From Owenia fusiformis (Eukaryota), in NCBI GenBank assembly GCA_903813345.2, contig CAIIXF020000001.1:62001-126000 (forward strand): a stretch of DNA of 64,000 nt, written 5' to 3'. Positions 1 through 64,000 of this stretch are shown in pieces (the first letter of the stretch is position 1; each line of letters opens with the position of its first letter). The notes beneath the pieces are model-generated. The model was not told the origin of the DNA. It ran no database searches and saw only the letters and a program-made list of their open reading frames with translations. The position numbers were made by a program, and so were the translations under genes.

Positions 1-1
1 G

Positions 2-637
2 TTACTCTGTACTCAGGAGGTCAATTTTCAAACGAGATATGAGTGAATTTAATGGTTTATTTCTAATATCTTCATTGAGGGAATTCCATATATATGAACC
101 ATGGACCTTAATAGAATTTTCACCAATTCTGGTTCTATGTTTAGGAATATCTAAGTTATGACCAAATCGAGTTTTACGTTGATGTATGTTTTCTCTAGTT
201 TTGAAATAGTGATCGTATAATTTTGAAGGGAACTGTACAGATTTGCTTATAACTTTTTTCATGAATGAAACAGTTTGGATTGTGTGAATATGATAAATAT
301 TAAGTATTTTAAGATCTTGAAAAATTGGGAATGTGTGAGCTAATCTATCTGAATTTGTTATTAATCTAACAAATTTCTTTTGCAATATCAGTAGTTTATT
401 TAATAGATTCTTACAAGCATTTCCCCATAAAATATTACAGTAATTAAGATGAGAAAAAATCAGAGAGTTATATATTATCATCTTTGAATTTAAAGTATGA
501 GCATAATTTGTTCGATATAACATTCCTATAACATTTGAAACTTTTCTATGAAGAGCATTGATATGGGGAGCCCAAGATAATTTTGAATCAATAATTACTC
601 CCAGGAATCCTATCTCATCTACTTTTTCAAGGTTGAC
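2..637 (-). mobile_element. LINE (CR1/L2/Crack-like) ORF2 3' fragment
   Basis: ORF 2..697 encodes post-RT motifs FLGVIIDSKLSW, YNSLIFSHLNYCNILWG, LQKKFVRLI and G..IWNSL. The last ~60 nt of the ORF come from a different, juxtaposed sequence. Confidence 0.85.
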
Positions 638-1857
638 AGGAGGGGGCAACATTTTTTTGAAGCCACCTAACGGTGAATTTGATAAAAACGTTTTCAAATT
701 TGCTTTATCTCTGCATTATTTTGTTTAAATGTTGGCAAGTTTGCTTAAACTTCGCCAAATTTGCTTAAATTTTGCCAAATTTGCTTAATTTTGGTCTATT
801 TTACTAACTTTTGCCAGTTTGCTGGAATTTAAAGTTTTACCTTTGCCTTAAACAATTGCAAGAGAAAAATCATAAGACAAGTGAAATGTTCCAATTTTTG
901 ACCAATTTCGTTCATTTGGAACTTTTTTCAACAAAGGCCTGTTAAAATCCCTTTGAATTTTATGTTTTTACCACTTTCTGGATAGGTCAGAAAAATAAAT
1001 CCAAAATAAATAGCTCAAGGACTTTATCAGACATAGACTCCCCCAATTTAATTCAAGCATAGGTCTTGTAATTCATTTAGTATTTTCCATTACTTGCACG
1101 ATGTGCTCTTCAAAATAAATATAAATAGAAGGCAAAAAATTTGGCAAAAGCGTGAGTTCCAATGAAAGAAAACAATTTTGAAAGTGACTCCTGACCAAAA
1201 ATAGAGTTTTTTAGCATTCAGAACGTTGGTGCATCACATGCATTGCATCACTGAACTTTCACATGTTCAAAATTCTCTAATTTATGTCATAAATTAGGGA
1301 CTTATTTCCATCTTTGCATATACCTCGAATCTCTAAGGTAATCAAAAAAAGATAAATTACTGAAAAACTGCAAAATATTAACTCAAAATTTGAGGGGTTC
1401 GCATAATTGGCGGAAAAGGTGGGTTCGAATTTATTTAGACAGAATTTTGGGTGGGGGGGGGGGGTTCGCAGGAACCCTCCGAACCCCCTCTCCCTACAGC
1501 CCTGAAAATACACCAGCTTTTAGATTAAGAATGGAGCATAGATTATCATCAAATATTAATACAATCTTTTTTACAAAATTAAATGTAGAGCCTTAAAGTT
1601 CCAACAGTTCATAGAATCATGGCCCTGATAATAAATTGACCTGATCCAGAAGAATTTTATTTTGAAAAGGTGTGGGGAAATTGGTTGACCAAAAGCCAAG
1701 AAGATGCACTGATGTCCGCCACTAGAATTTTAAGATTGTACGAACAAAGAAAACTAAAATAAAGTTGTCTTACAAGTGATATTATGTTAATGTTTATATT
1801 TCAATGGCTTATGAAGAGGTATACTGTTGTCAATGTTTTTTAGGTATTCGCTCGGGG

Positions 1858-2254
1858 CAAAGGACGATTCTCGGTTTGGAGAACAGTCTCCTGGGCTAAT
1901 AATTTTTTTCATGAAAAATATAGAAATATTACCCAAATTAAACTATGAATATTCAAAAGAGGACATTTAAATCTACAAGATGTAAAAAAACAAATTGGTC
2001 TGAAGCAGGGATAACGCTCAATTAGACCGATTCAATAAAATACAAGTCTCGATTTGGGGAAAGAAGTTCATCAGTGTACTGCGGTAATATTTTTTTCACG
2101 AAAAACCTAGAAATATTACCCAAATTAAATTATGACTATTCAAAAGAAGACATTCAAATCTGTATTATGTAAACAAATCAAATTTGTTCGAAGCAGGGAT
2201 AATGCTCATTTAGATTGATGAACTTCGTTCTCCAAACCGAGAATCGTCCTTTTA
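1858..2254. mobile_element. MITE with ~27-bp TIRs and an internal ~185-bp direct duplication
   Basis: aaaaggacgattctcggtttggagaac at ~1858 is the reverse complement of gttctccaaaccgagaatcgtcctttt at ~2228-2254; 1900-2040 resembles 2085-2220. Confidence 0.7.
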
Positions 2255-2764
2255 AGGTAAAAAAAAGTTGGGAAAAATTCCTGGGGAGAACCCTGTGTTG
2301 CATTTAAAAAATATAATATTGAGTATTGGTATTATAACTAACCCATGCATAATCCCCAAGCTGTTATTATGCATGTATATCATGTATATCAGAGCGGTTT
2401 TCTTTACACTGAACAAAAACTATGCAATATTGTCTTTAGAGCTTGAATTGAGATGAAAATAATCCTATGCCAAACTTTGCCAGCTGCTTTATTGTTGGAT
2501 GTGGATAGTGCTGTAATAAATCCACAGTGATAAATTGGCTGAAGATAAGAGCGGCTTGCTGGATAGCTAACTCATTGATTTTTTCCTGCATAATACTGTA
2601 CTATGAATTCAAAATGGCTGCCAGTCTATTCTCATCATAGCATATCATGCTGCTTATACATACAGGATTCATCAACTCCATCAATATCTAACAACTAAGG
2701 TGCATTATATACCAGGGTTTTATTTATTTAGAATTTGATTGATGTTGAAACTTCTGTGTTGTAG

Positions 2765-2845
2765 AAGAGGTTCTTGAAAGGCCTGCGTCAATATGGAAAG
2801 AACTTCTTCAAAATAAGGAAGGAATTGCTACCACACAAGGACACA
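2765..2845 (+). CDS. RERE: RERE/Atrophin exon A (SANT domain; [27 protein letters not shown])
   Basis: gtag|AAG...ACA|gtaag, 81 nt, phase 0-0. The peptide matches the RERE SANT motif [21 protein letters not shown]. Confidence 0.95.
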
Positions 2846-3511
2846 GTAAGTATCTAATACAATTATAGTAAAGGGGGGGGGGGGGGGTTCTAGCCTATAG
2901 TTAGATACTTCAGTGGGGTTGAAACATTGAGGGGAGTGATGGATTTTACTGACTGATATTGAATCAATATAATATAATATGCCTCTCTTTGAATGGCAGT
3001 ATTGATGCTAGGATTAATAGAGGAGTGATATCACAAATAATATGAAGCATATCTTGGGGAATTATTTGAAAATAAGTTTCTGTTTTATAAATTGATTTAA
3101 TATATTCCTCGCTGTGCAATTTATGAAATATGATTGTCATCAAACCCTGCATATTGTATTTGTGATGATTGATTAGGATTTAGATGGCACATATTTCACT
3201 GTTTTATCTCCAGAACTCTTTACTCCAATGTTTGATAGCCAATGTGAATGGTTATGTTGAGGAATAATTGGGTTACAAATGGGTGTGTTATCAAAGGTCA
3301 AATATCTGGCTTTTGGATATCTTTCTAACAAGCTTACTTGAATTGCAACATCAAGAAATGGTTACACTAAAATACTTCTGAATCATGCAGTTGTGTATTC
3401 ATGATGCTTTTCAAGTAATTTGTAGTAATTTCAACTTAGGAGTACATTTTCAAAGTCAATTCTAGGTTGTGAAAACATTCAGCTCGTTTCAAAACGTCAC
3501 AGTTTGTTGTT

Positions 3512-6066
3512 ATGTCACCACCAAAAGTGGTGACATATTGTTATGGTCTCCGTTTTTTTGCGACGGCGTCCGGCGGTTGGTGGTTGGCGGTTGGCGTCCG
3601 GCGGTTGGCGTCCGGCGTCTGTAACAATTTCTTACAACTTCCTATAACTTAACAAATACTGTTTAGACTGACTTCAATTTTTTTCTAAATCATCTACATG
3701 TTCTCAGAAGTTCAAATCTGACTTTAGATTTGACATTTGACCTTCAATGACCTTCTCAAGGTCAAAAAGGTCTTTTTTTTCAACTTGCTTCACATTGACT
3801 AAATTTTTTTTCAAAATCATCTACATGTTCTCAGAAATTCAAATCTGACTTTAGATTTGACATTTGACCTTTAAATCTGACTTAAGATTTGACATTTGAC
3901 CTTCAATGACCTTTTCAAGGTCAAAAAAGGTAAAAAAGGTCTGTTTTCAACTTGCTTCAAATTGACTAAATTTTTTTTTCAAAATCATCTACGTGTTCTC
4001 AGAAATTCAAATCTGACTTTAGATTTGACTTAAGATTTGACATTTGACCTTCAGTGACCTTCTCAAAGTCAAAAAAGGTCAAAAAGATCTTTTTTTAACT
4101 TGCTTCAAATTGACTAAATTTTTTTTTCAAAATCATCTACATGTTCTCAGAAATTCAAATCTGACTTTAGATTTGACATTTGACCTTCAATGACCTTCTC
4201 AAGGTCAAAAAAGGTCAAAAAGGTCTGTTTTCAACTTGCTTCAAATTGACTAAATCTTTTTTTCAAAATCATCTACGTGTTGTCAGAAATTCAAATCTGA
4301 CTTAAGATTTGACATTTGACCTTCAATGACCTTCTCAAGGTCAAAAAAGGTCAAAAAGGTCTGTTTTCAACTTGCTTCAAATTGACTAAAAAAATTTTTC
4401 AAAATCATCTACGTGTTCTCAGAAATTCAAATCTGACTTTAGATTTGACTTAAGATTTGACATTTGACCTTCAATGACCTTCTCAATGTCAAAAAAGGTC
4501 AAAAAGGTCTTTTTTCAACTTGCTTCAAATTGACTAAATTTTTTTTTCAAAATCATCTTCATGTTCTCAGAAATTCAAATCTGACTTTAGATTTGACATT
4601 TGACCTTCAATGACCTTCTCAAGGTCAAAAAAGGTCAAAAAGGTCTGTTTTCAACTTGCTTCAAATTGACTAAATCTTTTTTTCAAAATCATCTACGTGT
4701 TGTCAGAAATTCAAATCTGACTTAAGATTTGACATTTGACCTTCAATGACCTTCTCAAGGTCAAAAAAGGTCAAAAAGGTCTGTTTTCAACTTGCTTCAA
4801 ATTGACTAAAAAAATTTTTCAAAATCATCTACGTGTTCTCAGAAATTCAAATCTGACTTTAGATTTGACTTAAGATTTGACATTTGACCTTCAATGACCT
4901 TCTCAATGTCAAAAAAGGTCAAAAAGGTCTTTTTTCAACTTGCTTCAAATTGACTAAATTTTTTTTTCAAAATCATCTTCATGTTCTCAGAAATTCAAAT
5001 CTGACTTTAGATTTGACATTTGACCTTCAATGACCTTCTCAAGGTCAAAAAAGGTCAAAAAGGTATTTTTTCATCTTGCTTCAAATTGACTAAATTTTTT
5101 TTCAAAATCATCTACATGTTCTCAGAAATTCAAATATGACTTTAGATTTGACATTTGACCTTCAATGACCTTCTCAAGGTCAAAAAAGGTCAAAAAGGTC
5201 TTTTTTCAACTTGCTTCAAATTGACTAATTTTTTTTTCAAAATCATCTACATGTTCTCAGAAATTCAAATCTGACTTTAGATTTGACATTTGACCTTTAA
5301 TGACCTTCTCAAGGTCAAAAAAGGTCAAAAAGGTCTTTTTTCAACTTGCTTCGAATTGACTAAAAAAAATTTTCAAAATCATCTACGTGTTCTCAGAAAT
5401 TCAAATCTGACTTTAGATTTGATTTGAGATTTGACCTGCAATAACCTTCTCAAAGTCAAAGAAGGTCAAAAAGGTCTTTTTTCAACTTGCTTCAAATTGA
5501 CTAAATTTTTTTTCAAAATCATCTACCTGTTCTCAGAAATTCAAATCTGACTCTAGATTTGACATTTGACCTTCAATGACCTTCTCAATGTCAAAAAAGG
5601 TCAAAAAGGTATTTTTTCATCTTGCTTCAAATTGACTAAATTTTTTTTCATAATCATCTACATGTTCTCAGAAATTCAAATATGACTTTAGATTTGACTT
5701 TTGATTTGACATTTGACCTTCAATGACCTTCTCAAGGTCAAAAAAGTTCAAAAAGGTCTTTTTTCAACTTGCTTCAAATTGACTAATTTTTTTTTCAAAA
5801 TCATCTACATGTTCTCAGAAATTCAAATCTGACTTTAGATTTGACATTTGACCTTTAATGACCTTCTCAAGGTCAAAAAAGTTCAAAAAGGTCTGTTTTC
5901 AACTTGCTTCAAATTGACCAAATTTTTTTTTCAAAATTATCTACATCTTTTCAGAAGTTCAAATTTGACTTTACAAGTTTTCAGAAATTCAAATCTGACT
6001 AGAGTTTGAACTCATAATATTGTGAGCAACTAGGTGGTGACATTTTGTCATGTTAATGCCTTGTCT
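3512..6066 (+). mobile_element. Helentron-associated non-autonomous element (HINE/DINE-like) with an internal ~135-147-bp tandem array
   Basis: 5' hairpin atgtcaccaccaaaagtggtgacat, a GC-rich (ggcgtcc/ggcggtt) microsatellite, ~17 tandem units (3660-5990) and a 3' subterminal inverted copy ggtggtgacat (6033-6043). A truncated relative lies at 49922-50220. Confidence 0.7.
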
Positions 6067-7124
6067 TCATAGTTTCAAACACCCGAGGTACTGGATATTA
6101 TGTGTCAACCATTGCTACCTTTTTATTATGATTTTTAGCTAAAGAAACAGTGACCTTCTGGAAAAATGAGTTGGCTTTAATAAATTCATTATGTGAATTG
6201 TTTGTTTCATTTGACTCTTCTATAATTAACCTTTATAGGGATTCCAACATCTGTTCGTATCATTCCATTATTTGTAATTTCACTTTTGTCTTCAAGATTA
6301 TTGTTTGCTGTGTGCCTTGTTTTTCATGAACTCGATTTACTATAAAACTTATTAGACCCTTGGATGAAGGCATACCTTGAATTATTGTTCAGGTTTTATG
6401 TTGCACAATGATGGTAGTATTCATATTTCATTATAATATGTCATTTTTGAACTGGTGTTTTGCAATGAAGTTTGCATCTGTAACAATTGTTACACAGAAG
6501 TTTGCATCTGTAACAATTGTTATACAGATGATGGGAAGTTCTCTATAATTCTTAATATTTACCTCTCTAGAGTATGGAGAACTTGCCAGTTTCATATCTG
6601 TGCAATTATTACTCTTTTCCATGTGCTAATATTTTGTGATGTAATGAATAGTTTTTGTGATTAAGATGTAATATTTATTATCCTACATTTAGTGTACTAA
6701 ATGTATAATAACATGAAAAAATAAATTTGATATTTATTGGCAAAATGAATATCCGGAGGATATCGTAACGATATACTCCTGGCGGAGGATATCGTGACGA
6801 TATACTCTGGAAAACCCAATATGCAGAGGATATTGTGACGATATACTCCGCTTGTTGATTTCCCGCCAAATTGACTCTATTTGGAATGAAATTCATTTTA
6901 CAATGATATTATACATTCAGTTCACTCCTTGTAAGTGTAGGATAATAAGAACATCATATGATTTTTTTCAGAATATCATTTTAATCTTCTTGGTTATATT
7001 GATATATGCACTCGTTCGCTTCGCTCTCTCGTGCAGATATCAATATCACCTCGTAGATAAAAATGATATTCCTCAAAATCATAGGATATCCTATAATTAT
7101 CTAAACTATGGCCCACTCTGATAA

Positions 7125-8860
7125 TTGTAACTCCTTCCTTTCATGGAAGGTTACACATTCCAACCTATTTCAAACCATCTGTATGATTATACTGGACTCT
7201 TTCTGGGTAGTTGGACTTTCTATAGGGGTGGCAGACAGCCCTCAGACCAATTTATACCCCTACCCCCAAAAAGCATGGGGTACTTTAATACCACCTAATA
7301 AAAAGAATGCTCATGCATGTCAGATATTCATTGTTTTATTTTATATTGGGAAGGGCATGTTAAGGTTAGTAAGTGCCAGAAATTTCCAATCTCTAACTTA
7401 TTTGGTTACCATAGCTGTGCTCTCCCTACATTGAACTTACTGATGCGCCGCGCCTCCAAGCAATTGCAATCAAAGAAATGCACCTCAGGGTTATTCCTTG
7501 CGCCACTGACAAACCCTACACGTTGTTTCTCCGCCTCAAAAGATTTAAAATAACAAAATCTTACCGAAAAGTCGTAGTTTTGTTTGTTTTTAAATTTTCA
7601 CTTATGCAGTGTTTTATCGAACGTATATTTCTTTGCTTCAATTACAGATTTACATGGAAGAAAAGCGAACGTTCGCTATTTTAGTTGACCGATCGTAAAT
7701 TCACGTCGTTCGTATATGCAGAACTTTATCGAACGCACATTTATTTGGTTCAATGACAGATTAACATGGAAGAAAATGAATTGTTCGCTATTTCAAACGA
7801 CCAAATACAAATTTGTGCCGTTCGTATTCACTCCTCCATTTTTCACCCAGACTTAAAATAACTTTCCCCTTATTTCGATATATTTACTTGATTTTATCAG
7901 AAGAATGTCAGAAGCACACCGCTGGCAAGTTGTCTGGCACAACACAATCAAGTGTAAGTACTTTTTAAGTGAATCTGGTCGCCCGATTAACTAAAAATGG
8001 CCCTGTTGAATTTCAACAAAAAATATGCTTTTTTCCTGAATGGACGAAGCGGCAAATTTAAATTTTAAAAGTTTATTAACAAAAATGTAAACTTAGATTA
8101 CTTTTTTCATAAATATTTGATAAACAGGCATAATCAGTACGTATACAGGGGTGGATCTTGGAACCTAAAATTAAAAAACAAGGCCTTAAAAGGCCCAGTA
8201 AAGCTCAAAAAGACCCACATTTTGGGCTTTTAGGCCTTTTTGGGCCCAATTTTTTTTTTGGGACCACCCAAGGGGGGGAGGGGCCCCCAGGCCCCCAGAC
8301 ACAAATAAAATGTTGCACTTTAGGAGTAAAAAATATTAAAATGTTGCACTTTCAGAATAAAAAAATCCCAAAATGTTGCAATTTTTTTTTACAAAATCCT
8401 CCCTACAAAAAAATCCTGGGGAGAGCACTGCATAGAAACAGTATTTATATCTGGAAATATTCTCAATTTGACCCCCTCCCAAATATGTCCTTTAGGTCTC
8501 AAAGTGAAATATTTGCAAATCTGTTTTGATTTTATGGCTGCTACTTTGTCAAAAATTGTATCAATATGTATATTTTAACACTTTAACACTGAAAAGTTGA
8601 TATAATGATCCTATAAATCAATAATATTTATCAAATATAGTCACACATAGCTGCTTTCAGGGAAAAGTGGGCGTGGCACTTTTTGGTACTTGTGTACTTA
8701 TTGCAGCATTAAATGAAAAATACATGGTACACTAGCAGCAATTGACATTAAATTAGCATCTACTAATGTTGTGTAACATTGTAATATATTCATTATCATT
8801 ATTAGACACTTTAAATATTTTATATAAGTGTTATCCTGACCCTTCCCTTTATCCCTATAC
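7125..8860. repeat. Dispersed repeat, interrupted copy (inverted relative to 18250-18690)
   Basis: 7130-7260 and 8610-8850 are reverse complements of 18545-18680 and 18250-18500. Confidence 0.7.
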
Positions 8861-10466
8861 CCTACAAGGTGGGCATTACCAATTGTGTCAAATTAACATT
8901 TCTGTTTGATTAATTCTTACCATAGACAAGGTAAAAAAGCTTTACTAGGAGTACTGACCTTATTAGGTGCTAAATACATGAATTGATGGGTAGATGGCAG
9001 CACTTGTGCTGGTTGGACTTCATACTAGCATCCACCATAGACACATATTGATTTACCATATTTGTTATTTTGGATTAAAGTAAAATTACATTGTTGGCCT
9101 CCCTAAGATTGTGCATGAGCCTTAAATTCATGACCATCGAAAGAATTCAACATTAGGAAGTCAACATTAAGATTTTTAACATCGTCTCAATGAGAATTTA
9201 GCCTGACCTTTTTCAGAAAGTTAAAGATCGTAGAAAATTGAATATAATCAAAGTTCCTCAGTAGAACATTTAATCTCCTAAAATCACATTTAAACTATAA
9301 TTCAGTTATATTTCAAAGCTAAATAGTATAAAATCTCATCATTTGCAATGTTTTCATTATTTGATAGTTTAACCCTATATGAATTATTGATGATTTTAAA
9401 GGTGCGAGGAATATAAGTGATCCAGGGAAGCCAGTGATCTGTATTTGCCTTGTTCATTGTTGACTTATACAATGGAATAGACTTAGATGCAAGTAGAAAT
9501 AATCTTGATTTACATCATTTCAAAATTCAGTCAAAGTGATATCATATTTGAAATCTACATGTAGAATAGGGATCCCACGATACATTATGAAACGATACGA
9601 TACGTATCTCCATACTCAGGTCACGATACGAGCAACGATACGACACATAATAGTGTAGTTGAACCGGGGAGGGGGGAGGGGGCGGGGTGCAACACTAACG
9701 TAGCTGAGGTCGAGTTGAAAGTCTATCACATGCTGTGACACTTGATTCAGATGCAGCATAAAAACTATAGTCAAGTATCAAGCCTACCTGTTGTGTAGTA
9801 GTCACTAGTCAGCTATGCATATTTTGCAATTTTTTTGAAGTCCGGCGGTGCTTTCCCTTTACTGAGGAATGTTCCAAAGTACTACAGTAGATTTTCTATT
9901 GGGGGATATAAGGATAACATAACTAGCCATGTTTGATGCTTACACGGCCATAATTCTATCAATTGTGTTCAAAACTTTCAAAAAGTTTCAATTTCTAAAC
10001 TCTGGTCAACATTAATACTCCGAACATAAATATTGTTCCGTTTTATACATACATACATATCCAATAAAAAGTTCAAAGATTATATTTATTCAAACTAAAT
10101 TGTCAAAAAGTATATAGAATTATAAAACAAAGTACACGAGTTGTTTGTTCGCATTTTGACTGTCAATCCTCTCATTCTTTTCGCATTTATACAACATTTT
10201 GGGCGTGTCATGTCCAGTGAGAAACCAAACAAAAAATATAAAAACAATTTCTCAAAAAGACAAATATTCAGTAGATTTCGGCAAAATATGATGGATTTCA
10301 GGTATGTTAATAATATTTTTGGTGTATCGATATTTGAGTCTTCATATTGATATGCTCGTATCGTCACCAAACGAGCCGATGCATCGATATATCGATGAAT
10401 CGCGAGACCCTTATAATGTAGAATTACATTTATTCATACAATAAGTTAACCTTTTAGTAAGTAGTT

Positions 10467-11465
10467 ATCCCACCAAACGAAGTTCGAGAGGGATATAGGA
10501 AAGCCGTCCGTCCATCTGTCCGTTCGTCCGTCTGTTTGTCAGGGCGATAACTCAAATACCGTTTCACGTATTTGATTCAAATTTTATAGGCTTATGCCTT
10601 ATGGGTGTAGGACCTCTGCTCGAGAAGGAATTTTCAATATGGCCACTGAATTCAAAATGGCCGCCATTTTTCGTAAAAAATGTAATCTTTAATAACTCAA
10701 ATACTACTTTGCGGATTTGGTTCAAATTTTATATGCTGATGCCTAGGGACACAGTAGATATGTTCAAGTAAAAATTTTCAAGATGGCGGCTAGATTTCAA
10801 AATTGCGGCCATTTTTTGTAAAAAAACTTAATCTTTGATAACTCAAATACCAGTGAGCGGATTAGGCTCAAATTTTACAATAGATCTGTTCAAGAAGGAA
10901 TTTTCAAGATGGCGGCTTGATATTCAAAATGGCGGCCATTTTTCGTAAAAAAAGGTAATCTTTGATAACTCAAATACCAGTGAACGGATTTGGCTCTAAT
11001 TTTATATGATGATGCCTAGGGACAAAGGAGATCTGATCGAGAAAGAATTTGCAAGATGGCGGCTGAATTTCAAAATGGATGCCATTTTTTGTAAAATATG
11101 TAATCTTTGATAACTCAAATACCAGTGAACAGATTTGGCTCATTTTTTATATGATGATTCCTAGGGACACAGTAGATCTGTTCGAGAAAATTTTTTCAAG
11201 ATGGCTGCTGAATTACAAAAATGGTAGCCATTTTTCATAAGAAAAAACGTAATCTTTGATAAGTCAAATACCAGCGAACAGATTTGGTTCAAATTTTATA
11301 TGCTGATGCCTAGAAACACAGTAGCTCTGTTCGAGAAAAAAATGTTAAGATGGCGGCTGATCTTCAGAATGGCTGCCATTTTTCATTTTCATTTTCGTAA
11401 TCTTTGGTAACTCAACTGCCGTTCGGTGGGATTTGTTACTCCGTGGAGTTGCTGTTTTTCTAGTT
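10467..11465 (+). mobile_element. HINE/DINE-like element family A (intact copy)
   Basis: Subterminal IR atcccaccaaac / gttcggtgggat, (ccgt)n microsatellite, ~145-bp internal tandem repeats, 3' hairpin actccgtggagt then ctagtt; inserted at TT. Confidence 0.75.
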
Positions 11466-12349
11466 GTGACTATTAATCAGGCCCGTAACCAGGGGGGGGG
11501 GGGGCTCGGGGGGCTCATATGAGCCCCCCCAGATATCTCCTAAAATAATGTGTGTCTACCTTTTTTACTTTCTTGAAGAATTTTCTGACATTTCGAGGTA
11601 GAAGGTAACATTTGGTGACATATGTACGGTGTATTTTGATGTGATTGCCACTTTCTTTTTATAAAATTCTAAATTGACTAGAATAGCGAGGCAACTAAAT
11701 GATTCGGAAATGAATCATATATTTTGATCCTTTAATTGCTCAGAAGGTGCCAAATAAGCCTAAATATTCAATTTTTATTTAAATACATAAATCATATATT
11801 TTGATCCTCGAATTGCCCAGAACGCACCAAAAATCTTAACTTTTCAGGGCGTGCCCCTGATTTTTTAATAAATCATATACTGTTGATCCTAGAATCACTC
11901 AGAACGTGTCAAATAAGACTAAAAATTCGATTTTCTTAAAATACGTAAATCATATATTTTGATCCCTAGAATGATCAGAATGCATCAGAATCGCCCAGAA
12001 TGCGGTAAAAAAAGCCTAAAAATTCAGTTTTTTTAAATACGTAAATCATATATTTTCATCCTACAATCGCTCAGAATGCACCAGCATTGCCCAGAATGCG
12101 CCAAATAAGCCTAAAAATTCGATTTTCATAATATACTTAAATCATAACTGTAAAACCTGCGAACAGGGAATGCTCTTGGGACTCGCGGAAAGTTTCCTTG
12201 TTCAGAGGTTTTCCCTATAGAGAGGGGCAGGACTTTCAGCAAACTCAAACTTGCAGAATAAGCATATTTGAATATATATTGGCATTGATTGATTGTACCA
12301 ATATCGACTCCATACTTGGTTCCTAGACCTTGTAGTGACATCTTGGAAG

Positions 12350-14230
12350 ATCTATTTTTTTATTTTTTTTTTTAGCATAATATTTATTTCCTTCATAATC
12401 AAAAAATACACAAAATATCTACTACCAATCGCCATAGGCATTCTAGGTAGTTTAAATTACAATAGAGGATTAATTACAGTAATCATAGATGGTTATTGGT
12501 AATGTGAGAGGTTGGGAGGGAGGGGGGGATGTCACAAGATACAAATGAGAATAACATTAATTTGATGGAAACTTATAACAGGCCTGTACAAATTTCATCA
12601 CTATATCTATCAGGATTTTCTGAGAATCAATAGTGAGTTCATTTTCATATATTAAATATTTGACCTGTTCTGTCTTGCTAGAAATAAGTTGAGTATCAAA
12701 CAATAAATTTTGTTCACGAAGTGCAGTCATCATTTTATTACGTTCATGGGTATGGCGAGGGCAGGTTAGAATGAAATGCTTTGTGTCTTCAATAGAGCCA
12801 CAGAGGCATTTGTTGTCAATTATTCCAGTAAAGTTATGAGTAAAGAAATGGTCTTTAAGGGCAAAATCAACTCGAAGCCTATTTAGCAGTTTTTCTTTGG
12901 TTCTACTTAAATTTAGTTTTGTAGTTGGTATGAAGTTTGAGATAAATATCTGTTTGATAGAGCTTTTGAATCTAGAAATGGTTTGAATTTCACGAAAGGT
13001 CTGGCTTAGCTGGTTCCAATCATTTATAAGTTTAAAACTGGTGCTTTGGAGAGTCTCATTGAAATATTTCTTGGGCAGGAAAAGGGTAAGGAGTGTCTTA
13101 AAATTCTAGTTGCTTGGTTGCGATGTTGGTCAAAAAGACTATGGACATAATAAGGCACTTCCTTTCTTACAATTTTGAACATCAGTCTTAGATTTTTTTG
13201 TGTCTTGTCAGTAAGCGATTTCCACTGTAAACATTTAAAGGTTTTTGAGGTGTTAGAGCCATGCAGTACCCCAGCACATATAACAGCAGCTTGATAGTGG
13301 ATTTTATCAAGCTTTGATAAGGCGGCCAAGGATGACGATCCGTAAATGGAGCTACAATAATCAAAATGAGACGCCAAATATGAATTATACATTATTTCAA
13401 GATGGTGCGACTGTATTTTGTTTGATATGAGCTTCAAAGGATTTAACAGTTTTTGGACTTTATTAGACAGATAGTTTATATGGTCATTAAAAGTCAAATT
13501 CTCATCTAAGATGAAACCCAGGTGCTTGTGTGATTGTTTTTGGGGGATCATTTCACCATCAAAGTAAAGCGGGGACATTTGAATATTTTTTTTCGGTTTG
13601 AGCGAAAAACTAAATGAGCACTTTTAGATGCTTTAAATTTCAATTGCCAGGTTCTAGACCATACACTTAAAAGATTTAGATAATTTTGGAGTTGGCCAGT
13701 TTGATTGCCAGAAGGGTGAAAGAAAGAGTATAAGGAGGTATCATCTGCATAGATAAAAGTTTTCGAGGTCAGAGTATCAGGAAGGTCATTTATGTATATC
13801 AGAAACATCAGGAGTCCGATTATGGACCCCTGAGGCACACCGGAGTTTATGAAGTGGTCAGGAGAAAATTTTGATGTGTGATCATCTACAGTGACACAGA
13901 CTTTTCGATTCTCTAAGTAAGAAGAGCAGAGGTCGGCTAATTTACCTTGAATTCCATATGATTTCATCTTATGAATGAGTAAGTTATGCGGTACAGTATC
14001 AAAAGCAGACGCCACGTCTAAATAAACAGAATTAACACAGTTCCCTTTTTCCATTTCGTTAAAGATATAGTCAGTTATTGCTAAAAGTTGTAGCTCAGTG
14101 TTGTGTCCTGGAAGAAATCCAGATTGAAATTGATAAAGAAGGTTATTTTCAAGTAGATGCGTTAAAATGCGATTATGCACAACTTTTTCAAAAATTTTGG
14201 AAAAAGTGCTTACAGCATTTTACAGCATTT
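12350..14230 (-). mobile_element. LINE (CR1/Crack-like) ORF2 fragment with RT core, frameshifted
   Basis: ORF 13548..14180 has QSGF, LDVASAFDTV, SGVPQGS and YADD. It continues in 13024..13578 (HLGFILD), then a C-terminal CLCG..EDTKHFILTC finger near 12760-12810 and a poly(A)-like tail at ~12355-12375. Confidence 0.9.
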
Positions 14231-14235
14231 AATCT

Positions 14236-14900
14236 TTTTTTTTTTTTTTTTTCCAATTCAATTCAATTCAATTATTTATTTCATAATTCTTATATAATAT
14301 ACACTATAAAAACAAGCCGCTAGACACCCTAGTGGGTATATGTTGCGGTTTAACAGAAATCATTAAAATGACAACTAGACTACATATAAAAGAAAACACT
14401 TATATTATGTTACATGTAGGTATATAAAAATGGTATTAACAATTAATCTAAGGATGTACAATGTAAAAATGTTACAAAAATCGGGTACCAGTATAAAATC
14501 AACAGTATAGTATGATATTGGTATTATACATTATCGATAGATGAGTAGTTTTTTATATGAAGATTTGAAAATATTTAGAGTGGAGCATTTTTTAATATCA
14601 TGTGGTAGAGCATTCCAAAGATTAGGACCCAGATAGCGAAGGGAAAGTTTAGAGCATTTAGGGATATGAAAATAATGCAATTGTCTTGTGTAATGATGAT
14701 GAATATTAATGTTGATATCAAACAAGTCTTGAAATAGATTTTTTGGAAGACTGGGGTGCTTATTAAAGATTTTGTACATGAACTGACCAGTACAATATCT
14801 GTTGACATCAAAAATACTTAATATTCTAAGATCTTTAAATAGGGGAGCGGAGTGAGAAAGTCTATCCTTATTTAAAGCTAGCCTTAAGAATTGTTTCTGT
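14236..14900 (-). mobile_element. Second LINE 3' fragment with (ATTGA)n/poly(A) tail
   Basis: ORF 14531..14779 (H..TR, RYLGPNLWNALP..IK...FK); minus-strand AATAAA followed by (attga)n and an A-run at 14236-14282. Confidence 0.8.
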
Positions 14901-17900
14901 AGTTTAGCAAAGTAATTGGTCTATAATTCTCAACTTGAGATCTATCAGACTTCTTATAAATTGGAGAAATGTTTCCAAGTTTCCAGCAACTAGGAAATTG
15001 GCCACATGCAAAAATCATGTTAAACAATTTTGATAACTGGAAGGATAAAGCTTCCTGGGAAGATCTATGAAGGTCTCCAGCCTCCCTCTATTGGCATTCT
15101 CCCTATGTTGATTTTAGCTGCTGCTGCTGGTGTCTGATGATGTCTAGTTGATGTAATTATTGATACGATGTGTAGAGATTTTTTGCTAAGAACCAAATTT
15201 CAAGTTTCATCATCCCTATTTTATATCATTGATAATCTAGAAGTTTGGATCAGTAAAAGATTTAAAGAGATTTGGCTCAACACATATACTTATCTGTTAT
15301 CTCCATAAAACAATTGTGTCAGTCCCTGAGTACTGATTTGATGTAATTAGGTTAATATATCATGGTAATTAACAGTGGGTGGGATGCTACATCCTGCAAA
15401 AAATGTAAGTCAATAGAAAATAATTCGGTTCTTTTGAAAAGCATTCCTTGTTCATAGGTTTTCCCTACAGAGAGGTATTCCATCAGACAGGTTTTACTGT
15501 ATTTTCATCCTAGAATCGCTCAGAATGCACCAGAATCGCCCAGAATGCACTAAATCAGCCCAAAACTCCTAAATTTTCCAGGGGAGCATGCCCTCTGGCT
15601 ACATCACTCACAAGCTATTATTTTACAGGCCATGATAATTTGGCTCGAATTTTGTTCTGTCTAAATAAACTAACTAGTCATTTTAACAACATTAGGGAAT
15701 TACTGGGCATTTTTTAAAATTTGGGCCCTATTTTCTTCTGAACAAGCGCGAAAATTTTAGGTCCCCTCGTTTTCGTGGCCACCCCTGGTGTCTTGTTAAT
15801 AACACGAACCCTCGTGTGGTCACAATGTGAAGTTGGTTTAGCATGAAAACATTTTTGTGTGTGGATGGGGGGGGGGGGTTCGAGCCCCCCCCCCCCTAAC
15901 CAAAACCTGGCTACGGGCATGGTAATCATGTACTTATGTACTTATACAATTTGTCAGTAAAAGTTATTTATCCTATACTTAGTGTTATAGGTAAATAACA
16001 TGCGGGAATATAATCGATACCTTAAGTGAGTGGGAATCTACATGTACTGCATATATCTCCCGCTGTATCTCCAGGTGTATCTACCGCTCAGTAATCCCCT
16101 GCAGGAATTTCATTCAGTGCAATTTCTTATATTTTCGTATTTTAGTATATGATTAATCATTTTGGGTACAGGGTATAACCATTGGGAAATACAATATTCT
16201 ACGACCCCTCTGGGAGATATATTGTATTTCCCTCAGATATATTGTATTTCCCTGTATCAAAAACCTCCCATTAATTAAACCTCATATATAATGCACATCA
16301 TTTTAAATATGAATCAAAACTATGAATTAGTGATATCCATGTTTCTAATGAAAGCATCAATTAGAAAGAAAGAAACATTCTACTCATATGGTATAAATGT
16401 ATTACCAGTTGTGTCCATTTTAGATTTGATTGTAGAACTTGAATAAGAGGCAATTTTGAAATTACAATATATTAAAAGAGGCTCTGTTTCTTATATAGGA
16501 GAATTAGCTGCATTGTTCAGTTTATGACAAAATTGATGTTTAGTGTTACTTTCATTAACAACCATCCTGTAAAATAACATTTGGAATCTAATTGTTTGTA
16601 TATAGATGAATTAGATAGGGCAATGTCAAGGAAAAATATCCAAGAAGATCACTAGTTTGCCAATTTTTATGTTTGGAGATTGAAGTAATAATGATGAAAA
16701 ACAAGCAATTTTAAAATATTTATGTTTTACCCTTTTTAGCATTTGTTTTGTCTGTTTTACTCTCAAATAAATCACGGTCATCAGTTCTATTGTGACAAAA
16801 TCATCATTTACCAATTTTAAAATTAAATATTACTAGTTAGAGAACGTGATTTCTTACTTTAGGTTACATTTATATGCCGATTTATATGTATAATAAAAAT
16901 TGATGAAGAAGAATAGAGATCCTATCCTATATGAGGTTCAGGGTATTGGAATTATCCTAAGGCCAATATAATGTATATGCCCGGGGGCCGTAGGTTCGAG
17001 GGAAGATATGTTATATTGGCCAAAGGCATTAGGTCCCGAGGGAAGATATATCATATTGGCAAAGGGATAATCCCAATATCATGAACTGACTCTATGATAA
17101 TCTGTTTATCCCATATCAATCTTTCTCTTCTGTAGGCCGTATAAGGATTCTCCTGTCATTTAAGGTATTCATCCACATAATCTTGAACCATTGATTATTA
17201 ACAAATGTATTAAGTATGCTACTTCCCTCATTGCTATTCACAAGAATGGTGATTATGATGTAGTGGGCAGGTATAATATATCTGCCCACTCAGGCCGGAA
17301 CATAGCTATATCTGGCCGCTGATGAAAATATAAGTTTTTACGAACCTGCTTTGTCTAGGATTTGTCTAGGAATAATTTGAAGGATTTAAAAAACATATAC
17401 CAAAGCACTTTTGATGGAATCATTGAAAAACAGCATCTCAGAAACATGTGTAAATTGTTTATCTTGCATTATTTTGGTAAATACTACGAAATACTAAGAA
17501 ATTATACTGTACCTTCCAAAGAATAGCTTTTCTGTTAACTATGAGCCAATGAATGAATGGATGCATTTTATTATAACTGCAAAATGATGCTCTATGCAAT
17601 TAATACGATAAATTTATTTTGCTAAATTAGAATCAAGTATTATCTTTAGTTCATTGGATAAATCATGCATTGCCTCATGTTGAGGTATTGATAATAGAAT
17701 CAGCGAGTGTCTGACAAAATAGATTTATTAGTCTTATATATTAGGCAAAATATTAGGAAGGATATAAAGTGTCTCCCATCTTTCTAGTTTTGAGTATTAC
17801 ATCTTCTTGCTCTGATTCAAATTATCCTCGGCTACTATTTTTTATCCCTCTCTCCTTCCCCATTTAGGCCATGGATATGAAGATGATTTAGAGGTTATAT

Positions 17901-18249
17901 GGAGGATACTAGTGAAGGGTTGATAGCCAGAGTTATGAGTTCATTTACGTTTACTCCAAGACATAAATGTTACGCAACTCACACCACCATCACATATCAT
18001 ACCCAAAGGATTGAACTGTTCATTATTACTTTTCAATTGCAGTAAACATGGTAAAATGGTTCTAAATATTGAACCCTGTTGGACAAACATATTAATTAAT
18101 TGTAACTCATAACTCTAGATGACTTCAACTTATCCATTCATATTCTAGGAAGAAGTCAATGAATAAGTAAGACTTGACTCTTGTCTGACTAAAAAGACTA
18201 AGGGCCTATAAGTCTTAAGACTAAAAGTTCATTTGACCATTGATGACCT

Positions 18250-18690
18250 ATGATAGGGAAAGGATAACACTTATATGAAATATTTAAAGTGTTTAATAAT
18301 GATAATGGACATATTACAATATTACACAACATTAATAGATGCTAATTAAATGCCAATTATTGTTAGTGCAATTTGCATTTTTCATTTAATGCTGCAACAA
18401 GTACACAAGTACCAAAAAGTGCCACGCCCACTTTTCCCTGAAAGCAGCTATGTGTGACTATGTGTGATCAATATAATTGATTTATAGGATTATTATATGG
18501 TGGTGATTATTTGGTGGTATTAAAGTACCGCAATGGATTTTTTTTGGGGGGTATAAATTGGTCTTAGGGTCGTCTGCCAGCCCTATAGAAAGCCCAACTA
18601 CCCAGAAAGTGTCCAGTATAATCATACAGATGGTTTGAAATAGGTTGGAATGCATAACCTTCCATGAAAGGAAGGTTGCATTTCTAGAGC
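18250..18690. repeat. Dispersed repeat, contiguous copy (inverted relative to 7125-8860)
   Basis: Reverse-complement match to 7130-7260 and 8610-8850. Confidence 0.7.
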
Positions 18691-18719
18691 ACTTCTACAG
18701 AATGGGGGACAGTCTAATC

Positions 18720-18925
18720 ATCCCATCGAACGAAGTTGGGACGGATATAGGGAACGCCTCCGTCCATCTGTCCATATATACAACCTTTTGTATGTCTGTA
18801 TGTCTGTCCGTTCATCCAGGCAATAACTCAAATACAGTTGGCCCAATTTTGTTCATATTTGGTATGTGAATACTTTAAGTATGGCACACTGTCTAATGAC
18901 ACTTTGAGTAGTAGCTTATTTTGTA
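18720..18925 (+). mobile_element. HINE family A 5' fragment
   Basis: atcccatcgaacgaagtt...gatatagggaacgcctccgtcc, the same start as the copies at 26675 and 10467. Confidence 0.7.
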
Positions 18926-19217
18926 GAATAAACATGGATACTCATAGCAACAGTGTATCCGTTGCCATGCTGTTGATGTTTATAAACCAGTGACGTCACA
19001 AGTAAATCTGATCATGCATGTGTGACTTTTTAGGATGAAAGATGGCAATATCTTGCATGGGGTAAAGATGGCTGTATCTTTATTAGTCACTTATATACAT
19101 GTCAAAGGTTAAGAAATTCACCCAAAACTAAATGGTTCAAATCCCTGGCATGTTTTACTCCATTTAAATTGTATCCATTATAATATTTTTAATACTCTGT
19201 AACATATTTCTCTCCAG

Positions 19218-19353
19218 GGGGAGCTAGTGGAGTATTACTATTATTGGAAGAAGACCCCTGCAGCTCAAACAGCCAGACCCCACAGGAGACATCGCAGGAC
19301 AGGGGTGCTCCGTAAACAGGCACGCACACCTCGTCCAATATCCAATGAATACT
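19218..19353 (+). CDS. RERE: RERE exon B (end of [18 protein letters not shown]...HRRHRR)
   Basis: ctccag|GGG...T|gtaagt, 136 nt, phase 0-1. YYYWKKTP and HRRHRR are conserved in RERE. Confidence 0.95.
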
Positions 19354-19598
19354 GTAAGTTGAAATTGGTCACCATTTTACGAACATGTGAACTTAGACGT
19401 AAACTTTGTATAAATTTTGAAATTAGGATACACTCAGCTGAGAAGGTGCGAAACTGACGCTTAAGGTCTGTTTGATTTTGGGCTTAAGATACAGGTTTAA
19501 GTCATGGGAAAGAATGGATATGAAAGATGTCCAAGGAAAATAATGCTGAATAATATTATATATAAACGTGTATTAAATAATTTTCTGCATTTTTTTAG

Positions 19599-19697
19599 TG
19601 GATTCATCAGCTAGTGAGGTTTCTGATTTGGACTCAGCAGATGAAAGTGACAGTCGAGACTTGACAGGTTATTCGTGTAGACACTGTGACACTACAA
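19599..19697 (+). CDS. RERE: RERE exon C (acidic linker and first half of GATA-type zinc finger, GYSCRHCDTT)
   Basis: tttag|TG...A|gtaagt, 99 nt, phase 1-1. Contains LDSSASE..D and CRHC. Confidence 0.93.
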
Positions 19698-19996
19698 GTA
19701 AGTAGTCAGATAGAAAGTAATAAAAATATGAATGAATTTATTTTAAATAAAAGAATGAAATAGCAGGTATAGATATATTTTGCATCTCCATATCTGAAAA
19801 ATTATTAGAAATAATGAAAATCCAATCCAATCTTTTCTCTGACACTGTGCTTGTATTGACTTGAAAACTCTCATATTTTTAACTGGAAGTTATTACTTGT
19901 TGACGCATGTTTATACATTCAAATGTTTACAATGAATGCATTTTATACACATTGAAATGTTCACCTGAATTGTGAATTCATATTTTATATTTGTAG

Positions 19997-20184
19997 CTTC
20001 TAAAGACTGGCACCATGCTGGCAAAGACAAAGCGCTCCTATGCACTAAATGTAGACTATTCTACAAGAAATATGGTGAAGATCGGCCACTAGATGACTCT
20101 CCTTTCTTGTTCAAACCAGTGAAAGATGAAGATGAAACCTTAAACGGGAAGCCAATTATGCGAACTCGTAGATCAAGGGAATCG
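19997..20184 (+). CDS. RERE: RERE exon D (second half of zinc finger, SKDWHH...LLCTKC...PFLFKPVK...MRTRRSR)
   Basis: tgtag|CT...TCG|gtgagt, 188 nt, phase 1-0. Strong RERE motif match. Confidence 0.95.
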
Positions 20185-20702
20185 GTGAGTTGGACTTTTT
20201 GAAAACATTTTTTGGGAGATACTGTAAGTTGAATTATGGTCTATTATGGATTAGTTCTCCCCTTTGTAAGATTCACTTGCTGTCTGTTAGTCCATAATTA
20301 ATAGATATAATAGGGGCAATTAAATAGTTTTAAACAACTTTATTGAGAAGCTAATGAGTGACCTCATCAAATACAAATACAACTAGAGACACCTATCTGA
20401 GTCTTAAAGGCTCATGTTTGTAATATCACATGACACTTGCCAGATTGCAAAGAAAGGTAAAAGAAAATAATAATTTGTGTAATTTGGTTCCTGGAAAAAC
20501 CAAAGGAGAGGGATATAGTAATCCCTAGGGGTAATCAATTATAAGGGATGCACATGAGTTATAAGAAAAGGTTAAAACAAGTTTAATGCATATCACTTCA
20601 AACTTGGATGGTCTAGTTGTCAAGGTTCCAGTGCTCTCTCAGGCAAACTGGAACACTGAAGCACAGTTTAAAAGATATATCTATCTACTTTTCCTTTTGT
20701 AG

Positions 20703-20864
20703 GGCAAGACAAAGTTAAAGAAGGACCGCCAACAGACAAAAGACAGTGAGGAAGACATGACATGTCTGCTCAATAGCTCCGCAATATCACAGAAAATTGG
20801 TCGGAAGTCTCCTAGTTCTGCCTCCACTTGTAGCAGCAGCAGCTCAGATAACAAAACCACAAAG
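20703..20864 (+). CDS. RERE: RERE exon E (GKTKLKK...GRKSPSSASTCSSSSSDNKTTK)
   Basis: ttttgtag|GGC...AAG|gtacat, 162 nt, phase 0-0. The GRxSPSxAST.SS motif resembles RERE. The first donor is assumed; identical donors repeat downstream. Confidence 0.85.
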
Positions 20865-23610
20865 GTACATATTTGTAATATACAGGGTGGGCAGTGTAAT
20901 AACAAAACCACAAAGGTACATATTTGTAATATACAGGGTGGGCAGTGTAATAACAAAACCACAAAGGTACATATTTGTAATATACAGGGTGGGCAGTGTA
21001 ATAACAAAACCACAAAGGTACATATTTGTAATATACAGGGTGGGCAGTGTAATAACAAAACCACAAAGGTACATATTTCTAATATACAGGGTGGGCAGTG
21101 TAATAACAAAACCACAAAGGTACATATTTGTAATATACAGGGTGGGCAGTGTAATAACAAAACCACAAAGGTACATATTTCTAATATACAGGGTGGGCAG
21201 TGTAATAACAAAACCACAAAGGTACATATTTGTAATATACAGGGTGGGCAGTGTAATAACAAAACCACAAAGGTACATATTTCTAATATACAGGGTGGGC
21301 AGTGTAATAACAAAACCACAAAGGTACATATTTGTAATATACAGGGTGGGCAGTGTAATAACAAAACCACAAAGGTACATATTTGTAATATACAGGGTGG
21401 GCAGTGTAATAACAAAACCACAAAGGTACATATTTGTAATATACAGGGTGGGCAGTGTAATTACAAAACCACAAAGGTACATATTTCTTATATACAGGGT
21501 GGGCAGTGTAATAACAAAACCACAAAGGTACATATTTGTAATATACAGGGTGGGCAGTGTAATAACAAAACCACAAAGGTACATATTTCTAATATACAGG
21601 GTGGGCAGTGTAATAACAAAACCACAAAGGTACATATTTGTAATATACAGGGTGGGCAGTGTAATAACAAAACCACAAAGGTACATATTTCTAATATACA
21701 GGGTGGGCAGTGTAACAACAAAACCACAAAGGTACATATTTGTAATATACAGGGTGGGCAGTGTAATAACAAAACCACAAAGGTACATATTTCTAATATA
21801 CAGGGTGGGCAGTGTAATAACAAAACCACAAAGGTACATATTTGTAATATACAGGGTGGGCAGTGTAATAACAAAACCACAAAGGTACATATTTGTAATA
21901 TACAGGGTGGGCAGTGTAATAACAAAACCACAAAGGTACATATTTGTAATATACAGGGTGGGCAGTGTAATAACAAAACCACAAAGGTACATATTTCTAA
22001 TATACAGGGTGGGCAGTGTAATAACAAAACCACAAAGGTACATATTTGTAATATACAGGGTGGGCAGTGATATGATTGATAACAAAACCACAAAGGTACA
22101 TATTTGTAATATACAGGGTGGGCAGTGTAATAACAAAACCACAAAGGTACATATTTGTTTGTAATATTCAGGGTGGGCAGTGATATGTGTGATAACAAAA
22201 CCACAAAGGTACATATTTGTTTGTAATATACAGGGTGGGCAGTGATATGATTAATAACAAAACCACAAAGGTACATATTTGTAATATACAGGGTGGGCAG
22301 TGATATGATTAATAACAAAACCACAAAGGTACATATTTCTAATATACAGGGTGGGCAGTGTAATAACAAAACCACAAAGGTACATATTTCTAATATACAG
22401 GGTGGGCAGTGTAATAACAAAACCACAAAGGTACATACATATTTCTAATATACAGGGTGGGCAGTGTAATAACAAAACCACAAAGGTACATATTGCTAAT
22501 ATACAGGGTGGGCAGTGATATGTTTGATTACAAAACCACAAAGGTACATATTTCTAATATACAGGGTGGGCAGTGTAATAACAAAACCACAAAGGTACAT
22601 ATTTGTAATATACAGGGTGGGCAGTGATATGATTGATAACAAAACCACAAAGGTACATATTTGTAATATACAGGGTGGGCAGTGATATGATTGATAACAA
22701 AACCACAAAGGTACACATTTGTTTGTAATACTCAGGGTGGGCAGTGATATGTGTGATAACAAAACCACAAAGGTACATATTTGTTTCTAATATACAGGGT
22801 ATTCAGTGATATGTGTGATAACAAAACCACAAAGGTACACATTTTTGTAATATACATGGTGGGCAGTGATATGTGTGATAACAAAACCACAAAAGTACAC
22901 ATTTGTTTGTAATATTCAGGGTGGGCAGTGATATGTGTGATAACAAAACCACAAAGGTACACATTTGTTTGTTATATTCAGGGTGGGCAGTGATATGTGT
23001 GATAACAAAACCACAAAGGTACACATTTGTTTGTAATATTCAGGGTAGGCAGTGATATGTGTGATAACAAAACCACAAAGGTACACATTTGTTTGTTATA
23101 TACAGGGTGGGCAGTGATATGTGTGATAACAAAACCACAAAAGTACACATTTGTTTGTAATATACAGGGTGGGCAGTGATATGTGTGATAACAAAACCAC
23201 AAAGGTATACATTTGTTTGTAATACTCAGGGTGGGCAGTGATATGTGTGATAACAAAACCTCAAAGGTACATATTTGTTTGTAATATACAGTGTGGGCAG
23301 TGATATGTGTGATAACAAAACCACAAAGGTACACATTTGTTTGTAATATACAGGGTGGGCAGTGATATGATTAATAACAAAACCACAAAGGTACATATTT
23401 GTAATATACAGGGTTGGCAGTGTAATAACAAAACTACAAAGGTACATATTTGTAATATACAGGGTGTGTAGTGATATGATTAATAACAAAACCACAAAGG
23501 TAAAATGCACATTTGTTATATACTGAGTATTTCTGATGACAAAACAACAAAGGTAAAATGCACATTTGTTATACTGAGTATTTCTGATGACAAAACAACA
23601 AAAAATCACT
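20848..23610 (+). repeat. 51-bp minisatellite spanning the exon E splice donor
   Basis: Unit ataacaaaaccacaaag|gtacatatttgtaatatacagggtgggcagtgta. About 24 near-perfect copies to 22070, then ~26 degenerate units of mixed length (51-64 bp). Confidence 0.97.
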
Positions 23611-23840
23611 TATAATATGCAGGTTGGGCATTTAAAAAAGATTTTATAAACACTAACCTCAGTGTTGGAATCAAAACCTGATTCACCCTTTGTTATTTGT
23701 GTGATGTATCCAATATAGCCACTTCTATTTAAGGATATTAGTATATCTTTATTTAAGAGTAAAATTGAGTGGATAGCAATCAGTACTATATTATGTTATT
23801 TTGGATTTTTAACTTAAACAATTATTTTAAAATATTTCAG

Positions 23841-23891
23841 CAGCCAAACTCTGAATCCAGTGAATCAGTTCAACCAATCCAGATCAAAAAG
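23841..23891 (+). CDS. RERE: RERE exon F (51 nt; QPNSESSESVQPIQIKK)
   Basis: tttcag|CAG (NAGNAG acceptor) ... AAG|gtaata, phase 0-0, open frame. Confidence 0.7.
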
Positions 23892-23944
23892 GTAATAACT
23901 TATGATACATTGATGTTCTGGCATCTGAAATTAGGCAATTGCAA

Positions 23945-24060
23945 TCTGCCTCATGCCTGATCACACCCATGCCTTGAATGATAACCTCATGCCTAATCAC
24001 AACCATGCCTGTAATGATTACCTCATGCCTGATCACACCCATGCCTGTAATGGTTACCCC
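23945..24060 (+). repeat. ~37-bp tandem repeat, three copies
   Basis: cctcatgcctgatcacacccatgcc repeated three times just downstream of exon F. Confidence 0.75.
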
Positions 24061-24225
24061 CAAAAGAACTGAAACTCTTTGTTGCTGATAAAAATGTCTA
24101 ATTAAATTATACAGTTATAAATATAAAGTTTCAGCCAGAATAAGTTTTTTCTCAAATATCCATTTTCAAGAAATCAGGTGTCAAATGAAATTGTTTTTAA
24201 ATGTATTGTGATGTGATTGTTCCAG

Positions 24226-25472
24226 GAACCAACAGAGAGCCAATCAGAATCATCGTCAGAGAGTAGCAGCATATCTGGTAATGAAGAAAATGGAATAGAC
24301 GCTGATATTGAAACTAATCAGGAAGATGCATCATCTGGCTCAGAAAGTGTCCCTAGTTCAAGGGAAAATGACCAAGATTATAAACCCCCATCATACATAA
24401 AGACTGAACCAATAGAATGTCCCATATCTGGGTCACCCATAGATTTCACATGTAAACCACCCTTTGAGGATACCAAATCTGGCGAGTCTCCAACCATTAA
24501 GGTACCCGAACCAGTAATTGTTGTGCCTCATATTAAATCTGAACCTATTGAGCCTGAAGAGCAAGAAACAGAAAATCCTACAGATGTAGAGGACTCTATA
24601 CCACTTGAACAATTAAGGTTGATTGACCAGTCACACCTTCCACGACATCAACCAATAGATCAACAAGATGGTGTAGAGCATCAACATCTACTGGTGCATT
24701 CACCAAAATCAGTAGAACAAACTCAAACAATTGAACATCCAGGCTTCCTCCCCCACAGGATGGATATGCCTAGATCTGGACTTAGACAAGATACACATAG
24801 GACTGATATCCTAAGGCCTGATGTGCAACTTCCAAATTTAGTTAAATCAGACTTGAACAGAACTGAGTTATTAAGACCAGATATTCTAACTAGGCCTGAT
24901 TTATTGAGGCCTGGGTTACCTTTAAGGCCCGATTTACCCCCAAGGTCTGATTTACCCCAAAGGCCTGATTTACCCCAAAGGTCTGATTTACCCCAAAGGC
25001 CAGATTTACCCTCAAGGCCTGATTTACCCCCAAGGCCTGATTTACCCCAAAGGCCTGATTTACCCCAAAGGTCTGATATACCCCAAATGCCAGATTTACC
25101 CTCAAGGCCTGATTTACCCCTAAGGTCTGATTTACCCCAGAGGCCTGAGGTACACAGTGGGCCATTTGACTATCACCACCCATATCCCAGTGAGCATAGT
25201 CTACCTCACTCTTTAGTTCCTCCCCTAGAGCATCGAATAGAGTCAGAGACCCCCAGTTCTCGAATAGAACACCCAAAGGATAACCAATCTGATGAGCCCC
25301 CAAGCAAGAGGGCCAGGTCAAATTCACCAGCTAATATTGACCTTAGTGTCGTCAAACAAGAAGTGGATATTGATGTGCAGGTTGATAGTGATTCAGAACC
25401 AGAGCCTGATAGAGGACCAACTCCAGAGCCACAGCAATGTTATGAGGAACTTCACAAGAGCAAATCTGCAAT
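24226..25472 (+). CDS. RERE: RERE exon G (large acidic/proline-rich Atrophin region with RPDLPQ repeats)
   Basis: ttccag|GAA...GCAAT|gtgagt, 1247 nt, phase 0-2. ORF 24217..25476 ends RGPTPEP...HKSKSA, like the Atrophin SPEP...H.SQSA motif. Confidence 0.93.
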
Positions 25473-25937
25473 GTGAGTAATTGGGTCATAATATTAATGT
25501 AAATTAGGAGTTGGGTTAAAATATCAATGCGATTAAGTATTTCATTAAAATGTGGGCGTCTCACTTAATTTTGTCTATGCTTTTGGGCACTCTGGGCAAA
25601 TGTTAGGGTGACCATTTTGGATTTTCCGTTCCACGTCTTGTTTACCATTTTCCAAGCAAACCATTCATCTGATCTAATGTACAGTCTTATCTGCATCAAA
25701 CTGTTTACTGATTCTTCCGAAATTTCAAAGGATGTTTTTGAATAGGTTTCAAAAATATTTGAGTTTTTTGGCATTTTGAGTAAATGTTATTAGGTGACCC
25801 TTTTAGACTTTCCAACCTGGAACCTGTCTATTCTATTCAAGGGTGCTATATTGTTCAGCCTGTGTCTTGTTAACGGGTTAGGTTAATGGCATTGTTTATC
25901 TAGGAGTTAATCTAGGAGAGGTGGAAATGTCAATGTA

Positions 25938-26544
25938 CAGGGTGTCAAATAAGTCCCCCCCCCCTGCTACAGCTAAAACCTTAACAGACAGTACCTAGTG
26001 TGATATACCATTGGAAAGATCATCCAAAGTTATGTTAACTCAGACAACTCTCAAGTATTTTGGATGAAATTTACCTATATTTTTATGATGTCTTATATAG
26101 TTAACGTGCCCTCCTTTAAGTAGCCTTTTTGCGTCAAAATGACAAGGATATGACCTCAGAAATACGTCAAAAAGTATTATAATACTTTTCGCATTCCACT
26201 TGTTACAAAAAGGTTTTCACCACTTTCCTTGCACCTCTATTTTCTACACATCTAACCCTATCCAGAAATTGGTTAAATTCATCGCCATAAACATTTCATC
26301 TTTTGGTCCCTTGACCTTTCTTATACCCGATTCTTAAAATCCTGACAAATACGCCAAATTGCCATGTTTCTAGGCATATGGTCACTTCAATTGATTTGTA
26401 AAAAATTGTGAGATTGAGTGACATGTGTCAGATATATGCCAATCAACGTAACTTTGGAAGACCTTTCCAATGATATATCACACTTGGTACCAAATATCTT
26501 GGTTTTGGCTGTAGAGGGGGGGACGGGACTTATTTGACACCCTG
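25938..26544. mobile_element. Tc1/mariner-type MITE
   Basis: TA|cagggtgtcaaataagtccc ... gggacttatttgacaccctg|TA. A split inverted copy lies at 50445-53330. Confidence 0.85.
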
Positions 26545-26722
26545 TATATTAAGCAGTTAGGTAAGGTTAAATGTAGATAAAGGAGTATAGGTATGGTTGA
26601 TCCCATAAATGTACCTACATGTCCTAAGTCAAAGTTGTTTAAGGAAAAAACTCTTCTCCCAAAGACAACTTATTATCCCATCGAACGAAGTTCGGAGGGA
26701 TATAGGGAACGCCTCCGTCCGT

Positions 26723-29364
26723 TAGCAAACTAAGTAAAAAATATGAAATCAAAAAGGCAGCAGACCAAAAACAAAGAGAGGACAAGGAGTCCTACTGGAT
26801 AAAGAAATTCCAATGTGTACACCCATACGGATTAAACAACAGACTGGAGAAAAATCTTCAGCAAAGAACAGAAGATGATGTAATATACAACGACTTTGAT
26901 AACAAACGGAAGAAGAAAAACAAAAGGCCAAAGGGAAACCACCGTAAAGAAAAGGCATTAAAAGCCAATGACGTATTTGAAACTATAGTGGAACAAAGCA
27001 ATGGAAATGTACTGGCAGGTATGAAAACAATCTTGAGATTAGTCCCACAAATGAAGAAGACAGAATTGAAAAAACTTGGAATGATAAATATAGAAGATAA
27101 TGATAGACTACACACACGACTTAAAATTACTCTGGAGGACAGAATCCAATCAAAACTTAGGAAAAACAATGAACTAAAAACCAAGAATAGGAAAAAGAAA
27201 CCAACAAAATTCTGTAAAATACTATTTGAAAACAAAGCAGTAGAAGTAATCAACATTGCAAATATCTTAAGAGATGAAGAAGTGATCAAGACAATACCTT
27301 CAAGTATCAAAAATAAGGAACCACCAGGAATTGTCTATATATACACAAAACCAATAAGGAATAAATTGTTCAACTATAGTGAGATTACAGAAAGTATCGA
27401 CGAAGGCAACAATACAGGAGAATGTGATTGTAATACATCTGAATTTAAGGATGAAGACCATGGTCACATCATAACAGGAAATCTGAAGATTATACAAAAT
27501 TCAAAATTGAGAAAGCTATTTAGTAAAGGTCCTGGCTATAGAGAAAAACGAAACATTAACTTCAGGAAAGCAAAAGAAGAAATAAAGAAAGGAATAGATG
27601 AATATGCAATAAGTTGGACAAAAAATGAAAAAGTTTCAAAAGTATACTTAAATGAATGGAAAAATACTGTAATGGAAAAGGTTAAACAAAAGATTGAGTT
27701 ACTTCAAAATACAAAATTTAGACATATTAAAAATCCAAAGCAGACACTAAAGGACCATAATGCTATGGAAGAACTCAATCAACTCAAGGAAAAATATGCC
27801 ATTGTACCTATTGATAAGGCAGCAAATAATATTGGGTTTATGTGCAAACAATACTACATAAAGAAGATTAAAGAGGAAATTGGGAGTGACACCTATCAAA
27901 GGATAGAAGATAAAGGAGAAGAAGATATAGTGGAGGAAATCAAAGAGACAATGAAAACAAAATTCAAGATTGAACCGGGAGAAGAACAAAATATTATACC
28001 AAGGATTCATCTTACAATTAAAATGCATAAACAGCCAATTAAATTTAGATATATCATTGGCTCAAAGAAAAGTTCTGTAAAACCAGCTGCCAAAAAACTG
28101 ACCAAAATTCTTAAACTAGTGCAATATACTAACAAAAGATACTGTGAGAAGATTAAGGATTATACAGGTGCCAATAGGATGTGGATCAGTGACAATAACC
28201 AAAATATGTTAGATAACATTAAAAGTGTAAATTTAAGGAACGGGGCAAGAAACATAGCCTCGTATGATTTCTCTACACTATACACAAAGATTAATCTAAC
28301 TGACATAAAGGAAAAACTGAAATGGGTGATAGATAAAGCCTTCAGAGGAGGAACTAACCAAAAGATAACAGTAGGTGGAGATGAAGCCAAATGGGGTGGA
28401 AAGGCGGATAATAAAAAGGCATATACCAAAGGAGAGTGCAATGATCTAGTGGATTTCATCGTGGATACAGCCTACTTTAAAGCAGGGAAATCAATTCTAA
28501 GACAGAAAATTGGAATACCGATGGGAATCGATCCGGCGCCATATATGGCAAACCTATACTTATACAGTTATGAATTTCAAGCCATTGAGAAAATGTATAG
28601 GGAAGACTACTCCAAAGTACTAAAATATGCTAAAACTACAAGATTCATCGATGATTTATGTACTATAAACAACGACAGAGAAATGGAGACTGATATGAAG
28701 AACATCTATCCTGAAGAACTAGTGTTAAACAAGGAAAATGAGAAGGATACAGAAACAACTTTTCTGGACATACAAATGAAAATAGTAAATAAACAAATCA
28801 CTACAAAACTATACGACAAAAGGGAAAACTTCAATTTCCAAATAGTCTCATATCCTGATCTATCTGGAAATATTCCTAAAAACCAATCTTATGGAATATT
28901 TATATCACAAATAATAAGGATTTCAAGAATCTGCAGTCAACTGGAAGATGCAACAAACAGAGTTACCAGCCTGGGAAATAAACTACAATGTCAAGGCTAC
29001 AGGAGCAACATACTAAATTCGTATACTAAGAAAGCTATAACAAGAAATAAATGGATATGTACTAAATACAATATGCAGGAGAATATCATCATGAAGGACT
29101 GGAAAATTAATGAGAGAAGAGAACATTAACAAATGAATATGAAACAGTATCTTCTCCGCAAAGAGGGTAAACTAAGATGACAAATCAGCATAAGACCAAC
29201 AGTAAGGGGAAGGGGAGAGTTTTCCGGCCGGATCAAAACGTTTAACCCACCTATGCGCAGTCTCAAGTCTGTGGACCCTGAAGAAAGATAAGTAACATCG
29301 CAATCAAATCAAGACAAAGAAAGAAGAAAATGAATGAAGAAACCAATGCAGCAACAACAAATGA
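26723..29364 (+). mobile_element. Penelope-like retroelement, Naiad-type (N-terminal GIY-YIG remnant, CxC, RT), 5'-truncated
   Basis: Flanked by cgtccgt direct repeats (26716-26722 and 29365-29371). Single open frame to 29129. Confidence 0.88.
26724..29129 (+). CDS. PLE polyprotein (partial): GIY-YIG C-terminal part, CxC linker and reverse transcriptase
   Basis: The frame is open upstream of the ORF-track start and reads REDKESYWIKKFQCVHPYGLN (GIY-YIG end). It continues CDC...HGHIITG, KGPGYRE, PIDKA, YDFSTLYT, GIPMG..PAP..ANLYL, RFIDD, FLD, LYDKR. Confidence 0.88.
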   Translation, partial: SKLSKKYEIKKAADQKQREDKESYWIKKFQCVHPYGLNNRLEKNLQQRTEDDVIYNDFDNKRKKKNKRPKGNHRKEKALKANDVFETIVEQSNGNVLAGMKTILRLVPQMKKTELKKLGMINIEDNDRLHTRLKITLEDRIQSKLRKNNELKTKNRKKKPTKFCKILFENKAVEVINIANILRDEEVIKTIPSSIKNKEPPGIVYIYTKPIRNKLFNYSEITESIDEGNNTGECDCNTSEFKDEDHGHIITGNLKIIQNSKLRKLFSKGPGYREKRNINFRKAKEEIKKGIDEYAISWTKNEKVSKVYLNEWKNTVMEKVKQKIELLQNTKFRHIKNPKQTLKDHNAMEELNQLKEKYAIVPIDKAANNIGFMCKQYYIKKIKEEIGSDTYQRIEDKGEEDIVEEIKETMKTKFKIEPGEEQNIIPRIHLTIKMHKQPIKFRYIIGSKKSSVKPAAKKLTKILKLVQYTNKRYCEKIKDYTGANRMWISDNNQNMLDNIKSVNLRNGARNIASYDFSTLYTKINLTDIKEKLKWVIDKAFRGGTNQKITVGGDEAKWGGKADNKKAYTKGECNDLVDFIVDTAYFKAGKSILRQKIGIPMGIDPAPYMANLYLYSYEFQAIEKMYREDYSKVLKYAKTTRFIDDLCTINNDREMETDMKNIYPEELVLNKENEKDTETTFLDIQMKIVNKQITTKLYDKRENFNFQIVSYPDLSGNIPKNQSYGIFISQIIRISRICSQLEDATNRVTSLGNKLQCQGYRSNILNSYTKKAITRNKWICTKYNMQENIIMKDWKINERREH

Positions 29365-30255
29365 CGTCCGTCCATCCGTCCGTCTGTCTGTCCGTCCGTC
29401 CGTCTGGGCAATAACTCAAATTCCGTTGGCCCGATTTTGTTCATATTTTGTACACATATACCCTATGGGGGTAGAAGTTCTGCTCGAAAGTCGATTTTCA
29501 AAATGGCCACTCATTTCAAAATGGCAGCCATTTTAGTGACGATTTTACAGTAATTTAGATGCAATATGTAAAACTGTAATAGCAATATGTTTTAAATGTA
29601 AAAAAATTATAAAGGACATTAATAATGCTACAAATGTAGATATTAAAAAAGCACATGGCAGCCATCTTGAAAAATGGCGGCCTTTACTCGTCATTTTACA
29701 ATTTTTGCTATAACTCAAAAAATAGTGGAGCGATTTTGTTCATATTTGGTGTGTGAATACTATAAGCATTGCACACTGTCTAAAGACACTTTTGGTAGAA
29801 GGCGGCCATTTTGAAAAATGGCCACCATTTTGACGTATTTTACTATTACTCGAATAGTAGTGGAGCGATTTTGTTCATATTTGGAATGTGAATACTATAA
29901 GCATGGCACACTGTCCTATGACACTTTTGGTAAAAGGCGGCCATTTTGAAAACAATTTTGAAAAATGGCAACCATTTTAACGTATTTTACTATAACTCGA
30001 AAAGTAGTGGAGCGATTTTGTTCATATTTGGTATGTGAATACTTTTAGCATGGTACACCGTCTATTTCTAATGACGCTTTTGGTAGAAGGTGGCCATTTT
30101 GAAAAATGGCCGCCATTTTAACGTATTTTACTATAACTCGAAAAGTAGTGGAGCGATTTTGTTCATATTTGATATGTGAATACTTTAAGCATGGCACATT
30201 GTCTAATAAAACTTTGGGGAGTACTCGGCCATTTTGAAAAATGGCCACCATTTTT

Positions 30256-32344
30256 AGACTCCAGATGAAATCTGGAGTCTATTGTTTTCGTCAGTTTTCT
30301 TATTCTTCTTCTTATTATTCTTTTTATTATTCTTATTCTAACCCAGTTTTCTCAATAACCATAAGGTTTTCAGTAAAGTCAGTCATTTGGTCAATTTAGG
30401 TCCAGAATCTAGTTCCTCGGAAATTGGGTCAAATTTTTATCTAGGTCAAAGGTCAAGAACTAGGTCAAATCCAGTACTTTGTCACTTTTTTCGATTTTCT
30501 CGGTCATCCTTCAATATTTTCGATCCGGGTTTTTTTCATTGTGTTCCTTATAAAAAAGTAGAAAACCTAGGGTCGATTTAGTTTTTTGATATCTCAAACA
30601 GATTTCGAGATATCAGTGTCCAAAAACGAGGTCCAAAAAAAAGTTCTTCGAATCAAATGTCCAGGATATTGGTCTTATAGGAAATTTTATCAGGATTCCG
30701 AATCTGAAAACCAAATTTGAATCAGACTTCCAGTTCGGAAGTTATGGCGTTTTGAAAGCTCAAAAATCGCTAAATTTGGTGCCCATGTTAAGTCAATGGG
30801 GAAAAAGATTTTTTTGAAGTGAAAAATACGAAATATAGACTGAGTTCACCTAAATATAATGAAAGCCTATGAAAGAAGGGAACCTCGAAGGCTACCTAAC
30901 TTCAAAATTTGGACACAAAAATCCCTAGGTCAAAATCTAGGTCAAATTCATAGTTTATCCTTATTTTTGCGATTCTGACACTACACTTTAATTATATTCC
31001 TCAAAATTTTGTATGCATGTAGCCAAGAGTGTGCTTATAGTGTTAGCCTTTTGCCGTCAGAAAGTATTTTGCCCCACTTTTGAGATATGGTGTCCGAAAA
31101 GTAGGTCAAAATATAAAGTTCTCCAAATTTAACATTTGAGTTATGAATTAAGTATAGAATTTTCTCAGGAATCCGAATCTGCAAACCAAATTTCAATCCG
31201 ACTTCCGGTTTCGAAGTTATGGCGTGTCCGAAAAGTAGGTCAAAATAAAAATTCGCCAAATTTAACGTATGAGTTAAGAATTAGGGGGAAATTTTTGTCA
31301 GGAATCTGAATCTACAAAACAAATTTCGATCCGACTTCCGGTTCGGAAGTTATTACATTTTGAAAGCTCAAAAATCGCTAAATTTAGTGCCCCATGTTAT
31401 GTCAATGGGAACAAAATTTTTTTTGAAGTGTAAAATACGAGATATAGACTAAATACAGCTTAAAATAATGAAAGCCTATGAAAGAAGGGAACCTCGAAGG
31501 CTACCTAACTTCAAAATTTGGACACAAAAATCCCTAGGTCAAAATCTAGGTCAAATTCATAGTTTATCCTTATTTTTGCGATTCTGACACTACACTTTAA
31601 TTATATTCCTCGAAATTGTGTATACATGTAGCCAAGAGTGTGCTAATAGCGTTAGCCTTTTGCCGTCAGAAAGTATTTTGACCCACTTTTGAGATATGGT
31701 GTCTGAAAAGTAGGTCAAAATAAAAAGTTCTCCAAATTTAACGTTTGAGTTATGAATTAAGAGTAGAATTTTCTCAGAAATCCGAATCTGCAAACCAAAT
31801 TTCAATCCGACTTCCGGTTTCGAAGTTATGGCGTGTCCGAAAAGTAGGTCAAAATAAAAATTCGCCAAATTTAACGTATGAGTTAAGAATTAGGGGGAAA
31901 TTTTTGTCAGGAATCTGAATCTACAAAACAAATTTCGATCCGACTTCCGGTTGGGAAGTTATAGCGTTTTGAAATTTCAAGAAAAATCGATCTGATGGTA
32001 TCCTGATAGAAAGTCAAGAGTAGAGAAGAAAATATTGAAAAATGCATCCATCCTTCCTTTCTGATCCTATCCTATCCTTCCTATCTACCCTTGCTTCGTT
32101 TCCTCTCCTTCCTATTCTATCCCTTCTTCCTATTCTATTCTATCCTTCTTTCCTATTCTATCCTATCGTTCCTTCCTATTCTATCCTATCCTTCCTTCCT
32201 TTTTCATCCATCCATCCATCCATCCTTCTTTTTCTTGATGACTTAGTTCATTTTGGATGACTTGGCTTATTCTGGATGACTCGGCTAAAAAAAGTCTAGA
32301 TCTGGAGTCTGAAATTGAACTCGTTCAATTTCCAAAATCTAGTT
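30256..32344 (+). mobile_element. HINE/DINE-like element family B nested in family A
   Basis: 5' hairpin agactccagatgaaatctggagtct, (ttc/tta)n microsatellite, ~0.6-kb internal duplication (30860 vs 31470), 3' atctggagtct plus hairpin gaaattgaactcgttcaatttc and ctagtt; inserted in a T-run. Confidence 0.75.
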
Positions 32345-32644
32345 ATGTGTGTTATTTTACAAGTACGTGTGCGATTTTTCAAAAATTTTAGAGGTGGCTA
32401 CTTAAAAGCATTTTATTTCTTCTGATGACAACTTGGCTAGTGAGCAACCATTTTGAAAATGGTGGCCTTTCAGGTGTCTTGTTTTATAATATTTGCGCTT
32501 CGTTTGTAAAAATGCCAGCCAATTCTGTTCGATGGGATTCGCTACGCTTTGGCGTTGCCCTTGTTCTGGTTTCTTTTAATAATGACAAATTGATTATTCA
32601 GTAGAGTCAATCCAAGTATTAGAGGATTTGATCCACACTGCCAA

Positions 32645-35600
32645 CATGTATGCTTTATTTCAGTGGTGTAGGAACAATGTATGCTTTATTCAGTGGTGTA
32701 GGAACAATGTACGCTTTATTCAGTGGTGTAGGAACAATATATGCTTTATTCAGTGGTGTAGGAACAATGTATGCTTTATTCAGTGGTGTAGGAACAATGT
32801 ATGCTTTATTCAGTGGTGTAGGAACAATATATGCTTTATTCAGTGGTGTAGGAACAATGTTTGCTTTATTCAGTGGTGTAGGAACAATGTACGCTTTATT
32901 CAGTGGTGTAGGAACAATGTATGCTTTATTCAGTGGTGTAGGAACAATGTACGCTTTATTAAGTGGTGTAGGAACAATGTATGCTTTATTCAGTGGTGTA
33001 GGAACAATGTATGCTTTATTCAGTGGTGTAGGAACAATATATGCTTTATTCAGTGGTGTAGGAACAATGTACGCTTTATTCAGTGGTGTAGGAACAATGT
33101 ATGCTTTATTCAGTGGTGTAGGAACAATATATGCTTTATTCAGTGGTGTAGGAACAATATATGCTTTATTCAGTGGTGTAGGAACAATGTATGCTTTATT
33201 CAGTGGTGTAGGAACAATGTACGCTTTATTCAGTGGTGTAGGAACAATGTATGCTTTATTCAGTGGTGTAGGGACAATGTATGCTTTATTCAGTGGTGTA
33301 GGAACAATGTACGCTTTATTCAGTGGTGTAGGAACAATGTACGCTTTATTCAGTGGTGTAGGAACAATATATGCTTTATTCAGTGGTGTAGGAACAATGT
33401 ACGCTTTATTCAGTGGTGTAGGGACAATGTACGCTTTATTCAGTGGTGTAGGAACAATGTATGCTTTATTCAGTGGTGTAGGAACAATGTACGCTTTATT
33501 CAGTGGTGTAGGAACAATGTACGCTTTATTCAGTGGTGTAGGAACAATATATGCTTTATTCAGTGGTGTAGGAACAATGTATGCTTTATTCAGTGGTGTA
33601 GGAACAATGTACGCTTTATTCAGTGGTGTAGGAACAATGTATGCTTTATTCAGTGGTGTAGGAACAATATATGCTTTATTCAGTGGTGTAGGAACAATGT
33701 ATGCTTTATTCAGTGGTGTAGGAACAATGTACGCTTTATTCAGTGGTGTAGGAACAATGTATGCTTTATTCAGTGGTGTAGGAACAATGTATGCTTTATT
33801 CAGTGGTGTAGGAACAATATATGCTTTATTCAGTGGTGTAGGAACAATGTATGCTTTATTCAGTGGTGTAGGAACAATGTACGCTTTATTCAGTGGTGTA
33901 GGAACAATGTATGCTTTATTCAGTGGTGTAGGGACAATGTATGCTTTATTCAGTGGTGTAGGAACAATGTACGCTTTATTCAGTGGTGTAGGAACAATGT
34001 ACGCTTTATTCAGTGGTGTAGGAACAATATATGCTTTATTCAGTGGTGTAGGAACAATGTATGCTTTATTCAGTGGTGTAGGAACAATGTACGCTTTATT
34101 CAGTGGTGTAGGAACAATGTACGCTTTATTCAGTGGTGTAGGAACAATATATGCTTAATTCAGTGGTGTAGGAACAATGTATGCTTTATTCAGTGGTGTA
34201 GGAACAATGTATGCTTTATTCAGTGGTGTAGGAACAATGTACGCTTTATTCAGTGGTGTAGGAACAATGTACGCTTTATTCAGTGGTGTAGGAACAATGT
34301 ACGCTTTATTCAGTGGTGTAGGAACAATGTACGTTTATTCAGTGGTGTAGGAACAATGTATGCTTTATTCAGTGGTGTAGGAACAATGTACGCTTTATTC
34401 AGTGGTGTAGGAACAATGTATGCTTTATTCAGTGGTGTAGGAACAATGTACGCTTTATTCAGTGGTGTAGGAACAATGTATGCTTTATTCAGTGGTGTAG
34501 GAACAATGTGTGCTTTATTCAGTGGTGTAGGAACAATGTACGCTTTATTCAGTGGTGTAGGAACAATGTACGCTTTATTCAGTGGTGTAGGGACAATGTA
34601 TGCTTTATTCAGTGGTGTAGAAACAATGTACGCTTTATTCAGTGGTGTAGGAACAATGTACGCTTTATTCAGTGGTGTAGGGACAATGTATGCTTTATTC
34701 AGTGGTGTAGGAACAATATATGCTTTATTCAGTGGTGTAGGAACAATGTACGCTTTATTCAGTGGTGTAGGGACAATGTACGCTTTATTCAGTGGTGTAG
34801 GAACAATGTATGCTTTATTCAGTGGTGTAGGAACAATGTATGCTTTATTCAGTGGTGTAGGAACAATATATGCTTTATTCAGTGGTGTAGGAACAATGTA
34901 CGCTTTATTCAGTGGTGTAGGAACAATGTACGCTTTAATCAGTGGTGTAGGGACAATGTGTGCTTTATTCAGTGGTGTAGGAACAATATATGCTTTATTC
35001 AGTGGTGTAGGAACAATGTACGCTTTATTCAGTGGTGTAGGAACAATATATGCTTTATTCAGTGGTGTAGGAACAATGTATGCTTTATTCAGTGGTGTAG
35101 GAACAATGTATGCTTTATTCAGTGGTGTAGGAACAATATATGCTTTATTCAGTGGTGTAGGAACAATGTATGCTTTATTCAGTGGTGTAGGAACAATGTA
35201 TGCTTTATTCAGTGGTGTAGGAACAATATATGCTTTATTCAGTGGTGTAGGAACAATGTTTGCTTTATTCAGTGGTGTAGGAACAATGTACGCTTTATTC
35301 AGTGGTGTAGGAACAATGTACGCTTTATTCAGTGGTGTAGGAACAATGTGTGCTTTATTCAGTGGTGTAGGAACAATGTACGCTTTATTCAGTGGTGTAG
35401 GGACAATGTATGCTTTATTCAGTGGTGTAGAAACAATGTACGCTTTATTCAGTGGTGTAGGAACAATGTGTGCTTTATTCAGTGGTGTAGGAACAATATA
35501 TGCTTTATTCAGTGGTGTAGGAACAATGTACGCTTTATTCAGTGGTGTAGGAACAATATATGCTTTATTCAGTGGTGTAGGAACAATGTATGCTTTATTC

Positions 35601-37450
35601 AGTGGTGTAGGAACAATGTATGCTTTATTCAGTGGTGTAGGAACAATGTACGCTTTATTCAGTGGTGTAGGAACAATATATGCTTTATTCAGTGGTGTAG
35701 GAACAATGTACGCTTTATTCAGTGGTGTAGGAACAATATATGCTTTATTCAGTGGTGTAGGAACAATGTGTGCTTTATTCAGTGGTGTAGGAACAATATA
35801 TGCTTTATTCAGTGGTGTAGGAACAATGTACGCTTTATTCAGTGGTGTAGGAACAATATATGCTTTATTCAGTGGTGTAGGAACAATGTATGCTTTATTC
35901 AGTGGTGTAGGGACAATGTGTGCTTTATTCAGTGGTGTAGGAACAATATATGCTTTATTCAGTGGTGTAGGAACAATGTACGCTTTATTCAGTGGTGTAG
36001 GAACAATATATGCTTTATTCAGTGGTGTAGGAACAATGTATGCTTTATTCAGTGGTGTAGGAACAATGTATGCTTTATTCAGTGGTGTAGGAACAATATA
36101 TGCTTTATTCAGTGGTGTAGGAACAATGTTTGCTTTATTCAGTGGTGTAGGAACAATGTACGCTTTATTCAGTGGTGTAGGAACAATGTATGCTTTATTC
36201 AGTGGTGTAGGAACAATGTACGCTTTATTCAGTGGTGTAGGAACAATGTACGCTTTATTCAGTGGTGTAGGAACAATGTACGCTTTATTCAGTGGTGTAG
36301 GAACAATGTACGTTTATTCAGTGGTGTAGGAACAATGTACGCTTTATTCAGTGGTGTAGGAACAATGTACGCTTTATTCAGTGGTGTAGGAACAATGTAT
36401 GCTTTATTCAGTGGTGTAGGAACAATGTACGCTTTATTCAGTGGTGTAGGAACAATGTATGCTTTATTCAGTGGTGTAGGAACAATGTGTGCTTTATTCA
36501 GTGGTGTAGGAACAATGTACGCTTTATTCAGTGGTGTAGGAACAATGTACGCTTTATTCAGTGGTGTAGGGACAATGTATGCTTTATTCAGTGGTGTAGA
36601 AACAATGTACGCTTTATTCAGTGGTGTAGGAACAATGTACGCTTTATTCAGTGGTGTAGGGACAATGTATGCTTTATTCAGTGGTGTAGGAACAATATAT
36701 GCTTTATTCAGTGGTGTAGGAACAATGTACGCTTTATTCAGTGGTGTAGGGACAATGTACGCTTTATTCAGTGGTGTAGGAACAATGTATGCTTTATTCA
36801 GTGGTGTAGGAACAATGTATGCTTTATTCAGTGGTGTAGGAACAATATATGCTTTATTCAGTGGTGTAGGAACAATGTACGCTTTATTCAGTGGTGTAGG
36901 AACAATGTACGCTTTATTCAGTGGTGTAGGGACAATGTGTGCTTTATTCAGTGGTGTAGGAACAATATATGCTTTATTCAGTGGTGTAGGAACAATGTAC
37001 GCTTTATTCAGTGGTGTAGGAACAATATATGCTTTATTCAGTGGTGTAGGAACAATGTATGCTTTATTCAGTGGTGTAGGAACAATGTATGCTTTATTCA
37101 GTGGTGTAGGAACAATATATGCTTTATTCAGTGGTGTAGGAACAATGTATGCTTTATTCAGTGGTGTAGGAACAATGTATGCTTTATTCAGTGGTGTAGG
37201 AACAATATATGCTTTATTCAGTGGTGTAGGAACAATATATGCTTTATTCAGTGGTGTAGGAACAATGTATGCTTTATTCAGTGGTGTAGGAACAATGTAT
37301 GCTTTATTCAGTGGTGTAGGAACAATATATGCTTTATTCAGTGGTGTAGGAACAATGTATGCTTTATTCAGTGGTGTAGGAACAATATATGCTTTATTCA
37401 GTGGTGTAGGAACAATGTTTGCTTTATTCAGTGGTGTAGGAACAATGTAC
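32645..37450 (+). repeat. 30-bp minisatellite, ~160 copies, with a ~1979-bp higher-order duplication
   Basis: Unit gtatgctttattcagtggtgtaggaacaat. The 1-bp deletion variant recurs at ~34331 and ~36310, followed by nearly the same variant order. Confidence 0.98.
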
Positions 37451-38438
37451 ACCAAAATGCCAATGCGTAGTGTTGAAAAGTGATTCCTTAGTTTTTCATT
37501 CATATTTTCTCATCATGAATAAATTATTTGTGATCTCAAGCACACTAAAGAAATGTCTTTTGGACACCATTTGATATTACCATTCTCTTCATGAATTGTT
37601 TGAATTTTGAACATTTTCTTCAAAAACTACTAGATGAATACCTTGTGCATGTTCTTTGCTATCAGAATTATAATGGTAAACCTCTCTCAATTTTAGATAT
37701 ATATTTTTTTTTATTCTCCCCTACCCCAAATTTTTCAATTTCAATAATTCGATTTATTTTCAGTTGCTATGTGGTTGCTAGGGAAAATCATAGACCGAAA
37801 TTATATTGGAATAACAATAAGTCAGCATTTATACAAGTTGTTATTTGTAGTTCTTCTTGAAGTATGAATGTTAAAGACAAAAACAAGTTGAACTTGAAAT
37901 TGTTGATTATACGATTACGCGTTCTATTGATTTCGATGAGTTTTGAAAGTATATAACTTCAGTTCTAGAAAAGCTTTTTCCTTAATTTTTATTTCATTTG
38001 AAAGATAATTGATTATTATTTTAGGAAATATAGCATTTTTCGCACCAACAATTATTTTGAAAGGGTCTAGCTATGTATCACAAAATATCAAAGATTTACA
38101 CCCCCCCTAAGTCTCATAGACCTTGATTTTACCTTTGTTGAGGGGGGGGGGGTTATTTGAACTAGCAAATTAGTGTTATGAAGATGGTTGCAGAGATGAA
38201 AGTTATTTGTATCATTGATCACGGATGTGTTTCTTTAAATCAATTGATCATAATAGTTTCTTAAATCTGTATTGTCGAGATTTAAAAGATCAGCTTTTTA
38301 TGTTGATTTTATATGATGAAATACATTCAAGTATTAGAAGTTTTACAAGCATAAAATGGACGTTATGATATAAAAGATTTGTCAACATTTTTAAATATTT
38401 TTGGCGTAGTGTTGAATTTACACCTTCCTACACCCCTG
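37429..38438. mobile_element. hAT-like MITE whose left end is the amplified 30-bp unit
   Basis: cagtggtgtaggaa / ttcctacacccctg (13/14 IR), ttatt on both flanks, subterminal gcgtagtgttgaa near both ends. Confidence 0.6.
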
Positions 38439-38443
38439 TTATT

Positions 38444-38765
38444 GTCGCCAGGTTGGCCTAGTGGTTAAGGCATTGGTCTGAAAAGCAGGAAGTCTGGCTT
38501 CAGGCTGAAAAGTAGAGGTCTTGGGTTCAAACCCAGGTCACAGCACTTCTTGTGATTTGTCTTTGACCTATGACTGCTGACCTATACCGGCGATGACTAG
38601 AGTGCTGCTAACTCGATAAAAGGCTGGCGCTGGCTAGAATTGTCTATGGTTCTAGCCAGGATAAAGATACCAGTTCTTCAACTCCACAATGGGAAGAACT
38701 GCTCTACCTTAGTGACTAATATGTCATGATATGACATCTAAAGAGTCAATAAAAGATATATAATA
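38444..38765 (+). mobile_element. tRNA-derived SINE
   Basis: A-box tggcctagtgg (38454), B-box ggttcaaaccc (38524), non-tRNA body and an AT-rich tail with aataaa. Confidence 0.75.
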
Positions 38766-38847
38766 GTGGCTCTTTGTTTGTTTACAGAACTATGGTAATA
38801 TGGAAATAATGACTTCTTTATTAATGACATTTTTGTTTCCATTTCAG

Positions 38848-39037
38848 TGTAATCAAAACCATCAATAGAGGGCCCTACTGGTCATGTGCGCGCAGTGATC
38901 TCATATTCCAACCACTCCCTGACAGTAAACTAGCCAAGAAGTGGGAGGAACGGAAGAGGAGATCTTCTGACGCTGCTACTGCAAAAGTCAAGGAGGAGAT
39001 TGTAGAAGAGAAAGAAAAGTCTACAACTTCATTAGCT
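38848..39037 (+). CDS. RERE: RERE exon H (VIKTINRGPYWSCARSDLIFQPLPDSKLAKK...)
   Basis: atttcag|T...GCT|gtaagt, 190 nt, phase 2-0. Matches the Atrophin RG.NSCARTDL.F.PL..SKLAKK motif. Confidence 0.95.
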
Positions 39038-39046
39038 GTAAGTAGG

Positions 39047-40862
39047 GCCAATTGAGCCATACTACTACCAAATGCAATGCCAATTGAGCCATACCACTAC
39101 CAAATGCAATGCCAATTGAGCCATACCACTACCCAATGCAATGCCAATTGAGCCATACCACTACCAAATGCAATGCCAATTGAGCCATACCATTACCCAA
39201 TGCAATGCCAATTGAGCCATACCACTACCAAATGCAATGCCAATTGAGCCATACCACTACCCAATGCAATGCCAATTGAGCCATACCACTACCCAATGCA
39301 ATGCCAATTGAGCCATACCACTACCCAATGCAATGCCAATTGAGCCATACCACTACCCAATGCAATGCCAATTGAGCCATACCACTACCAAATGCAATGC
39401 CAATTGAGCCATACCATTACCCAATGCAATGCCAATTGAGCCATACCACTAACAAATGCAATGCCAATTGAGCCATACCACTACCCAATGCAATGCCAAT
39501 TGAGCCATACCACTACCAAATGCAATGCCAATTGAGCCATACACTACCCAATGCAATGCCAATTGAGCCATACCACTACCCAATGCAATGCCAATTGAGC
39601 CATACCACTACCCAATGCAATGCCAATTGAGCCATACCACTACCCAATGCAATGCAAACTAAACCATACCACTACCCAATACAATGCCAATTGAACCATA
39701 CCACTACCCAATGCAATGCCAATTCAACCATACCACTACCCAATACAATGCCAATTGAGCCATACACTACCCAATTCAATGTCAATTGATCCATACCACT
39801 ACCCAATTCAATGCCAATTGAGCCATACGCTACCCAATTCAATGTCAATTGATCCATACCACTACCCAATTCAATGCCAATTGAGCCATACGCTACCAAA
39901 TGTAATGCCAATTGAACCATACCACTACCCAATGCAATGCCAATTGAGCCATACCACTACCAAATGCAAAACCAAGTGGGCCATACCACTACTAAATGCA
40001 AAACCAAGTGAGCCATACCACTACCAAATGCAATGCCAGTTGAGCCATCCCACTACCCAATGCAATGCCAATTGAGCCATACCACTACCAAATGCAAAAC
40101 CAAGTGAGCCATACCACTACTAAATGCAAAACCAAGTGAGCCATACCACTACCAAATGCAATGCCAATTGAGCCATACCACTACCCAATGCAATGCCAAT
40201 TGAACCATACCACTACCCAATGCAATGCCAATTGAGCCATACCACTACCAAATGCGAAGCCAAGTGAGCCATAACACTACCCGATGCAATGCCAACTTAA
40301 CTATACCACTACCCAATGCAATGCCAATTGAGCCATACTACTACCCAATGCAATGCCAATTGAGCCATACCACTACCCAATACAATGCCAATTGAACCAT
40401 ACCACTACCAAATGTAATGCCAATTGAACCATACCACAACCCAATACAATGCAAATTGAGCCATACCACTACCAAATGCAATGCCAATTGAGCCATACCA
40501 CTACCCAATGCAATGCCAATTGAACCATACCACTACCCAATGCAATGCCAATTGAGCCATACCACTACCAAATGCGAAGCCAAGTGAGCCATAACACTAC
40601 CCGATGCAATGCCAACTTAACTATACCACTACCCAATGCAATGCAAATTGAGCCATACTACTACCCAATGCAATGCCAATTGAGCCATACCACTACCCAA
40701 TGCAATGCCAATTAAACTATACCACTACCCCATGCAATGCCAATTGAACCATACCACTACCCAATACAATGCCAGTTGAGCCATACCACTACCAAATGCA
40801 ATGCCAACCGAGTCATTCCACTACCCAATGCAATGCCAGCTCAACTATACCACTACCCAATG
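39047..40862 (+). repeat. 32-bp minisatellite, ~57 copies
   Basis: Unit gccaattgagccataccactacccaatgcaat, beginning 10 nt after the exon H donor. Confidence 0.97.
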
Positions 40863-41213
40863 TTGTAAATGCTTCACATATTGGTTGTTGTAAATATTTC
40901 AAATAATGCTTGTTGTAAATATTTCAAATATTGCTTGTTGTAAATGCTTCACATATTGGTTGTTGTAAATGTTTTACATATTTGTTGTTGTAAATGTATC
41001 AAATATTGATGGTTGCCAATGTTGTAAACATTGTACAATGAGCTCATACTGGTTGTTCTAAATGTTTTACATATTGGATGTTGGAAATGTTTCAAATATT
41101 GGTTGTTATAAATACTTCACATATTGGTTGTTGTAAATGTTTCACATATCGGTTGTTATCAATGTTGTAAACATTGTAGAATTTGCTCATACTGGTTGTT
41201 GTAAATGTTTCAG
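40860..41213 (+). repeat. Degenerate ~25-bp repeat ending in the exon I acceptor
   Basis: atattggttgttgtaaatgtttcac units; the last copy reads ...gtaaatgtttcag|. Confidence 0.8.
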
Positions 41214-41500
41214 AAACGTGTCCAGACTCCACCAGAGAATAGATCTGCTGATGCTCAGATTACAAGTTTCACCTCACGTCAAGAAATTCCATCGCAATAT
41301 TCTGATCGCCACACACCACGATCCATCTATCCAGATACACCTGCATTGCGCCAGTTGAGTGAATATGCACGGCCACACACTCTGAATGGAGCTGAGAGTC
41401 CACGTCAAGCACCATATGGAGGTCTGGGTCAGATTCCGCATGGCACTGATCCTTTGCTATTTCACAGAATGGCCATGTATCCACCTGGCTCGAGAGAAAG
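41214..41500 (+). CDS. RERE: RERE exon I (PDTPALRQLSEYARPH motif)
   Basis: tttcag|AAA...AG|gtaacc, 287 nt, phase 0-2. Contains the signature Atrophin motif DTPALRxLSEYARPH. Confidence 0.96.
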
Positions 41501-41774
41501 GTAACCAAGCTATTTGATTGTCTTTTTGACTGAATTGTTCCCTTTTTCGTGTTCTTGTATGTAATTTAAAAATGATTATATAACGGTCTATGATCTAGAA
41601 AAACATGTAAGGCCATGTCTAATATTGATGGGTTATAAATTCACCCCAGAGTAATTTATTTGGGGGATGAGGAAAAACCATTTCTGATCAGGCTCTTTGA
41701 TTTGTTTTCTATCATAATTAAAATTTTACAAAGTTTCCTAGCAAATTTGAAATTGAAGTAATGATATGTTTCAG

Positions 41775-41905
41775 ACTAGAATTGGAGCTAGAGAGAGATA
41801 AGAGAGAGAGAGATGCAAGAGAGAGGGAGATGAGGGAGAGAGAATTGCGGGAAATGGAAATGAAAGAAAAGATGCGTGCTGACATCGAACTAAGCAAGCA
41901 TCAAG
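41775..41905 (+). CDS. RERE: RERE exon J (Arg-Glu dipeptide repeats)
   Basis: tttcag|A...G|gtatgg, with an alternative in-frame donor at 41911|gtaagt; phase 2-1. Encodes RERDAREREMRERELRE. Confidence 0.92.
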
Positions 41906-42011
41906 GTATGGGTAAGTTCTGGAGTGATTATGGAGTGTCATTTCTGATGTTAGGAGCTGATTAACACCATTTATCCTATGCCAAGTAGAGTTTTAGGGAG
42001 ATAAGTTGGTA

Positions 42012-42500
42012 CCGGATTTTCTCGCATATAAGCCCTGGGCGTATAACTGAAAGAAGGGGTAATTTCGTCTGTTATTTTACCTCTTATTTTTCGCCCATGG
42101 GCGTATAAGTGTACTACTTTCGATTTTTGGCCCAGTGGGCGTAAAGGTGAGAAGAGCTGATGAATACAATGGTTCCTCAAAGACTACCGTACCTACTGTT
42201 GTAGTCCTACCGCATGTTTTGTAAGAATTATAAAGGAAATGTCACCTACAACCTTGGACTTAATGTTGAAACAAAGTAACAACACAACGATCCACCACTG
42301 CCACTTACGGCACAGCGTTGAACTTAATGTTGAAACAAAGTAACGCCAGAACGATCTGCCAGTGACAAAATACTCTTGAATTTATTGAAAAAATCAATAA
42401 ATAGTCATTTTTTATAGGCCCATGGGCGTATAAGCGTACTACATTCGATTTTTGGCCCACGGGCCTAAATTTAGGGGGGCGTATATGCGAGAAAATCCGG
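42012..42500. mobile_element. Tc1/pogo-type MITE
   Basis: TA|ccggattttctcgcatata ... tatatgcgagaaaatccgg|TA. Confidence 0.8.
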
Positions 42501-43353
42501 TAAGATATATCCCGTATCCTGATTTTGAGGTTTCCATATCCTGAACCTCCATATCTCCCACCATATCTCCCGCTCCAGGTCATATCTTCCCGCTTGGAAA
42601 AAAATTTGAAAAAATAAGAATTTTTTTTTAAAAATGTGAAAAAATTTTGAAAAAAGAAAAAATTGAAAAAAGAAAAAAATATAATTTTTTTCAAAAAAAT
42701 ATAATTTTTTTCAAAAAAATAGAAAAATGTGAAAAAATTGAAAAAATAAAAAAAAAATTAAAAAAAATTGAAAGAAAATTAGAAAACTCTACTTGGTATA
42801 TGATAAAGCAGTTATGTACGGTCGGTTTGGATATTGGGTTCATCCCTCGTGAGATGTGCACATCTACCTTCGGTCCCTACGGTCCCTCAGGTAGATATGC
42901 ATATCTCCCTCTGGATAAACCCCATATCCAAAACCTCCCAGTACATAACCCTTATGTATACACATGTAGGTCACAAAAGGTCAGGGTTATATTTGTTTGC
43001 ATAATCCCCAGAAAGGTCACAATGTGTCAAGGCTATATTTATTTGTTTATTGGCATAGTCATCAGAGAGGTCAAGATTGAATTTGTTATCATTTTCCCTT
43101 AAAACGTCATTAAATGAAAGGTTAAAGATATATTTATAGGGCACATTCAGCAGAAAAGTCATTAAGGTCAATGTTATATTTACAGGCACACTTGCCAGAA
43201 ATGCTAAATAAAAAGGAAAATATAACTATCATATTGAAATTGTTGAAAAATCTTCTGATAACTAGTGAATCTCTGCCATACATGAATTTATGTCATACAT
43301 GGTATGCAAGTCCAGTAAGTGCTCAATTGTAATTGAATATCTTGGGATTGTAG

Positions 43354-43548
43354 GTCTTGAAGGTCGCTTTCCACCTAATTCTCTTGAATTAGACTCTGCA
43401 AGAAGAGCAGAACTCCAACGCTTCTATGCTAGTCTTCCTGGGGGACTTCCCCCTGGTCCCCTTGGGTCACATATGCCAGGGGTATACCCTCCCAACAGTC
43501 TCGCTAGCGATCTTCTGCAGCGTGAGCGGGAACGGATGGAGCGACTAG
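43354..43548 (+). CDS. RERE: RERE exon K (GLEGRFPP...LQRERERMERL)
   Basis: tgtag|GT...G|gtactg (or 43554|gtatgt), phase 1-1, open frame. Confidence 0.88.
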
Positions 43549-43684
43549 GTACTGGTATGTTACATTTAGCAATACTTAATAGTAATTAATTTAAAGTGTG
43601 AAGCTAAATGTTTTGCTTTAAGACCAAATAGATTCTCATAATAATTCTCACTACAGGGGGTTTATATATGGGTGTATGTTGTAG

Positions 43685-44071
43685 GTATTCCAGTAGGTAT
43701 CCCTCCTGGTGCCTTACACCCTACCCAGCTGGCGATGTACGAGAATGCCCTCGTAGCTGAGAGATTATCTGCCGAGCGTTTACACATGGAGAGGATGGCA
43801 CTCTCTACTGACCCCATGGCTCGACTTCAACTCGCTGGCTTGGCCCCTCCCCCCTCTTCAGCTCTAGGGGTAGGTGGTCCGCCTCCACCACCTGGCTCAG
43901 CCCACACACACTCTCATACACATTCTCATACACACCTACATGTCCACCAGCCAGAGAATGAGACTCCTCCAGCAGCCCCAGGAATGCCGCCACCAGGGGT
44001 GCACCCTCTAGATATGCCTTGGCTCCTTGGGGGTGGCCCAGCCCCGCCTCACCGCCCTGGATTTATGCCAG
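43685..44071 (+). CDS. RERE: RERE exon L (AERLSAERL...DPMARLQL...HTHSHTHSHTHLHVHQ)
   Basis: gttgtag|GT (alternative acceptor at 43697)...G|gtaagc, phase 1-1. Conserved Atrophin DP.ARLQ motif and His-rich H.HSHLHLHQ-like motif. Confidence 0.93.
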
Positions 44072-44120
44072 GTAAGCAGCTGTGTATGCTCAATCGTAAC
44101 ACTGATGTTTTTAATTGCAG

Positions 44121-44282
44121 ATGTGGTGAACAATGACCCAGGATGTTCTATGACGGTCTACCAAACCATCATGTACCAATATTCTGCGCACGAACGTCTA
44201 GCGCATTTACAAAGACAAAATCAATTGATCGCTTCCAAATATGGGATGATAAATCCTTCACATTTGGCGTATCAATTTTCCA
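44121..44282 (+). CDS. RERE: Putative cassette exon of RERE (DVVNNDP...YQYSAHERLAHLQRQ...HLAYQFS)
   Basis: ttttaattgcag|AT...A|gtaagt, 162 nt, phase 1-1, open in the required frame; preceded by only a 49-nt intron. Confidence 0.6.
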
Positions 44283-44689
44283 GTAAGTTGCAGGGTCTCT
44301 GAACTTGTAATCCCCGCAACCAATATATTCACTATGTTGCCAGACAGTTCTTGCTCATATTTATTGAAACATGTATGGTTTGGCTCTGCAATCATCCATC
44401 ATGAAATTTGTTTCAGCAAATATGCGGCAAGCCATTATTTTAGAATGTATTTTTATTTCATTAGGCTTGTTATATATGCAGTGTTCTCAATATTATTTTA
44501 TAACTCAAGGCAGTGTTGTCATTATGAATTAGGTAGGCCAGAGTCAATTTTTGTCCAATGTCCTAGCCAGTTATGAAAGGGAAATAATCGCCATTTATGT
44601 TCCCAAAATAGTCTATCCATATTCTTGAGGGATTTCTCTAGCATCTCAGGAAATTCTTGGAAAATTCTCGAAAGCTGAGATACACCCCC

Positions 44690-45200
44690 AAATAGCCTGA
44701 CAACGGTTAAGTCAGATACTGTTGTCACAAATGGCGGACATAACCATCGCTTCAATTAGATTTTCATGAACTATGTTCAATAGAGCACCTATACTAAATT
44801 CCTTTGGAACAACAATCAATCAAAGTGTCTTAATACTCATTGTACAGTTAATAATGTTGTACCATTGAAATAAAGTCTTTTATTTAACCGATCAAAATGA
44901 GATACGGGACAATGGACACTGTAATTATTACCATATACCGTTGTCTTTCTAAATTACTCAAATTCAGATTCCGTTGTCATTGACGACAATGAAGACTCTA
45001 TATTGGCGATTCATGACCCAATTTGATCGAAAATGGGATTTTATTTGATACATTATCACAAGATCGAGCTTAATGCATGCACACAATTAGCGACGATAAA
45101 ATCCCATGAAATGAGGACCAAGTGATTAAACAGTTGAAGTGACGGTTATGTCTGCCATTTGTGACAACGGTATCCGACTTTACCATAGTGAGGCAATTCC
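44690..45200. mobile_element. Degenerate inverted-repeat element (MITE-like)
   Basis: gttgtcacaaatggcggacataacc (~44721) vs ggttatgtctgccatttgtgacaac (~45144). Confidence 0.5.
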
Positions 45201-45934
45201 GGTGTGAGATACATTACTTCTGTCTAAAACTTTTTACTAAGTTATTATCATTATGTGCCATATTGTCATAGTCTCCAACGTTTTTCGTGGACTGTGCTAG
45301 GCATTCGGGGTTCAGCATTTGGTTATCCGCTTTCTGCGGTCGTTGTCTGTAACAAATAACAGTAAACAGGTGGTGAGATTTCGCATGTTAATTCCTTGCT
45401 TAATTAACCTTTTTGATGTTGTACTTTACAAAATTATATAAAGGGTATTATCTTTGTATTGACAAAATTACACTTGGCCTAATTTGAATCACACATGAAT
45501 CTGCATTTTGTATTGTACACAAGATCTTCATTGTACATAGAAGAACATACAATATATCAATATTTAGGAGTGATTTTTTGTTTCATGGGTTGCTATAGAA
45601 TTGATCATTTTTGAGGTCATTTAATGAGCCAGGAATTTTTAATAATTGTGATCCTCAAGGCAGAACTCTTTAAATGTAGCCAATCAGTCTCTGGAAATGC
45701 AGGTCCATTTGCTATTTAATGTAGTATTTTCACTTTTTAAATTTTTTTTTCATTTGCACAGTTTACAGCATTGGTTTTGATATAAATGTGTGCATACGCC
45801 TCCATAATAATATACATTATGCGATAATGCTATAACGGAATTTTCACCACATCAGTGTTCTTAAAAGAGAGCTCCATTGTCATGATAAAATGTTTTTATG
45901 GAACAATGTATTTATCTTGTTTTTCATATTTCAG

Positions 45935-46113
45935 GGGCAGATCCACTAGCATCAGGTGGAGCCAGTAGTACACCAGCCCCAGGGACTGCCCACCCCTTGC
46001 CTGCAGGCCCCCATGGTCCCTCCACTCACCAAATCATGGCAGCTCGGGAGCAGGAGCTCCTACAGAGGGATTTACTAGCCAGGGCTCAAGGAGACCCACA
46101 ACTCGCCTATCAG
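45935..46113 (+). CDS. RERE: RERE exon M (GADPLASGG...REQELLQRDLL...QLAYQ)
   Basis: atttcag|GG...CAG|gtaaag, 179 nt, phase 1-0. Confidence 0.9.
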
Positions 46114-46343
46114 GTAAAGACATGTTAATAGCCTATTATGCCCAAACATAATTCTCATCTAAATATATTCTAAAATTTCTCTTAATTCACTATGATATTT
46201 AACTTACAATAAGTAGACATCTTACCTGGTCAGCAGTATGAAAAGTTCCAAAATATAATTGCCAAAATAATACTACTATGCAAACTAAAAAAATGCTTGC
46301 TCATTATTGATTTTAATGATGAACAATTTGTTTCAAGCTACGC

Positions 46344-47750
46344 AGAATGAGGTTTATGTCCAGGTCTGTTACACAAAATGAGGTTTATGTCCAGGTCTGT
46401 TACACAAAATGAGGTTTATGTCCAGGTCTGTTACACAAAATGAGGTTTATGTCCAGGTCTGTTACACAAAATGAGGTTTATGTCCAGGTCTGTTACACAA
46501 AATGAGGTTTATGTCAAGGTCTGTTACACAAAATGAGGTTTATGTCCAGGTCTGTTACACAAAATGAGGTTTATGTCCAGGTATGTTACACAAAATGAGG
46601 TTTATGTCCAGGTCTGTTACACAAAATGAGGTTTATGTCCAGGTCTGTTACACAAAATGAGGTTTATGTCCAGGTCTGTTACACAAAATGAGGTTTATGT
46701 CCAGGTCTGTTACACAAAATGAGGTTTATGTCCAGGTCTGTTACACAAAATGAGGTTTATGTCAAGGTCTGTTACACAAAATGAGGTTTATGTCCAGGTC
46801 TGTTACACAAAATGAGGTTTATGTCCAGGTCTGTTACACAAAATGAGGTTTATGTCCAGGTCTGTTACACAAAAGGAGGTTTATGTCCAGGTCTGTTACA
46901 CAGAATGAGGTTTATGTCCAGGTCTGTTACACAAAAGGAGGTTTATGTCCAGGTCTGTTACACAGAATGAGGTTTATGTCCAGGTTTGTTACATAAAACG
47001 AGGTTTATGTCCAGGTCTGTTACACAGAATGAGGTTTATGTCCAGGTCTGTTACACAAAATGAGGTTTATGTCCAGGTCTGTTACACAAAATGAGGTTTA
47101 TGTCCAGGTCTGTTACACAAAATGAGGTTAATGTCCAGGTCTGTTACACAGAATGAGGTTTATGTCCAGGTCTGTTACATAAAACGAGGTTTATGTCCAG
47201 GTCTGTTACACAGAATGAGGTTTATGTCCAGGTCTGTTACACAAAATTAGGTTTATGTCCAGGTCTGGTACACAAAATGAGGTTTATGTCCAGGTCTGTT
47301 ATACAAAAGGAGGTTTATGTCCAGGTCTGTTACACAGAATGAGGTTTATGTCCAGGTCTGTTACACAAAATGAGGTTTATGTCCAGGTCTGTTACACAAA
47401 ATGAGGTTTATGTCCAGGTCTGTTACATAAAACGAGGTTTATGTCCAGGTCTGTTACACAAAATGAGGTTTATGTCCAGGTCTGTTACACAAAATGAGGT
47501 TTATGTCCAGGTCTGTTACATAAAATGAGGTTTATGTCCAGGTCTGTTACACAAAATGAGGTTTATGTCCAGGTCTGTTACACAAAATGAGGTTTATGTC
47601 CAGGTCTGTTGCACAGAATGAGGTTTATGTCAAGGTATGTTACACAAAATGAGGTTTATGTCCAGGTCTGTTGCACAGAATGAGGTTTATGTCAAGGTAT
47701 GTTACACAAAATAAGGTTTATGTCCAGGTCTGTTACACAAAATGAGGTTT
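46344..47750 (+). repeat. 31-bp minisatellite, ~45 copies
   Basis: Unit aggtttatgtccaggtctgttacacaaaatg. Confidence 0.97.
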
Positions 47751-47893
47751 ATTATGTAAACTTGGTATTTTTCTCTTATTCATTGATTTTGCACTTGAAA
47801 TTCATATAGGATGATTTCCAAAAGTTAAACCATAGACATTGACCAGTGAAAGAATAAGATTGAATTATGCAAAAGTCTTATTTTTTGTTCCAG

Positions 47894-47980
47894 TTGTCTG
47901 CGCAAGCTCACCATGAAGCCATTCAGAGACAGCTAGCTATAGAGAGGGAACGCTTGGGTGCAGGACACTTGCCTCATTGA
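47894..47980 (+). CDS. RERE: RERE terminal coding exon N (LSAQAHHEAIQRQLAIERERLGAGHLPH*)
   Basis: ttttttgttccag|TTG, phase 0, TGA at 47978-47980. Resembles the Atrophin C-terminus. Confidence 0.88.
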   Translation: MSAQAHHEAIQRQLAIERERLGAGHLPH

Positions 47981-48269
47981 AGGTGTCAATGACACATAAT
48001 AGATGTCATTGCACTGGCTGGTGTCATAACACATATTATAGAGACAGCATGACATTCCACATATAATTCAACCTTGTGGCAGTCATTTAGCAAACTATTT
48101 TGCAGCATAATATAAGCATATTATAAATATACACTTAATAAGTGTACATACATACATCTACATGGACCAATACAATAGAAGAGATACCACCAAAGTTTAG
48201 CAAGTGATAGATGATTATGCCATTTATATGTGATTGGATGGTGATCTGTATCTCCTACAATAATAGACG

Positions 48270-49350
48270 AACATAAATTTACACTAGTGTGCAGATGAAC
48301 ATGCATTAACACTGGTGTACTAAAGATGAACATGGTTTTACACTAGTGTATTACAGATGAACATGCATTTACACTGGTGTACTAAAGATGAACATGGTTT
48401 TACACTAGTGTATTACAGATGAACATGCATTTACACTGATGTACATCAGATGAACATGGATTTACACTAATGTATTACAGATGAACATGCATTTACACGG
48501 GTGTGCATCAGTTGAACATGCATTTACACTGGTGTACTACAGATGAACATGCATTTACACTGGTGTACTAAAGATGAACATGGTTTTACACTAGTGTATT
48601 ACAGATGAACATGCATTTACACTGATGTACATCAGATGAACATGGATTTACACTAATGTATTACAGATGAACATGCATTTACACGGGTGTGCATCAGTTG
48701 AACATGCATTTACACTGGTGTACTACAGATGAACATGCATTTACACTAGTGTATTACAGATGAACATGCATTTACACTGGTGTGCATCAGATGAACATGC
48801 ATTTACACTGGTGTACTGCAGATGAATATGCATTTACCCTGGCTGACTATTGAGGAACATTTATTTACACCATTGTACTACAGATGAACATACATGTACA
48901 CTGGTGTGCTACAGATGAACATGCATTTACACTGGTGTACTATAGATGAACATGTATTTACAACAGTGTAGTACAGATGAACATACATGTACACTGGTGT
49001 GCTACAGATGAACATGCATTTACACTGGTGTACTATAGATGAAGATGTTTTTACACCAGTGTTCTATAGATGAACATGCATTTGCACTGGTGTACTACAG
49101 ATGAACATGTATTAGCAACAGTGAACTACAAATGAACATCCATTTACACTGGTGTACTACAGATGAACATATATTTACACTTGTGCACTTTAGATGAACA
49201 TGCATTTACACCAGTATACTACAGATGAACATGTATTTACAACAGTGTAGTACAAATGAACATGCATTTACACTGGTGTACTACAGATGAACATTTATTT
49301 ACACGTGTGTACTATAGGTGAACATGTATTTACACCAGTGTACTACAGCA
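48270..49350 (+). repeat. ~31-bp degenerate minisatellite in the probable 3' UTR
   Basis: Unit cagatgaacatgcatttacactggtgtacta, ~34 copies. Confidence 0.9.
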
Positions 49351-49848
49351 TATGACACCTCATACATCAGCATACATTGTGACCTCATCATTGAATATAT
49401 TGATATCAAGGAATATTGCCAACCAGGATTCATTCCTGATCTTCATTTGGCAGGTACAGTGTTGACCAATTTGGTAATATTATTCCCTCAACTAAATCCA
49501 GGAACAAAATTTCATTCATTTTTATTTCAAATTCTTTGTTCTTATATCTCTTTAAAGGTAGAATCAATTGTCTCTAAAATTGTCTCAATTTCAGATTAAT
49601 TAGGTATTATTAATTTCTAGGTTTTAACATTCTGGAATAATAGACATAAATAACGTTGTTCATTTGTAAATATTTCAAGCTGCCTATTATAGATTCTACC
49701 TTTAGATGCATGTTTATAATGAGATGTGCTAAATGGGAAATACCCTCCACTAAATGGGAAAACCCCGTCAAAAAACGCACTGTACACCTCATTATGGTGT
49801 CTAAATATCTAACAATCCGGGGTGTGCCAATCAACTGAAACTTTCATA

Positions 49849-49859
49849 AAATAAATAAA
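49849..49859 (+). promoter_or_regulatory. Candidate polyadenylation signal for RERE
   Basis: Overlapping AATAAA motifs (aaaataaataaac). Use is unverified. Confidence 0.3.
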
Positions 49860-49921
49860 CAATTGTATACATAAGTTAATACAGTATTTATTACATGTAT
49901 AAGTATTATCTTGCTTTATTT

Positions 49922-50220
49922 TGTCACCACCAAAAGTGGTGACATATTGTTATAGTCTCCAACTTTTCTCTGGATGGTGTTCGGTGGCTGGCATTTGGCG
50001 GTTGGCAACTTCAAATAACGTTTAGACTGATTTCAGTTTTTTACTGTCAACATATATAAACTTGACTTCAACACATTTCTACCAATATATGTTACCATGG
50101 CAACATGTTGAAGGTCAAAAAGGTCATTTTTCAACTTGCTTCAAATTGACCATTTTTTCAAAAATCATCTACAAAATCTCAGAATATCAAATCTTAGTTT
50201 AGATTTGAGATTTGTCCTTT
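49922..50220 (+). mobile_element. Truncated copy of the HINE at 3512-6066
   Basis: tgtcaccaccaaaagtggtgacatattgttat start plus one degenerate satellite unit. Confidence 0.7.
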
Positions 50221-50444
50221 GGTTGACCTTCATCTGCAACAATTGACACACTTTTGTAACCATTTGTCATGTGTAATCACACAAATGGATTTTCTTTTTG
50301 AAACTACATTGTATCAGATTATGAAATCATACAATATAATTCTACCCATTGACTTTTACTCCGGTCAAGACAATGATTTAAATCATCTTTGGGCACATTA
50401 CATCGAGCTAATAATGATTCAAATATGGAAACATTCATAGTCTA

Positions 50445-53330
50445 CGGGTGTCAAATAAGTCCTGCCCCCCTCTACAGCCAAAACCAAGATATATGGTACC
50501 AAGTGTGATATATCATTGGAAAGGTCTTCCAAAGTTACGTTGATTAGCATATATCTATATAAAGCATCCAAAGCATTATTTTAACTTAAGAAATATTTTC
50601 AATACTAGAGAATTTTCGTTATAAGTTGTTTCAAAAACTTATACGTATACTTATAGTTTAAAGGGTCTTGTCGAACTAAAATCAATTCAAATTGATTTTC
50701 ATAATCTGTACCAAGTGGGGCATAACTATTCCCGATATAGCCAAGCTCCATCATCAACTAGGGACTGCGAATACAATGTCCTTTGCTAGTGTCAATTATG
50801 AACATGATAAACTAAACGCTAGTTGACGGGTCCTTGTAGTGTACGATAAACAAGACCCTTTAAAGTGAATCACTACACGAACGAGTCGATCATTTCAAAG
50901 TTCTCATGAAATTATAAGGTCAATTTTTAAGTTTTTACGTATAAAAGGGCCTTTATACGCAGATTATAAACTTACAGAGTTGGATCTCCGCATAGTATAT
51001 GTGTGGACCTACTGACCAGAATGGCTTATTAAAATTAATCAGCTGAATAGGCATAGTATCCAATCAAACAGCTCGACTCATTCATTAGCTGGACAAATTA
51101 TCCCTTCGTTATTTCTACAAGGTGATTCAAAACGATCATCTACAAAAAAAATATTTGAGAGTAGATAAATCTGTAAAACCCGTGTGCTATATCAGCCTAT
51201 TTGATTCTAGAAAACACCTATGACACAACTAAACATGCTTTACATCAAGGGGGTACGGATGGTATGCCATTGGCCCTTTTTATTACCGTCCTAGGAGATA
51301 TTTCCCGACGAATTAGGAAATTATGAAACACCTTGTTTATTGGGTTTATAAGTATAAGTATATGTATAAGTTTTAAAAAAACTTATAACGAAAATTCTCT
51401 ACTGTAATATTAAGCCGTCTTTAGCAGTAAGCCTTTTTGACCATACAATAGCACCAATATGTCTGTATGGTGCCGAAATATGGGCGCCATATGCTTTTAA
51501 TAATGTCTCAACTGACAATTAAGAAGATAAATTCCTCAAGCAATCTAAAATTTTGTCTGAGAAGTTAAAGGCCCAGAGATTTGGACCCGGGTGAAGCTAT
51601 TAATCAAGCTGTCACAGCTCAGCCAATCAATGCTAATGTGGTCAGTTTAAATGTCCAGCATAAACAGAAACACATGGTCTGCTACAAGTGAGATACAGCC
51701 TTATGCTATGTTTGTTTACTTCTAGACGGATAAGAGATGCCCATTGGCTGAAATTTAAACTGTCAGTTATGCTAACGAGCATATTTACAAAAAGAAATTG
51801 TCTTATTTCACAAAAACTAAACAACATTTTCAGAATTTGATTTGAAATTTATAGTCATTATAGATTCATGAACCACTGTAACAAAAAAGAGCTTGTAACT
51901 CATCATAACAATCTTGTTATAGCAGAAAGTTTGAAAATGTTCTCATTTTGTTTGAACTGGACCTTTAAACTGCCATATTTGGCTTTTGTGGGCTGTTCCA
52001 TCTGCCTTTTATACCCGCTCTCAGTCTTTAAACATATCTTTTTGTAACCATATTCTAGGTGTTGGGAAAAGGGCAACTAACATGGCTATTTAATCCACTA
52101 TATAACATATTTGATAGAATTTGTAATTTTTATGCTCATATTCAGGACTCTGATAACCTGTTACTTAGTCCAGCATTTCACAACACAAAAAATCAGAATT
52201 TCATGTCATGGTATTCGTTGTTCTTAAAATATTAATGAATACTGATATGATGAAATACTAGATATAACACCAGAAGTATTATGATGCAAACAAAGTCTAA
52301 GGAGCCGATTTCATGAATTCTGGAAAATAAAATCTCTAATGATACACAAAAACTAAAGTGCAATAACAAATTAAGAACTTATAATCAAAAGTAACTTTGC
52401 CTATGAAAATTATTTAGATGTTATAAAACACTTTGACCTGCGTAGAGAGTTTACCAAACTTAGAACAAGTGCATATAATCTCCAAATTGAACTTGGTCGC
52501 TACACAAGACCAAAACCGACACCTCTGGAAGAGAGAAAATGCGAAACATGCAATACTATAGAAAATGAAGAACACTATCTCCTTCACTGTACGAACTATA
52601 ATAAACAAAGAAATATCATGTTGTCTAAAATGAAAATGACAGTACTGGTAAATATCAAAACTGTATAAATGTAGCAAAATATATATTTACATCCAGTACC
52701 AATAGCTATATCTCTAGAGCCCCAATGCATCATCATCCTTAATAGTAATACTCATAGTTAAGTAGTTTTTTACATGTAAATGTCTTCTTTTTCCTTCCTT
52801 TATAATTGTTATAATTTTTTGTTTGTTTGCACATGTACTTGACCCCAAGGGGTGTGAATGTACTTGAAGAATAAATATGAAATGTATCAATTGAGGTGAC
52901 CATAGGCCTAGAAACATGGCAATTTGGTGTATTTGGCAGGATTTTCAGAATCGGGTATAAGAAAAGTCAAAGGACATATAGATGACTACATATGTAAATG
53001 CAATGAATTTAACCAATTTCTGGATAGGGGAAGATGTGTTGAAAATAGAGGAGCAAGCCAAGTGGTGAAAACATTTTTGTAACAAGTGGAATGCGAAAAA
53101 GATTTTTTTGACATATTTCTGAGGTCAAATCCTTCTCATTTTGACGCAAAAAGCTGTTTAAAGGAGGGCATGCTAACTTTAAAAGAGATCATGAAAATAT
53201 AGGGGAAGTTCATCCAAAATACTTGAGAGTTGGTGAGTTAACATAACTTTGTATGATCTTTCCAATGGTATATCACACTAGACACCATCTATTAAGGTTC
53301 TAGCTGTAGCAGGGGGGACAGGACTTATTA
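50445..53330 (-). mobile_element. Copy of the 25938-26544 MITE split by ~2.3 kb of nested insertions
   Basis: 50445-50560 and 52895-53330 are reverse complements of the two parts of the intact MITE. Confidence 0.75.
51410..52690 (+). mobile_element. Decayed LINE ORF2 3' fragment
   Basis: IAPICLYGAEIWAP (~51449) and KLRTSAYNLQIELGRY...RKCETCNTIENEEHYLLHC (~52457-52590). Interrupted by a TTAA-flanked insert at ~51565-51967. Confidence 0.75.
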
Positions 53331-53482
53331 TACTGACATGTGGTAGCTAAATTCATAACTAATATTATACTGACATGTGGTAGCTAAATTCATAACTAAT
53401 ATTATACTGACATGTGGTAGCTAAATTCATAACTAATATTATACTGACAGCCCAAGATGTGGTAGCTAAATTCATAACTAAT
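53326..53482 (+). repeat. 37-bp tandem repeat, about four copies, at the truncated MITE end
   Basis: tattatactgacatgtggtagctaaattcataactaa. Confidence 0.85.
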
Positions 53483-54339
53483 GTCACTGAAAAGAGCATA
53501 TTTATGGAATGAAATAAGATTTCAGATCCCTGGATATATCCTACTTTCAGTTTTAAACTGCTATGTATTTATGAGGAATGTAAGATATAGAACAGTACAG
53601 TAAGAAGTGCAGATCTTTCTAAATTCTTATTTCAAGAAAATAACAGATTGAAATGAGAAAAATCAATGTCACATTTTCAAACAAATGTCAAGGTCACATC
53701 TGAAAATGTAATATTTTGTTTGAAACCCATGAAATAAGATTTTACAACTGAATTGTGCGTTTACATAACCGATATGAGGATTCAGTTCCTTTCCCCAAAG
53801 TTTGAGACATTTCTTCCCATTGGGAAAATGTGACAACTAGAAAATAGCAACACCACTGATAAGCCAATTCCACCAAACAAAACTTATTGAAAATTTCTTC
53901 TTGAATAAAGCTCCTTTGTCCCTAGGTATCAGCATACAATTCAAACAAATTCTGTCAACTGCTATTTGGTTATTAAAGATTACATTTTTAACTACAAATG
54001 GCAACCATTTTGATAAATAAAGGACCCACGGTCCTGTGCTCACACAGTGTAGAACCTTCAGAGGAATGTATATCCTGATTTTCAAACAGAATTATTGATT
54101 TTGATTTGTAGTCTCGAACTCTGAGAAACTTAGATTGCACAGTTTGTGACCTAGTTTGAGGACCTTTGACCTTGAACATTTTACTTATTCAGAGCTCAGT
54201 AGGTCTTTTGTGATTAAGGTGACCAAAATTTACATCCAAAAAAAGTTGATTTTTCAAATTGATTATTTAGTTACTCAGTACTCAGTTTCTCAAGTCAGAT
54301 TTGCCTATCAGTTTCAGTAAGTCAATTGTTTAGTTAGTC

Positions 54340-55181
54340 AATGAATTTGACTTTTTGACGTCAAAATCTGCAATTTCTCGGAAACCGGGCAAACTTGAGA
54401 AATGGCGATGATAGGTCAAACAGGCATTATGGATATGCATAAAACTGTAAAATGAATGTGAATATGACTCAATACGAATAGCAGTTTTAATTTGTGCAGC
54501 CAATGATGATTGACTTTATACATGAGAAAGTTCCCTGAAAATGACAAAGTCAAATTTTGTCAAATTTTATAGAGTAAACACCAAAAACTGTAATTTCAAG
54601 AGCTTTGAAATCTTTAGAGAACATAAGCATATACAGCAACTACTACAAGTTATTTGAAAGTTCTACTTCAACAAAGTGTCTAGTATTTACAGAAAATTTG
54701 ACTTTTTGACAACAAAATCAGCAATTTCTCGAAAACTGGGCGAACTTGGGAAATTGCGATGATAGGTCAAATAGGCATTATGGATATGCATAAAATGAAT
54801 GTAGATATGACTCAATCTGAATAGCAGTTTTAATTTGTGCGAATGTCGAAAAACTAATCAGTTCTAAACTTTCATAGGTAGAAATATCCCTGAGAATTTC
54901 AAATGAATCCCTCAAATGAATTTCAAATGAATCCCTCAAACGGTTTGGCTGGAAACCTGTAGACAAGCCTTGACAGATTTTAGGAAGGAAAATCCAAAAT
55001 GGCCGCCTTAACATTTACCCAGAATGCCGAAAAACTAATCAGTTCTAAACTTTCATAGGTAGAAATATCCATGAGAATTTCAAATGAATCCCTCAAACGG
55101 TTTGGCTGGAAACCTGCAGACAAGATTATTCGGGACGCCCGCCCAACCGATTACAATATAGCACCTTAGGGTGCGATAAAA
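54340..55181 (-). mobile_element. Probable HINE-like element with internal duplications
   Basis: Minus-strand start atcgcaccctaaggtgc hairpin plus gggcgggcg tract; duplications 54340-54500/54695-54840 and 54845-54975/55025-55125. The far end was not identified. Confidence 0.4.
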
Positions 55182-55386
55182 ACTAACATTTTCATGAGCT
55201 TTGTTACTTTTAACTTCTAAGAATTTTACATCCTCTTAATCAAACAAATGTACAATGTGTGCCTCATACACATTTCAGGTCTACTGGTTCAAGTGGAATA
55301 TGGATGTCTTTTTCCAACAAACCTGAAGTGCTTATGCTACTGAATCTTATAATGATTATGAATAATTGGCTTAAAATTGAGCAAAA

Positions 55387-55580
55387 TCATAATTCCTCTT
55401 TCGCATCTTCATTTAAAGTGTCCCCCTGTTCTGTTGCATCATTTAAGTTTTTATCAGTGGATTCCTCATTGTTGTATTCAGTCTCCTCATTGGGTTTAAT
55501 ATTGTCAGTGTCTTCTTTGTTGCTGTTGGGGTCAACAATGTTAACCAATGGAATGAGCAGATCTTCCTCCTCGCAATATT
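55387..55580 (-). CDS. Terminal coding exon of a convergent gene; acidic tail ending KEEL (ER-retention-like)
   Basis: Minus strand ttgtttttcattgcag|AA TAT TGC GAG...GAA TTA TGA. Peptide (E)YCEEEDLLIPLVNIVDP...EDAKEEL*. Confidence 0.65.
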
Positions 55581-56226
55581 CTGCAATGAAAAACAAGTAC
55601 TGTAAACATGCTGCCTACACTTCATGCAGTATTCATATTTTTGAATCCAATGAAAAATTGATTTCACTTACCTACTTAAAGGAATATTCCTTGCCAAACC
55701 ATCTCTCTCCTCGTATGGTAGCTATAACCATATATATGCTTGCCATGTTTAGCAAAACACGCAAAAATGTTTTGATATGGTCAAATTTGATCACTTAAAA
55801 ATGTGATGCTCAATTCCAGTAAGCTGCCATCTTTTAAAATTTCACATAGGAAGTGATGTCATCGACTCTCAACTTTGCATATAGCATTAGGTGAGGAGCT
55901 ATTAAGAATTACAAAACCAGCTAAATATTCTTTTTCAACTTTGTATCTTATTTAATCCTTCTGAAAATCTCTTCTTTTATTCTTAGTTGACAAGCCCTGA
56001 AACTATTTTTGCACAGAAAGTAATGATCACTTGTCTAGAAGTGATTTTGTGCTACTTTCCTATACTGTTATGGGCAAGGTTATAGAAGTTGAGAGTTGAT
56101 GACATCACTTCCTGCAAGAAATCTTAAAAGATGGCAGCTCACTGGAAATAAGCACTAGATTTTTAAATGATCAATATTGACCATATTAAAACATTTTCCC
56201 ACGTTTTGCTTAATATGGAAACTATA

Positions 56227-57527
56227 TCGGGTGTCCCAAAAAAAAACGTCCCGCTTTTTGAGCTCTTATAACTCTGCAAGATATTAACCAATTCATTTGA
56301 AATTTATCAGGGAGTAAGATAAGGATATCATCTATAAGTTATCAAAATATTAAATTAATCGGATGTACATTATGTGAGTATTACCAAATACAAGATAGCA
56401 TAGCAAGAAATGTAATATCGGAGGACAACTCACTTAATTCACCTTATAATGTAGATTGATGAGCATCGCCAAATACATAAGTTTAACAGCATAAGATAAA
56501 AAGTTGGTACAGCAAAAGATGGACAACTCACTTATATGTTAAAGGAAAAAGAAAAACAAGATGTCGCAATTTATATGATCGTTATTCATCCGCAGATGTC
56601 AAGAAGATCATTTTCACTGATGAGAAGGACTTTTCTCTTGAAGTGCCCAAAAATCGTCAAAATGATCGGGTGTATGGAAAGCGTAAACGTCAAATTCAAC
56701 CATCACGTCTTTACCATGAAACTTCACGTTATCCAAAAAGATAATGGTTTCTGCAGGAGTATCCTGGAAGGGGAAGACGGACATTTATTTCATTAATACT
56801 GACAAAGCCAAAGTCAACAGCGAAAGCTATATTAAGTTATTAGATGAAAATCTGCTACCTGATTGTAGGAGGATTTACCCTAGAAATGACTATGTGTTTC
56901 AAGATGGGGCCCCTTCCCACACAAGTGGGGTAACTCATGCGTATCTGGAGATATCCACCACAGCATTTATCAAAAAGGTTGAATGGCCTCCACAAAGTCC
57001 AGACTGTAATCCAATGGATTACTCTGTTTGGGATCCTCTAAATCAAAAAGTTAACAGTGGTATGAGGGATAATTTTACAGAACAAACATTAAAAGAGAGA
57101 ATAAGTGCGTCATGGCAGGAGATATCACAGAATGAAATCAAGAGCAGTATCTATGTATGGAAGAAACGACTTCGTTTAGTTGTGAAGGAAGATGGAGGCC
57201 ACATTGAGCACAAGTTATTAGATAAGTGGGTTGTCGATCTTTTGCTGTACCAACTTTTTATCTTATGCTGTTTAACTTTTGTATTTGGCGATGCTCATCA
57301 ATCTACATTATAAGGTGAAATAATTGAGTTATCCTCTGATATTACATTTCTTGCTATGCTATCTTGTATTTGGCGATACTCACATAATGTACATCCGATT
57401 AATTTAATATTTTTATAGCTTATAGATAATATCGTTCTCTTACTCCCTGATATTTCAAATGAATTGGTTAATATCTTGCAGAGTTATAAGAGCTCAAAAA
57501 GCAGGACGTTTTTTTTGGGACACCCGA
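56227..57527 (+). mobile_element. Tc1/mariner element, maT (DD37D) family, internally deleted, ~250-bp TIRs
   Basis: TA|tcgggtgtcccaaaaa...gggacacccga|TA. Catalytic remnants IIFTDEK, FQDGAPSH and SPDCNPMDY, with 37 residues between D2 and D3; N-terminal HTH region missing. Confidence 0.88.
56600..57230 (+). pseudogene. Transposase catalytic-domain remnant
   Basis: KIIFTDEKDF...RQNDRVY (~56603) then a frameshift into ORF 56744..57313 (MVSAGVSWKG...WPPQSPDCNPMDYSVW...DGGHIEH). Confidence 0.85.
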
Positions 57528-57694
57528 TATATATGATTATAGCTACCATATCAAGAGAGAAAGGGTCTGGCAAGGAATATTCCTTAAGCTACGTTATAAA
57601 CTCAATAGTCCCAACTTGTAGCATGAATCAAAAAAGCCTTGCGATTCAAAATCTCCAAAATACATAGATATTCAAAAAATTGATACATGGCATT

Positions 57695-58175
57695 AAGGCT
57701 TTGTATAAAAACCTCCTACCTCATACCCACCTACATGGGAAATGATACAGTCATTAATGAAGGGTTCAATTTTAAAGATTTTCAAATTTTAAAATAGCTC
57801 TAATTATTAACATTTCTACAATTTCGGCTTTATTTTATGACTAGACAGATGACAGATCCATAAATAAAGGCATATGGGTGCATTGTAATGTGTAATGACC
57901 CGAGGGTGCCCCAGGGGAATAACTAACTAACGACCGCGAGCATAGGTCCAACAAGCCAGATAAAGAAATTGAAAGAAAGTGTGCTAAATTCAATACCCCG
58001 AGTGGGAATCGAACCCAGCTGGGCTGTAGTAGCAACTTGCTATCAAGGGTCGTTACAAATGCTTCTATAATTCATCATAAACTAAGATTTAATAAACTAA
58101 GATCTTTAAAAGTGAACCCTTCAAAGACTGTATCATGTCCAATGTACGAGTAGGAGGTTTTTTATACAAAGCCTG
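57695..58175. mobile_element. MITE containing a minus-strand tRNA-SINE-like fragment (~57830-58050)
   Basis: aggctttgtataaaaacctcctac / gtaggaggttttttatacaaagcct IR; internal minus-strand B-box ggttcgattccc at ~58004-58015. Confidence 0.55.
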
Positions 58176-58659
58176 GCATTAACATGCAAAATGTCACAAC
58201 TTGCCATTTGTTACGGATGCTGTTTTGAGACCTGACTGACAGATGCATCTGATAGCAGGCACAAACAAAGGTCTCATTACACAGTTCTGATATTGGATTT
58301 TTTGACATGCATTTTTGAATTTTAATTTTCACATAATATGTAACGGATCCCTTTCATGACACCCTTCTTTAGGCTACTTTAAAGAAAGGTCCATGTGAGG
58401 TAGTGCAAGAGATTTTAGACAGTCATATCTTTGACCATGAGTACTTTCTGGGCATAAATACAGTGTTTTTTTAAAAACAACATGTCTTCTTTCAATTGAA
58501 CAATTTGAAAATTTATTATATTGGAATGTCAACAATTTTTCCAAAATGTTGAACCTATTTACTGAAGAGAGGATCTTGCTTTTCTGATTTTTATTGCATG
58601 GACAGATTATTCAACATGGGGTCTAAAACTTCTTCAAGAGTAGAATGGTATTGAAAGTC

Positions 58660-61600
58660 TCAACTTGGAATACTGAATCTTATTGTGAGAGGGGTACCTG
58701 CTTCCTGAACACATATCTTTGTTTAATGTGATAGTTAACTGGAGACTTGGAATAATGAATCTTATTGTAAGTGAGAAGGGTACCTGCTTCCTGAACACAT
58801 ATCCTTGTTTAATGTGATAGTTAACTGGAGACTTGGAATAATGAATCTTATTGTAAGTGACAAGGGTACCTGCTTCCTGAACACATATCTTTGTTTAATG
58901 TGATAGTTAATTGGAGACTTGGAATAATGAATCTTATTGTAAGTGAGAAGGGTACCTGCTTCCTGAACACATATCTTTGTTTAATGTGATAGTTAACTGG
59001 AGACTTGGAATACTGAATCTTATTGTAAGTGAGAAGGGTACCTGCTTCCTGAACACATATCTTTGTTTAATGTGATAGTTAACTGGAGACTTGGAATACT
59101 GAATCTTATTGTAAGTGAGAAGGGTACCTGCTTCCTGAACACATATCTTTGTTTAATGTGATAGTTAATTGGAGACTTGGAATACTGAATCTTATTGTAA
59201 GTGAGAAGGGTACCTGCTTCCTGAACACATATCTTTGTTTAATGTGATAGTTAACTGGAGACTTGGAATAATGAATCTTATTGTAAGTGAGAAGGGTACC
59301 TGCTTCCTGAACACATATCTTTGTTTAATGTGATAGTTAATTGGAGACTTGGAATACTGAATCTTATTGTAAGTGAGATGGGTACCTGCTTCCTGAACAC
59401 ATATCTTTGTTTAATGTGATAGTTAATTGGAGACTTGGAATAATGAATCTTATTGTAAGTGAGAAGGGTACCTGCTTCCTGAACACATATCTTTGTTTAA
59501 TGTGATAGTTAATTGGAGACTTGGAATAATGAATCTTATTGTAAGTGAGAAGGGTACCTGCTTCCTGAACACATATCCTTGTTTAATGTGATAGTTAATT
59601 GGAGACTTGGAATAATGAATCTTATTGTAAGTGAGAAGGGTACCTGCTTCCTGAACACATATCTTTGTTTAATGTGATAGTTAATTGGAGACTTGGAATA
59701 ATGAATCTTATTGTAAGTGAGAAGGGTACCTGCTTCCTGAACACATATCTTTGTTTAATGTGATAGTTAATTGGAGACTTGGAATAATGAATCTTATTGT
59801 AAGTGAGAAGGGTACCTGCTTCCTGAACACATATCCTTGTTTAATGTGATAGTTAATTGGAGACTTGGAATAATGAATCTTATTGTAAGTGAGAAGGGTA
59901 CCTGCTTCCTGAACACATATCTTTGTTTAATGTGATAGTTAATTGAAGACTAAGAATACTGAATCTTATTGTAAGTGAGAAGGGTACCTGCTTCCTGAAC
60001 ACATATCTTTGTTTAATGTGATAGTTAATTGGAGACTTGGAATAATGAATCTTATTGTAAGTGAGAAGGGTACCTGCTTCCTGAACACATATCTTTGTTT
60101 AATGTGATAGTTAATTGGAGACTTGGAATAATGAATCTTATTGTAAGTGAGAAGGGTACCTGCTTCCTGAACACATATCTTTGTTTAATGTGATAGTTAA
60201 TTGGAGACTTGGAATAATGAATATTATTGTAAGTGAGAAGGGTACCTGCTTCCTGAACACATATATTTGTTTAATGTGATAGTTAACTGGAGACTTGGAA
60301 TACTGAATCTTATTGTAAGTGAGAAGGGTACCTGCTTCCTGAACACATATATATTTGTTTAATGTGATAGTTAACTGGAGACTTGGAATAATGAATCTTA
60401 TTGTAAGTGAGAAGGGTACCTGCTTCCTGAACACATATCTTTGTTTAATGTGATAGTTAATTGGAGACTTGGAATAATGAATCTTATTGTAAGTGAGAAG
60501 GGTACCTGCTTCCTGAACACATATCTTTGTTTAATGTGATTAAGTTAACTGGAGACTTGGAATAATGAATCTTATTGTAAGTGACAAGGGTACCTGCTTC
60601 CTGAACACATATCTTTGTTTAATGTGATTAAGTTAACTGGAGACTTGGAATACTGAATCTTATTGTAAGTGACAAGGGTACCTGCTTCCTGAACACATAT
60701 CTTTGTTTAATGTGAAAGTTAACTGGAGACTTGGAATACTGAATCTTATTGTAAGTGAGAAGGGTACCTGCTTCCTGAACACATATCTTTGTTTAATGTG
60801 ATAGTTAACTGGAGACTTGGAATAATGAATCTTATTGTAAGTGAGAAGGGTACCTGCTTCCTGAACACATATCCTTGTTTAATGTGATAGTTAACTGGAG
60901 ACTTGGAATAATGAATCTTATTGTAAGTGAGAAGGGTACCTGCTTCCTGAACACATATCTTTGTTTAATGTGATAGTTAATTGGAGACTTGGAATAATGA
61001 ATCTTATTGTAAGTGAGAAGGGTACCTGCTTCCTGAACACATATCCTTGTTTAATGTGATAGTTAATTGGAGACTTGGAATAATGAATCTTATTGTAAGT
61101 GAGAAGGGTACCTGCTTCCTGAACACATATCTTTGTTTAATGTGATAGTTAATTGAAGACTAAGAATACTGAATCTTATTGTAAGTGAGAAGGGTACCTG
61201 CTTCCTGAACACATATCTTTGTTTAATGTGATAGTTAATTGGAGACTTGGAATAATGAATCTTATTGTAAGTGAGAAGGGTACCTGCTTCCTGAACACAT
61301 ATCTTTGTTTAATGTGATAGTTAATTGGAGACTTGGAATAATGAATCTTATTGTAAGTGAGAAGGGTACCTGCTTCCTGAACACATATCTTTGTTTAATG
61401 TGATAGTTAATTGGAGACTTGGAATAATGAATATTATTGTAAGTGAGAAGGGTACCTGCTTCCTGAACACATATATTTGTTTAATGTGATAGTTAACTGG
61501 AGACTTGGAATACTGAATCTTATTGTAAGTGAGAAGGGTACCTGCTTCCTGAACACATATATATTTGTTTAATGTGATAGTTAACTGGAGACTTGGAATA

Positions 61601-64000
61601 ATGAATCTTATTGTAAGTGAGAAGGGTACCTGCTTCCTGAACACATATCTTTGTTTAATGTGATAGTTAATTGGAGACTTGGAATAATGAATCTTATTGT
61701 AAGTGAGAAGGGTACCTGCTTCCTGAACACATATCTTTGTTTAATGTGATTAAGTTAACTGGAGACTTGGAATAATGAATCTTATTGTAAGTGACAAGGG
61801 TACCTGCTTCCTGAACACATATCTTTGTTTAATGTGATTAAGTTAACTGGAGACTTGGAATACTGAATCTTATTGTAAGTGACAAGGGTACCTGCTTCCT
61901 GAACACATATCTTTGTTTAATGTGAAAGTTAACTGGAGACTTGGAATACTGAATCTTATTGTAAGTGAGAAGGGTACCTGCTTCCTGAACACATATCTTT
62001 GTTTAATGTGATAGTTAACTGGAGACTTGGAATAATGAATCTTATTGTAAGTGAGAAGGGTACCTGCTTCCTGAACACATATCCTTGTTTAATGTGATAG
62101 TTAACTGGAGACTTGGAATAATGAATCTTATTGTAAGTGAGAAGGGTACCTGCTTCCTGAACACATATCTTTGTTTAATGTGATAGTTAATTGGAGACTT
62201 GGAATAATGAATCTTATTGTAAGTGAGAAGGGTACCTGCTTCCTGAACACATATCCTTGTTTAATGTGATAGTTAATTGGAGACTTGGAATAATGAATAT
62301 TATTGTAAGTGAGAAGGGTACCTGCTTCCTGAACACATATATTTGTTTAATGTGATAGTTAACTGGAGACTTGGAATAATGAATCTTATTGTAAGTGAGA
62401 AGGGTACCTGCTTCCTGAACACATATCTTTGTTTAATGTGATAGTTAACTGGAGACTTGGAATAATGAATCTTATTGTAAGTGAGAAGGGTACCTGCTTC
62501 CTGAACACATATCTTTGTTTAATGTGATAGTTAACTGGAGACTTGGAATAATGAATCTTATTGTAAGTGACAAGGGTACCTGCTTCCTGAACACATATCT
62601 TTGTTTAATGTGATTAAGTTAACTGGAGACTTGGAATACTGAATCTTATTGTAAGTGAGAAGGGTACCTGCTTCCTGAACACATATCTTTGTTTAATGTG
62701 ATAGTTAACTGGAGACTTGGAATAATGAATCTTATTGTAAGTGACAAGGGTACCTGCTTCCTGAACACATATCTTTGTTTAATGTGATAGTTAATGAAGA
62801 CTAAGAATACTGAATCTTATTGTAAGTGAGAAGGGTACCTGCTTCCTGAACACATATCTTTGTTTGATGTGAAAGTTAACTGGAGACTTGGAATAATAAA
62901 TCTTATTGTAAGTGACAAGGGTACCTGCTTCCTGAACACATATCTTTGTTTAATGTGATAGTTAACTGGAGACTTGGAATACTGAATCTTATTGTAAGTG
63001 AGAAGGGTACCTGCTTCCTGAACACATATCTTTGTTTAATGTGATAGTTAATTGGAGACTTGGAATAATGAATCTTATTGTAAGTGAGAAGGGTACCTGC
63101 TTCCTGAACACATATCTTTGTTTAATGTGATAGTTAATTGAAGACTTGGAATAATGAATCTTATTGTAAGTGAGAAGGGTACCTGCTTCCTGAACACATA
63201 TCTTTGTTTAATGTGATAGTTAATTGAAGACTTGGAATAATGAATCTTATTGTAAGTGACAAGGGTACCTGCTTCCTGAACACATATCTTTGTTTAATGT
63301 GATTAAGTTAACTGGAGACTTGGAATAATGAATCTTATTGTAAGTGAGAAGGGTACCTGCTTCCTGAACACATATCTTTGTTTAATGTGATTAAGTTAAC
63401 TGGAGACTTGGAATAATGAATCTTATTGTAAGTGAGAAGGGTACCTGCTTCCCGAACACATATCTTTGTTTAATGTGATAGTTAACTGGAGACTTGGAAT
63501 AATGAATCTTATTGTAAGTGACAAGGGTACCTGCTTCCTGAACACATATCTTTGTTTAATGTGATAGTTAACTGGAGACTTGGAATAATGAATCTTATTG
63601 TAAGTGACAAGGGTACCTGCTTCCTGAACACATATCCTTGTTTAATGTGATAGTTAACTGGAGACTTGGAATAATGAATCTTATTGTAAGTGAGAAGGGT
63701 ACCTGCTTCCTGAACACATATCTTTGTTTAATGTGATAGTTAACTGGAGACTTGGAATACTGAATCTTATTGTAAGTGAGATGGGTACCTGCTTCCTGAA
63801 CACATATCTTTGTTTAATGTGATAGTTAACTGGAGACTTGGAATACTGAATCTTATTGTAAGTGAGAAGGGTACCTGCTTCCTGAACACATATCTTTGTT
63901 TAATGTGATAGTTAATTGGAGACTTGGAATACTGAATCTTATTGTAAGTGAGATGGGTACCTGCTTCCTGAACACATATCTTTGTTTAATGTGATAGTTA
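58660..64000. repeat. 86-bp satellite, at least 62 copies, with a 1210-bp higher-order repeat; runs off the window
   Basis: Unit gggtacctgcttcctgaacacatatctttgtttaatgtgatagttaactggagacttggaataatgaatcttattgtaagtgagaa. The variant gaagactaag recurs at ~59945 and ~61155, and the ORFs at 60138 and 61348 are identical. Confidence 0.98.

Follow-up and report, generated by a model that had tools for sequence, protein, structure and literature searches.

A stretch of 64,000 nucleotides from Owenia fusiformis (contig CAIIXF020000001.1, positions 62,001 to 126,000; in the following, the window, with positions counted from its first letter) contains an intron that begins with a minisatellite of about 50 tandem units, spanning 20848 to ~23632 on the + strand, in which the donor of the preceding exon (exon E) is reiterated many times. 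This raises the question whether the spliceosome uses these additional donors, such that the protein gains a variable number of 17-aa modules, or whether they are silent copies of an amplified exon-intron junction. An earlier note on this DNA had favoured the former, a VNTR-tuned isoform ladder in a RERE gene; it is partly supported, its interpretation going further than the evidence. With a probability of roughly 0.7, we regard the array as a lineage-specific intronic minisatellite derived from the junction, in which the first donor is favoured and the extra donors are mostly silent.

To judge by homology, the host gene is RERE/atrophin-like, and in this identification Pfam, tblastn and orthologue matches agree with the earlier note. 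The closest named orthologue in the homologous-protein search is 'arginine-glutamic acid dipeptide repeats protein-like [Octopus bimaculoides]', and a search with the octopus protein (P0002) returned MTA/RERE-type clusters. With four orthologues, tblastn mapped the sequence from SANT to the C-terminus across 2765-47974, and SANT, the GATA finger and the Atrophin-1 region follow each other in the order of the RERE/atrophin family, together with an RE-dipeptide stretch. Single exons matched GATA and Atrophin-1 in Pfam, in both cases with scores slightly short of the gathering threshold, and no Pfam family was found for exon E, exon G or an 807-aa ORF at 26706-29129. The GATA zinc-finger exon (19997..20184, +; Pfam GATA E=4.1e-6, 87% identity to the octopus protein, also recovered by tblastn) lies upstream of exon E and ends in phase 0 at the donor TCG/GTGAGT.

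Exon E itself (20703..20864, +; 162 nt, 54 aa, phase 0 at both ends) follows the acceptor ...ttttgtag and ends in ...ACAAAACCACAAAG/GT. Its alignment to octopus residues 546-599 (33/56 identities, E=3e-13 without composition correction) identifies it as a genuine RERE/atrophin exon. Default BLASTP gives E=1.8e-9 for residues 1-49 only, and the last five residues align only under lenient scoring; at this terminus Owenia has D-N-K-T-T, the octopus D-R-D-K-K-T-T. Since the homology with the octopus protein extends in exon E as far as D-x-KTT, the exon end would be ancestral and the repeat would have been copied from the exon. The site at its end, AAG/GTACAT (20862..20870, +), is presumed to be the authentic 5' splice site, its use in the mRNA following from homology and reading frame. 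Downstream, splice signals delimit exon F (23841..23891, +), a 51-nt micro-exon (QPNSESSESVQPIQIKK) of phase 0/0 with the donor AAG/GTAATA, whose homology is weak and consists of a loose alignment to Q-x-NS[DE][ST]...KKK of the orthologues. Exon G (24226..25472, +; placed by tblastn, alignment and splice signals) starts in phase 0 and encodes an acidic/Ser-rich linker with the stretch SSSISGNEENG and an 18-bp coding repeat. The tblastn gene map is consistent in frame with the order E>F>G, and the acceptors at 23841 and 24226 proposed earlier agree with the exon map.

Concerning the array, Tandem Repeats Finder reports 20848..23473 (period 51, 48.0 copies, 90% matches, score 3282) and two overlapping rows, 22125..23502 (period 62, 23.4 copies) and 23486..23602 (period 51, 2.2 copies). 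Our own parse yields 50 units and one decayed partial copy, which places the end at ~23632, slightly past the 23610 of the earlier note, and the array takes up 93% of the 2976-nt intron. As that note had described, the minisatellite is built on the junction of exon E and its donor: the last 17 nt of the exon (20848-20864) are the first 17 nt of unit 1, and 34 nt of intron, counted from the GT of AAG/GTACAT, complete its 51 bp. Among the 50 units, which represent 26 distinct variants, 28 are 51 bp long, 12 are 62 bp, six are 58 bp and four are singletons in length; the exon-end stretch common to the 58/62-bp variants measures 18 nt (GATAAC...AAAG). A 44-nt unit core matched at 34 positions with at most three mismatches, all within 20851-23471 (zero expected from 100 shuffles), and elsewhere in the 64-kb window the unit was not found, chance matches reaching 15 nt at most.

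Four parts can be distinguished within the array, all on the + strand. The first (20848..22020) consists of 23 units of exactly 51 bp each with a mean pairwise identity of 0.986; unit 1 is identical to units 2-4, and two main variants, differing by G/C at unit position 28, partly alternate, which results in a 102-bp higher-order pattern. The second (22021..22693; units 24-35, identity 0.890) comprises 12 units of mixed length (51/55/58/62 bp), and it is in this part that the reading frame first meets a stop and first shifts. The third (22694..23373; units 36-46, identity 0.930) is formed by 11 units of a 62-bp family (ten of 62 bp, one of 60 bp). The distal end (23374..23632) is made up of two 51/58-bp units, a pair of diverged ones whose donor is AAG/GTAAAA, and a decayed final copy in which the donor position has no GT; at the most distal junctions between units, the sequence is TCTGATGAC versus TCAGATAAC in exon E. 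Thus, the homogeneity next to the exon and the distal decay noticed before are confirmed, mean identity falling to 0.759 in units 47-50. All unit lengths in the block next to the exon are multiples of 3, whereas the distal units mostly have other lengths and carry stops. A unique intron tail of 208 nt (23633..23840, +), which contains no repeat unit, leads to the acceptor ...atatttcag.

The array holds 48 AAG/GTA sites, which continue as GTACAT (39), GTACAC (6), GTAAAA (2) or GTATAC (1), such that 39 of the 48 are the identical 9-mer AAG/GTACAT; AAAG/GTAC occurs in 48 of the 50 full units, and the remaining two read AAAAGTAC. The earlier count of about 24 identical donors applies to those in phase 0: the sites at 20864+51k number 24, each of them stop-free and in that phase. 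The frame of exon E stays open, as claimed, until the TGA at 22068-22070, its first in-frame stop, and shifts thereafter.

An extensive use of these donors would give mRNAs with 0-23 extra 17-aa Cys/His modules in the RERE linker. The 24 identical phase-0 donors with no stop before 22068, and an exon-proximal block in which every unit length is a multiple of 3 while distal lengths mostly are not, speak for such a ladder. However, shuffling leaves any one given frame of the unit open in 21% of cases, so the combination of multiple-of-3 length and open frame is not significant, and the unit is stop-free in 5/6 frames, so that its open frame says nothing about coding. Five of six open frames are unusual (0.25% of shuffles) and argue against frame-specific selection, not for coding. 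The read-through ORF from exon E has 455 aa, but ORFs of up to 1247 aa arise from a 30-bp array deep within an intron of this gene, and the open frame consequently loses its value as a sign of coded modules. Moreover, alignments of the orthologues show no counterpart of the 17-aa module here. The read-through ORF found no match among proteins of 250-797 aa in a collection of 5.8 billion proteins, a null that is weak, since the Owenia RERE protein is apparently missing from the collection; exon G, compared with proteins of 728-2075 aa, likewise remained without a match there. A coding tandem repeat within an exon was rejected on the five open frames, the TGA at 22068 with the subsequent frame shifts, the orthologues without the module, and the lack of a match among proteins of 250-797 aa.

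Concerning the choice among donors, the predicted RNA accessibility (folding of exon E plus eight units) is equal across donors 1-8 (0.57-0.60); local structure would therefore explain no donor preference and does not single out the first donor, which suits the use of several. Extended exons ending at downstream in-frame donors would measure 213 to 1335 nt. The motif GGGTGGG follows each donor (42 copies in the array) and exon E has no GGG, so any extended exon would contain G-runs, which, like these lengths, speaks against the ladder. In mammals, upstream donors are favoured by G-runs that lie in an intron, and G-runs within an exon have a silencing effect. GTRAGT is present at 6/9 firmly placed donors of the gene, and AAG/GTACAT of exon E lacks it, such that the strength of this donor is uncertain, a point against exclusive use of the first site.

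Arrays of this layout have already been described in several human genes, and the Owenia array is no new kind of element. In F7, IFI6, CBS, LMNB2 and PDGF, the first monomer of a minisatellite spans the exon-intron boundary (PMC1557585). The same is found in Owenia, where head-to-tail units of tens of bp reiterate the donor identically downstream and where, by homology and frame continuity with the flanking exons, the first monomer holds the end of exon E and its donor. One such array is the 37-bp VNTR of F7 intron 7 (IVS7), in which the first monomer likewise lies over the boundary, identical pseudo-sites follow, the donor is non-consensus and the array is situated at the 5' end of the intron; it differs in its 5-9 copies, each with 4 nt of exonic sequence, and in a repeat length not divisible by 3 (PMC1557585). 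Owenia has some 50 copies, which measure 51-62 bp and include 17-18 exonic nt; 24 of them are in frame. The minisatellite unit of IFI6 is much shorter (12 nt). With its authentic donor and 25 pseudo-sites, intron 2 of this interferon-inducible gene (6-16) resembles Owenia in the large number of reiterated donors, and use of extra donors there yields alternative mRNAs (PMC1557585). CBS intron 13, LMNB2 and PDGF intron 4 share the boundary-spanning first monomer, and their unit sizes, 81-100 bp in PDGF and LMNB2, and their 10-20 copies are comparable to those of Owenia (PMC1557585). All five cases are from vertebrates, whereas Owenia is a non-vertebrate.

Among these human genes, only the first donor is in use in F7, LMNB2 and PDGF, the authentic donor and two pseudo-sites are in use in IFI6 and CBS, and none of the five genes is described as using a donor beyond the third (PMC1557585). 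IFI6 and CBS thus lend the ladder some plausibility, but the published cases stop at the third donor. Furthermore, that only the most upstream of the functional donors serves in F7 was established in minigene experiments (PMC1557585). Altogether, we consider extensive use of the 24 in-frame donors unlikely, and it is just as doubtful that several of the first ones are used appreciably, such that copy number and donor choice would insert 17-aa modules into the disordered linker. If several were used, the multiple-of-3 length and the absence of stops in the 23-24 proximal units would be maintained because they make slippage in donor choice harmless.

Concerning the origin of the preferred junction-derived minisatellite with mostly silent donors, we infer that a segment of ~50-60 bp straddling the boundary of exon E and the intron, with 17-18 exonic nt, the donor and some 34-44 intronic nt, was tandemly duplicated. 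The 58/62-bp units, which lie distally, would be the older ones, and a 51-bp derivative from which stretches of 4 nt and 7 nt are missing would have been amplified most recently beside the exon, partly in two-unit steps, leaving unit 1 with the working junction identical to its neighbours. The pre-mRNA would thus contain 48 AAG/GTA donor-like sites, of which, by analogy with the published human cases, the first (20864/20865) would account for nearly all splicing. The one or two donors that follow would at most give minor in-frame products with 17 or 34 additional aa, and the remaining ones would be silent pseudo-sites removed with the intron. The 24-unit open frame would then have arisen incidentally, through amplification of a unit that is poor in stops and divisible by 3 in length. 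As a counterpoint to the analogy, two of the five human precedent genes, as reported, do use additional donors (PMC1557585).

Two further proposals of the earlier note concern introns within or arising from the array. Each unit can arithmetically be divided into a 21-nt GT..AG segment and a 30-nt pseudo-exon, but the introns mapped in the gene measure at least 245 nt, and 21 nt falls below the minimum intron length described for canonical splicing (PMC5435141); the parse therefore holds as arithmetic and is not supported as an intron. In the AGGT model, tandem duplication of an exon segment containing AGGT yields intron gain, the intron being bounded by the GT of a given copy and the AG of the copy after it, with the mRNA restored (PMC3265369, PMC4974935). 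The Owenia array shares with such duplications that the duplicated segment contains AG/GT and creates extra splice signals. Its intron, however, does not end at the AG of a downstream copy: 208 nt of unique sequence separate the array from the acceptor (23840/23841). A gain of the intron through tandem duplication is thus not borne out, the duplication having enlarged an intron rather than demonstrably created one.

The opposite direction of origin would be an exonisation, in which a pre-existing minisatellite, or one borne by a mobile element, gave exon E a new 3' end and donor. In the orthologues, the conserved basic motif SPxKGKKRQ is situated exactly at the E/F junction; it is absent from the Owenia protein, which is short by about 11-19 residues there, the motif included, and no trace of it was detected in 20865-24225 by tblastn and by eye. 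A new upstream donor could produce such a loss, and the identity of unit 1 with units 2-4 would fit a junction that is being homogenised with the array. The missing motif indicates that the junction was altered in this lineage, which also tells against the preferred reading. Against exonisation, however, the octopus has D-R-D-K-K-T-T where Owenia has D-N-K-T-T, the unit is absent elsewhere in the 64 kb, and older units match more exon sequence, not less. We therefore consider this origin improbable.

Intronic U1 snRNP sites are known for a role in suppressing premature cleavage or cryptic exons, and in a gene filled with repeats the reiterated donors might be kept as such sites instead of serving in splicing. 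Among the older units, conservation is higher in the 17 exon-derived nt together with GTA than in the remainder of the unit (majority fraction 0.973 vs 0.849). However, two indel polymorphisms account for much of this gap, and gene conversion from a selected first unit explains the remainder equally well, which leaves retention as U1 sites with very little credibility. Taken by itself, the conservation of this part of the unit might point to constraint or to biased gene conversion. Assemblers are known to have difficulty with long homogeneous arrays, but an artefactual array or copy number is highly improbable here, given the ordered interior (26 variants, partly alternating A/B units, blocks of distinct families), the unique sequence on both flanks and the five other arrays of similar kind that Tandem Repeats Finder reports in the same gene span.

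With respect to the large arrays of the RERE/atrophin-like gene, 3 of 12 ends lie within 17 nt of a splice junction, and in a wider version of the reading in which several of the first donors are used, which we consider unlikely, splice sites would seed or bound minisatellites in this genome. The 455-aa read-through ORF and the ORFs of at least 1000 aa in neighbouring arrays are signals that mislead ab initio gene prediction. If the assembly is right, the locus represents an unusually large natural set of competing 5' splice sites, with 48 donor-like sites and 39 identical 9-mers, in a non-vertebrate gene for a co-repressor that is both essential and conserved. The Owenia array could thus serve to test outside the vertebrates the rule derived from human F7 minigenes that the most upstream donor wins.

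Most of a RERE/atrophin-like gene lies on the plus strand of the window, with exons spanning, in tblastn comparisons with four orthologues, from 2765 (SANT) to around 47974 (C-terminus). The Pfam GATA and Atrophin-1 models each match a single exon, both just under the gathering score. With the GATA exon (19999-20184) as query, 204 of 1.84 billion representative proteins matched at E <= 0.001, the best long match being P0002, an octopus orthologue (87% identity; 'arginine-glutamic acid dipeptide repeats protein-like, partial [Octopus bimaculoides]' in the source). Of the proteins compared, those of the octopus come nearest, and the animal genome is mollusc-like. Exon E (20703-20864, plus strand) follows the acceptor ...ttttgtag|, is 162 nt long and has phase 0 at both ends. 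Its default alignment to the octopus protein covers residues 1-49 (E=1.8e-9); with the composition correction off, 33 of 56 positions are identical to octopus residues 546-599 (E=3e-13), and this lenient alignment reaches the end of the exon (SSSSS-D-NKTT in the window, NSST-DRD-KKTT in the octopus).

The 51-bp array starts within exon E and occupies 93% of the following 2976-nt intron. Its main row in Tandem Repeats Finder (20848..23473) has a period of 51, 48.0 copies, 90% matches and a score of 3282, and is overlapped by a row of period 62 (22125..23502) and by a diverged 51-bp tail (23486..23602). Split at the conserved AAAGGTA/AAAAGTA core, the array comprises 50 units, followed by a further decayed copy that ends near 23632. 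Units 1-23 (20848-22020, plus strand) are all exactly 51 bp long, with a mean pairwise identity of 0.986, and consist essentially of two partially alternating variants with G or C at one position. Units of 51, 55, 58 and 62 bp are mixed in units 24-35 (identity 0.890), a 62-bp family makes up units 36-46 (0.930), and the last units are diverged (0.759), all on the plus strand. Relative to the 58-bp form, a gap of 7 nt sets the 51-bp form apart, and the 4 nt TTTG distinguish the 58- and 62-bp forms.

Concerning the origin of the array, unit 1 begins with the last 17 nt of exon E, the exon stretch extends to 18 nt in the 58- and 62-bp units, and the junctions between the farthest distal units resemble the exon slightly farther upstream (TCTGATGAC versus exon TCAGATAAC). 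All 34 matches to the 44-nt unit core at up to 3 mismatches lie within the array (0 expected from 100 shuffles), and in the rest of the 64-kb window there are no copies of the unit beyond chance matches of at most 15 nt. Given this likeness to the exon and the restriction of the unit to the array within the window, duplication of an exon E junction that already existed is more likely than acquisition of a foreign repeat. In the older units, the exon-derived part and GTA are more conserved than the remainder of the unit (0.973 versus 0.849), a pattern that either gene conversion from unit 1 or constraint on the pseudo-donors could produce. Since unit 1 is identical to units 2-4, it appears to take part in the homogenisation.

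The array contains 48 AAG|GTA sites (39 AAG|GTACAT, 6 GTACAC, 2 GTAAAA and 1 GTATAC). The donor count of the earlier note holds: the 24 sites at 20864+51k all keep phase 0, and the first in-frame stop is TGA at 22068. The donors farther along come after this TGA, most of them not in phase 0. The exon side of the array donor, AAG, is strong; its intron side is not of the GTRAGT type, to which 6 of the 9 donors firmly placed in the host gene belong. RNA folding predicts 9-mer unpaired probabilities of 0.57-0.60 at donors 1-8, such that local structure would not set them apart. GGGTGGG follows each donor (42 copies in the array), whereas exon E contains no GGG, so that any lengthened exon E would hold G-runs. 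Judging from mammals, such G-runs would act against the downstream donors.

The architecture of the array is exactly that described in PMC1557585. There, the first monomer of a 37-bp VNTR in human F7 lies across the exon 7/intron 7 boundary, and the downstream donors are functional yet silent. Mutation of upstream donors shifts splicing to the next one that is available, and exon skipping rises. For IFI6 (6-16), the same source gives 25 pseudo-sites with the two most proximal in use, for CBS intron 13 two pseudo-sites in use, and for LMNB2 and PDGF use of the authentic donor alone. Among the matches listed in the literature search, none describes an array of this type in RERE or a mollusc; the instance thus appears to be new, and the kind is already known.

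We propose that a segment spanning the exon E junction was duplicated in tandem and amplified via unequal exchange or replication slippage. If splicing here follows the published cases, the first donor would be used and the others would leave with the intron, with donors 2-3 at most giving minor in-frame products. To this overall reading we assign a probability of roughly 0.72.

Appreciable use of multiple donors, the isoform ladder suggested in the earlier note, is improbable. The open frame through about 24 units, which had been taken as a sign of coded modules, is no evidence of coding, as 5 of the unit's 6 frames lack a stop and any one frame stays open in 21% of units after shuffling; at least 5 open frames are reached by only 0.25% of mononucleotide shuffles of the 51-bp unit (20848-20898). 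A 30-bp x160 minisatellite (32646-37449) far inside the 13-kb intron that follows exon G serves as an internal control for arrays whose unit length is a multiple of 3: several of its frames are open, on either strand, and its ORFs reach 1247 aa. The orthologues contain no counterpart of the 17-aa module. The 455-aa read-through ORF has no match at 250-797 aa in a 5.8-billion-protein collection, a weak negative because exon G is likewise unmatched there at 728-2075 aa; the host species' own RERE protein seems to be absent from this collection. The division of each unit into 21 and 30 nt is arithmetically correct, but a 21-nt intron is far below the mapped introns (at least 245 nt), and canonical splicing requires a minimum intron length (PMC5435141). 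Intron gain by tandem duplication, in which a downstream copy supplies the acceptor (PMC3265369 and PMC4974935), does not fit the acceptor 23840|23841, situated in 208 nt of unique sequence past the array; the array did not demonstrably create the intron that holds it.

Tandem repeats are also found elsewhere in the window, where minisatellites and satellites make up around 19 kb of 64 kb (sum of the large Tandem Repeats Finder rows). Apart from 9 nt at its start, the intron 39038-41213 is tandem repeat throughout: a 32-bp x57 array begins at intron position +10 (39047), and a 25/68/143-bp array (40861-41212) reaches the acceptor, its unit TGTTGTAAATGTTTCA[C/A] equalling the real 3' splice site TGTTGTAAATGTTTCAG| save for the AG. 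The gene has six large arrays, the 51-bp array among them, and of their 12 ends 3 fall no more than 17 nt from a splice junction (0.24 expected, P ~0.002, a rough post hoc hand estimate). Exon G carries an 18-bp in-frame coding repeat of around 12.5 copies with hexapeptides of the RPDLPQ type (24924-25148), and Tandem Repeats Finder places a small 36-bp x3 repeat (CCTCATGCCTGATCACACCCATGCCTGTAATGATTA; 23949-24058) in the short intron between exons F and G. A 31-bp x46 array (46339-47752) is located in the last mapped intron, a 31-bp x34 array (48292-49348) just downstream of the C-terminal exon, and an 86-bp x62 satellite (58663-64000) continues past the window end. By eye, ORFs resembling mobile-element remnants are present in or near the gene at 2-715 (-), 12557-14219 (-), 26706-29129 (+) and 56720-57313 (+), three overlapping minus-strand ORFs being reverse-transcriptase-like and one ORF transposase-like; an 807-aa ORF among them has no Pfam match at E <= 0.01.

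Exactly between the end of exon E and the start of exon F, the orthologous proteins (P0002, P0009, P0030 and P0032) share a conserved basic motif, SPxKGKKRQ, of around 11-19 residues. The window protein lacks this motif at the E|F junction, and a search of 20865-24225 found no trace of it. The E|F junction has thus been remodelled in the lineage of this gene.
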